Source of the DNA: Podarcis bocagei
Taxonomy: Eukaryota
Direction: 5' to 3' (one strand)
DNA length: 64,000 nucleotides
Assembly: GCA_964188305.1 (NCBI GenBank)
Contig: OZ076886.1
The position numbers and the translations under genes were made by a program. The first letter of the stretch is position 1. The number at the start of each line of letters is the position of its first letter. Below, one piece after another: positions 1 through 64,000 of this stretch. A model generated the notes under the pieces. The model was given only the letters and a program-made list of their open reading frames with translations. It searched no databases and was not told the origin of the DNA.

Positions 1-3000
1 GTTTCCAAGCACTTTCAGCAAAATTGGCTCGGGGCTAAAACCGCGAGGCTTCCTCCCAAGCAGCTCGTTTTGCTCAAATCATACTTTGAGTAAAGTACTT
101 CGACTTGACTGAGGGGGACAGTAGAATTTTCCAGCCATGACGGTTTACCTCTGAACTCGGAGGTGGAGATCTTCCACTGAAAAGTCAACTAGGAACAAGT
201 GAGCCGAAGAATTCGAAATGTCAAAACTTAGGAGTAATATCGGCCAATTTAAATCTCATTTGCTCATGTGCTTATTTAGAACTGGCGTCCAAAATAACAA
301 GGAAGGGGTGCGGGGAATTGTCAAGGTGTGTTAATTGATCCTTGTTTTTATTATTTGCATCATTGTAGCATTATTTGGTTTATTCGAAATGGAGGGAGGA
401 ATATCAGAAAGTGGAAAACTTTTACAAGGAAGAAAAAAACAACTCTTATTTTTATTTCTGCCCCTGTAGAGTCTTCCAGCGTTGGGACTTAAATCACTCC
501 AGAACATTTTCTATGCTGCCGACGGGATAAGGAGAGACAGCTAGAAAAAAAGAAAGGAGTCTCTCTGTTCTAGAGGGGCAGAAAGTTCGCTGTTCTTTGA
601 GCCCAACTCCTGGAAATAATTTGGATTTTATTTTATTTATATTTGCTGCCCTCTTTCTTGGTCAGGTCCTAGAAGTCCCAATTTCCCTCATATTCAACTG
701 TCATGTACAATCTAGCTTCTGTTCTAAGCCGCATGTGTGTTACACAAGCACATACAAGTTTTCAGCAAAAAGATATTCGATAGTCCCCAAAGTAGTCACC
801 GGGACTTGCTTCCGAGTAAACATGGTTAGTATCCTATAGTTAGCCGAACTTGGGCCGGATCCTAAGGACACCGGCCTCCCCATCCTTGCCACGTTTTCCC
901 CGAAACAAATTCCCGTGACCTCAACAGGGCTTTCTTTACTTCAGAGGAGAGAAAAACTCTATGCCGGCACGTCCACTGGAGTCGGAAGGATTTTCTCAGT
1001 AAAGGCGCTTAAAATGTGAAGAAGGGGCTATGTAAGCCGTCCAAATTCTTTCGCGCAGGAGGACGCGCCGTCGCCTAATAGATTTCAGCGTCCGGGCTGA
1101 AACTGTGCGTGTGGTGGTGGTGGTGGGGGGGGGGGAGCTCACGTCGAAGTGTGAAGGTTCCCGCTCCCCATGTCTTCCTTGTTTCGCGGCGCGGGTAGGG
1201 ACAGGCTTAAAAGCTAGAGATATAATTCGGATCCGCTTCAAACCAGTGTCAATGGATTTCTTGTCAAGGGGGAAAGACTGTATCGCGTCGATAGTGGCGC
1301 AACTTGCCTTCGGGGGTGGGGGACGTCTTCGGTGCCGATTTGGGGACATGATTCCAGAGCCCCCCACGCAGTAGGATGAGCAGAAATCCCCCCAACTACA
1401 TTTTGAGGTATAGAGGGGTGGGGTAGGAATAAGAGACCATTAAGACTAAAATCACCTCATTGCCTCACAGGGCCATCGCGGAGGACAAAAGCGCAAAAAA
1501 ATTAAAAATTAGTGAAATCAATGTAAAGAAATAATAGCCTTCTCTCCGCTTATTTTTCTTCTTCTCAAAAAGTCAATTGACTGCTAGATGAGACTCGGGG
1601 CAAAATCCCCGAAAACGATCCCGTGGTTACCGCTGGTGTGGAAGCGAAGCGAAGCCGAATCGGATTCTGTTTAAATAGAAGTCTGCTGCAAGCTCCCAGC
1701 GAACATTAAAATGAAGACAATAAATGCGCCGAAGGGAGCGAGCGGGAAGGGGTGTGTGGACATGTAGAGGGGGCTGAACCAAATAGGAAAGGAAATTCAG
1801 TTCCCTATGATCCGAATCTTCTGTGGTGGCAACATGAAAAATGACAGAAGGCTCCCCGCAAGTTTTCAAAGCGAGAGAAAAGTTTCTTTCTCCCCTCCGT
1901 CAACCCTCTTTTTGGAGTGAAAGAAATTTTATGTGTCGCCAAAGCTTGGAGAGGGTGGGGGGGGGGCAAGCGTGAACTTTCCAACTGAGTCGACAGAAGC
2001 TGGTAATCACGAACAGACACTCTCAAATGAAAACCCCAGCGAAGTGAAGTTCTTTCAGGATATTCTAACGATTTCAGTCTTGGAAAGAAATTCCAAGAGT
2101 GCGCTCCGGAATGAAGAAACCAATCCTTGTTTCCCCGCACCTCCAAATACCACACACCAATCTTTCGCTCAATTTAACTCCATTCTCAAGATGCCCCAAA
2201 GGTGTTCCTAATTTTCACATTAGCTGCAATCCTCAGCGTATTAGCCCAGCCCTAAATCCCACTATCTCAATGGGATTTGACTCCCCAGCCGTGGCGATCG
2301 GGATTGCAGCTCCGGTCCGCTCCCCTCCCCAGCCTGTTTAGGAGAAAAAAACACTTCGCTTTCTTTCGAGGAATGGGAAGAGATTTGTATTTCATTGTCC
2401 AGCAGTCCTCAGTTTCTCAGGAACTTGACAATAATCCTTTAAAAGTGGGGGGATGGCGAAAGAGGCATCTCCACTCAAAGAACACAAGGGGATGAGGAGC
2501 CCCAGAAGATCACTATTCATTAAGATCCTTTCAAAATGAGGAGATCAAAGAGAAATGGAATCCGTTGATCCAAATCTGCACAGCTCCCTCACTCATAAGG
2601 ACACCGAGAGTCTCCTTGCCTAATCTTGCTTCTTCCCTTCCGGGGCAGGAAAACTGACTTTTAATTTCTTGGGGTTTTTCGAAGGAAACGATTGAGAAAT
2701 TCCTCTCCTCTCTCTCTCCCCCCCCCCCCCGACTTTATTTTTATTTTTAAAATACTGAGCCTGTGGAAAAAGCTGTGCGTGTGTATGTGAAAGAGAGATC
2801 ATGTTTGAGTGCAGGGTGAATGTATGAAAGACTTGCAGGTATTCAGAATCGACATTTGGGCGTCAGGGATGCGTCTGGATACGCGAAAGGGTTTGCGCAC
2901 AAGTTTGCGCAAAACTTCGTCGGCATTGGAGGGGCTTTGTGCAAAAATAAAGGGCCATTCTACACACGCACTTTATGGGGTTGTTGCTGTTTTCGATGTT

Positions 3001-3940
3001 TTGGCGTGTTGCCACACGACGTCGTCATTATTCCGCTACTATTCCGGAATATCTTCCTCAAAAGGACGCTTTTTCTTCCCTCCCCGCCATCTGACACCTG
3101 TCAAAGATCTGGAACGGATCCTCAATATTTTCTTTAGGGTGGCATGTGCACAAGCACCAGCTCACTTTCTGTGGGGAAATTGGATGGGTGCGTGTGGTTT
3201 CCAGTCGTCTGCTTTGCGCTACTTTCCTGTGCCAGTCCTTCAGTTGGGAGGAGAGACATGGCAAGTAGGGAAGGGAGTTCGGGTAGTAGCTCAGACGGAC
3301 ATTTCTTCTAACCTCCCATGCGGTTAGAATTCCAGTAATACTAGGCATTATATATAAGCAAAGCTAAAAAGTTATTCCCACGAAATGCTCATAGCTCCTG
3401 GTGGCTGGAGGAACACGAGGTGGTGGGACTACAGACCCAGAACTTTCCCCAACTTGAGCACAGCCGACCATTAGTGTGGAAGAGAAAACCTCCCCTCATT
3501 CTCCCATAACAGCCACATGGGACCAAAGGTGCAGACGGACAGCTCCGAATTCACTCTTAAAAACATTGGCTCAAAGTGCAACGTTGCCAATGTGACTAGT
3601 AAGTGCGGAAAGACCCGAACAATTTGCGGGTGAAATGTCTTGGAGTGCGGGTTTACGGATAAGTGACAGAAGAGGCGTTGCTGGCGAAACAAGAAGGGCT
3701 GGTAGCTATTCACTGACGTGGACACCGCTTGGCACTTGAGGGTGGCGCTTACAGATTTCAGTGCAAGTCAGTTCCCTGGAAGATCGCGGTCTTAAAACCA
3801 CGTCCCAGGCAGCAGCGGTGGTGGTACCTACCCAGCCTGATCCTAGGCACCTTTACTCAGAAGTAAGCGCCACTGAGTTGTGGACAAACGTGCACAAGAT
3901 CGCAGCTGTTCAGCAAACGTGCCTAAATCTTAGATATAGT

Positions 3941-4145
3941 TGAGATTCCTGCATTGCTATATTATGTGGGAAGGGGAGTTATTGTTTTGCTGTTTTTGTT
4001 TAAATTATTTACCTGTGTTTTTATCTTGTACTTTACTCTGTGAAGCGTCCTGAGATCTTGTGAGGAAGAGCGGCATATAAATTTAATAAATATATAAAAT
4101 AATAATAATTGCAGGGAGTTGGATTAGATGATCCTCGGGGTCCCA
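3941..4145 (+). mobile_element. CR1-type/SINE 3' tail interrupted by an L2-like 3'-end insertion (3958-4107)
   Basis: tgagattcctgcattgc...ttgcagggagttggattagatgatcct rejoins into the same tail seen at 9800-9835. The insert ends in an A-rich (TAA)n tail and is flanked by ATTGC at 3953-3957 and 4108-4112. Confidence 0.6.
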
Positions 4146-4270
4146 TAGGTCCTCTTTTTCCAGGGCATGTCCTCTCTTCCGTGGTAGAATCGTCATAGCG
4201 ATCCATAGTTAAAAGTAGAAGTCGGCAAATCATGTGTCCTCTTTTTTGCTCTTCAAAATATGGCAACCCT
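4138..4270. mobile_element. Degraded hAT (Tip100-like) MITE
   Basis: Ends gggtcccataggtcct... and ...atatggcaaccct, with internal gtcctctttt repeats. Resembles the element at 19024. Confidence 0.45.
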
Positions 4271-5608
4271 TGCTGCTGCCCATCACTTCAGCCTTTAGGT
4301 CTGCGAGCGCTTCCTTGCAAGGAAACCTCACTGATCGCAACGGGGCTTATTCCCAAGTAACTGTGCACAGAATCGTAAGGACGAAAGCGCCTTTTCTTCC
4401 GAAATGTGTTCCTGGGAATAGCTGGGGAGCGCTTTCGCTCCCAGTACTTTGGTGTCAAAGGGGAGGGCCTTGCTTCCGCGCCAGAATTTGCGCGCCTCAC
4501 CGTTTGATCGCACCGGTCCTGCCAGGAGTCATTCCCAATGCATGACGATGCTGGCAGCGTCATCAGTCCGTAGAGACTCACACAAGGCAGCTTCCAGAGG
4601 AGGAAGGGACCTCTTCAGTTTGGTTCAGCTCATCTCATCTCCTGGCCGTCAACACAAAACGAACAGGCGTTCCTGAGCCAGTTTCAACACTCTCTGCGGG
4701 TGGGAAAAACGAAGCAGAGATTCTCTCGCATTTTCCTCCGGAGTGGTTCTGAGATACTGGGAAAGGGTGTGTGTGTGCACGGAACGGCACTCCGGAGAGG
4801 CCTCCCGGGGTAGATCAGTTACAGCCTTGCAGATCAGCAGCTGGGCTTTCTTTTCCGGCAGGAAAGTCAAGCCCAGCCCAGTCCCCGGCCAAGCAGCGCT
4901 TTGTAGCCTGGGATGAATGTGGCAGTGGTGGGTGGGTGTGTTCTGAAGTCAAATTGCAGGTCCCGTTCCTTAGCAGCAAACTCACCCTGCTTGGGCTTGG
5001 AGGGGGGGATGATCTTTATTTTGCTACAGCAAGTGGACGTGAGTACTGTGTTCTTTACAATATTGCCTTTATAGAAAATAATATTGGCCTTGTGGACAGT
5101 TTGTGAAATTCACTGGGGATCTGGTTAGGGGCTGTGCAAGTTGGCTCCTTCCATCCCCCCCCCCCCCCAGGAATGATTCATGGCTAACAGACTCCCAGTG
5201 CAATGCAAAGGCTTCCTCCGCCCTGGCTCTGTTGCACAGGCTGCAGGCACAGAGACTTTTCAGAGACTCCAGGCCAATTCCCCAGAGCTTCAACTAGCCC
5301 TGATGACATACACCTTTTGGCTTTTGGGAGGATAACCCTCCCGTCACCATTTAACAGATTTCCCTGCCAGCATCTGGATCCTTTCCTGTAACTTCTCTCT
5401 GTAGAAAAGGGCCAGGGCTCTTATTTAGATGGGCCACTTGGAGGGCAGCTTTATTCCAGGAGTTTATTGGGGCATGTGGAATCCCCTTCTGCCTTCTTTC
5501 TTTGCCTGGAAGCATTGGGAGCCAATCACATCATCTCCAAGAGGCAGGAAGTGACAGAAGAGGTCCATTTCATTTTTTCTAGAAAAGTTCAGGAAGGCTT
5601 GCCCAATA

Positions 5609-5850
5609 CAGTGGTACCTCGGGTTAAGTACTTAATTCGTTCTGGAGGTCCGTTCTTAACCTGAAAGTGTTCTTAACCTGAGACACTACTTTAGCTAATG
5701 GAGTCTCCTGCTGCCGCTGTGCCGCCAAAGCACGGTTTCTGTTCTCATCCTGAAGCAAAGTTCCTAACCCGAGGTACTATTTCTGGGTTAGCAGAGTCTG
5801 TAACATGAAGCGTATGTAACCTGAAGTGTATGTAACCCGAGGTACCACTG
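5609..5850 (+). mobile_element. Tc1/mariner-superfamily MITE (family A)
   Basis: TIRs CAGTGGTACCTCGGGTT / AACCCGAGGTACCACTG with TA on both sides. Near-identical copies at 10044, 42714 and 60351. Confidence 0.9.
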
Positions 5851-5852
5851 TA

Positions 5853-6598
5853 TATTCAACCCTTCTGGACAGCAGTCCTACAAGAGATATGCAAAAGAAC
5901 TAAATAGGTATTAGAACTCACCCCAGAACTGGCCCTACTGAACATCTTCCAAGATCATAATGACCACTCACATTATACAGAGCTTATAACCCACCATCTC
6001 TCAGCAGCCAGAAGGCTCATAGCCAGACACTGGAGAGGCCTGTCAGGAGTAAACAAGGACCAATGGTATCGGATTGTATGGGAAACGGCCTTACCAGAAA
6101 AGCTAACCAATAAACTGAAACTGTCATGGGGACAAATAGAAGTGGACACCTTCACCCCATTCACATACACAGCCCAACAAGACAACAACAAGACTCCACT
6201 AACAGCATATAAAGCAATCTAGTTTACCTGACCCAACAAAACCTCCCCCCCTCACAAATGCAATCAAACCCCACTGCAGCCAGCCACAGACAACTAACCA
6301 CACCCTGCCCCCCAAAACCTCTCACTAGCAAGGATGTGTAATAAACAAATAGAAAGGGAACCAACCCCGTTGATGCTGACACAAAACCCCACATGTACAC
6401 TGTATAAAAGAATATAAAATATAAAAGAATATAAGCCTCACCATCCCTCCTCTCCCCACCCTTATACTGTACTCAACACTAATGTCTCACAACAAATGTA
6501 ACTGATTTGTAAGAAAGACTGTACAGCCTGAAAAAGGCATGTACTTTTGTAAACCAAGAAAAGCTTTAATATTTTTTTTAAAAAAAAATTAAATAAAA
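5853..6598 (+). mobile_element. 5'-truncated L1-clade LINE (ORF2 C-terminus, 3' UTR, A-rich tail)
   Basis: Manual translation IQPFWTAVLQEICKRTK*VLELTPELALL...SAARRLIARHW...W matches the L1 ORF2 C-terminal pattern. In-frame stop present; A-rich tail at ~6580-6598. Confidence 0.75.
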
Positions 6599-6772
6599 TG
6601 CCTCTGATTGAATCAAGGCTTTTCAAATTGGGCATCATCAAATCTCAAATTGTGCAACAAGAAAAATATGTGGTTAGAAAACTTTCACGCTGCAGATGGA
6701 TTGAGTTGCAACTGATCTGTGTATTTGATCCCAGTTGAGGTCTGGTGCAAAAAGACATGTTAAAATAATTTA

Positions 6773-6865
6773 AGGCTACAGTTGTGAGCACATTTACAAG
6801 GGTGTAGGTCTCCTTGAACTCAGTGAGGTTTACTTCTGAGTAATGATGCCTGGGGATCATGCAGC
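6773..6865. repeat. Short (~90 bp) quasi-palindromic dispersed repeat, MITE-like; degraded relatives near 3833-3908, 4297-4380, 15351-15421, 15925-15982
   Basis: Shared core gaactcagtgnggnttacttctgagta / ttactcagaagtaag and ...ggatcgcagc ends recur across the window. Confidence 0.5.
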
Positions 6866-7872
6866 AAACTGGTTCCAACTTCCATGTTGTGTATGTAAGA
6901 ACAGTCCCATTCTTCATGCGGCCATTCTTTTGGGTTGTGTGTGGTACACAGATGGACCTGGGCTCCCCGGTCACTTGAGGAATGATGCAGCTTGTCTTTC
7001 ACAATTTATGAGTCTTTTGTAGGCATGGAAGTTCAGAGCCTAATTACCATCTATAGTAGATTATTAGTTGCTCCCCCTCCCCTTATCTCCAGTTCTTTCC
7101 TCAGTCTCCAAGTGGCTAACATAAAATCTCAATCTGGACCAATAAAGAGAAAGAGGTTGACATGACTTTGTATTTGTTTGCTTAGATAGGGTTGATTGGC
7201 AAGACTGCACTTTATTTAGTCTTTTCTGTAGGATTTGACCTAGTCTGAATGTTACTTATGGTGGCTGTTTGATTCAACATGTTAAAGAGTGAATTGGCAG
7301 CTAATTATTTGCATCTTTTGTCTCATGTCTTTGTTATTAGAATGTGAATGTGGTTTTCCCCCTTTCACACTAATGGCGGTTTGTGTCTTAACTGAGAAAA
7401 GTCCTGGGCCTATAGTCACACCCCTCACATACCCTCATGTTCCTCCAGCCAGTGGAAGAAAGAGAGAAAAAGGGAGTCTCAGGTCAGGAATCATTTACTC
7501 AGCAGCCCCAGCCAAGGACTGAGTAAGTGAGCTGGAGTTTATTACCACCCACATTTTGTAGCCCTCTACATCTCCTGGCTTCCCCAATCCATCCCTGGAG
7601 TGAGCTGTACTGTTGTTCTTTTGATATGCATTTGGACCTACTCTCAATGCTCTTAAGAATGGGTATGAGACAAAGTGCCTCTGACATTATTTCCTTTCAT
7701 ATGTTGATCTAAACAGCCTAGTGCGCCTGGAATGAGCTAATTCATACTAATTTACTGAATTAATTCAAAAAATCTCTAAATTACATCTGAAAGTTCTTAT
7801 AATTTCTGGGTGAACTGAATGTGAATTAAGTTCCTATTGTGGTGGAACTTTGGGTAATTTTAAATTCAGTTC

Positions 7873-7873
<1 letters not shown>

Positions 7874-7905
<32 letters not shown>
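7874..7905. repeat. (AC)n microsatellite
   Basis: Direct reading. Confidence 0.95.
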
Positions 7906-7909
<4 letters not shown>

Positions 7910-8370
7910 CATCACACTTAACTCTTGTGTTTGACTGCAGCCACTGTGCCTACTATTTGTACCAACAGTATCTGAGAACTGATGCTGCTGTTTAACCTGA
8001 AAGAGTACAATCACTGGGAAAATAAATGACAACATTATTCACATTACACTCCATGTGCGTTCAGATGGTTTCTTAGTTTGCTTAACTATATTTTAAACTT
8101 TAGCTGGAGAAAATGCCGAGTACCACATGAATGAATTGCAAATTGAACTCAAATCAAATTAGTTCTTTTTTGAAGGAGGCAAACTTGAACTGGACTGAAT
8201 TTCCTTTTGGAGGGCATGAAATGGAAATGAAACTAATTCCCTTTCAAAATGAGCTGTCCTAGCCCTGGGTTTGCTTAAAAACAGAGCAGCATTTGCTCTG
8301 ATTCTGGTAGAACAAGGGCTGATATCTATGTTTCAGCTACTATGTGGCTGTTGTCCTGGATTGAATCAGT

Positions 8371-8623
8371 GGGCTGGCAGTGTGGTGTAGTGGTTAAGAG
8401 CGGTAGACTCGTAATCTGGTGAACCGGGTTTGTGTCTCCGCTCCTCCACATGCAGCTGCTGGGTGACCTTGGGCTAGTCACACTTCTCTGAAGTCTCTCA
8501 GCCCCACTCACCTCACAGAGTGTTTGTTGTGGGGGAGGAAGGGAAAGGAGATTGTTAGCCGCTTTGAGACTCCTTTGGGTAGTGATAAAGCGGGATATCA
8601 AATCCAAACTCCTCTTCTTCTTC
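8371..8623 (+). mobile_element. Full-length tRNA-derived CORE-SINE (Squam3-like)
   Basis: Pol III A box (tggtgtagtgg) and degenerate B box, MIR-like CORE segment gggtgaccttgggctagtcac, L2-like 3' end, (CTT)n tail. Confidence 0.8.
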
Positions 8624-9493
8624 AATACTCCATTTTCATCATAGCATTAGAACTCCTTTTGGACATTTGAACTGAAAATTGCATACTAATAGCTTTCCCC
8701 TTTGTGACCAACAGGTCCCAGTTCCAATGCACATTGCAATGTGGTCATTTTGGGGAGCAGAAACAAGTGGGCATCACAGAGATGCATGGAGAGAGTGAAT
8801 TTGTTTCCCCATTTCTGTGGCCATTCCACACCACTTGCGGCTTTTAGTTTCATATCAGAATTTCAGGGTGTTTGTCATTTTAATTTTTGCTTCAGCTCTG
8901 TGGTTGTATCAGCCAAGTAGTGGAGCAATTTCAAGCAGTCTCCATAGTCTTATGACTGTAATGTGTAAATCAGGCCTAACTTCATTTTGAAATGTTGCCA
9001 TGTTCAGCCAAAGGGAATCATTTTCATGCTGTAACACAACTCCCTCCTTTGGGTTTCATTGGCTGAGTGGGTTCGGGGTGTACTCTTATTCTCCGTCATA
9101 AACACCCAGTCAGCTCCATTTCTTCTCCCAAGAAACCGGAAGTCATTATACTTTTTTTTTTTTTTTTTGCCCTGACCTGCCCCTAAAGTTTTAATCCCTC
9201 TTTCTGCAAACACCGTTCTTTGCTGGCTCAATGCCATTTGGCTTGAATGGGGAGGAGTGTTTTCCAGTGCTCCAAGGAGAGATGAGTAGGAGTGACATGA
9301 CAGAGTTGAGTCAAGAAAAAATGTGGGCTGGATGTCAAAGAACTTTTTATTTTTTTATTTTTTAGTGAGATGGATGGAGTGTGGACATTGCTCGAGGGAA
9401 GAGGTAGAAATTGAATGGCTGGAATATCTGAAACAGTGCTGGGGAATGGAAAGACACAGAGAACAATTGTGGTTGCATCAAACAAGGAAGAAA

Positions 9494-9543
9494 AGTAAGT
9501 AAGTAAGTAAGTAAGTAAATAAATAAATAAATAAATAAATAAA
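9494..9543. repeat. Compound (AAGT)n(AAAT)n microsatellite
   Basis: Direct reading. Confidence 0.9.
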
Positions 9544-9723
9544 GTCCTTCACTTCCATTTCTCTTTTTAGAGCACAAATACACAGTGTGTTCACTCTAGC
9601 CAGACAGACAGAGAGAACGATGCCCTTTTATGAACTTTTAATGTTTGGGCCAATCAAACTGATGGATCTTTTCCGTATTCATTAACTATTTACACTGGAA
9701 CTGATGCATCAAAAGTTATGAGG

Positions 9724-9849
9724 ACTTATGTAGCTCAGTTGGTAGAGCATGAGATTCTTCATTTCAGAGTCGTGGGTTCGAGCCCCATGTTGGGCAAAAG
9801 AGTCCTGCGTTGCAGAGGGTTGGACTAGCTGACCCTTTTGTTCCCTTCT
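9724..9849 (+). mobile_element. tRNA-Lys(CTT)-derived SINE with CR1 3' tail (POM/Squam2-like lacertid SINE)
   Basis: tagctcagttggtagagcatgagattcttcatttcagagtcgtgggttcgagccccatgttgggc closely follows tRNA-Lys-CTT and runs directly into the CR1-like tail cctgcgttgcagagggttggactagctgaccc. Confidence 0.8.
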
Positions 9850-10043
9850 ATTATTTTTCTAGAATTGAGGAAGGAAGCCCATTGATTACGAGAAGATATA
9901 AAACGGTGAGAGTCGCTTCCAAGTCAACAAGTGGAGGATCAAACTGCCATTGTTATATTTACTGAAATTTGTGGGACTTCTGATTTGCATAGGATCATAA
10001 TGTAAAGCAACCTTCGTCAGTACCAGCTAGCCCAACTGTGCTA

Positions 10044-10269
10044 CAGTGATACCTTGGGTTCAGTACTTAATTCGTTCTGGAGGTCCGTTCTTAACCTGAA
10101 ACTGTTCTTAACCTGAAGCACCACTTTTGCTAATGGGGCCTCCTCCTGCTGCTGCACTGCTGGAGCCCGATTTCTGTTCTTATCTTGACGCAAAGTTCTT
10201 AACCTGAAGCACTATTTCTGGGTTAGCGGAGTCTGTAACCTGAAGCGTATGTAACCCGAAGTACCACTA
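10044..10269 (+). mobile_element. Tc1/mariner MITE (family A)
   Basis: Slightly mutated TIRs cagtgatacctt / gtaccacta, TA flanks, internal sequence matches the 5609 copy. Confidence 0.88.
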
Positions 10270-11605
10270 TATATATATGGTGCCGATGGAATTTTGTAGG
10301 CACCAGATTTAGGAAGGCTGCTGTAAAGCCTAAGATTGGGCAGAGATTCTACAGGCATAATCGAGAAGTACTTTAACATCTGAAGCCTGTTGTTGCTGTT
10401 GCTTAAAATCACATGGAATGCAAACCCGGCTCATAGAGTACAACTGATTAAAAAATGACTCTCTTCTGATTTCTATCTCATATCAACAGCACACAAAACT
10501 CAAGAGAGGGACTTATAGCTGGCTATTTTTGCATGTCTGCTTAGGAATAATAAACACTGGACAATCTCAGGTAAATGGGCATAAGATTCTGGCCTGATTA
10601 TGTTATATTTGCAAATATTCTAAAAGCACATTAGATTTCCTATTTATTAAACCAGCCCCATTTATATTTTGCTCAAAAATACTAGTACAATGTAGTGACA
10701 GACATCTAACTACCCCAAACTATATGCATTGTGCTTAGCAACATTTGCCAGTTTCGGTGTTTCCTGGGATTTGGCAACTGAGTGGAAGCAGTTTCATCCC
10801 TTTGGTTTTACCAAGCTGAAACACTCCTGCAGCCAGCAACCCCCTGCCTTGCACATTTCCCAGATAATTACAGATTAGAACAGGCTAATTTTTATTTTCG
10901 CAAAGCCGCCGGAGATCTATGTTTGTTATTATTGTCTCCTAGGTTGCCACTTGCATAAATACATATGTAAAGCCCTTTGATCTGCAGGCATAATGACATA
11001 GATTTATCAAATGTTTGCCTTTTTCCATCATTCTTTTTTTTTTTTTTAAAAAGCTTGATTTATTGAGTGCAATCCCTGCCGCCCTCCCTCTCTTGAAATA
11101 TGAAGTGTTCATGAATAGCTAAGGTAATATTTAATATCCTCCCAAGAAGCCTTTGCACTTTCTAACAAATGAACTACAACCTAACCAAATGGCTCACATC
11201 TGTTTAGCCTCCTCTCTTTTTAACTAAACAAATTAGCATTAGAATACCTGGGAGACAACATACAAAGTCCCCTTTCTAGATGACAGAACACAGACAATTA
11301 TTAGCAAGGGGAAAACAGTCCTGAAAGACGCCGGCCTGACTTGAGCAGATGTTTTCACATCTCCTGTAGTGCCCCTGAATGAGTTGTACCCCAGCGGACA
11401 CACTGCCCCGGTCTTTTGAAGTGGGCCAGGGAAACCATTCACAGCCCTCTGATGAATGGAAACTTGCTCACTTAAATGTTTCATTTAAAATCCCTCCCTG
11501 CAAGACCAGCATGTTACCTTCAAAACATCAACATCAACAAATCTATTGTTTTTAACTAATTTGTTTTTATTCCTGTGCATTTAATTATTTTAAATGTCGT
11601 AAGTC

Positions 11606-11771
11606 NNNNNNNNNNNNNNNNNNNNNNNNNNNNNNNNNNNNNNNNNNNNNNNNNNNNNNNNNNNNNNNNNNNNNNNNNNNNNNNNNNNNNNNNNNNNNNN
11701 NNNNNNNNNNNNNNNNNNNNNNNNNNNNNNNNNNNNNNNNNNNNNNNNNNNNNNNNNNNNNNNNNNNNNNN
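11606..11771. other. Assembly gap (166 N)
   Basis: Run of n. Confidence 1.
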
Positions 11772-12022
11772 GTGGTCCCTCGCAAGACGAAAATAATTCG
11801 TTCCGCGAGTCTTTTCGTCTTGCGATGTTTTTCGTCTTGCGAAGCACAGTCCGTCGCAACTGCGCCTCTTCAAGCGGCTTTTAAAAAAAAGCGCAAGACG
11901 TTTTCGTCTTGTGAAGCAAGCCAATAGGGAAATTCGTCTAGCGAAGCAACGCAAAACCGAAAAACCCTTTCGTCTAGCGAGTTTTTCGTCTTGCGAGGCA
12001 TTCGTCTTGCGGGGCACCACTG
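11772..12022. mobile_element. CpG-rich Tc1/mariner MITE (related family), left tip lost in the gap
   Basis: gtggtccctcgcaagacg ... cgtcttgcggggcaccactg followed by TA. Many internal cgtcttgcga/tcgcaagacg motifs. Confidence 0.8.
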
Positions 12023-12405
12023 TATAAATTGGTGTGCTTTGGGCAAAAGTTTTTTTCTAGCCATAACTAAGTGGCAAGAAAGAAACAGGGCATTAGAATG
12101 AGCTCTTAATTTGAAAGCCTAGCAATGTATCATTTCCCCTGGGGGATCTATAAGAATGCCAGTGCATAGAACCACAAGAGCTGACCTCATGGAGCCTCCC
12201 TTTAAAAGCCTCCAGAAATAAACTGCCCAACTTCCACAGTTAACTTATTCTGTGGCCCACTTCTTACAGTTAGGAAGGTAGTCACCTGATTTCAGCTCTG
12301 CTGAAACTTTAATTTGATGCCTCTTGTCCTTTCAGTGCTTCCCTCATGTCCTTGTTTCCCTGAGGTTTTAAACCTGTGTCTTGACAGTGCCACTTGAGTT
12401 GGAAT

Positions 12406-12406
12406 A

Positions 12407-12462
<56 letters not shown>

Positions 12463-12464
12463 AA
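12406..12464. repeat. (AAAG)n microsatellite
   Basis: Direct reading. Confidence 0.95.
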
Positions 12465-12579
12465 AGTTTTCTACTCATAGAAAACTAGTATGTTGGGCAG
12501 AAGGATGTTCTAGAAGATTTCTCTTTGACATCTAGTTTTCTGGATCTTCCTGATGGAGAAATATGCAGTTATGAAACAC

Positions 12580-12965
12580 AGCTGCCTTATAACAGGTCAA
12601 TTCATTGGTCTATCTAGCCCAGTGGTGTCCAGACCTTTTCCAAAGAGGGCCAGATTTGATGAAGTTAAGGGCCGTGAGGGCCGACCAAAGGGCTGCCCAA
12701 AGTTTTTAATCTTTTTTTAGGATTGACGTTCTTGAGGATTTTACCCCAGGAAATTAACTGCCACAGGGGCCGGATTAAACTGACCGGCGGGCTGAATTAG
12801 GCACCCAAAATGGACTTTGGACATGCCTGATCTAGCCCATGATTGTCTACACCAACTAGCAATGTCTCTTCAGTCAGAAGTTTTCCCCAGCTCTAAATGG
12901 AGGTGCCAATGACATTTTTTTCATGCAGAGCAGGTGCTCTACAACAGAGTGACACTCCTTCTCCA
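12580..12965 (-). mobile_element. Old tRNA-derived SINE, interrupted by a hAT MITE
   Basis: agctgccttata...ggtctatctagcc|...gattgtctacac...tgctctac aligns by eye with the copy at 45960-46147. Confidence 0.55.
12620..12829. mobile_element. hAT (Charlie-like) MITE
   Basis: Ends cagtggtgtccaga / tttggacatgcctg, with a perfect 8-bp TSD ATCTAGCC at 12612-12619 and 12830-12837. Confidence 0.88.
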
Positions 12966-13309
12966 AAGAGACAGAAAGGCATGCACCTGCCAGAACATGA
13001 ATCTGGGTTGCACTGTGCATGATGCCACTATACCACTGGCACAACTGTCAGCCCTCACCTGCAATTCAAAGCAGGGCAACGCAGATGTTGGCTTACCACT
13101 TCAGTCAGAAGTGGGCCTTTGGGGAGGAGCTGCTCCAGGTTTTCCTTCCCTGCATGTCTAGATACCCGAGAGCTGCTATCATTTCTTTCCATCCACCCTT
13201 CTTTCCTCTAGGCTAACTAACCACGACAAGTTTCTACAGTTTCCCCCCTCCTGTGTCATGCATTCCAAAGTGTCAGTTTTGTTGCTTCCCTCAGAATCGT
13301 TTTCAGTTT

Positions 13310-13635
13310 AGTCTAATCCGTCTTTAAAAGTGGTGACCACAACTGGACACAATACTGCACTGGAGACCTACTTAGTGCCAAATAAAACAAGACTATTACC
13401 CCCTCCCGTCTGGCAAGCTGAAGATGCTGTTAATACAGCTTCAAGTAGTGTCTGTTGTCTTGTAAGAAATGCTACGTTGCTGGCTCAGCTTCAGATAGAC
13501 TCTCATTCCTTCTTATTCCTTCTTGGTAATGCTGGAGCCCAGACAATCGTCTCCCCAGTTTGGTAATTATACATTTGCCATTTCTTTCCAATGTGTCATG
13601 CTTAATGCTTTTCTTTGTTGAGTTTCATTTTATTA
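13310..13635 (-). mobile_element. Degraded CR1 LINE ORF2 fragment
   Basis: gtggtgaccacaactggacacaatactgca and tgttgagtttcattt resemble the reverse complement of CR1 post-RT motifs (LEYCVQFW, MKFN). Confidence 0.6.
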
Positions 13636-14389
13636 TTTTCCACTGTAAGACATAATACCCCGCTGCTCCCAACTTAACTTAAATAAATCCAGATAACTTA
13701 ATGTTTGATGTCCTCTTATAACCATTTCCCTTGCTTCCAGTACAATCCTGTCTTCTAGTTGGGAACATTTGGAAGGATGATTGCCTCACATCCGTCTTGA
13801 TGCCTTGTTCTGTTGAAAACATGCAGCCTTTCAAATAAATGAAAACCAAACCCGGTGGAACCGCCCCAGCAAAGTGTTAAGTCATTCTTGCAGTGTCCAC
13901 ATCTTGACCTTCCTTCAAAAAACAAAACAAAACAACGAGGAATGTCTTCTTTCTTCAAAAGAAAACAGGCAAGAGAAATGGTAATATGGTGCCCCAAGTG
14001 AGACCCAAATTTGACGCCTCCTCCCAGCCTTCACACTGCTTTCCCAAAGCAGAGTAAACAAGGCACTGGGCTATGGGAAGGAGGCATGAGGGCTCTAGCG
14101 TGGTCCTAGAGCCCTTCTTCATCCCTCTCAAAGCAGGGCAAGTGCTAACTAGGCTTCGAGAAGGAAGGAGACTCTAGGACCCTGCCAGAACTGTTACGTC
14201 TCCAACCCGAACTGAGTGCTTTCTAGGCTTTGGGAAGTAGGCAGGAAGGCATTGCCTTGGCTCAGTGCCCTATGTGGGGGAACTGGTCATGCTGCCCTAA
14301 ATCCACCTCCGAGAGATGTCTTGAGCAACTGGCTTGTCCACTCCATATGCCCTTCAAATGAATTGTGAGGCCGAGTTCGTAGCAATCAG

Positions 14390-14509
14390 ATTCACAGAGG
14401 TGTATATTGTGGTACACACAATGCTTGTGCCATAATCAATTAAGTCGTTAGCCTGCCACAAACCACAGTTGTTTTCGCTGCAACAGGCTATCACAGCTGC
14501 TGTTCTGGA
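14390..14509 (+). mobile_element. Degraded Penelope-like element terminal fragment
   Basis: cacacaatgcttgtgccataatcaatt...gccaca...tgcaacaggctatcacagctgc resembles the terminal segment at 57966-58063. Confidence 0.45.
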
Positions 14510-15244
14510 CATTTGTTACAATGGGATATGATGCTCGGGTGACTGAGATGTTGGACTTTTGGGAGTTACTAGGGCAAGGTGTGTGCTTATTCTACCTCCA
14601 CCTCTTCCATCTCCTTGTTTAGAATCATTTAAAAAGATGAAAAACATGGTAGAGCCAGGTAACACATGATTACATGAGTTCCCAGCTTTGAGTATCAAAA
14701 GCTGGTTTCTGGGAATATTAATGGCCACAGGCCCTCAAGCAATGGTAGATCAGATCAATAATTTCCCATTTTCTCACTTCTGTGATCAGGAGTCTTCTCC
14801 TACCCCTGAGGAAAACAAAATAATAGCCACTGGTGCATTATGGTATTTCATTAATATAAATATATGCACATTTAGAAGCTGTCCATTGACTGTCATCGAT
14901 TCAGTATTAGAAAAGCAATCAGGTGGCAGAAAAAAACTGGCCAGGTGGCAATCTCTAATGGTTTACTGGGAAAGAAAAAGGGTCATGGACACAATTGCCC
15001 ATTATCCTACAGCTCTTTTCAAATTCAGAAAAAAACCACTCTGGATTGAAGGTGTGGTTGCACAAAGTCACACACAATCACTGGCTACACTTTAAAACAG
15101 AGAAAGGAAGAAATCTGTTGCAGTTTCAAAATGGATAACATGATGTTTTGATCCGGCGTGGTATTTCCTATGCTTCCCCTGCCTGCCCACAACCTTGATC
15201 TCATGGGAATCTATGCGCATAAAGACAACCAGGCCAAGGAAAGC

Positions 15245-15250
15245 TTTATT
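15245..15250 (-). terminator. Candidate COX10 polyadenylation signal (AATAAA)
   Basis: tttatt on + strand, followed on the minus strand by a GT-rich tract (tccttggcctggttgtcttt). Alternatives: AATAAA 17039-17044, ATTAAA 17811-17816. Confidence 0.4.
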
Positions 15251-15584
15251 AGCAAAACTGATAGTGGAAGCAAGACAACTCCATATTGGAACAATGAAAT
15301 TAGTTGTATTTGAGAGGACCCGTGTTTCTGTTATTCATTCGTTCTTCATTGGAAACCCCTGCTACTTAGAAGCAAGCCCTACTGAGAGATTAATCTCAGC
15401 AAGTAAGCATAGGATCGCAGCATTAGCATGTATTTCTTTAGTATTTTAGATTGTCGAGAGTACGTCACATACATTATTTCAGCAATTCTTAAAATAATCC
15501 AGTAAGTTAGGCTAGTATTATTGCAGTTGGAAGCCAGAACTTGTTCCTTATGAATTTATAGCAGAATCTAACACTGGCAGAATG

Positions 15585-15741
15585 GGAATTAGTCCGGCAG
15601 AAGTTATTTCCTTTCAAGAAGGCTGGTTGTCAGAAAAACAAGAGGTGAGCTGTATGCTTCCAGTGAATGGCCAGATTTTGCGCTAGGAGTCACTCCTGGG
15701 CCTACCCAAAACCTTTGAGCCCTTACCCCATGGATTTGACT
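15585..15741. repeat. Direct repeat copy 1 (~160 bp, partner at 16851-17012)
   Basis: Colinear blocks tttcctttcaag, ttgtcagaaaa, gagctgta, cttccagt, cagatttt, ctaggagtca, ctacccaaa, accccatgg, tttgact in both copies. Confidence 0.85.
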
Positions 15742-16850
15742 GCCTTCTGGTCACAATAGTTTAGATCCAGCCTACTTTGGTCCCATTGAAAGCATTGCAA
15801 GTAGACAAGTCATGCCACTGATTTAAGTGGGAGCTTGGTCTGGATTCATGAAATCGTGCCAAATAAATTAGTTGTCTTCTTTGTACGACCTCTTCTACAG
15901 CTTGTTCAGCAGTGGTCTGAATTGTGTGGAAGTTCTGAACTCAGTAGGACTTACTTCTGAGTAGACACATACAGAATTGTACTTTTAATAGTACTATTGT
16001 GTTCTGAAGATGTGTGTGTATGTATCTGTGGGGAAGTAGATCAACCTGTATATATGACAGTCAAATTGGTTGTGCAGGTTCTCTTCAACTCATTCTTGCA
16101 AATATAGATCAGAGTAGCATTGTGAATTAATTGCCATGATGCCCTCAGTTCTCACCTACAATTCTCACCTACAAATTATTCATTCAGACATCCCAAATGT
16201 TTTCTGGTAACTCTCCATTCCCTGCAATTAGACAACAATGCAAGTAGGTAAAATAACAACAGTTTTGTCCTTGTTCTATGCTAGGTCCCTCTATCTCCAA
16301 GAAAGGCACCTTGATCTCACATATATTCCAATAAACCTTCACATTCCAAATGAACTTAAATTATTTGGTGGGGTGTATGTGATGAAAGGAAGATGATCGT
16401 TGTGCTTTGAATATTCTTTTTGAAAGTAGTGGAAACATGAAAAACTATGATATAAAAGCTAGCGTTAAAAGAATGCAATAAACTATACGCAACTAACCTA
16501 GCATCTTGAAGCCATAAACAAGATTGGCATATAAAGTGAACAAGCTTCTGTTTCTGTGGTTGTTCAGCCACAGTAGTTACACCCTGAAGGTTATTTCCTT
16601 GTTTCAGATTGGTTCAAAATGTTTTCTCCGTGGCCAGACTGAGCTGATTCCATCCGCTCTGTATTTCCATTTCCATCAGGGTTGCTTGATGATGTGTTGG
16701 AGGAAATAAGAGTCGGAGGCACTTCTAGGAAACGGAAATTCAGACAACGAATAGCTCCTTCCTGGATGGAGGATGGCAATCATAACCTAGTAGCAAAAAG
16801 GCTGCTATGAAAGTAGGATGGCATGAAAGTTGTCAAAGGTCTGATGGGGT

Positions 16851-17012
16851 GGAAATTTGCTGGGCATAAGTTTGTTTCCTTTCAAGCAGGCCGATTGTCA
16901 GAAAACCAAGAATTGAGCTGTACACTTCCAGTCAATGGGCAGATTTTTGTTCTAGGAGTCATTCCTGGAGCTACCCAAACTGTTGGGCCCTTCTAACCCC
17001 ATGGCTTTGACT
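16851..17012. repeat. Direct repeat copy 2 (partner at 15585-15741)
   Basis: See copy 1. Confidence 0.85.
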
Positions 17013-17985
17013 ACAAATCCTACCAGGTACTAACATTCTTTATTTTAAGGGTTATTATTTATGATCCGCTTAAATGCCAAAAGGACTTCTAAGTTGGTAA
17101 CCAGAGATGAGGTGAGGGCTTGTACAGAGTAAAGACCTGGCTGATGGGAAAGCAATGTATTTCTGCATGGTGGTCTGCCTTTAAACATACATTGGGGGCT
17201 TTATGTTCCATGTGTGCGCGCACATACACACACACAAAATGTATGTGTACCCCTTATTATTCATTCTCTCTCTTTCTCTTTCGCTCTCTCTCAAGTAGTC
17301 ATGGCTGTTTTTCCTTTTTAAGAGCTTTTTAATGGCTCCAGTCAAACTTCTCTGTATCTTTCCTTTATGAACTGTCTATACCATATTCAGAAAAAGTTTA
17401 AATAAAGGTGGAAATTTGGCACCCTCATAGGTTAATAGCATCTCTGAGAGGATGACACTCCCTACTGGTTTCTTTCAGCTCCAAATACTGTTACTCCCTT
17501 CCACTTTCCATACAGAATGAGAATATACTCCTAGAACTAGGGCAGAGCGATTTTTGCATATTGTTAAGCTAATCCTCCTGTTCTGGTGTGGAAAAGTGTA
17601 GATGCATATGAGTCACCTGTGGGAACTGTTGCCAGACTAGATTCAGCAGGCTTGCCATACATCCTTAAGAATTAGATAGAGATTTGTTCTTTCATCAGTA
17701 TGCTATTAAGATATAACATGCATCTTAGCATCATCTCCGTATAGTCAACGGAAGGATCTCACATTCGAAAATCAAATCCAAGAGTCATGTGTGTGTCCCA
17801 AATCAAATTATTTAATTTGAAAAAAATCACAGAGAGTGCTCACTGGACACAAAATATTCTCTCTGAATACATCAACAGAAAACCTCCCTGCTGCATGATA
17901 ACTGAAATATGTACGCCATTTTGAACGGGAGCTTCTGAAGCCAATAGTTATCACAAAGGTAACATGAGTTTTTCAACATGATGCC

Positions 17986-18392
17986 TCAACTCAAGGATTC
18001 CTTTTCGTTGTCCTTTTTGTACCAAGATTTCTTGCAAGTCAGCATGAGCAAGAGGAGCATTGGCAAGTGCCACAAGCTGCAGAAAAACAACTTCCGGGAG
18101 CTGCCACGGTCAGCGTCTCTGTAGAAACGAAAGCCGAGGTAGGAAATGTACAGGTTGACGGGAAGAGAAATTATGGGGAAAGTCCACGTGGTGACATCAA
18201 GGATGGGAGCCAGTGATGAAAGTCCAATTAAGGCGAGGCAATGCCGCAGAGCCACCCGCCTGCACATGTCTGGGTGGGTGACAGACATCATGCAGTAGCC
18301 ACCTCTGGAGTAATCTTCGCGGAGCCCCCAGCTGAGTGCATTGAAATGAGGGAACTGCCAGGAGTAGAGAATCCCCCCCAGCAGCAATGCTC
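17986..18392 (-). CDS. COX10: COX10 heme A:farnesyltransferase, terminal coding exon (human exon 7 equivalent)
   Basis: Encodes (G)[40 protein letters not shown]...FFCSLWHLP...SLS-stop (TGA at 17986-17988). Acceptor tttctcttcgtttgcAG ends at 18393; phase matches the upstream exon. Confidence 0.98.
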
Positions 18393-19023
18393 CTGCAAAC
18401 GAAGAGAAATCAAGGCATTAGGGTGTACGCCAGGGCCACTGACACAGAAATCTGGATAACTTGGCTGAAGTTTCTGCGTCTTCATTTCGTACACCCAGTA
18501 AATCACTTGCAGGTGCAGAAGTCTCATTAATATAATCAGCTTGCCCCAAGGCAGTGAAAGGTATACAGGATGGAGCTGTGTGGAACAGTTTACTCGACTC
18601 TCCACATAAACTCCAAATACCCTTTTCAGATGCAGGAGTTGCTAAATGTTACTCTTAAAAAAAGATGCTTCTATCATTTTATCATTTTTGGAGTAAGAAC
18701 ACTTGCAAAAGGCTCAGAACCCAAGCAATGTATGTGATACTTCCAGGGGATGCAGGGATGTTTTTTGCATTCCTTGTCCAACCTGTTTACTTCTAGTGCA
18801 TTTCCGGCAAGTCATACATACACAATTTAATCACACTTCTCATCTACAATTTTGAATTCGGCACTGTTTGTATTTCCTCCCACACAATTATATGTTTGCA
18901 GAAAGCAAGAAACTGAGGCTTTCAGAACCAAAAACAGTGCCTGAGGCCTCATCTGGAGACAATAAAAAGATGATGATTTGGGGACAGGGCCCCAGCTAGG
19001 ACTAACTGACTATAACTTCTTGA

Positions 19024-19315
19024 TAGGGTGGCCACATGTTCTACTTTTCAGAGGACAGTCCTCTATTGGAAGAGATGCCTTTTTAAAGATAAATAACCAT
19101 AAAAAGGAAAGGAGAACCCCTGAAGTTGCTTGACAATAGCTACCAACCTAGACAACCGACTGAGCAGGCACACAGGTCACAGTTCTCCCCACTAAGGTGA
19201 AATGCATTGCATTTCTATTAAAATTATTATTTTTTAAATCTGCACCTCTACATATAAAATAGCATAATGTAAATGTTATGCAAATTGGGGGGGTGATGCA
19301 TAAATGGTCACCTTA
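19024..19315. mobile_element. Old hAT (Tip100-like) non-autonomous element
   Basis: Termini tagggtggccacat / atggtcacctta; degenerate 8-bp TSD cttcttga / cttctata. Confidence 0.55.
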
Positions 19316-22300
19316 CTTCTATATATATATATATAAATAACATCTTAAACTCTTCTGTGACTAAAAAACACACACTTTCCATTTGTTGTAGAAAACACTT
19401 AAGATACATTTTATCCTTTGGTTTCCACATTTGATTCCACCTTTTTATACTACACACAATATATTTTCACAGTCCAAACTGACTGTGCATCAGCTCTGCA
19501 CAGAACCCACTCCGCAAAGGTACACATATAAAACAAATACAGTGAAGAATATTCAATAAACTTTGGCTACTGAATAGTATAAGCTTTTTAAAGTTTGCTC
19601 AGCAGAAATCTAGAGAAGATTCCAGTCACCACCTGCATGTTACCTTGCTATATTTTGCCATAGGTTTCCTAAGCAGAAATGTATGTTGCCAACCCTCTAA
19701 CAGCCACATAACGTAGGGCTACAGAGGGCTGAAAATGCCTAGTGTTAAGTAACTAACTTCTCAGTTCTGTACACTCCATAATCTTAGAATTCAGTATCAT
19801 AGGACCTTCTGTTGATCCATGAATGCTTGGCAGAAACCTGAAACTGAAGAGTAAAAAATTCATAGAATTATAGAATTGTAAGGTTGTTTCAGTTCTTTCA
19901 ACATTCGGGGTCTCTGTGTTACCTATCCCTGTACACCACCTAAAAGTTTATACAGAAGCAAGAATTAAAGGGGAAAATAGGCCCAGAGATCCACTGAATA
20001 TAACTATGGGAATATTTCCTCACAACTGCAGTCTTTCAAAAACTTATGCTACAAGACTAGATCCTGCTCCACTGAAATTTAGCACAGATGCCCATTAGTA
20101 TCTGCTTCATTCTGTTTCACAAGGGACATCTTTAGGGCCTACGCTTTAATAAAGCTTGACTGATTTTCACAGATTCAACTTCTGAAGTGATGTTGTTACA
20201 GTGGAGTTATGCCTTCTTGTAGAAGATGAATCAAAGTCCATTTTGTTTGCAAAGGGATGGATGCTAGGAGCAACAAGAAGGCAAGATGTCCTAACGCTGT
20301 CTCAGAAATAACTTCCAACTCTCACATCCTTGTCAAAAAACAACCAACATTTCAGGTGAAACTCCCAGCTCCAAACCAGACAACTGATGTGCCAAACAAG
20401 GGGAGTTGTTTTATGAGGGGCCTGCCTTCTCACGCAATCTTTCTAGGAGATACTGCAAAGTCAACTTGATTGCAACATGCATGGCTTCGTTTCTTGCTGT
20501 GCAGTACAGAATTAGGTTTTTCAGTGCAACTGGGTCCAGACTCTACCTTTACATTTTCAAAACCTTTGTCTGACAGGGCAGACTTGTAGCGATGCTGGGA
20601 TTACTCAAAGTGCTGATACAGAAATAGCCACTTGTGTTCCCACTCTGGGGGTACTTAGTAGCAACTGGTGCTATTTTGCAGGCTTAGTTGGGAGGAGCCT
20701 CCTAGCAATCCTACATGGAGATTCAGAGATTCAATAGCAACTGGAACAGCGTTGTCTGCCTCTATCTCAATTGCCATGCAGTGGATGGTGCTTCAGTAGC
20801 AGTGGCATAAATCTTTATGTGCTCCTCTGTGCAAATTCCTTTGGATGAGGCTATAAAAAATGCACTCTAAACTAAATCTTAAGAGAATATAAATTATTTT
20901 TTACTGTTTTTACTACACTGTGTCAGCTGCCCTGAGAAAGTCTTTCCAAATTCCAAATTACTTGGAAGTCAGTATGATTTTGCCAAATGGTTCTTACTCC
21001 CTACTGTGTTTAGGATTCCAGTTTAAGTGTATTTAGGTGTGCATTATGGAAAAAGACCCATCAAGGCTGAACTACATACAGCATGATGCTGATACTGATA
21101 ATATGCCCGCATGCTTGTTTTTAAAAAAGTGATGTTAGGCGCAGGTGGTGATGTCTGATTTTGTCAGGATTGCAGAAGTAGGAAGCAGATGTTCAGCCCT
21201 TTCATACCTCATTGCAGTACTGATGGAGATCATCCCTTTCCCATGGCTGTGTTGGCCCTGAAAAGAAAGCTCCCATTTTCTTCTTGGGAGCTGGGAGACT
21301 GTCAGAACTGCTGCTGAGAAGCAGTTGGGTTTCCTATCCTGGCCATGTAATATGGGTGCTAATGATGCATTTGGTGCCATGAGAAGTTTGGCTGATAGTC
21401 AACTTCCTGTGGTTAACCTGTGCAGCTACTTAATCTAGTATTTCTGCTATTGTTGAGTGGTGTTACTGTTTCAGGAGGATATTTTCAGCAACCTTTAAGG
21501 TTCCACATGAGATTGAAGGTGCAGGATATTCGTGCTTTTCTATCTAAAGCTGTCAAGCACAATGATGTTCTTTTAAAACTCATGACTGTCCTAGGTGTAT
21601 GCAAAAAGTCTTGTAATGGTAGCATGATTTGCTAAACTATGTTATCATTCACAAACTTAAGACAAAAGCCAGAAGCACTTTTATGTTAAAAACTCAGCAT
21701 GGAAAACCAGGCTTATAGTTGGAGCTCCAAACTGACTTGCTACCTCTTTCATTGTCTTGGTTTTTGGCTTCACAGATGTATGACAGAGATCACCAACCAG
21801 GCATGTAAAATAAACACAGAATGGTTAAAATATCAGCTCCAAAACAGATGTTGAAGTCTTATTGCATTTCCTAAAGCCATTGTTTACTGCCTTGGCAACC
21901 CAAGAATGCTGTTTTGCTTAGAGCACAATTTTGGTAATTCTTCTGCCTTGAATAATATGAAGGAATTTTAAAATCATTTCCAGATTCTGGTAGCTGACTG
22001 ACACATGAGGGGGAGGTTAAGAGTGGAGGTGGGGGGCGGCGGGAAGCACCAGCTTCTTGTCTCTCTAGGAAATAAATTAAATGTTTAAGTTTATGTAAGA
22101 CGTTATAGGGATTTTGAAGTCTAAGTTTAGCCATTAATGGCCTGTACTTAGAACTGTGTGTGGTTGTTTTCTTCTATCTTGGTATGGTAACAAACCAGCT
22201 ACTCTTAGCTAAAAAGATGCTAAAACAAATTACTCCTCCTTGGTCCAGATGAGGGAGATTAGAGCTGGAAAACAAGAGCAAATCCAGCTGCACCCATTTG

Positions 22301-23049
22301 CCTTTGGATAAACACGGCTGGCGGTTATGTAGCTGTAGTTGTTCCATGTTCAACCTGGAAAATGAGATGAAGTATAACTGAACCTTATCTTTGCCTACAG
22401 AATTAGGTTTCCATCATCTGAATATGCCCGTCAGCAAAAGCTGATCCAGCAAAAACAACACACTACCTGCCCACACTGAAGCAAGGAAGATATAGCAGTG
22501 ATGGATGGAGAGATCAGTTAAGACCTCCAAATTATGTGGTTAGAAAAATCCAATTTCTGCTCTACTTTTAATACTGTAAGACAGAATGCAGCAATTTGTC
22601 AAGATGCATTTTGCATAACTCAATAGGACTGAAGGTTTTGTGGTGGGAGAAAGGAAGAAATACTAGGGTACAAGAATAGATGAAAATCTAAAATATATCT
22701 GTTTCCACAACAGGACCCCCTTTCCGTTTCTTCCTTCACCTTTGGGTTGGGGGATGCTCTGGAGCAGATATTTGGGGCACGCAGGGAGCTGCATGGGAGA
22801 GGAGAGGAAGGGGGAAGCGAGTTCAAATGGGTCTTACTGCCAAAAGTGACCATAAGATTGCAGTCTCAATCTCTTTAAACAGAATCTATATCCCTTGATC
22901 AAACCAAATGGAAACAGTCAAGTGAATTTTCAGCAAGTTTTGAGTACAAAGGTTCTCTCTCTCATAGACACATATGGAGATCAAGTGTAGGGGCAATGAT
23001 GGAAAATACCTGTTTTGTGTTATTCTGTAGGGTGCCTTGTGATGTTTTG

Positions 23050-24530
23050 TAGGATGTGGTGCCACAAGTAAATTTCCCCCAGATGATCTAAATCTTCTTG
23101 CAGACAGGGAAGGAAGTCTTTCAGGTAACCTGGCCCTGAGTTGTTCAGGGTTTTATATGTTAGTAACAAGACCTTGTACATGACTGGCTAGCTGCACAGC
23201 AGCTGCTCCTTACGCACAGGTGTAAAATTATGTGTGCATCAAGGTGTTCCACTCAACCACCTGGGCACAGGATTCTCCAAAAGCCTCCAGACCAGTCTTA
23301 GGGGAAGTCCCACAAAGAACAAATTATAGGAGTCCAATTGTAAAGTTACCAATGCATGAATCATAGTGGCCAAGTTTAAAACATGTTTTATTTGTTACCA
23401 CAACCAATTAGAATGGTTGATTGGGAAACATATGAATGAGAAAGTGAGAAACTTTATTTATATCAACACCAGGTCCAATAGGTGGATAAGAGCACCAACA
23501 TTCAGGAGGGTTCACAAGGAAGGGGTGGGCGTGTGGTGAAGTGCAGAACAAGGCATAAATCTTCCGTAGAAGATGTTGACTGCATGTTACTTTGCCACGC
23601 ATGCTCATTTGCATCTCTCCTACTCCAGCATCTGCTACATCTTAGTCGTTATATATGCTAGTGGCAAACAAGCCATTTGCAATATTCAAAGTCTTACTTC
23701 TTCTATGGTACCCATATATCATGTTGGTGCCTCTGAATGTAGCAGTGGCTATGAAGACCAAAAACACAGTCAAAATAAAGGTTGTGAATTTGAAGCATAG
23801 ACGTTTGACCACAATCCAGTCAAGGCAAGTCTCGGCTGTTTCCAATGACCACTGTTTTGAAACCATGTCCAGGTGTAGCGAGGAAATGATGACGGCATTT
23901 AACAGTTATCATTTATACAGCACCATCAATATGCATAGTTCCCTATGGAGAATTAAAAAAAACACAGAGCCCTGATCAGCTTATCATCTTAAGACTTGCC
24001 GTGGGGTGGATGGGAAGAATAGAAGGAGAGACATAAAGTGGCAGTAAGGGTGAACATGGGCAGGATATGCCTTGAGCTTCATTACAAGTGCTTAGGCTTG
24101 GTTTCGGCAGAGGAAGAATAGTAAGTGTCTGTGTCAAAGTTCATCAAGGAAACTGAATTTGGGGAAAGAGTCTGAAGGAAATAAGATGCAGCATCAAATG
24201 GTTTCTGGAGGCAGTTCTAGGCACTGAAGATGTGGGGAACAGACAAAGGATGGTGGAGATGGAAAAGTGAAGATTATGGGGATGGATATGCAGGCAGAAT
24301 AATCAGGGGAGGCAGAGTAATGAAGGCAAGGACAAATGTTTGTGCTAGATCCAGGAATGGAGGAGGTAAGAAAGGGTGTCATGTGGTCTCAGTGAATACA
24401 GAGCTGAATGATTTTGGTCAGAGGCAAGGGAATAGGTGGGAATGTGATCGTAGAGATGCAAAGACTGTAGCAGTTAAGGTGGGAGATGACTGGAAGTTCC
24501 AGCAAGGCTGCAAGACAGGAAAGGCCATAT
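23050..24530 (-). mobile_element. Ancient L2 LINE fragments (discontinuous)
   Basis: ttcaggtaacctggccctgagttgttcagggttttatatgttagtaacaagaccttg parallels the younger L2 at 63055-63120; purine-rich relic stretches follow. Boundaries approximate. Confidence 0.45.
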
Positions 24531-24684
24531 TTTTGCAAGGCACTAAGGGAAGTTCACCAACTTGCTTGCAAGAGGATATTTTTAACACTTTTTAAACTCA
24601 ACACAACTTTAAAAAGTTAATTTTAGCTCTCTAAACCTCAAACACTGCCTTTTCTTAAGCCAATGCAATTTTCCTGCTACTACT

Positions 24685-24704
24685 CTGGTGCCCCCTACTG
24701 GTTG
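24685..24704 (-). promoter_or_regulatory. CTCF binding motif
   Basis: Minus strand CAACCAGTAGGGGGCACCAG matches the core CCASYAGRKGGCRS, with upstream TGCATTAT resembling the U module. Confidence 0.6.
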
Positions 24705-27700
24705 CTTCATAATGCATATTTGGGAGGTGAGGTGAACTGGAGCAGCTGTCCCATATGGGCCATTGAATATTCTTTATTTGGAAGATGAAAGCACTTGGAA
24801 CTTAACACAGCTGTGTACAGTGTGTAGGTGACAATGAATGTGCTGAGTGGGCTTCGACTTTGATTGCATCAGTCCCTCAGGTGTCCCAATAGCAGAATCA
24901 CTATCGCTTTTGTGTCTGCAAAAGAAAGCGTGGGTGGGGGAGGCAAATAATCGACTGACTTTTGTCTTATTAAATTTAAAACAGCTGCCTACTAGCCCTG
25001 CCCATCTGCCTCCACATTTACTACATGGAGCAACGGGGCCCTCTGCCTTTGTACGTCCTATGCTCACAGATCAATGATGACATACCTCTGTCTTTTGTAC
25101 AAACTGAGTAAGAGGCTTCTTGGATCATCATTTTGAAGAGGAAGAGAAGTCTCAAGCCTCTGCTAAGGTCAATCAATGCCAGCCCACATCTCTAGGCCTC
25201 TATTTCTACAGCCAGGATAATGTGCTCCAGGCAAAAATTTGTCTTTTTCTCTAAAACTGCTCAGTTACACATTTTGCCAGCAGGCTGTTCAAAACATGAT
25301 CCAGTTAATTAAAATAATAATAAAAAAACATTTGAAGGAAATAGGAGCAAAGTTCAGTGTCACTTATTCTGAACAAAGTGAGGTCCTCTCTTTACTGCTC
25401 TCCTTCCGGGCAGACAAGGGCTATACAAATGAGGAAAGGCTCTACACAATTGTCCTTTTCCTCTCTCTTCACTGTTTTGTTGCTAAACCCATCCATCTGC
25501 CAAATGTCACTTGCTGATAAGAACTGCCCAGTTTAAAATCCCCCCCCCCCCCGTTGTAAATAGATGTTGGCTGACATAATTAATGTCTAGCCCACAACCC
25601 AATTTGAATTACAAAGTCAAGGCAATTTGAAAATCAGCCTCTGCGTGATTACCGTTGGTACATACACAGGCAGTCTATAAATTCCATAGCCCCAGGAATT
25701 ATTTAAATTTTCAGAAAATGAATGAAAATCAGGACAAGATGTCTTTCAGGAAAACAGAAGGTAAAAGTGGGGCATCTGAGATAAACTAAATAGTCTCTTG
25801 AGATAAACATTCTTGGGAGCAGTAATACCAATGGCTCCAGGCCACTGTGGGTCTCTAACGTCTGTTACATTTGCGAGGCTGTTATCTGCTCTGCCACCAC
25901 CGCCTACCCAGAGTAAATCCCCTTAACTGATAAAGCACATTATGGCAGAGATCCCCGCTTGTCACTTCAAGCAAACTGGGTGGCGCAGAATTGGATGTGC
26001 TTTCATGGCACCGGGTTGCTATGTTCTGCAGTCTCCTGAGTACACTTCAGATGCTGGGAGCTAGCCACCACTCCTGAAAGGATACCAGACCCTATTGCTT
26101 TCATAAGGAAATGTGGTAATGCCAAGACTGAGTCCCAGGCTGTACAACACACAGTATGAAATTCCCCATTACAATATTTAAACTTCTTCTTTTTTTAAAA
26201 AAGGGCATATTATTAATATTCCTCTTTTTGGCCGTGTTACTAAACACAAGCCATGATCTCCTGCCAGCAAGAGAGAAGCTTGATCTGAGTCTTACTGCTT
26301 CTGTAAAAATAAGACTGCTTTGTTCTTTTGGCATTTTCCACCAGCCTCCCATTTCCTGTCATGATAATGTTCTTCCTTCTTGAAACCGGGGGGGGGGGGG
26401 GGAGATACTGGAGATGGGGTTCCCTTTTGGGGAGTGAAATTCTCTGAGAGATGCTGGTCCCAGCCAATGAACCTGATTAAATTTAACACTTGTGCAATTT
26501 CTGCTACCACAGTTGACAATAAAATCGACTCTGAGCATTGTCAGTTTAAACCTGGCCAATTTTAGCCAACCAATGCTCACAGAGAAAGGTTCACATTTTG
26601 ATCCTGAACTGTTCCCTAGGAAAAAGTTATATGATGTGGCAAGCGCTCAAGACTGGAACTGATCAAGTAAACATACAGTCTGCTTGAGCAATGGCGGCAG
26701 CATTGGCTAGATGCCCTCTCCTCCCTACCTCCCTGGAGAAGCAGGAGACAGTTTTGATAGTAAAATGAAGGAAGGATGAAGAAGTGATTCACCTTGCATG
26801 ACTGGCTTTAGCGTAACAACCAGAAAAGAATTGGACTGCTTTCTTGAGAAGAAGCTTCCCAATAAAAAGTAAAACATGGCAAGCACTATGGGCAGCCTTA
26901 AAATTTCTTTCTCCCCAGCTTTATGTTCCTTATCGCTGCTCAGTAGGGTAGGCTCTTTCCCCTTCTTTTTAACAAGGTGCAAATGTATTCCCACGCTTCT
27001 ACCTAAAGCCAGGTTGCTTCAGTTAGTTAATTAGGAAACATTAATGGGTTCCAGAGATGTGGCTTACATGATGTGGAAGCAGATGGCATACTCAGCTTGT
27101 CCATACCAAAAGGCATTCCTAACATCTATATGAAACTATCAACCAACTGCAGGCATGAGCCTTTAATCAAAGAAATAGTTTCTGTACATGGATACCTCCC
27201 CCCCCGCCCTCCTGCAAATAAGCCTATGGTTGAGCGTTTTGAGTGGGAAGGGGCAGAGAAGATCCAATGCTTAGCTATTATGAGAGAACATGGGCTAAAA
27301 AGCTTCTTCTGAGATTGGCCACTATTACCTATTCCAGTGCTCCCCCCCCCCGGGGGTACTCAAGGGTATGCAGTACAGGGACCTCTCCCTCCTCCCAAAT
27401 ATTAAAAGTGTGGCACTTACTGTAATAACTTCATGAGCACTGCCATAACTACTCAGAGTTATGTATATAAATAACATGTATAATTGGCCTAGATTCAACT
27501 AACAAGTCCTGCTTGCGGAAGCCAACATTTGGTGCTAGTTTCTGACACTTGGAGAGAGACAGATAGGGTTGGGCATTTTCCATATCAAGAAAGAAAATAA
27601 AATTCAGATTCTGTATTAGGGAATAATCCAAACTCCATGGTCAGAGTTATCTGTGTATATTGCCAACACGGCATGTATTTGCTTAGCAAGGTATCTGTAC

Positions 27701-28957
27701 CTTTTAACAGTGAGATTTTCAAGGAATTTGGGTTTGGTTTTAGTGAGATGGAGAACAGAGGGGAAGGCAGAGAGGCAGCAGAAGCCACAGGACTTGTAAT
27801 TGCAGCCAGAAACACAGTGCAGATAAGTGAACATGACAACTGTACAGCAGAAGCCCTGCTTTGGTTGTTGAGCATTCACTAGTCATGTCACAGAGGACAC
27901 ACAGCTTCTAATATGAGTTAATCATCTGAATTAAACTTCTTTGTCTCCTTCACTGCAGAAAGGCTATAGTTACGACCTTCTTGCATTTTCATCTTGATTT
28001 TTTCTACCATGTTCCCCTGGTTCATAACTGAGTCTGTTCACATTGTCTCTCCTTTCTATTACTCTGATCACTTGTGCCGAGAACAACAAATGCTTTGCAA
28101 TGCTAAGAATACAACATGCCCCCCAAAAGGCTGGTCACCTCAGAAAGCTTCATTAGGACTGATCCTGCATTTTCAGGTCTCTGTAGCCTTTGCTTCAAAA
28201 GCAGCAGCATCAATGAAGGGAGCAGGCCCACTGAGCTAACACAACATTTCTCTGATCTTGTTGCAGAAATCTGAGATCCTATCGTGACACACACTGCAAA
28301 AAGAATCACAAGAGCACTGCAAAACCGAAGGTTATGTTTGATCTTCAAACTAGGAGGAGTCACATAATCCTGGTTGACTTTTGGCTAACTCGGTGATGAA
28401 TAGTTCCTGTAGAAACACAGAGCATATGAGCACAGAAGAGGGAGAGAAGGATAAAGGCTTGCACTTACATATGCCTGAGGGCCAAACTGCACACAACACT
28501 AAATGCATCACTTGGAAGCATGGCAAGTTTTTTTAATTAAAAAAAAATAGTAATAGGTGCAGGGGAGAGACCTGCAGCTTTAATCCTTCCATCCCAAGTT
28601 GTGATCTCAACAAAGTTTGTCCATTTGCAGTGTTATTAGTATGAGGGAGAGTACAAGCTCACTTTTGGACCAATGGAAAGCTTGAAAGCAGGACAATTGT
28701 TCCCTAGCAACTGCTATTCGGGGGCCACTAAGACGGACTTAGCAGCTCTCTTTAATCATTATCCTTTCACATGATTACAACTAAGAGAGGGGAGAGCAGG
28801 GCTGCACTCTGTGGCCCTGCCCTGTGTCCTAAAGATCTGAGGGCTCCTTGGGTGGCTTAGAATCCTGTGGCTACATGCACAGAACCAGGCTCCCCATATT
28901 TCAGACCTTTAAGCCCTAGTCTTCAGCAGCTGAATAGGGATGGTTGTTAGGAGAATT

Positions 28958-29065
28958 AGGGATGTTTTCCCCCAATGTAAGTCACTTCATGCTGACTTAC
29001 ACTAAACTGCGCTTGTCATTTTATTGCCAGTTCACCCAGTTAAGAAAGATCATTTTGGAACTCCT
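28958..29065 (-). mobile_element. CR1 LINE fragment
   Basis: Reverse complement resembles ELQxDLxxLGE...KWQMxFxVSKxxVxxIG. Confidence 0.55.
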
Positions 29066-29901
29066 GGAACTCTTTTTTGCTTTTACCACTTGGCCACCTC
29101 ACTGCTTAGCTCTAATGCAAGTTTAATTATGAGCTAGTTAAAAAGTACTGGTTCTAATAGAGCACACTTTTCTCATCCCTCCACTGTGAGAACAGTCAAT
29201 TTATTCCTACTCTCTGCCATTGTTTTGATCCTAAGTGCTAGTAGCCTGGCTCCTTTTTGGTTCAAGCGGAACCTGTCCCTTTTGTATACGCTTGGCTTAT
29301 TACAAAACCTTCTCCAGTGCCTAAGAAGTCAAAAGCTGTCCTTTGACACTGCAATCTTAGGCATGCATTGAAATGCCTCAGCTTTGCCTGTCTACCTGGC
29401 ACTGCAAATAGGGCAGGTAGAATTCTGGAGGAAGCAATTCTGAATTTCAGCTTCTTGCTTACCCACCTAAAGTTTGCTTCCAATACTGCACAACTACATT
29501 TCCCCATTTCACTGGTGCTGACGTGCATCATGACTGTCATCTTCACTCTGACGGTATCTACCAGTCTAACTAGATGAAACGTGACTTCTACAACCTTTGC
29601 ACCAGGTAGGCAAGTCATTATGCAGTCTACACACCCCTGTTGGCCTATGACTGAACTGAATGGGTCCTGAACCTAAGACAGTCTTGGTTTTTTTTACTGC
29701 AAAATGCCAAGTCAGTGGAAGAGAGAGTCATGCAGTACACAGTGAAATATGCAGATCCTAGATAATGCGAATGATACTAATGGGCATTGGTTAAAAGGAC
29801 ATCTCTCTATTGGGAATGAAGTCATTCAATTGGCCCTAAGAGGAAGACACTCAATTCTCTTCCTCTTCATGGTCCCATTTCCCCCCCAGAGTAATTCTCA
29901 C

Positions 29902-30134
29902 CTGCATCCAGACTGCCGGTTGCTGCTGTCCAACCCATAATTGGGGGAATAGCACCAACCACAGCTCCTACCCATGTATTGACAATGCTAATTCTTTTCA
30001 GCGGTGTGTAACAGCATGTGTACAGGATGATGTTGAAGGCTCCCAGGGCTGCAGTAAGAGGATTTACTCCGAAGGTGAGCAGAGCTATTCCTGGAACAGC
30101 ACAGGAGGCAGCGAAAGACACAGCAAGCAAAGGG
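29902..30134 (-). CDS. COX10: COX10 penultimate coding exon (human exon 6 equivalent, 233 bp)
   Basis: (S)[77 protein letters not shown](G). Acceptor ttttacAG at 30135-30136, donor GTGAG at 29901. Confidence 0.98.
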
Positions 30135-31533
30135 CTGTAAAAAAGAAAGAAAGAAAGAAACAAGAAAATGTAAAAATATGTTAGTGAAAGGATCTGAGGG
30201 CAGATTTTTATTACTGTTACCTTTTTATCCAATGCTTTCCTGATAATTCTTTTTTATTAAGAAATCTTAAATCGGGCAACAGTGATAACCACAGAATAAA
30301 TGTACATTTAGCAAACACCTACTAGAGCATAACTTCTTCTTCACTGGTGTACAGAGAACAATCAGCAAATTTGACCAGCAGGCAAAACAGGTCAGGTGCA
30401 GTCCAATTCAGACTGGTCTTGACTTAGTTTTTGTCTTCTCGCTCCTGCCAGGGGATGTTGAGGGAATTTGAGGAAGCTATATAGGCAGCGGAGCTTCCCT
30501 TCCTGGGAATTTAGGCAGGTGTGTATGCAAGTTGCCATTAGGCATGTTAAAGCTAAACATTCACCTAGAGACAGACACACAACAACTATTACATTGTTTA
30601 TAGCATAGTGAAAGAAACATGCCTACATATTACCCAAGCTTTAATTACACAATGTAATACTTTCAACAGAAATTTGTGTTCAAAATTTATTGCCCTGATT
30701 TAGCAGAATTTATCGGAATCCTAGAAGCTTAAACTATGGGTTTCACTAAAGTTCCAGATCTGGCTACGTCAACTCTTGACAGTGGGGAAGAAACTATTTT
30801 TAATAAAGCATCTAAATGTTTGGTGTAGATTTTTATAGCCCCACACAGACCAGTCACCTCATAGTGTTTTATACACAATTGCAAAATAAGCCTAAGCATG
30901 GATGTGCACGGATCGTGTTAGAATGCGGAGAAGGAATAAATGTCTGCCTTCAATTTAACTTTTAATTAAATGGACCAGGCCAACAATTTGATAAGCTGGA
31001 ACATGATTTTACCAGCTTTACAAACCCAATTGTGGATTTTGCCGATTTAATTTAGTGGAATGCAATGTTTATCAGATTTTTCTCACAAGCTTCTGAGCCA
31101 AGAAAAAATGTTCTTTTGAATACATGCAGCTTTCAGTGAACCCATTCAAGCACTGATCTTGTAACACTTGGACCTATATTTACACAACAACATTAGTTAA
31201 GAAGTGACAGAGTTTTGTCATGTGAATCTAGCACCCTGGAAATGGAGGCAAGCTCATCACTTGATCACTTGGCTCAAGTATCTGTGTAAAGATAGCTGAA
31301 TGTACTGATGATGAAGTTCAGAGGGAAGGGAAGAGAAAAAGACAGGAATTTTGTTACCACTTCAGATGAGCTATAAAGGATGCTGTACTCTGAACATTGT
31401 TGAAACAGAAAATAGCAAAAACAGGACACTGAAACATTTTTTAAAAGCATGTTCCTCAATTGTTCAGTGACACTTCTGAAACTTTTTTTTTTTTTGAAGC
31501 AGACAGTAAGTTCCCCCCTTTTCAATTTTCATG

Positions 31534-31648
31534 GATTAATGTGATCTAGAGTTAGGAGTGAGTAGCCATGTTTGGTGATACCAAATTGTTCACGGTGCTT
31601 AAAACAAAAAGGGATTGTGATGAGCTCCAAAAGAATCTCTCCAAACTA
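31534..31648 (+). mobile_element. CR1 LINE reverse-transcriptase fragment
   Basis: Reads roughly DLELGVS...F(G)DTKLFTVLKTKRDCDELQKNLSKL, the CR1 FADDTKL...LQxDL motif. Confidence 0.7.
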
Positions 31649-34600
31649 AGCGAACACGAAAACATTAAAATCCAAATGGAAAATCTTGTGAATGCAGAAC
31701 TTGCTTTTAAAAATATGAATTATATTTTTTATATCTATTTACGCTCTGGACATGCCTTTCTTAGGTTTGCACCATTTCATGAGACATAAAAATAAGTCAA
31801 GTGTCAACTCTTTGAGGAGCTGGTAGAACACTCTGTGAAAGCCAATAATATAGGGCTTGAGAGATTTTTATGGAAAAACACAACTACTTGCCTGTAATAG
31901 GGCTGGCTGTTATTTACCAATTTTCCATATTACTAAATTGACCCCAGAAGCCGTGATGTGCAAATATCCTTTGCTATTGCAATAGGTGAGGTACAGCTAA
32001 AGGCCTAATATTAAAAGCCATGTTCATGCTAGGGAGATGTAAAACTTGAAGCACTTTCTACATGGACTAGATGTTTGCATCTGGAATTTGGAAAGGCTTC
32101 TTTCATCCAGGAAACAATATTCTGCAGTATTGACTCTGCAATATTTAATTCCAGAAGGGGAGACCTTTTTTCACAATGTGCAATAGAAAAACAGGGGCAC
32201 GTTTCCCCCACCCGCCCTTGGAAATTCAATGCAGTCACACTCTGAAGAGTACCTGTTTGACAGTGACAGATCCCACGGGAGACAATATGTTCCATTTCCC
32301 TTAGTGTAACATCTGCTCTGTTGACAAGTCATAAGCAGATTTTTTTTCCTGTTTGCAGACATAGCCTGGGACCTGATGATCCAGCTGGTGTGTTTTATCC
32401 ATTTCTAAAATCACTAGGGGTGTGTGTGTGGGTGGGTGGGTGGGTGTAATCGGGAGTTAGGAGAGAACTTTGATGAGGTATGAACAGGATATACGTGGTG
32501 TGCTTGATGTACCACCCTGTAAGGCAAAAGGCTGTCAAAGCCAGCTCATATTCACAAAACAAGTAAATTCCATGAAAATTTGCACAGCTGCCTTGACTTT
32601 GGCAGTGCTCTGAACCACCACCTCAAGAGTGCCCAAGGGCACACAACCAGCTTCTGCTGAAGACAGAGAATATTGTTACTTTACAGAACAGGTTATTTCA
32701 CTTGCTTTTCACAGTTACCAAGCCAGGGCCCTTCATAAGCTACATACAGATGAGCCAAAGTGCAGCATATGCCACCCTACATTTTTTTAACTTCACTTCA
32801 AGAAAGGAAGCACAGAGAAACAGCTGCACATTTTAGAACATAGAACATACCCAAAGCCATAGCAGTAATCAGTGTGTCTACCTTGAGAGCTGCTTTCTGC
32901 ATAGTGGACACTATTGGTTAAAAGGACATCTCTATTCCAGAAATCAAATTATGAACATATGCCCCTGGTCTATTTGGGCTGGCAGTGGATCTTTGAGGTC
33001 TCGGGTAAAGGTCTTTCCCAGCCCTGCTCATTCAGCTCCTATTCAACACAATATACCAAGAACTGAATGTGGAAAATGATGCATGGGAGGCATAATAAGA
33101 ACCTGCTGAAGGATAGGGTACAAAAATAAAATGGTAATAAAATGGAATTTGCTCCTCCACTGAGCTATGGGAACCATTTTCTTAGGCCTCTGCTTCTGCA
33201 CAGCCAGTTTAGTTTTAAAAGATGCTGTCTGTCATTATTACTATTATTTAAATCACCATCACATTATGGCAGGAAGGAGAAGCAACCTGTGTCAAGGAAG
33301 CCCATGACCTTTGCATAGCTAAGAGCCACTGTCTGTGTATTATTTGGTGCACCATGTAATCTTAAGGAATATGCAACATGCCTCCCCCTTGGCTCTGCAA
33401 GGATTACATCTCACAGGCAGTGGGAGTGACTAAAAGCTTACTGGGGAAAGATACGCCTGAATGGAGTGAATAATCAGAGAGCTTTTTCCGTCCAAAGCTC
33501 ACTGACATTTGTCTCTAATAGCGTTTGGCTGGGGCAGAGCCCCTCTAACCTCATGCCATCAACAGGGACTGCAGGACAGTGAAATAAAAAGGCTGCTTTC
33601 CTGCTCATTTAGATCAAGCTGCCACTGACACAGCAGGGCTTCCCAAAAATTGTCTGTCAGTCTGGGAAAGAACCATTCAACGATAGCTTTGGTGGGAAGG
33701 CAATCCCCTGTGAGTAAGAATCAAGTATCCATGCCCTGCACAATTGCTATGCATTCATATGGAACCCTACTCATCCTGGGCAGTGGACAGCAGTCGGTAT
33801 TACAAAACCAAACCAAAACCACAGAGGCTTTTTTTTGGCACCTAATTCATGTGAGACTATAAATCCTATGAATCAAGGGCTTTTGTTACAATGAACTGGT
33901 TAAACTGTGTTTATATTTTATTGTTTTGAGACAGCTAAATATTGTCTTCCAGTGCTGAATAGCAACATGATCATGGACTTATTTCTGAATTTATCCAGGT
34001 CCATCACAATGTATTGCTCAGCAGCTCTCACTGTGCCATGAAAGAAAGAAAAAATCGATCTATAGGAACTGGCAGACAACACAGTTGGTGAAAACAGGCT
34101 TCCGCTGTTCTTTACAAACATAATTAAGAAATGAATTGGAGGTTGAGGGAGCTACAGATTGGACATCCATAAATTAAGCCTAAAAACAGGCATTGATTAA
34201 CTTCTCAGCCCTTATTACACTTTCTCTGCTGCATAAATGGAGATGTAAGCATGCATGCACGCACACGGTTGTTGAACTCTTAAGTGCATTCAAGGAAATG
34301 CTTGTGCAATTCAACCTTCCAATATTATGGAATTTTGATTATTATTTTATTATAATAAATAATGGAATCTCACTAATGGGTACATGTATACCTCCATCTG
34401 AACAGGAGTGACAACACCAGCAGCATAAGGGGCTCATTTGTGAGAGACAAAATGCCAGAGCTCTGTGCTTGAGCACTGCTATTTCATTTGGCAGCACAGC
34501 CCTGAGCCTCCAAATGGAAGAAATGGTATGTTGAATCAAGCACTGTACATAGCAACTTGGTTGCACACCACTGTTCCAAAATGGACTCTTAATTGTCAAC

Positions 34601-35274
34601 ATGCTCAAGGCAGCTTATCCAAAACTGAAGTAAACTCAAAGTGAAGGATAACACTTTCAGAAAATCAGGCACTCTGCCCCACCTTGGGAGAACTGATAGC
34701 AACAACATCACAAATGTCTCCTCAGAAGAATGCTGCAATGAGTTTGATAGGACTTACACCCAGGTAAGTGCGGAAAGGATTGCAAGATAAAATGTTCAGG
34801 AAGCCTTAATTGCGTAGGCTTCAGGTAACTACACAGATCACCCAAACTCTAATATGTGGCAGCAGACGGTGCATTAAGGATGAATTTCCCCCATCTTGCT
34901 AACAAATGACGGTATAAATATTTTATTTTATCTAACATGGTCTTAGCTCATTTTTCCAGTTCCCACGGCAGCTTCTATAAAAGAATTAAAAAAACTAAAA
35001 ACTAAAAAGAGAGAGCATAAGGGTAAAACAACAGTAAAAAACAAAACAAAAACCTGTTCTTTATCTAGACTCCTACCTAACAGGCAAGACAACAACCCTG
35101 AGACTGTATTCATATTCTATAGTGCTCCATGGCATACTCTTTAACACATGCATTGAGACAGCTATCCGCAATGAGACAAAATAGGCATCAACCAGGCAAA
35201 TGCCCCTAACCAGCTGGCAATGCTAGTCTACACATTTGCATTTAATCAGCCTTCCTTCCTTCTTTCCTTCCTTC

Positions 35275-35516
35275 CAGTGGTACCTCGTGTTGCGAACCGT
35301 CCCCCTTACGAATTCTTTGGGTTACGTGCTCCGCTAACCCGGAAGTAGATGCCCCTTGTTGTGAACTTTGCCCTGGGATGCGAGCGGAAATTGTGCTCCG
35401 GCAGCGCGGCAGCAGCAGGAGGCACCATTAGGGAAAGAGTGCCTCATGTTACGAGCAGTTTCCGGTTACGAACGGACCTCCGGAATGGATTAAGTTCGCA
35501 CCCGGAGGTACCACTG
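35275..35516 (-). mobile_element. Tc1/mariner MITE, sister subfamily of family A
   Basis: CAGTGGTACCTC / GAGGTACCACTG TIRs, TA on the right, left flank is a (CCTT)n tract. Shares ggaggtccgttc with family A in reverse orientation. Confidence 0.85.
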
Positions 35517-37506
35517 TACTTTTCGGTTGCAGGTACACCAGCAATGAAACACTTTTCTCCCCCAAAGCTATAGTTTCATTTTTGCTGCTGACAATGGGAA
35601 CAATGTTAAATTCACTTTGCTTTCATTATGTTCTGCGCCAACAGGTAAGTGGGAGCATGACAGTAAAGGTGAGATGGATGCTCCCCAAGACAGGAATTTC
35701 ATCTGCGTACAACACTGTCAAAACAGTTTATTGTAATAAAAAGAGTCATTGTGAGCACGTTTTTTAAAATGTCAACACTGCACTGATTAGGAAAGGCAGA
35801 ATCACCAAACAAGTTGTTGTGGAGACAGAACATGAATGAAAGATAGAAGCCTTAATGATGCTGGAAAGGTTTTCAATTTGATGATTCATTTGAACAATGT
35901 ATTCACATATTGGTTTCTGGGGCAGAAGTGTTAGGCATATAACCTTCAATTAGTTATAAATGCAAACAGACTTCACAAGCCTATTTTCCCCCTTGTCAAC
36001 ATTGTCTCATATAATGCTGTTCAGACTTGAAAGGCTGGGTCCCTCCTACAGTTTCAGCTACATTCACGTAAGCAAAGCTAAACCACATTAAGTACATCTG
36101 TAGGGGATGTTTGGGCATAATTACCACACCACTGTACTGTTCACACTTGCAGAGCGGTGTTGTGGACAAGTTTTGAAAGCTCCAAGATCTTTAGAAACAA
36201 CTTTTCCCAAGGTACCATTGTGTCCTCTGCTGAAAGCAAAGACCTGCATCTTTGCTGTGCTCTCAATGCATTAAGTATGCAGTTGCTCTAGAGCTCTAGA
36301 CACCTTCTCCACAGCAGGTCCATGGATGGTGAAACTTCAGTAATTTCTACCGATAACTGATGCCTTTACTTTTAGAAGTCATATAGGTATCGTATTATTT
36401 CAGATGTATGTATGTTTCTGTACTTAAACCTAAAGGCATTTGTGAGAGAAAAGCATGTCCATTTCCATGGGGGTTCCCCCCCTTATTTCCACTTCTTACC
36501 ACACTCAGCATCACTCTGGAGGGTCTTCTAATTCTCAATAACATTTTTTAAGTCCCCCCCCCCGGGTCTACACTGGGAAGGGGGAGATGAGAAAGCCCTG
36601 ATCTATGAGCAGATGTCCACCCACATATCCAACTCCAGAATTTTATTATCTAAACTTTTTTTATAAGGCACCAGTCCTCATGACCAAGGAAGGCTATTTA
36701 AAGACCTAAAGCAAATATACAATGACCCCTAATTTTCAAAATTTATGACTTTTATGATTTTGCACAATTACAGTTAGTAACATCAGGGTCTTTGCCACCC
36801 AAGCCATATAGAACACTCGCCTACAGTACAAGGAAACACTTCCTGAAGTAACCGAATTGTTCAAATTTCAGAGGGAGATAGGCATCCACAATGAGGTGGA
36901 ATGGACTGAGAGGGAGAACCTTACCAGTCTCAACCTTTGGTAGAAATCAATATAGGAGTACTTTTGGCTATGCTAGGGTAATCTTTCCCATATCAAAATG
37001 CAACCAGGGCAGTACCCTGTCACTCATTAATTTACAACACAAATGGCTCTTGTGCTTTGCCTGGTACTGATTATCCCACCAAGTGCATACAACTACCTTT
37101 TAAAAGAACACACACCTGGCATCTATGGCCATTTTGCTAACAAATAAAAATCCCTTCCAGTAGGCACCTATATCCTTTGTTTTATAAAAATTAAAACTGC
37201 CTCTTGGACCCCTGGAGATAAGTTCTGCTGGCAGGCACTCAGTCTGACTCTTGAAACTCTTTGTGCCAGTACCACCTGCGGATGCACTACTGTGGTGTAT
37301 CACAAGTCTGCCATCACAAGTTCAAGCATGCATGAATCTAACACACCTGAACCTACTGTCTTGAGAAATATTGTATCACCCATGTGGTTGGAAGGTCATC
37401 TCTGGTGCTGCTGAGTGGGGAAAATGTTTCCCTGAACTGCAGAGTTTCATGGTTAGAGTTACATTTTAAGGTCTAGTGTGTTTCTCCTGCTTTTCCTTCA
37501 TGGTTT

Positions 37507-37602
37507 TCAGATAGGAAATGTTTATATTTGAAATAGATCAGATAGGAAATGTTTATATTTGAAATATTGAAACACTTGCAGATATTGAAACACTTGCAGA
37601 TA
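37507..37602. repeat. Two adjacent short tandem duplications (29 bp and 18 bp units)
   Basis: tcagataggaaatgtttatatttgaaata x2, then tattgaaacacttgcaga x2. Confidence 0.85.
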
Positions 37603-40600
37603 CAGTACATCTGTATTCTTTATTTTTATTTATATTTTGGTGTATCTGAAGTTGCTCTCTCCCCTTTACATAGAGACTGTACTGTGATATATGCAAAGTC
37701 ACATTAGTTTATGCTGGGTGCAGGGTGGGGTTTGTGTAAAGTTAAAACTTTTGACGGAGAAGGCTTCCCCTTTATTTATTTTCAGCTTTGTGGTGGTAGT
37801 GTGAACATGTGTGCACAATGGGGGGAAATAAAATAAAATAAAGCAAAATCCACTTGAGTAAATGTGCTTTGAAAAGACATGCAGAGTATCTGCTAGCCAC
37901 TACAAACAACATAATCAGTACAACAAACTGATAATACAATACATCTACTTATGCCAAGAACCAGGAAGAAGCAACCAAACACGATAGAAAAGCATGGGCA
38001 GATCTTAACTCTGAGCAAAAGAATGAGTCATTAACTAGAGGTGGAGAAACACTAACCATGACATGGTTCAAACCTAGCCACCATCATCTTTACTTTCCCA
38101 CAATTCCCGTGTGGTAGGTTGGCATTAGCCTGTCTTCACACACAGATGTATCTGCTTGCCTCCACAAGGTTTGGACTAACTTGAAAATTACAATGAAGGC
38201 AGCATTCATAACAAATTAAGGCGTCACCACAAATAATCAAATCCTGGCAATTCCTCAGTGCTGAAAGCACACAGCAACTTGCTCAGCACATCTTTTGAGG
38301 GAGTTATATTTACATCTGGAGTAATGCAAACCACATTTACTAGTATTTTCAGAAGGGATGAATAATCTAGTAATAAAAATAATAAAAGTGAAACTAAATC
38401 TGGAAGAAATATGCCTCATACCAGTAGCTGTTTTGTGGAAGATTTTTTGTTTGTTTGTTTTGAAGAAAAATAAACAAAAACCTGAAGCCCATAAACTAAC
38501 TCTTGTTATAGGCACATAGTGTCAGAATTACAACAGATCAACAGCCCATCTGTGTGTGACCACCAGCCATTCAACAAATAGACCCAAAGCTTTAAATCAA
38601 CACCGTTGTAAAATTGCACATTATGTAATCATTTAATGAAGCTGTATGTGGTGCTTGTCACCTACAAAACGCTTAAACACAGAAAGAGAAAAATATGTTT
38701 TTACATTCAATTACTGGTTTTAATCAGAAATTTCCTTCTTGTCTAATGAGATATATCTTCTAATTAAAAGGGAGAAAAAAGCTATAAGCACAAGGATTAC
38801 AGATTTATTGCTAAAGCTACCTTTTCTTGCTTGATGGGGGACACAGAGGCAATATCAATTACAGCCTTTAAAAGCAGGAAAGCTGGTGTCGCACTTTTTG
38901 TCACCATCTTTCCCTGGCTTTCAAGCGCTTATGAACAAGCAGGAAAACTGATGATGAGATCTGCTCTCGCAAAGACACAGAATTACATTAACCAACAGTG
39001 TAATGAAGTAAAAGGGCACTCATTTAAGCAAACAAAGTGGGCATTACATGAGGAAGAAAAAATACTAATATGCATATTGACTTATTTCCTCACTCGCTCA
39101 TGCAAAAAGGTTCATGACTCATGAAAAAGACTGGAGGCTGTTTGGTTTTAAAATTGAAATGCAAAACTAAATAACAGCTTTAATTGAGAACTCAGGCTTC
39201 CTCCCATCAATCCAGGGCATTGGGAGAAGGAGTTCCTCTCGGCCACTCATGCCTAAAGCCTGAGAGATGGTGTTGCCCTTGGAGGGAGGCACAAAAATGA
39301 GAAATCCTGTCAACTCTTTTCCATGAATTATTTAACTCTCTCTCTACGTTAGAAATAAATAAATTAGGGGTATGCCTGCTCTTGGACATCTAGAGTTGTA
39401 TTAATCTTCTCAACATAGTAGTTGGTGCCAGGTCAAGAAGGGCAAGATGCAGCAGAAAGCCCTCTATGCAAGTTCTTGGCAGAATGCTGAGCATCTCAGC
39501 TATAATATTTGAATTCAAGCCACCAGGCAATAGTAAGGCAAATAAAGAACTCCAAATCTGCCATTGTTGTAATCTGTACAGACTTTTGAGTTTCTAATGT
39601 ATTAAATGTAGAATTATTAAGATCCTCAGGCATTAGAGGTAAAACACACTTATAAAACTGATAAGAGATTGAGGACAGCTAGAAAAAGTATCTCAAGCAA
39701 CTCTTTCCCCCTTTGATTTCTCTTTTAGGACAATGTTCCCCTTCTTTCATTGTACTTTACCATCAGCTACTTCATGCTGGCTGCAAATATTCATAACCAC
39801 ATGAAAAAAATATTTTGGAATATATTTTGGGTTAGAGTTCAATCAGACCTTACACTGCAGGGAAAAAAATGTCCTAGGCAGCCTGTGGAATTCCTGAAAG
39901 TTAGTGTGTGGATATATAATTTTGAAAACTGCTTGGGTGGCAGGGAGTGGGCAGGGGTAATGAGGAAATTCAGAAGAATATCCCTCTAAATTATCTCTAT
40001 ACAACTATCTCTAAATAACTACATCTAAAATGCTTTTGCTAAAAAATTTAAGCTGGGTTGCAAACTCCCGAAATAGTACAAACATACAACAAAGATATTG
40101 ATAATTGCATACATCCTTCTAGCTGAGAAGGGGGCTAGTTCTACCAAGTGGTAAAGTGGAGCTCCTAAAACTCCATAGGGACGTAATAAATGGCTCCATG
40201 TTTAAAAGCACTTAAGTAAGGAATTTTGACGGTCATCATAATATTTTATCTCCTGATAAAAGGATTTAACAACCAATTGTCTGAAAAGGCAGAGTTGTCT
40301 TTGATGTGCACAGGCTTAGAAAAGAAGCACTCTTGAGCTGCTAATATCTCTTTTTGTCTACATGGCAATCCAGACTCATCAGTAATAACTTGAAGGTGGT
40401 CTTGATTGATCTTGATTGTTGGAGAGAGATGGAGAATGGACAGTAGGCCGAATATCCCAACACAATGGTGCATTTCTGTTAACTTGCAGACAATTCATGG
40501 ATGGCACATAACAATAACCCAAATATGACTTAGCATGAAATAGCAGATGTGCAGACTACCAAAGAGGATATTGTGGTAGCTTTTCTCCTTCCCAGTCATT

Positions 40601-41929
40601 CATCTGCTGTGCTGAGATAAGGAATGTCTAATGTATAGACATGTTTAGCAGGCATGTTTAAAAATTGTCTAGTATACTAATGATAATCTGGCTAGAGAAA
40701 AATTACTAATTTAACAAAGGATACTAAACTCAGCACTCAAATCTTAAATCAGATTTCTGACATAAAGTATTATTATCATTATGTATTATATTGGTTATTG
40801 TATAAATAGTTAACCTGTGTTTCAGCAACCTATCAGTATGCATGTTTTTCAGGAAATACATTAATCAAAAACTTAGAATCTTAAAAAAAACCCACACAAT
40901 TATTTAAATAACTTTGATTTATTTTTTTTAGTGATCCAATCTGAATGAAAAGGTTTGGAGAAACAAACTGTCTCTTGGACCCTCGAGATGGCATTTCTAC
41001 TCCAAGCTATTTTATTTCAGTTGCCAGCAAGTCTACTTATTTGCAAAGGAATAAATATTGGCTTCGGTAAAATATCACATAGCTGTGTGAATTTACTTTT
41101 TTTGAAGCAAGGAAATAGCTCAATGGATGGCACCCCAGCTTTGCTGTCAACAGAGAGTATAGAAGCTGTTGTTTGAAAATGTAATTGACATTGTATTTTA
41201 ACCAAATTGGAGGCAATTAGCTTTCCCAGATCCTAACCAATGTGAGTTGCAGATGTTCCATCTCCTCTGCTCAGAATTAGTGACTTGAGCAGCACTATAA
41301 ACAAATCAGCTAGGTTTAAAGTAGTCACTTTGTTTTCTGAAAACAGACCGGTCTATTTTTCAAGCTTACATAATTCAGTGCTGGATCAATACATTTTCAT
41401 GATTTTTTTTTTATTAGGATAGTGAGTGAGCATAAGGCAGGGAACTACAAAGAAATTTAAGGATTGGAATGATGGAACAGAAAGAACTTCTTCTAATCTG
41501 TACACCAAAGTTAGATTTCAATCCTACACCCCCCAAAAAAGCTATCACTAGAACGTATACTACTGTATAAGGAAACCCCAGTTCACACGTGTGAGGTGAA
41601 AGTGTGGTGGGAAGAGTAGCCTGAGGACCTTCCCTCTCCAGTAGAGATGGTATGCAGCGAACCAACCCCCTGGGCAAACTGCCAATTGTGTGATTCTCCT
41701 CCTTGAAAAAAACAAGGGAAGAATCATATGAACTAGGTCTGAGTGCAGCTCAGAGCAAACCATTCTCCAAGTGTGCAATCCTTATGTAGTCAAAATACAG
41801 AGCTATTGCATCTGTATGGTAGAAGGAAAGTGCTGCTTCTACTTTATTTCAATGTTGGCTGAAAGTATGATCCAATGCTAAAAGACACCATCACAACCCA
41901 TTTTACTTAGAGCTGAATTTGATTGCATT

Positions 41930-42095
41930 GTTGTTGTTTAGTCGTTTAGTCGTGTCCGACTCTTTGTGACCCCATGGACCAGAGCACGCCAGGCACTCCT
42001 GTCTTCCACTGCCTCTCGCACTTTGGTCAAACTTATGTTCGTAGCTTCGAGAACACTGTCCAACCATCTCATCCTCGGTCGTCCCCTTCTCCTTG
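41930..42095 (-). mobile_element. 5'-truncated Bov-B (RTE) LINE 3' end
   Basis: Reverse complement gagaaggggacgaccgaggatgagatggttgga...ggtccatggggtcacaaagagtcggacacgact, (CAA)n tail, perfect 12-bp TSD TTTGATTGCATT at 41918-41929 and 42096-42107. Confidence 0.9.
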
Positions 42096-42713
42096 TTTGA
42101 TTGCATTACTGTATTGAAATAAGATCTGAGTGCAAATGGTACTGAAGTTTCTCAGAAGGTCAATTTTACTTCATACCTTTTGTGTCAAAAGGAAGTTTCC
42201 CCTCCCTGCCAAAAGGATTCTTTGGGGTGGGGTGGGGAGTCTGCCAAAGGCCAATTCTCTTCCCTCTCAGGCCCCAGGCTGCATGCTGCTTTCTGCTGCC
42301 AAGGATATTCTCTGGCAGCATGCATATGCCAGCCTTATCTTCATCCATTATTACTAACCTAACATCCTACATATACTATTTGTAAATGCATTCTCTGACT
42401 GCCCATCCTTATGTGGCCAAAATGGTACCATCCATACACATGAGGGAAATTACAGTGGAAAGCCCAAGACTTGCAGGAAAGCCCAAGACTTGCATTGTGG
42501 GGTTTATTTTTTAAATGAAAAAAAAAAAAAATCTCCCCGAAAGTGGGGTGAGGGAGAAAATCTCTAAAACAGGCCGATGGTAACTGAGTGTACTTAGGAA
42601 GTAAAAAATGCTGACTTGACTGCTGGAGAGAGAAAAAAAATGAGGGTGAATAGAAAAATCATAGCTGCTTGGCTGAAACAAGGAACAGAAGCACTTCACC
42701 AAGAAACAGTGTA

Positions 42714-42939
42714 CAGTGGTACCTCGGGTTAAGTACTTAATTCGTTCGGGAGGTCCGTTCTTAACCCGACACTGTTCTTAACCTGAAGCACCACTTTAGC
42801 TAATGGGGCCTCCCGCTGCCGCCGCGCCGCCAGAGCATGATTTCTGTTCTCAGCCTGAAGCAAAGTTCTTAACCTGAAGCACTATTTCTGGGTTAGCGGA
42901 GTCTGTAACCTGAAGCATATGTAACCTGAGGTACCACTG
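42714..42939 (+). mobile_element. Tc1/mariner MITE (family A, CpG-retaining copy)
   Basis: TIRs cagtggtacctcgggtt / aacctgaggtaccactg, TA flanks. Confidence 0.9.
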
Positions 42940-45900
42940 TATAGCAGGCCCCACTTGTTACTGTAACATAGTATTCAAAGCTGCCCATCATCTGTTTTAA
43001 ATATATAAAAATACCAATACATTATTGTTTTGGGTTTGAATACTTCTTTCTGCTTCCCAATAGTTTTGCTTCCTCTGCTACCCTTTCCCCATTTAGGTTC
43101 TTATAGTGTCTGCATATAGCACACTAACTTTTGAAGCCAAAGGCTGGCCTATCACCATCTTCAGGTTCACAGTAATAGCTGCAGACCCTCTTAAATTCTT
43201 ATGCAGAAAACCTTGAACTGAGCAGCCCATTAGAAATTCATAATGAAGGCAAACTAGCAAATAAGTTAAAACCCAAATTCCACTGCACGGACAGGAAAAG
43301 GCCCAGGGTCCCCTTTCAGCAGGATTTATAGCACAATATTCACTGTGACTTTATCAAGAAGATTCCTATAAAATGTGTGAGAGGGCTCTTTGTGTATCTT
43401 AGCCTCTGGAATGCAAACTGTGCAGCAACGGCTATTCTAGCAATGCCTAATTAAAGTGTAAGCTCTGGTATCTGACTTGCCAAGTTGATAATGTGTAAGC
43501 TGTCCCTTTTTTAAAGGCCTTATAAACTCAACCATTTATAGAAGAAATGCACTTTTTACGTGACTTACTGTAAACAGAACTCAAGGTGCAAGCCATTTAC
43601 TATCCCTGGCAGTTCGGTAATGGACTTGCTGAGTGGTGTCATTTCTGAAACTACTTGGCACATGTTGAATAACGGGGCTGCTGTGGTTAAGTAAGATAAG
43701 GCCCCACTATTAAAAACAGAACTGAGTGCTAGGGAGTTGGATTGTCTTAAAACAAAATGTACAAACACAAATCTGAATAAATTTGACAGACTCCATAAGG
43801 GCTAAACACTGAGAAAATGGCAGGCTTATCCCAGAGACAAGATGTATTGCTTCACAAGGCAGGGTGGATATATTCTTTATAAAAATAATCTGGTAGCCCA
43901 TAAGAAACATCATTCTTGATGTGTTTTTCCCACTATTAGTTACACTCTGCTTTTGGATATACACCTCTGCAGTCGCAACACACCTACATTCTCATCTGAA
44001 CAATGCATATAGGCAGATTTATATGGGCAGTTATGAACAAGGGCAGAAATAAAGACAATGTTCAAATGAGACAGCTTATCTTAGTTGCTTATCCCTATTT
44101 CCTTGGCTCTAGTCTTCAGTTCTTCTTGGAGGCTCCCAAAACCCACTTATAGGATATATCCTGGGGATATTGCAGGCAACAGTCTTTCTTGTCACTCAGA
44201 ATTCTCCCCGGTTCTGAAAACACAGACAGTTCAACTGAAGTGTTTCACTATCCCTAGGAGGACCTCCTGGTGACAAATTGTCACATACTGCATTTAAGAA
44301 ACAGCTCAACCATCTGGGGGGGAAGGTTTGCCTCTGTAATTATTAGGACTTGACTTTCTGGAAAGCCGAATTGTTTAGTGACTCTGTTTCAGCAATAAAA
44401 GTGGGCAGTGTGTTTTGCTGAAAATCCTACAGAACTATATAGTAATCTACGCTAACAAGTATAAATGAAATGTTCTGCCAGTACTCTGTGCCTTTCTACT
44501 CCCGTACACTTTCACCACAGATGTATGTTCATCCAGATTAGATTTGCAAGGGGCTTGGATATCAAGGCCACTGGGTATTTGCATGTTTACCATACTAGCT
44601 AATTATTTTGGTTTTGTGCCACAACAGACTATACTTCCCCATGGCTAGCTCAGAAGAAAAGGAAGTTATCTGCCATTATTTCTTTTTTTAAAAGAAAAAA
44701 ATGGAATTGGCATAAATGGTACATCCCCAAAGGTCTGTTCATATTGGAGGTCATAATCAGAAGGATTATGGTATACAATTGCTGTACTTCTTCAAATGAA
44801 CAGGGCCCTACCTCCTACTGCGCAGCTGACACAGGAGGCTAAGACAACTCCATTAGGAGTGCATATCGCTACTCAGCAGTGGTCCTCAGAAGCAGATGGA
44901 GGGCTATTTACTCAAATGCACCATGACTCCTGGCTTATACATGAGCATCTGGGATGTTTCCTAACGTGATGTGATGCACAATGCACTCAAATTTTTCAAC
45001 TGTCCCACATGCAATTAAAGGCCCTGATAAATAATTCCATGGCAAAGGCCTCACAGCTGAATTGAAAAGCAGCAAGGCGTGAGGGGTCAAATGTTTCCGC
45101 GGGATTTCTATTTAACAAACAGAACTGCTTATAAAGGAATGTCTCTACTGCGCTGCTGCAGAGTTTTTTCACACAGCACAACCAACAGAAACAGGGAGCT
45201 GAGTAGCTGGCAACTACTGCCGTCTCCATTTAAAGTGCAATAATTTTGTATCTTGCATGGAGAATCAAAGAAATACACAAACAAACACAAATCCACACCC
45301 AGCCACACATATGTATCTTAAAAACAGTTATCAGGTTCTGTTTATGAACATAAAACAGGAACTCTCATTGACCATAAAGGATGTAATCAACACTATGTGT
45401 GGATACATAGCTACTGCCATTCCAATCCCTTTGGGAAAGCAAGATAGTAAGCATTACAGCAATCCATTAGTTCATCCTTTGATGTGGGTTTTATTCTCTT
45501 TAAACTGTGTTCTAGCCTTAAGGATTTTTCCTTCATTGCCTGTAAATGCAGCTATCTGAAGCAGGGGAGTGAATAAGCGTCCTGCTGCTTAAAATGCAAG
45601 GGCAACATTTTCACGAGTAATTGGACATGTCAAAATATAAAACAGCCTTATTAAAATTTCTTGTTTACAGCACTCAGGCAATGCCAGCTTCCCACTCTTC
45701 AGAGGAAATGCATGGAAGAAAAGGAACTCAGCAGGAAAGAACACACTTGTTTTCATACAGTTATATTAAAAGTTGCATACCTCCAGGATAAACATTATTT
45801 GAAAAGAACACTGCTGTGGTGTCGCTTTAGAACTATGTTGTTTTCAAACGGGAACATCTCTTCCTCCCCACATCACGTTAAACAAAAGCATTTACAACTT

Positions 45901-45959
45901 CAGTTCTGAGCCAGTTATCCAGTAACAAATTTTTAACAAACCAGTAATATTTGAAACGT

Positions 45960-46147
45960 AAGAAGCTGCATCATATTGAATCAGAACACTGGTCCTTGTT
46001 GCTCAGTAATGTCCACACTGACCAGTGGCGGCTCTCTAAGATTTCAGACAATAGTATCTGCAAGCTCTACCTTTAGATGCTGGGGATTGAACTTGGAACC
46101 TTTTGCATGCAAAGAAGAACTCTACTGCTCTACCACTCTACTACAGT
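45960..46147 (-). mobile_element. Old tRNA-derived SINE
   Basis: gggattgaacttggaaccttttgcatgcaaag...tgctctaccact is the reverse complement of a B box/A box tRNA head. Body shared with 12580-12965 and, more weakly, ~32960-33170. Confidence 0.65.
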
Positions 46148-46374
46148 CTTTTGCGAATTCACATGCATTTAAGAACTCAGCTCAAGGGCATCCCTTCAGT
46201 GTCATTGACACAGTCCTGTGGAGTACTCCACCAACAGACTTTTCTATTCCTCCAGGTCTATGCAGGCAATTAAGAGTACACCCTTCCACAATGATTAATT
46301 GAGGTATGTTTTTAACTTTTTGATGGCTTTATTGTATTATTGCACTGTTTTGTTTTTATAGCTGTAAACCACTT

Positions 46375-46468
46375 AAAAAACAATTTTTATTAAAGATTTT
46401 CTTGGGTTACAAAAGTATGTGCATTGTCTCTATTTTCAGGTCATAAGAGTCTTTTCTATTGATAATTT
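46375..46468 (-). mobile_element. 94-bp L1 3'-tip insertion with 14-bp TSD
   Basis: TSD GCTGTAAACCACTT at 46361-46374 and 46469-46482. Reverse complement tacttttgtaacccaagaaaatctttaat matches the L1 tail at 6542-6570. Confidence 0.75.
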
Positions 46469-49400
46469 GCTGTAAACCACTTTGATATTTTTCATGCTAT
46501 AGCAATATACAATTTTTAATATATATATAAATAAGACTAAATTTGGGGGAGTTCATTCTGCCAATGATGTCAGTTCCACTGGCGGGCAAAAAAAGATCAG
46601 ATTTTACCATTAATTGTTATTTTCTTGTTGAATTGTTCTTCTATCATGAAGGAGCTTCCTATAACCAATGCTGATCATGAAATGAAATGAAGAGTAACAA
46701 CTAAGCTTCCCTGGTTTTTGGATAGTATGAGAGTCAATTTAAGATGATAATCTTCAACCTAATATGGTTTAGAGCACTGGTCCCTTATTAAGTGTGAAAA
46801 GGCTCAGATTATAATATAACAAAATGCACAAAAATGTAATACATCATAATTTAACTACAAATAAGGCTTATGTTACTGTTAGAATGTAGGGTGTGCATCT
46901 ATCGAAAAGGTCTGATTTGAGAAAGTTTTAACTTTTGTTATGCCAAATAAGTTAAAATATAACAACAAAGGAATCAAGTTGTTGGTTTTTCCCCAGCAGG
47001 AATTTTAAAGTGTGTGACAGGTGAAAGGAGACATATAGGCATGTTGAAATGATGGATAGGTGCAAAGGAGAATGCTGTGTTTACTCTGATTTCTTTTACC
47101 ACCATCAAGTTAGCTTTCTGACTGTGGGGCAGGAGCTGCCCTGTCCTCCTGGCCTGGGCACTGTCATCTGCTCTGCTCCTGATTCTGATGGGCAGGGTGG
47201 GGGAGAAGGGGGTATCTCTAGGGAGAGCGAGACAGGTAGAACTGCCACCACCACCATGAAGTTGCTGCTATTCTATACAGTCAGAATCTGCAGAGGAAGA
47301 CCTTGTAAAACTATGTTTTAAGAACTGTAACTTTAAGAACTTCCTTTATTTAAAAGCATTTATAAACTGCTTAATAGTTTTTTAAATCTCTTAATTTTCA
47401 CTTGACCTTGCTTTGCTGTCCACCCTCTCATTCCTCGTTTCCTTGTGTGGGGCAGGGCCTTAGTAGTGATTTTTTTAAAAAATCGCATAATACTAAAAAT
47501 ACTAATACTAAAAAGTGATATTCTCTCTCTCTCTCTCATACAATAAAGCATGTTAAAACAATGAGCAATCTCAGTGCAGTAACATTTATAAAAACACACA
47601 GTAAAGCCTGGATTGAAGAACTGCAGCATCAGTATCATAAAGCTGTCCGGAACGACTGGAATGAATAAAAACATTTTTATCTACTGCATAATTAGAGTGA
47701 AGTTGGTGCCAGGCATGCCTTTCTTTTATCATGGAGAGTTTTCTAGAGAAGGGAGTTACTATAGAGAAGGCCTGTGTCTGTCTTTCATATGGGAAGAGGT
47801 GGCCCTTTAGGTAGTAGGGTCATGGGCTGCATAGGGCTTCGTAAGGTCAAAACAAACACTTTAAATTAAACCATCATTTAAAAACTGGCAGCTAGAAGCA
47901 GTGTTGTGTGTTCACACCTTCCTGCTTTTGTTAATGCTCTGGCTGCTCAGTTGCCTCCAGGAAGGCTGGTGTAAACCCCAGGGCCGATCTGGGAGAGAGC
48001 AACAGGCATGTTTGAGGGGTGGTGGAAAGATGGAGAAAAAGGGGAAGTTATGGCATGTAAGCTGAAGTCATTCTGCTCACACAATGACTTTGTTAGTTGC
48101 AACCCATACACAGCAGGGCTAGATTTGGAGCGTAAGTAAAAACACCCAAATGGCAGAGTGCTCCCTGGACATTTGGCTATATAAACAGGCTATAGCTGAT
48201 TTCAGAATTATTCACACTGAAAGAGAACTGAAGTTTTGTGAGGAGGAAGGAATATCTAGCTTGAAGACATTGAAAACTGTCACAACAGAGAAATGTAGAC
48301 TGGGCTATTTCAATCTTTGGGTTGATGTAGCTTATTTGGATTGGCTTTGCTCAGATAAAGTACATATGAGCACAAGACCCTTTACATGTATCAATAAAAT
48401 CCTATAGAAATACAACCAAAGCAAAGTGAAAGGAAGGAAAAATACCTAAAAGGGAGTTCCCTAAAACTGGAGGGTTGTTTTTTTCTTAATAAAAAGGTAT
48501 CCAGAAATCTCTAAAGGGGATGAATAAAGATGAACATCTGGAGGAAATGAGCCCACGGCAAAGGGCCCATTGTTTGCTGATTTGAAGATAGAATCAAAAG
48601 ATATATAAGAAGTCAGCTGCAGATCTTCTGTACATCCATGATTTTTAGTTACCAGCTTTGCTGGCAATGGTTTTTGCTGTTAAGTAGCCTGTGTAAAATT
48701 TTTGTAAAAGAGCATTTCCTCTGTGAGTAGGTGACTTCAAGATTTATTGCAGCAATGGGTTAAATTAAGATGATGAGAATAGAATAGACCAAAAATTAAA
48801 TTTGATAAGAGTCAAATGTATCATCAAAACAAGAACACTTTTGAAGATGCTCCAGAACTCTTTTTACATGCCCCAAATATTTTTGGAATGGTGCAAGACA
48901 CCAGCCTTTTAAATACAATTTGCCCATTTTTCTGCTGTTTTGATTAACATTCAGTTTAACTAGAAAAGTCTGAACCCTGGGAAAATACGTAGCAGAAGAT
49001 TGCAGCTCTCAAAGTGCGTTGTTTTGGCCAGCTGAAGAAATAATGCCAGTTGACATCTAGCTTGAAGTCTATAAGGACTTAGGCCAACATCATTCAAGGT
49101 TAAGTGACACTTTAAAGAACATTAAATTAGCTGTTGACAGTTGGATAGATAGATCGATGAGTGATTGCCTTGGAGTCCCCACAATGACCACAAAGGGCAG
49201 AGAAGAGAGTATAATAAAGTTTCAAGTTTGGTGAATATGGTTCTGACCAAATGAAATTGCCATGACTTAAATGTATGCCTTTGGAAACTTGTGTCTCTGA
49301 TTATTTAATCTAAATGGTCGTTTGTTCCTTCTCTGTGCTGGTGATAAACATAGTCAAATAGCGTTTAGGATACAAAAACGCTGATAATTTTTTTTATATG

Positions 49401-51384
49401 GAAAACCCAATCCTATGTACATACCAATGTTTCCCACAGCAAATAGGTGAACTGTGGACAAACAGATGTGCACTTAAATACTTGTGTTCATATCACTCTG
49501 GCCGAACATGGGACTGCTGTACCCTTTATGCTCTCTAGTATTTTTTGTGGGAAACACTGTCGTATATATCGAACAGGTTTTTCATGTAAAGTACGGTGCT
49601 GCTCTGAAGACAACACAGATGTGGGAGAAAAGCTTTAATTTTACTTGGGGGTGAGAAAGGAGGAGGAGTTTAAAGTTTACACACACACTGACCTAAGCAA
49701 ATTCAAGACACCTCCATTCAATTGAATTTTGGCTCAGCCTAGTTTTTGGCTCACTGTGTGCTCAACAGATGTTCTCATTAGAATATTCCCCATGATGTTT
49801 TTAAAATAAAATTAACTGAACTTATAAATCTGTAATTAGCACCATCTTACAGAACAAATCAGAACAAGTTTACCAAAGTACTCTATTTACAATGAGAGTG
49901 AGTTTACCCCCAGGGCTTGCTTTACTATTTTGTTTCAATTTTCATGTAATTTCATCCATCACTTTTTTTCAATCCTCCAAAGATGATGGATAAAACACAG
50001 AAATAAATAGGACCAACTGTTCACAGATGCCTAAGGGAAAACATAATTTTGTTATAAATAATCCTTGGCACAAATCATGGAAATGCTATCTGAAAATTGT
50101 TTGTTGAATAGTTTATGAATACGGGCTTTAGCTTCAAGTTTGCAAATAAGGTGTAGTGCTCCCCAACCTTCGTTAAGTTGGAACCCAATCCTATACAAAA
50201 AACTGAACAGATATACAAACAGAAATCAAGGTTGCTTTAAGTTTCTGCTCAAACAGGAGCCCCATGGGATACTGCCTTTTATTTGTATGTATACATGGAG
50301 CAGAAAGCATGCACAAAAGGTGACACATGTTTCAGAATTCTTCTTGTAAAACATCATAAGAAGTTTGATTCCTGCTTTATGATTTGTCATAAAGGGGAAA
50401 AACTAAGAAATACAAACTGATAACGATTTATACAGAATGAAAGAATGGGCATTTCATATATATAATGTTTAGTGTGTTTTTTCCTAGGTCTAATCAAAAA
50501 TAGCAAACCCAACCATCTAATTATTTTCAGGAAAAACAAAGGTTAGACGTTACAGTGAAACAAACAAAAAATATACAAAGGAGCTCCATCACTAAGTGTG
50601 ATAAGTGGTGGTATTAGGATATGGAGAGAATGTAGGGCAAAACCCTGTTCCAGAAGGTGCCAGAAGGGGCATTTTCCCAAGCACTTCTAGCTGTTGTCAT
50701 ATTAGGCTGCTTTGGCTCCTGTTTGTGAGACAAGCCAAGTTGTTAAAATGACTGACATGCCCTTAGACACTCTGGATAATGGATCTTCCCAAGGATGTCC
50801 TGTTTTTCCACAACGGTTCTAATCTGTTTGATTGTGATTCTGTGGTAGCTTCCTTTAAAAACATGCTGTGGCTGATCCCTCCTCCCCCCCCCCCGCAACT
50901 CTGTATTAACAGTATTTGGTGCAAAACCTTTTGCGAATGGACCTTCTTTGTCAGTGTGAACTCTCTTAGGAGAATCTGCAATTCACAATATGGGAATTGC
51001 AATTTTTATATTATATATATTTCATCTATCAGACATAGATGGGGGGGAAAAACCACCTGTAGGGTTGTTTTTTACTGTGTCCATGCTGGGAACTACAGAT
51101 TTTCTGTAGGGAGTTCACAGTGACAAATTAAGCGATGCTGTTATAAACGACATAACTTGTCTTACAAAATTATATATAGAATTTGATCTGAGTTTAAAAC
51201 ATACCTGCCATGAAAGAGATTCACCCATGTTTTAATAAGGCCAATTCCCATTTTCCAATAAGCCTTTGAATGCAACGTTTTTATAACATTTGAAGTCTTC
51301 TCAATATTCTTGCATTTTCCTCATAAACAGATTAGGTATTTGCCCTTAGTTATTGCTGCTGTACTGCACAACACTTAACATAGC

Positions 51385-52158
51385 TGTCAGGGGCTCAGGG
51401 ACAGAGGCACAGGGGAGAGAGGAAATGGAGAGCGAAGGGGAAGAATCTGAGGGCAGCGTAGGGGAGGATGGCAGTGACCCGAGAGATTCCATGAGCTTCT
51501 CCAGCGAATCAGAAGATTCCCAGAAGGAGGCGCCGATGGTCAGGGCGAGGGGGGTCCCAGGGGGGACACACCAGGAACAAGGGGCCAGCGGGGACTCCCA
51601 AAGCAGCAGCTGGAAATCAGGACCAGCTTCCCCACCAGAACATAGTGGGGGGGAAGAATCCCATGTGTCAGGGCCAGCGTCTCCTCCAGCAGGGAGAGGA
51701 GATGAGTCAGGGCTGGCCACGCCTCTATCGGAGAGTGGAGGAACGAGCAGTGTAACGGTCAGGAGGAAGGTTGCCGGCTGGGCGCGCGTGCCAAGTTCAA
51801 ATGTACAGGCGCGCGGGACAGCAGAAAACCCGGATTGGGAACCAGGTCCCAAAGCCCGCCGGAAGCAGGGGGAAGACTCAGGGGACTCAGCGTCAGAAGA
51901 GTCTAGGAAGGGCGAGACCCCAGCTGACAGGCGGAGCCAGAGGAGGAAAGAGCAAAGGAAGAGGTGGAGCAAGGCTAGAGTCTTAAACTGGTGTCTGGGG
52001 GGAGAAGATTCAGACGGAGCTTCAGCGGTCTAGAGTTTCAGACGTAGAGCTGCACGCAGCGGCTGTGGAAGTGAAAATGAACTTCAATAAAGACTTTTGT
52101 ATATAACAACGGACTGGCGTTGGTCCTTTGTGAGCTGGGACCTCGGGCAGCTCTGACA
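51385..52158 (+). mobile_element. Solo LTR (774 bp), probably Gypsy/Metaviridae-type
   Basis: TGTCAG...CTGACA termini, perfect 5-bp TSD ATAGC at 51380-51384 and 52159-52163, AATAAA at 52086-52091, GC/CpG-rich against AT-rich flanks, no internal gag/pol. Confidence 0.9.
51425..52033 (+). CDS. Hypothetical 202-aa low-complexity protein encoded inside the LTR (acidic Ser-rich N-part, basic C-part)
   Basis: ATG in strong Kozak context (GAAATGG) and uninterrupted frame to TAG. No recognisable domain; coding status unproven. Confidence 0.35.
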   Translation: MESEGEESEGSVGEDGSDPRDSMSFSSESEDSQKEAPMVRARGVPGGTHQEQGASGDSQSSSWKSGPASPPEHSGGEESHVSGPASPPAGRGDESGLATPLSESGGTSSVTVRRKVAGWARVPSSNVQARGTAENPDWEPGPKARRKQGEDSGDSASEESRKGETPADRRSQRRKEQRKRWSKARVLNWCLGGEDSDGASAV

Positions 52159-53430
52159 ATAGCGGTTATTATTTAATAATTTCTATACTTTTTCTAAGTG
52201 GTTTACAACTATAATTTTTAAAAATAAAACTATGCTTATTGTGCTACCATCCTGTTGCAGAACCAGCAGAACTAGCAATTCTAAAAACTGCCTAGTAAGC
52301 ACGGTGAGGGCAGGAGAGGACTTTAATCAAAGAAATACAGTAAAAGTAGCTAAAAATGCTACTAAACTGCATCCCAACAATATTATCTGCACTTGTAGTA
52401 TATCCTGTAGTTAACTTAAATAATAATGTATTATTTATATACAACTTGAATGTTGTCTTAATGTATAAGCTGATAGAAATAATGAGCTTAAACTAAATAT
52501 TGCAGAGCAGTGAGGTTCCTTTGTCAGATACTGGAACTAAACTAAGCTGCATAACAGGAAGTGCTGGAACTGATAGACTAGAACAAATTTATTTCTCCAG
52601 AACGTCTTTCTACTTAGTTTTCTTTTTTGTGTGCATGTTATTTTGTAATGTAATTTTAAAAATGAACATAATAATTTATCATTTTTAATGTCTGACCTTC
52701 AATTTAGATGGAAAGCTGTTAATCATGGATTTAAATTAACATTCATTTTAAATAAATAAATAAATACATCCAAATTCTACATCAAGGGAACATGGCCTCT
52801 TTGTCTGAAACGGATTAAACAAGCTAGAAAAGAACACACATATTGAAGTCCATGCAAGTTATTCTGACCGCAATGCAGGCTTTGGAATTCTTGGCAAGAA
52901 ATGTGGTGGTAGAAGGTGGGCAAGGTGGGAAGTAATGGTGGGCAAGTGACCTGTCATGTATCAAACTCACAAGTTCCATCCTGTCCCTTTTGCTCAAAGG
53001 AAAATCAAATAGAAGGCTAACTTGGACCTTTTAAAGACTTTAGAAATGTTTGTTGTTCTTTTTAAAGAATTATTGTGGGAGATCCATAATGATTTTCTTG
53101 GCAGAGCCACTCACTTCTAAAAGTACGGTACATGCTTCACAATTGTCTATGATATTTCACAGGAACACCTGGAATCTTGCGATTCTTAATTTCTACATCT
53201 ATAAAAGCCCTTGCTGAATATGATGAGAGGGCAAGCCAATATGTTTTCCATGTGGCATTGTAAGCTTTCAAAATCTTCAAAGCACAAAACGGCAACGCTT
53301 TCACAGTCTTTTGTTCTGAAGTTGACATATTTGCTTATCTAAACATAAGGAAGGGCAGTAAGCTGGGAAATATATAAAAAGAACAATGAGATTTATTACT
53401 CATTTTGGAGAGCAGGTGTGTGCAGCCTTA

Positions 53431-53544
<114 letters not shown>

Positions 53545-56500
53545 TTAAGGGATGCAAGAGAACATCTGAGCTAAAGAACAGGCTGTTTTTGCAGGTGCTT
53601 TGGTCTTCATTTCAGAAAATTCCCAAGCACAACTGAAACAGCAAATTTTACATTGATTTTGAAAGCAAGTCTACATTAAAACTTTTGGCTTTTCCTTAAA
53701 AAGGGGAGGAAAACCCTACCCGTAGGACAAACATAATTTAAACAGGTCCTTCAAGTTCTATCTTTGACAAGTTTGGCAAGACTTTGATGATGCATGTATA
53801 TTATGAAAACAACCGTCTTCTTCCTTCTGTCCCCCACCTTTTCTTAAAAAAAAAAAAATCACTGAACAAACAATCCTTGCTAATCACATGCTCCTACTTT
53901 TAAAGATTAATGTTATAAATGTTTTCAAGATCACCCAACTTTGGAAACTTATGACCCACCCTACAATCAATCAATTCCGACAACTGCAAATGCATGCAAC
54001 AGAGTGCACGGATAGCAGTTAAAAAAGAAGCCATGTGGAATTATTTAACATGGCAGTTCAATGGAACTTTAAACACTGCCTGTCGGATAAGTTTTGTGGT
54101 ACAGTGAGTCCCTCCAATACCACCCCTATAAAGCAAGACACAGCACTACAGAGACTGGGGTTTTATTCAAACATGTAAATCTCACAGAGGTAATCAGTAA
54201 CGTATTCAGTAATTGCCAAACTTCAGTGAACGGCAACCTCTTTCCATGAAATTAAGTATTTATATGAGCTTCTAGTATGACTTTGTGACCAATTCCAGTA
54301 ATAGAAAGGATCTAAAGCAAGATGTAAAATCACACTCTCCGCTGCCTGCAAACAGCAGAAGGCAGAGTCTACTTTTGCAGTACGCAGCTGTCAACAGCTG
54401 CTGACAGCAGCAAACAGTACAGCGACATCAGCTAGTCACTGCCACCAAGTGTCTTCTTTCCCTATGCACAACAATGCACAGTCTTTTTAAATGAGTCAAC
54501 TGGGACAGCAGGGCAAGTGGGTGCAGGAATTGCAGCATCAACAGCACTAACCTGTGACAGCCAGACATGGGGCAGTGGGCAAGGTGGGGGGAAAGTAGGG
54601 CCTAGACATGTAGTGGGGATGGAGGGAATTTCAAAATGTCTCAACACATTCCTAGTTATATTTATAAACCATCTTGCTTTCATCACAGAACTTAAGGCAG
54701 AGTACACGTGGTTCCCACATGGTCACCCATCCATGCGCTGGCCAGACCCAGACATGCATAGCTGCAGCACGTCCAGCATATTTTGCTCAGGGGTTCAGCT
54801 TGCTCTTTGCTGGAATCCTGTTTGTTTTTATGAAATGCCTTTTGTGTCACAGATTTTGCAAAATAAGAACTAAACATGTTCCATGGTTACATCTTAAGTA
54901 ACCAGGTTGTCTTTCTGTGCATTTTTTACCCCACTGTCAAGCTGTTGAGATAGCAGTCTGCGAGAGATAAGCATCTTTTATATTTATTAACTATCACTTG
55001 CAACTATAGCTTGCAAGCAACTCCCAGGAAGAATAAAAAGGTGAACATACATAAAATTAGAAGTTGCCTATGTTGGTTAGGGCAAAACAGAAGCCACTGC
55101 ATGTTTCCCCACCCATATTGTGACAGACAGTATTCATCTGAAGGTGATAGCAGAAAAGAGAAAGATTGGGAGGAGAAAAGAATAATTAAATGTGAGCAAG
55201 TTACAAAGGAAGGGTGGTAGAAGAACCAGCTGTCCTATAGCTTTGAAGTATATAAAGATTTAGGAAATTTGTATTAAATGCATATCAGCATCCAGGCCTT
55301 TTCACAATATTTTTGTGTGTGTGTGTGTGCGCGCGTGTGCGTGCGTATAGTTTGTGTATCTAAAATAGTCAACACAAGCACTTTTGATGACCAGTTGTCA
55401 TACTTTCCACATTTCCCCCCAGATGTTCAGAGGAGGGGGAATCTCATTTCCCTTTAAAAATGTGTCTCAAATACCATTCATCTGTAGATCCAGGCAGGGG
55501 GTAACACTCAGTTTTAGTTTATCTCATTACAGCCTGCAGAGTTTTGCTTGTTTTAGCAAACAACAAATTCAGTAAGAAGAAACCTGGATAAATAAATATT
55601 TTAGCTGCTCACAAGAGGCCATTTCCTCAGGAAGTCTGAATGCATCACTTCATTTGGCTGAAAGAGAATATTGTCTTTCCTACATTTTTGGCAATCTAGA
55701 CACCAGGAGGACAGGCGCAGGGTTAAATCTACAGCAACACAACACCACCAAGTGACATAACTTGGCAGTGATTTTGAGACCATACACAACATTTTAAATC
55801 AGTAGAGATAAATATTTAAAACATGATACTGAGAAAAACCACATAAAATAGGACTCTGTGGTTGATTTCTGTTGCAGATCATTCCCCTTACATAGCTTTC
55901 ATCAAATTGACAAAGTAATTACATTCTGTGGTCCTCAAAGTGTGAGATCAACTGTCATATTCCTGTTTAGTGTTATGTACAATCATATGTTTCTCATCAG
56001 TTCTCTTTGCAATGGCCTTCACTTGTTATGTTTACCAAAGCATTAAGACAGTTTGAAAATGTCAACTTTCACCATGCAAATACAAAATTGATGTTTGAGT
56101 ATCAATCAGCTTTAGGTAACAGGCAAAAAACCCCTCTAGTGATTATCAACTGAAGAGTAATGACTCTGACACAGATCAAGTTATAGTGGACCACACTAGC
56201 ATTACTACCACAATTTTTTTTTTTTTTTTTGCTGTTTTCCTTTGATTGAGAGTCACTTCGAAAAGTCTCTAAAGGAAGACATACATGAATATATTAAACA
56301 CAGAGAGAGAGAGAAAGGAAGAAAGACAGAGGGGAAGAAAGAGAGACGGAAGGTGAGAAAAAGGAAGAGTTATTATAAACAATACATGGGTTGCATGTTA
56401 CAGGTTGAGGTTAAAAGGCTGAAGATGACTGCTCTAATTGATACAGAGAACTGCCTTTTGGTAAATAGTTAACCATGTAAATGGAAAGTGTGCATGCAGC

Positions 56501-57889
56501 TGATAAGTGTTTTGTGACAATTAAATGTTTTTAATGCAAGAAATGACATCAACAATGTCTTTACAAAATCCTGAAAAACCTGTTTTCTATGTATTTTTTT
56601 TATTATAAAGGGACAATATTTTCCTACCACCATCCAGGTGTAAGGTAGCGGTTGAGGTTGGCATCTGTCTTTCTCAGGAGACAATGGAGGAGCGTGCCTT
56701 TGGGGTGAAGTCAAACTGTTGGAAGGTTACAGCGCCTGTTACGGCTGTAGGGATGTGATTGTCTAACATAAGCTAATGAAGTAAAAAGATGTCCAGTTTC
56801 TGTATTAGGTGGTTGCGGAATCAAAATAAGCCAGGAAAACCCACCAGATAATTGAATGTTACCTCTGTAAAAAAAAGTTTTGATTTGAGAGTTAATCACT
56901 TCTGCTAAGCAATTGGCAGCCAGGCACTTAATTAAGACTGTGTGGGCAACAAAAGACGGAAGAGAGAGCTACGTAAAGTACTTCTATGTAGGGAAAGAAG
57001 TGTGAAAACTGCATATAGATTGTTGCAATCAATGATCAAGTATGTGCATTCATAGCATTTACTACATGCTGGCTTCCTTGTACATAAACAATGAATGAGC
57101 AAACTGTGCAACTGTCCCAAGCAATATTTCACATTATCCCTCTAAGACAGTGCTTTCCATATAAGTGAAACTGCATAGAGAGCAAAGATACAGCTGGTGT
57201 GACTGTCCTCAAAGTCTGTTCCTAGAACACTCCAGCATAAACTAGTGATAATGTGAATTCACAGAGAAGCTGATAACTTTACTCAGAACAGCCCAAGGTC
57301 ACCAAAGCTGTTCAAACGGTACATTGTTTGCTTTTACTATTGTGTACAATTGGCTACCACGCTTTTCCAAATATCTAAAGAACTAAAGTTAGAAAATAAC
57401 TCTTCTATATTAAAAGACAAATTCAGTTCACGTCGATGCATAGCTTCTCAATTCACTATTGCAAGGGTATGATATGAAAAAAAATTTAACGTCTCACTTG
57501 CAATTATCTTTCTCCCAGTTTTGAAAAAAAGGAATTGAGCAACCAGAACATTCACAGACTTTAAAAACCATCCTTGATGTAAACTCACTCAGGCTGGAAC
57601 CCCAGATTGGGTGAGAAAATGGTTTGTAAGAACATAGGACACAGAAAAGATTTACTGGAAGGATCAGCAACATGGTGCCTTTTGGTGCATATGTACCAAG
57701 AGAAGCCTTCCCTGACATCCACTTACCTGTTGCCCCCATTGAAATTAAACTTGAAGGAAGCCTTTTATTGTGGCCAATAGCGAAGGCTAAGGTGTGTGCT
57801 TGGTTATAGTATAAGTGTGGTGCCCATGACAATTTATCCAGTTTGCAACTGTACCCATGAGCCCTGATTCCTACTTTACTAAGAAAACA

Positions 57890-58063
57890 AAAAAATTCCT
57901 TCCTGTAGCACCTTAAAGACCAACTAAGTTAGTTCTTGGTATAAGCTTTCGTGTGCATGCACACTAAAGCTTATACCAAGAACTAACTTAGTTGGTCTTT
58001 AAGGTGCTACAGGAAGGAATTTTTTTATTTTGACTATGGCAGACCAACACGGCTACCCATCTG
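57890..58063. mobile_element. Penelope-like element terminal fragment in inverted configuration, with partial hammerhead ribozyme
   Basis: Palindrome 57884-58031, terminal tail gactatggcagaccaacacggctac, flanking duplication TTACTAAGAAAACA at 57876-57889 and 58064-58077. Confidence 0.75.
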
Positions 58064-60350
58064 TTACTAAGAAAACATTAAGGATATTTTATGCTTCCTG
58101 AAACAGAAACAGTGCATTTTGGAAATTCTGCTTTGTAATCCTAGTTTGGCAAAGTACCAGTCACTTTTTATTATTAAATTTGTGGACCAGAATATTTTCT
58201 GTTATAATTCTGAAACAAATATTGATTCAGAAAGGACTACTATTAAAACCTACTCTAAAAATTAACAAATGCCGATGTCAATTATTTTTCTAAAAAACCA
58301 AATCTTTATTCACTGAGGCACAGGGATATTTGTTTTAGTGTTTAAAAAGAGCATCTCCAAAATAATAAATTACAGTTTAAAACTACAATTGTAAAACCTT
58401 AATCCTTGGTTTAAACTGACTAACTCTCAATAGGTTTCTGTCCTCTCTTCCAGAGAGTGAAATAATTCTCTCTGCATTCTATGCTCAGACCTAAAGTGTC
58501 AAAATGGCACCACCCAACCACAAGAGGGAGAACTGAGGAAGACCCAGGGTTTATCTAAGTATTTATTTCTCACCTGCCTTTTACCACAAGGTTCTAGTAG
58601 ATATGTAATTTGAAATAATATTTCCCTCTGAAAATTTTATGTTCATCTGCACAGTCATGTTTATACAATTCAATACTTTCTCCCAAAACTTAGTAAGCAA
58701 ATGGCAAGGTCAACAAAAACATGAACACTCCACATTGCAACATTTTCTTGTGTTCCAAAAACAATAGGATAATCTGGTGGAGCTCTATTGACCCTGTATA
58801 CCATTAATAGTTAATTCTTTCTATCTATCAGAGAGCAGAGCCAGAGTAAATCTAGAAACATCCCACACAATTTTAACAGAAGAAAGGCTTGGGAGCCTTT
58901 GGGGAGTACGGTAAAGGGAGGAGATCTTTTGATTTCAGAAAGGGCACATAGCACCTGTCTGTCTTGAAGATGTGAACATGAAGCAGAACAAATGGGATTA
59001 GAAGCTGTTCTTTTGGAATCTTATAAGCAGCTAAAACATATTGCTCCATGAATCTGGATTGCTACTTACAGATCCCTTCATAATTTCCCACTTCAAATTA
59101 GTGTCAAATTAAAAACAAGACCACACTATGTTATTCTGTAAAACAGTGTCACATTGCTAATTTTGTGCATAGTGGATGCTTGTTCACTTGAGCTACAAAG
59201 CCACGTAGTCACATTCTGAAGATGATAATAGCTACAAAAAAGTGTTGATACTGTCAATTCAAAAGGAAATGCTCTCATATAGGAGTACTGAAAAAGTCAC
59301 AGACTTTAATTAACACATTTTCTGTCCCAAAAGCATATTGATATTCACTGTGGCCTCAGCTTTTACAAAATTCAAGGAATCACAACCTGCTATTTTGCCA
59401 ACAGTAAGATCAGTAACACCTAACTCACTGCATACTATGACTTTGTGGTTGTCGCATCTTGCTTTATCAGGCTAAAATGTCACAATAAAGGACAAGCAGG
59501 GCCTTGTGCCTACAGTAAGGGACATAAATTAAATTCTACAACATACTGTTCAATAATAAATAATAAAAACTGCAACAACTCTACATAGATGCAGATCAAT
59601 CCCTTCCACAAAAGAGGCAAATGCATTTATTTTCCTGGCAGGCATATCAAGCCCTGCTTTGGTCTCCACCTCTATGTTTTGTTCATTATAAGGTATATTT
59701 TGATTACACAGGGCAGCAGGAAATTAAATAAAGCAAAACGCCATGCAAATAAAAGGAACAGAAAAGTTAGAAGCCATTTCCTTTCCCAAATTATCTAATT
59801 GCTTTCAACAGAGTGGCTGACTTTACAAGTCAACGCATCTGTACACATATACTGTATTTTTCACTTTAAAACTCAAGTGTTCTATGGCAGTTGGGGGGCT
59901 TATTTCTCTCTTAAATGTTTGGGTCACACCACTTCACTGGAACTGCCCCAAAAAGGCAAATTCCATCAACTGAGACCTCATCTGTTTTAACCATCTCTGC
60001 TGTCACCATGCAGTAGCATCTTGCAACTATCAGATCTATATCAAGCCATAGGGAAGACAGACATGCTGACGATTATTTCAACAACTCTGAAATGTCAAAG
60101 TGATATGGCTGGAATTCAACAGGGCCTTTAAACTAATGGTCATGACAGAAACAAAACAGGGACTGCCCAGAAAGTATGTGACAGTTAAAACTACTTTTCA
60201 TTCCACCAGCACATAAGGAAATCTGTACAGCTCCTGCGACACATATCCAGTACCCCATTATAAAGCCTGCAAGGTATAAATATTAATTAGAGGTAAAGCA
60301 TGCCATTTTAGTGACACAGAAGTATACTGAACATGAATAAAAGAAGTATA

Positions 60351-60560
60351 CAGTGATACCTCGGATTACAGACGCTTCAGGTTACAGACTCTGCTAACCC
60401 AGAAATAGTACCTCGGGTTAAGAACTTTGCTTCAGGATGAGAACAGAAATCGCACTGTGGCAGTGGAAGGCCCCATTAGCTAAAGTGGTACCTCAGGTTA
60501 AGAACAGTTTCACGTTAAGAATGCCAGAACGAATTAAGTTCTTAACCCGAGGTACCACTG
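60351..60560 (-). mobile_element. Tc1/mariner MITE (family A, reverse orientation, internally shortened)
   Basis: cagtgatacctcgg / cccgaggtaccactg TIRs, TA flanks, reverse complement of the 42714 copy. Confidence 0.88.
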
Positions 60561-61350
60561 TACTGAACATGAATAAAAGATATATACGTTTTCTAAACCA
60601 TGCAGAGTCCAATAGGAGGTCATGTGAAGATAAAGAAATGTACCTATTGGCACTCTGTAACAGTGTTTAAATGACTGCTTCTCCAGCAAAAGCAAAGGAG
60701 TGTGGCAAAACATTTTTGCTAATACTCCATTCTCCCCTTGTCACAAAATGTCAAGCTTTGCTATATTCTCACCTCCCCAATGTGTGACTTAATTAATGAC
60801 CTCACAGATGCTCAATAAGATAGAAGGCTACAGATCACAGTTATGCCATGTTTAGATCTATTTGTGGCATTAATATAAACTGTGATGAAAGGATTAATGT
60901 CTCAATTAGGATAACTTACAGATTAAATTAATGTGTGCTGGGGCAGAGGGAAACAGTTTTCTATTAACCAGACAAAGATCCACAACATTTTACCAAATAA
61001 GGAGCATTCTGGAGGGAGGGAGGGAGGGAGGAAGGACAGGGAGAACACAGAGGTTACTCTTGTACCGAGTTCAGATGCTGTTTCTGTTTTTCTGTGACTT
61101 TAAACTCAAATGGTAAATCTGAGTTCCTGGGAAGAGATGGGATTCTATTCAGTGTTAGTTATACTCAAAGCATACCTATTTAAATTCATTTACATACACA
61201 GTTCCATTAATTTCAATAGGTCTAACTGGATACAAGCCATGATTTCCTCCAGTAAGTATTTGTATTGAAATATTGGGTGGATAACTATTGGAAGTCTGCA
61301 CCATCACTCTGATGAGCTAGACTGTTCCCTACTCTGCATAATTTTAAGGC

Positions 61351-61403
61351 AGATGATAGATAGATAGATATAGATAGATAGATAGATATAGATAGATGAT
61401 AGA
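61351..61403. repeat. Imperfect (GATA)n microsatellite
   Basis: Direct reading. Confidence 0.9.
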
Positions 61404-61501
61404 CAGACATATGAAATGCAGCTTAATCTAATCAACACAAGAGATTATAAAATGTGCTGCCCCTTCAATACTGGGGGTCCTGCCCTCATTCTTCTTCCTG
61501 A

Positions 61502-61835
61502 AATAATAATAATAATAATAATAATCCTTTGTTACTACACCACCTGTGTGCAGTGAAATTAAACGAGCCCTCCCCCCATACACTCAGTCTTGTTCGCACT
61601 CTGTGTTCTTGTCGGAAGTCAATTGCACCACTATTTTTTTCCAACAGCCCACGAATAAAAACTGTTCTTTAACCTGTTGGTGTGGCTGAGTATACTTCTG
61701 TATCTCCTGCCTGGATGTAAGAGATTAAAGAGGTGCTGGCCAGGGTGTGAATTGTCCCTAAGAATTTTCTTCGCTCTCCTGAGGCAGCAGTCTCCTGCGA
61801 TGTCATCTAGCGAACTCTGGGGACAACCCATGATA
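61502..61835 (-). mobile_element. 5'-truncated Rex1/Babar-clade LINE 3' end
   Basis: ORF ...LRRAKKILRDNSHPGQHLFNLLHPGRRYRSILSHTNRLKNSFY matches the Rex1 ORF2 C-terminal motif (D.SHP...F.LLPSGRR.RS....T.R..NSF); (TTA)n tail. Confidence 0.8.
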
Positions 61836-61986
61836 TCATGAAGCATGATACCATGAAGCAACAGTCAGTCATGCTAATTACTTCTGTGAGTGCCTTTCAG
61901 CACCATGGCATTTTTTGCTGCAGTTGAACCGCTGGGTAAAAGTGGCTCACAGAAAATGGCAGTCTCTACATACAAACTTTAAAGTA

Positions 61987-62073
61987 CCATATTTTTCTGT
62001 GTATAAGACTAGGCTCCCCCCCTAAAAAATAATGTCAAAAATTAGGGGGTGTCTTATAAACGGAAAAATACGG
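61987..62073. mobile_element. 87-bp Tc2/pogo-type MITE
   Basis: TIRs ccatatttttctgtgtataagac / gtcttataaacggaaaaatacgg, TA on both sides. Confidence 0.8.
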
Positions 62074-62359
62074 TAGTTCATGATACAAGTCCTATCTTCG
62101 CTTTAAAGAGGATCAACAGAAAATTCTAATTAGTTCTAAATCTCCACAAGGGAAACGTGTAATGTGGGGATGCATGCCTCTCCTAATGCTATTGTGAAAC
62201 ACACTTAGACAAAATACTTTGCCTTGTTTGTGAAAACTTATTTAAATAAGGGTAAAAACAGAGGGTGGGAAGGTGTGTCGGGTGATTCCAAGCAAATTGC
62301 TTATTGACCTCCTGCTATAAGTTGTAAGAGGAATGACTCTCTACACATCAGCTGACTAA

Positions 62360-62517
62360 TATTTTAATGTTCCATTATTTTAATGTTGTATTTTATTTTT
62401 GGTTTTTAAGTTGTAATCACTCATCTTGTTTTTATTATTGCTTGTAAGCCGCTCTGAGCCCGGCCTTGGCTGGGGAGGGCGGGGTATAAATAAAAATTTA
62501 TTATTATTATTATTATT
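62360..62517 (+). mobile_element. L2 LINE 3' tip
   Basis: gtaagccgctctgagcccggccttggctggggagggcggggtataaataa plus simple-repeat tail; same 3' end as the adjacent minus-strand L2. Confidence 0.8.
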
Positions 62518-62643
62518 TCTAAACTATCAGGGAGAAAGTGGGTTTGGGGCATTTACATCTTGGTATCTCCTGTTCACACTAGTGGATGAAACCTAGTCAT
62601 GTAGGTTGGCAAGAGAGAATTCATCCCCTCTTCTTTTTTCTTT

Positions 62644-64000
62644 TTATTATTATTTATATCCTGCCCTCCCCAGCCGAAGCCGGGCTCAGGGCGGCTAACA
62701 ACAATAAAATAATACAACATTCTAAAATAATTTCATTATAAAATTAATTCAAATCAAATTAATGGCAACCATTGGGCTAGAGTTCTGTGAAGATCGCCAA
62801 AAGGAGGGAGTCAGGCTGTGCCCTGGCCAAAGGCCTGGTGGAACAGCTCTGCCTTGCAGGCCCTGAGAAAAGATGTCAAGTCGCGCAGGGCCCTAGTCTC
62901 TTGTGACAGAGCGTTCCACCAGATCGGAGCCACAGCCAAAAAAGGCCTGGCTCTGGTTGAGGCCAGCCTAACCTCTCTGTGGCCTGGGTCCTCCAAGATG
63001 TTTTTGTTTGAAGACTGTAAGTTCCTCTGTGGGACATACCAGGAGAGGTGGTCCCGTAGGTACGAGGGTCCTAGGCAATAACGGGCTTTAAAGGTTAAAA
63101 CCAGCACCTTAAACCTGATCCTGTACTCCACCGGGAGCCAGTGCAGCTGGTATAGCACTGGGTGAATGTGATCTCACAGCGAGGACCCCGTAAGGAGTCT
63201 CGCCGTAGCATTCTGCACCCGCTGGAGTTTCTGGGTCAGTCTCAAGGGCAGCTCCATGTACAGCGAGTTACAATAATCCAGTCTGGAGGTGACCGTTGCG
63301 TGGATCACAGTGGCTAGGTCAGGGCAAGAGAGGTAAGGAGCCAACTGCTTAGCTTGGCAAAGATGAAAAAATGCCACCTTTGTTATAGATGCAATCTGCA
63401 CCTCCATGGAAAGGGAGGTGTCGAAGATTACACCCAAACTCTTAACGGACGGTGCTGGCACTAATTGCGACCCCGCAAGAGATGGGAGTTGCACCCCCAA
63501 TCCCATATCGTCCCAACCCAGCCAAAGGACCTCTGTCTTCGAAGGATTTAACTTCAACCGGCTCCCACATAACCATCCAGCCACAGCTTCCAAACATCTG
63601 ATCAGTGTGTCTGGGGCCGAGTCAGGATGGCCATCCATCAACAGATAGAGTCGGGTGTCATCAGCATACAGATGGCAGCCCAACCCAAAACTCCAGAAAA
63701 GCTGGGCGAGGGGGCGCATAAAGATGTTGAAAAGCATCGGGGAGAGTATCACACCCTGAGGCACTCCACACACCAAGGAGTGGCCTGATGACAGTTCCAC
63801 CCCAAGCGCCACCCTCTGTCCCTGACCAGAGAGAAACGAGTGCAGCCATTGACGGACTGTGCCCTGGATCCCCACATCGGCAAGGCGGTGGTCCAGGAGT
63901 TCGTGATCGACCATGTCGAAGGCTGCTGACAGGTCAAGAAGAGTCAGCAGCCCCGACCCGCCTCGATCCAGCTACCTGCAGAGATCATCTGTTAGGGTGA
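62644..64000 (-). mobile_element. L2-clade LINE, RT domain to 3' end, running off the window
   Basis: ORF2 motifs DLSAAFDMVDH, GVPQGVILSPMLFNIFM, YADDT, KLNPSKTE, SRLDYCNSL, LHWLPVEYRIRFK. One premature stop at 63174-63176; (TAA)n tail near 62644. Confidence 0.92.

What the first reader, a model, noticed from the sequence alone, without database searches (positions are those of the whole stretch)
51385..52158. Young solo LTR almost entirely occupied by a 202-codon ORF
Seen: perfect TG..CA LTR with 5-bp TSD; the + frame is open from the LTR's first base to 52033, with a Kozak-optimal ATG at 51425. The product is bipartite: acidic/Ser-rich N-half with duplicated SGPASPP motifs, then a basic NLS-like segment (PKARRK, RRSQRRKEQRKRW) and a short hydrophobic tail (RVLNWCLG). 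Known: some retroviruses encode accessory proteins in U3 (MMTV sag, lentiviral nef). Inference: this may be an uncharacterised LTR-encoded accessory or chromatin-binding protein of a lizard LTR retrotransposon family.
Basis: partly seen in the sequence, partly recalled or inferred. Interest (0 to 1): 0.7.

Follow-up and report, generated by a model that had tools for sequence, protein, structure and literature searches.

The report
Integrase tail encoded inside the LTR
The long reading frame in this lone retrotransposon end-repeat is not a separate gene but the last ~215 codons of the element's Pol polyprotein, which in full-length copies runs on into the repeat and is conserved as protein, likely serving as a nuclear-import and chromatin-tethering tail of the integrase, while this lone copy is likely silent.

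Summary
In detail: a 774-bp TG..CA solo LTR, ATAGC target-site duplication, 202-codon ATG frame (0.3% of shuffles). The interpretation needs correcting. The parent is a self-priming Ty3/Gypsy chromovirus (Tf1/sushi type). In full-length copies pol reads through the polypurine tract into the 3' LTR and ends at this same stop, so the 'LTR ORF' is the C-terminal tail of Pol, behind integrase, SH3, a degenerate chromodomain and an acidic linker. The ATG is not kept in sister subfamilies, and the inferred transcription start (self-primer, 52013) lies in the last seven codons, so a solo LTR would not make this protein from its own promoter. The tail is under purifying selection: omega 0.29 (LRT p 4e-20); indels between subfamilies are all in frame, while 8 of 9 post-insertion indels are not. 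Distant families (RT ~67% identical) share the layout and a basic R-x-S/G-xxx-hydrophobic-L-x-W end motif. Pol overlapping the 3' LTR is known (plant CRM, pufferfish V-clade1). What I did not find in print is 84% of an LTR coding under selection, and an FxGF motif behind the chromodomain that resembles LEDGF-binding motifs. Function is inferred, not shown.

The parts
51385..52158 (+). Solo LTR of a self-priming Ty3/Gypsy chromovirus (subfamily A, 774-nt variant)
   Evidence: 8 genomic copies carry this variant's junction, none next to a PBS or PPT
51380..51384 (.). Left target-site duplication ATAGC
52159..52163 (.). Right target-site duplication ATAGC
51386..52033 (+). LTR-encoded C-terminal tail of Pol (215 codons plus stop; 84% of the LTR)
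   Evidence: continuous with pol in full-length copies; 84% identical over 203 aligned positions to the end of the L103 Pol frame; omega 0.29
51425..51427 (+). Internal Met codon in good Kozak context, not conserved (Thr in subfamilies B and C)
51617..51688 (+). Two SGPASPP motifs 51 nt apart; a 51-nt block with a third copy, present in most of subfamily A, is absent in this variant
51848..51865 (+). PKARRK basic patch, kept in subfamilies A-C, not in distant families
51929..51991 (+). Arg-rich run plus R-x-S/G-xxx-hydrophobic-L-x-W motif, shared with families ~67% identical in RT
51981..51988 (+). AT-rich TATA-like site (TCTTAAAC, codons V-L-N), 32 nt upstream of the self-primer; promoter role inferred from position
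52013..52022 (+). Self-primer GACGGAGCTT, complementary to the PBS of full-length copies; inferred transcription start and U3/R border
   Evidence: covaries with the PBS across families
52086..52091 (+). AATAAA poly(A) signal
51346..52029 (-). Open antisense frame sharing wobble positions with the sense frame; likely a by-product
53432..53502 (-). Host exon of a UbiA-family gene (COX10 by recall); the LTR lies antisense in the following intron

Best explanation
The frame is the 3' end of the pol gene of a self-priming Ty3/Gypsy chromovirus, left behind in a solo LTR; in full-length elements it encodes a selected, likely disordered C-terminal tail of Pol that likely stays on integrase and likely serves nuclear import and chromatin tethering, and this solo copy is likely not expressed. 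Shown: pol (PR-RT-RH-IN-SH3-chromo-like) crosses the PPT/LTR junction in frame and stops 125-126 nt before the LTR end; the tail is under purifying selection; the PBS is complementary to the LTR at 52013. Inferred: transcription starts at the self-primer, so U3 is transcribed only as the 3' end of the genomic RNA; reverse transcription copies that U3 into both LTRs; LTR-LTR recombination then strands a frame with no promoter upstream of it. Inferred with less confidence (about 0.5): the Arg-rich end motif is an NLS or nucleic-acid/chromatin contact, and the acidic Ser/Pro stretch a phospho-regulated spacer, by analogy to plant CRM and (recalled) Ty1 integrase tails. Confidence in the architecture alone is about 0.93.
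For: Pol frame continuous for 1200 codons or more into the 3' LTR: 21 of 37 resolved B elements (40 sampled), 3 of 8 C, 3 of 11 A (41 examined; two of the three are duplicates of one insertion, and the third, L050, shifts frame near the end). 3' LTR part open in 37 of 37, 6 of 8 and 9 of 11. Pfam domains. Podarcis muralis Pol P0002 (1498 aa) ends with the tail, 61% identity over 93% of the query. Distant families: 12 of 12 resolvable elements (20 fetched) cross the PPT in the same phase with 94-125 LTR codons. GY codon model on 10 copies: LTR tail omega 0.29, p 4e-20; its N-terminal 146 codons, away from the promoter core, also 0.29; internal linker 0.61; RT and IN 0.04-0.06. DNA-only alignments: coding gaps are multiples of 3 in A-B 4 of 4, A-C 2 of 2, B-C 4 of 4 and within subfamilies (51, 3, 12, 39 nt); all R-U5 gaps are 1 nt; third-position excess p 7e-7 for A-B. 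Control: 5' versus 3' LTR differences show 8 of 9 indels frameshifting and positions 24/31/34. Self-primer complement of 10 nt or more in 53 of 58 A-C elements and 10 of 12 distant ones, covarying with the PBS; paired in both MFE and centroid.
Against: No continuous full-length parent of the exact 774-nt variant is in the assembly (8 of 8 solo or truncated), and subfamily A gives only two independent continuous frames. Post-insertion differences give a counting omega of 0.57, not 1 (transition bias is uncorrected), so the neutral baseline for that method is below 1. Within-subfamily third-position excess is not significant (p 0.13-1.0). Some private 1-nt indels lie in G runs and may be assembly errors. 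The fold z-score of the priming region is only -1.65. The tail matches no Pfam or PDB entry, so its function rests on analogy. The L-x-W codons coincide with the TATA position, so part of their conservation may be DNA-level.
Confidence: 0.8

Rival explanations
1. Stand-alone LTR accessory gene (sag/nef-like), translated from ATG 51425 on its own or spliced RNA, possibly also from solo LTRs.
For: Good Kozak context and a 202-codon frame; 19 of the 30 closest copies are open to the same stop; selection on the frame.
Against: In frame with pol in every family examined; ATG absent in B and C and in distant families; inferred start site lies downstream of nearly the whole frame.
Confidence: 0.05
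2. The tail is made as part of Pol but is cut off by the element's protease and acts as a separate accessory protein (anti-silencing factor or particle component).
For: A long, weakly constrained linker (omega 0.61; 115 codons deleted in frame in L103/L111) separates it from integrase; the LTR-coded part is more constrained than the linker.
Against: No cleavage site was identified; the closest precedent (CRM CR motif) is described as the integrase C-terminus (PMC3059260, passages).
Confidence: 0.2
3. The tail has no function of its own: the frame is kept open only because Pol must end cleanly (for example to avoid a long 3' UTR), and residue conservation reflects promoter DNA.
For: Low-complexity S/G/E/R composition; AF2 gives no fold (but the known SH3 part also failed); the end motif overlaps the TATA position and the self-primer.
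Against: omega 0.29 in the upstream 146 codons with a third-position excess; the basic run and motif spacing are kept across RT 67% identity with synonymous codon changes.
Confidence: 0.15
4. The selected product is the antisense frame (hydrophobic Leu/Phe-rich start), which shares wobble positions with the sense frame.
For: Open in A and B and in 11 of 12 distant elements; dN/dS cannot separate the two frames.
Against: First Met at residue 179 of 227; one stop in both C copies checked; open in 8% of synonymous permutations of the sense protein; similar antisense shadows lie over the pol core.
Confidence: 0.04

Closest known systems
Vertebrate V-clade / Tf1-sushi chromoviruses (Sushi-ichi, Amn-san; pufferfish V-clade1)
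   Same: [quoted passage not shown]
   Different: Pol frame here is about 1480-1560 codons (V-clade1: 1119 aa); 204-232 codons lie in the LTR; chromodomain below the Pfam cut-off with the cage Trp replaced by Arg/Lys in A-C. No tree with reference elements was built.
Plant CRM group A centromeric retrotransposons (CR motif)
   Same: [quoted passage not shown]
   Different: CRM uses a tRNA-Met PBS and the CR motif replaces the chromodomain; here a chromo-like domain is retained upstream and priming is self-priming. Sequence likeness to the CR motif was not tested directly; no Pfam hit.
MMTV sag / lentiviral nef (recalled)
   Same: Protein-coding U3; the frame is duplicated into the 5' LTR, where it lies upstream of the start site.
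   Different: Those are separate genes with their own ATG and mRNA; this frame is fused to pol and has no conserved ATG.
Ty1 integrase C-terminal tail (recalled; NLS papers seen only as reference listings)
   Same: Acidic, disordered integrase tail ending in basic clusters.
   Different: Copia superfamily, not LTR-encoded; no homology claimed.
TND-interacting motifs (IWS1, JPO2, KMT2A) that bind LEDGF/HRP2
   Same: Helix + 8-16-residue acidic or Ser/Thr linker + FxGF (PMC9987994 section 6) matches a motif just behind the chromodomain.
   Different: Lies in the internal region, not in this LTR; in A-C the linker is Ser/Thr-rich rather than acidic; resemblance by pattern only.

Membership tests
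Ty3/Gypsy LTR retrotransposon | gag + PR-RT-RH-IN order, TG..CA LTRs, PPT, TSD | tested here: met
Tf1/sushi (V-clade) chromovirus | PBS complementary to the element's own 5' end (self-priming) | tested here: met
   53 of 58 with 10 nt or more, covarying across families; priming itself not assayed
Tf1/sushi (V-clade) chromovirus | Chromodomain at the integrase C-terminus | tested here: inconclusive
   A-C: Pfam Chromo E 0.006-0.059, below cut-off, cage Trp lost; distant relatives E 2e-8 to 2e-12, above cut-off, align column for column; joint profile hits HP1 chromodomains at 1e-9
Tf1/sushi (V-clade) chromovirus | RT phylogeny within the V-clade | not tested
Stand-alone U3 accessory gene (sag/nef type) | Own conserved start codon, separate from pol | tested here: not met
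Stand-alone U3 accessory gene (sag/nef type) | Own subgenomic mRNA | not testable with these tools
   needs stranded reads or CAGE
Plant CRM group A | [quoted passage not shown] | tested here: met
Plant CRM group A | tRNA-Met PBS; CR motif in place of a chromodomain | tested here: not met
   self-complementary PBS; chromo-like domain present
Plant CRM group A | Centromeric targeting | not tested
   copies lie on many contigs, and this one in an intron; no centromere map available
TND-interacting motif (TIM) | Helix + 8-16 aa acidic/phosphorylatable linker + FxGF | tested here: met
   pattern match and conservation (omega 0.13 in A-C; invariant F, F, G across families)
TND-interacting motif (TIM) | Measured binding to a TND | not testable with these tools
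   needs ITC, NMR or pull-down

The most novel reading that the evidence does not exclude
This lizard chromovirus clade has grown a 200-370-residue integrase tail, half or more of it written into the LTR, that retargets integration: an FxGF motif behind the chromodomain mimics host TND-interacting motifs to dock on LEDGF/HRP2 and steer insertion into transcribed gene bodies, as HIV integrase does by another interface, while the LTR-encoded basic end motif supplies nuclear import and a second chromatin contact as the chromodomain's methyl-lysine cage decays.
Probability: 0.2. Interest if true: 0.78.

Novelty: new variant of a known kind. Interest (0 to 1): 0.42.

Why it matters
It explains why thousands of solo LTRs in this genome carry a 200-codon 'gene' and warns against annotating them as host or accessory genes. 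It is also a clean case of triple coding: one stretch serves as protein tail, promoter and self-primer. Vertebrate chromovirus targeting is untested, and this clade offers a defined, selected tail with two candidate motifs (the FxGF motif and the basic L-x-W end) that can be tested as isolated peptides. If the LEDGF link held, it would be a retrotransposon converging on the HIV tethering factor by motif mimicry.

Tried and rejected
Pfam on the ORF and on the end-motif alignment: nothing; PDB by sequence for the end motif: nothing. AlphaFold2 on SH3-to-end with 14 sequences: pLDDT 33, uninformative since even the SH3 failed; no fold search was run on it. Complex prediction of a lacertid LEDGF IBD with the subfamily A FxGF peptide: no verdict (score 0.02, alignments not used, peptide pairs untested for that tool). 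Protein atlas: no answer. Sequencing runs: no RNA holder listed; contigs of four guessed-RNA runs cover the family but cannot show start, strand or level; no empty-site joint in four laid runs, flanks poorly covered. Bacterial promoter scan is irrelevant here. Earlier findings: none. First PPT pattern found only 2 atypical copies. Gao 2008 and Malik and Eickbush 1999 are not held; Butler 2001 was seen only as a reference. The apparent pile-up of subfamily A full-length copies on contig C19 was rejected as a count of insertions: 16 of the sampled loci share one flank.

Full report
OBSERVATION. The element is as described: 51385-52158, TGTCAG...CTGACA, ATAGC duplicated on both sides, 59% GC and strongly purine-rich. 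One + frame is open from the second base to TAG at 52031-52033; from ATG 51425 it gives 202 residues. Of 3000 dinucleotide shuffles, 0.33% give such an ATG frame and 4.5% a stop-free frame of that length on either strand, so length alone is suggestive, not decisive. The LTR lies antisense in a long intron of a UbiA-family gene on the minus strand (exon 53432-53502, further exons near 29870-30253 and 17986-18417; the name COX10 is recalled). The host is likely a lacertid lizard: all named homologues of the tail are from Podarcis.

FAMILY. The genome search gave 3830 first-look candidates, 40 scored. Of the 30 closest, 25 have a perfect 5-bp TSD; most are an 825-nt form with 51 more bases in frame; 19 of 30 are open to the same stop. 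The window's 774-nt variant has 8 copies, none with internal sequence beside it. An LTR-end/PBS junction occurs 2042 times exactly. I sampled 40 of the first listed plus-strand junctions on C1 (sister subfamily B, about 70-75% identical), 40 of 60 junctions of the own subfamily A plus L050, and 14 stretches around a third subfamily C.

THE FRAME IS THE END OF POL. In these elements gag (Ty3 capsid, zinc knuckle) is followed by a pol frame with protease, RT, RNase H, integrase and a Tf2-type SH3. That frame does not stop before the 3' LTR: it crosses the polypurine tract (junction read as M-D|V-R-G) and ends 125-126 nt before the LTR end, at the window's stop. It is continuous for 1200 codons or more in 21 of 37 resolved B elements, 3 of 8 C and 3 of 11 A; the LTR part alone is open in 37, 6 and 9 of these. 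Dropped before the count: 3 B loci with a truncated LTR and 30 A loci without a clean second LTR in range; two of the three A cases are duplicates of one insertion. The window protein is 84% identical to the end of such an A Pol. Independently, the only proteins found by a search for longer homologues were four Podarcis muralis Gypsy Pol entries that carry the tail, in full or in part, at their end (4 hits among 2095 candidates). Two more distant groups in the same genome (RT 66-70% identical; LTRs 434-483 nt) share the layout: 12 of 12 resolvable elements of 20 fetched cross the PPT in the same phase and carry 94-125 codons in the LTR (two have premature stops).

WHERE TRANSCRIPTION LIKELY STARTS. 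The PBS is complementary to the LTR itself: AAGCTCCGTC to GACGGAGCTT in A and B (window 52013-52022), AAGTCCCCTC to GAGGGGACTT in C, and other matched pairs in the distant families; 53 of 58 A-C elements have 10 nt or more of perfect complement at 146-148 nt from the LTR end. The pairing appears in both MFE and centroid folds (z only -1.65). This is the self-priming of Tf1/sushi elements, in which the primer is the 5' end of the mRNA (PMC4600332 and PMC6317226, passages). The start site is therefore inferred at about 52013, with an AT-rich site 32 nt upstream (51981) and AATAAA at 52086. The frame thus lies almost wholly in U3. It would be transcribed only as the 3' end of the genomic RNA, and a solo LTR would not make it from its own promoter.

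SELECTION. A GY codon model on 10 natural copies of A, B and C gives omega 0.06 (RT), 0.04 (IN core), 0.08 (chromo-like), 0.13 (31 codons behind it), 0.61 (internal linker; one copy lacks most of it) and 0.29 for the LTR-coded tail (LRT against 1, p 4e-20), the same in its N-terminal 146 and C-terminal 62 codons. Because protein-guided alignment can bias this, I repeated it on DNA-only alignments: differences by codon position are 0.20/0.26/0.43 for window versus B (p 7e-7), with p 3e-4 and 3e-5 for the other subfamily pairs; every gap in the coding part is a multiple of 3 and every R-U5 gap is 1 nt. The internal control is differences between the two LTRs of one insertion: 8 of 9 indels shift the frame (51 pairs) and substitutions fall 24/31/34 on the three positions. 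Against: the counting omega of those private changes is 0.57, within-subfamily position bias is not significant, and some private indels may be assembly errors. The antisense frame shares wobble positions, but has no Met until residue 179, is broken in C and stays open in 8% of synonymous permutations.

WHAT THE TAIL LIKELY DOES (inferred). It is rich in S, G, E and R and matches nothing in Pfam or PDB; among 1.84 billion representatives the chromodomain-to-end query found 10 proteins, named ones only from Podarcis. What survives across all families is an acidic Ser patch, an Arg-rich run and R-x-S/G-xxx-hydrophobic-L-x-W, then a short Ser/Asp end that overlaps the self-primer. [quoted passage not shown] In A-C the chromodomain scores below the Pfam cut-off and has Arg/Lys at the cage Trp, while the distant families keep a canonical one and have a shorter tail; a trade-off is suggested but not shown. 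Just behind the chromodomain, outside this LTR, all families carry helix-linker-FxGF-like motifs (one in A-C, two in the distant groups) that fit the published TND-interacting motif, whose FxGF part is needed to bind LEDGF and HRP2 (PMC9987994, passages and section 6). I noticed this by recall, and it is a pattern match only.

KNOWN OR NEW. Pol overlapping the LTR is in print for pufferfish V-clade1 (PMC11117352, passages) and plant CRM/Reina, so the principle is known. In ten library searches (listings and abstract starts, plus passages of ten papers, including PMC3601003, PMC2864245, PMC4131045 and PMC9025612) I saw no description of this lizard family's tail, of selection on it, or of an FxGF motif in a retrotransposon integrase. 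Subscription papers (Butler 2001), Repbase reports and all supplements were not seen and may mention the overlap. Verdict: a new variant of a known kind; the solo copy itself is an ordinary, likely inert remnant. Interest 0.42.

Noticed in passing
L209:6944-7150, L223, L228, L050:4555-4662 (internal region of full-length copies): Helix + acidic or Ser/Thr linker + FxGF motifs right behind the chromodomain, one in subfamilies A-C and two in distant families; resemble LEDGF/HRP2-binding TND-interacting motifs; omega 0.13 in A-C.
   Followed up: partly
G000:C19 (96.5 Mb): Holds 50 of 60 subfamily A LTR-PBS junctions and many copies of other families, largely as segmental duplicates (16 sampled loci share one flank); looks like a W-type or other non-recombining chromosome (inference).
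   Followed up: partly
L055-L094 (G000:C1): Subfamily B is very young: LTR pairs 99-100% identical, many 100%; about 2000 LTR-PBS junctions genome-wide, suggesting a recent or ongoing burst.
   Followed up: partly
L031/L032, L034, L036 (G000:C10): Triplicated structure in which a partial LTR, the 3' internal end, a PPT, an LTR, a PBS and gag follow one another: tandem elements sharing an LTR, with internal deletion.
   Followed up: no
L043, L045: Nests of several subfamilies inserted into one another near contig ends and on C19.
   Followed up: no
L050: 5' and 3' LTRs are of different length types (777 and 824 nt) yet share a TSD; possibly a recombinant insertion.
   Followed up: no
window 57884-58031: Near-perfect 148-bp palindrome (74-nt arms, 97% complementary, no spacer).
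   Followed up: no
window 5607-5838, 10042-10273, 42712-42943, 35306-35520, 60347-60565: Five copies of a ~230-nt repeat with inverted ends, likely a non-autonomous DNA transposon (MITE).
   Followed up: no
window 62811-63971 (-): LINE reverse-transcriptase fragment (Pfam RVT_1).
   Followed up: partly
window 15604-15679 and 16872-16947: 76-nt direct repeat, 86% identical, 1268 nt apart, downstream of the host gene's last coding exon.
   Followed up: no
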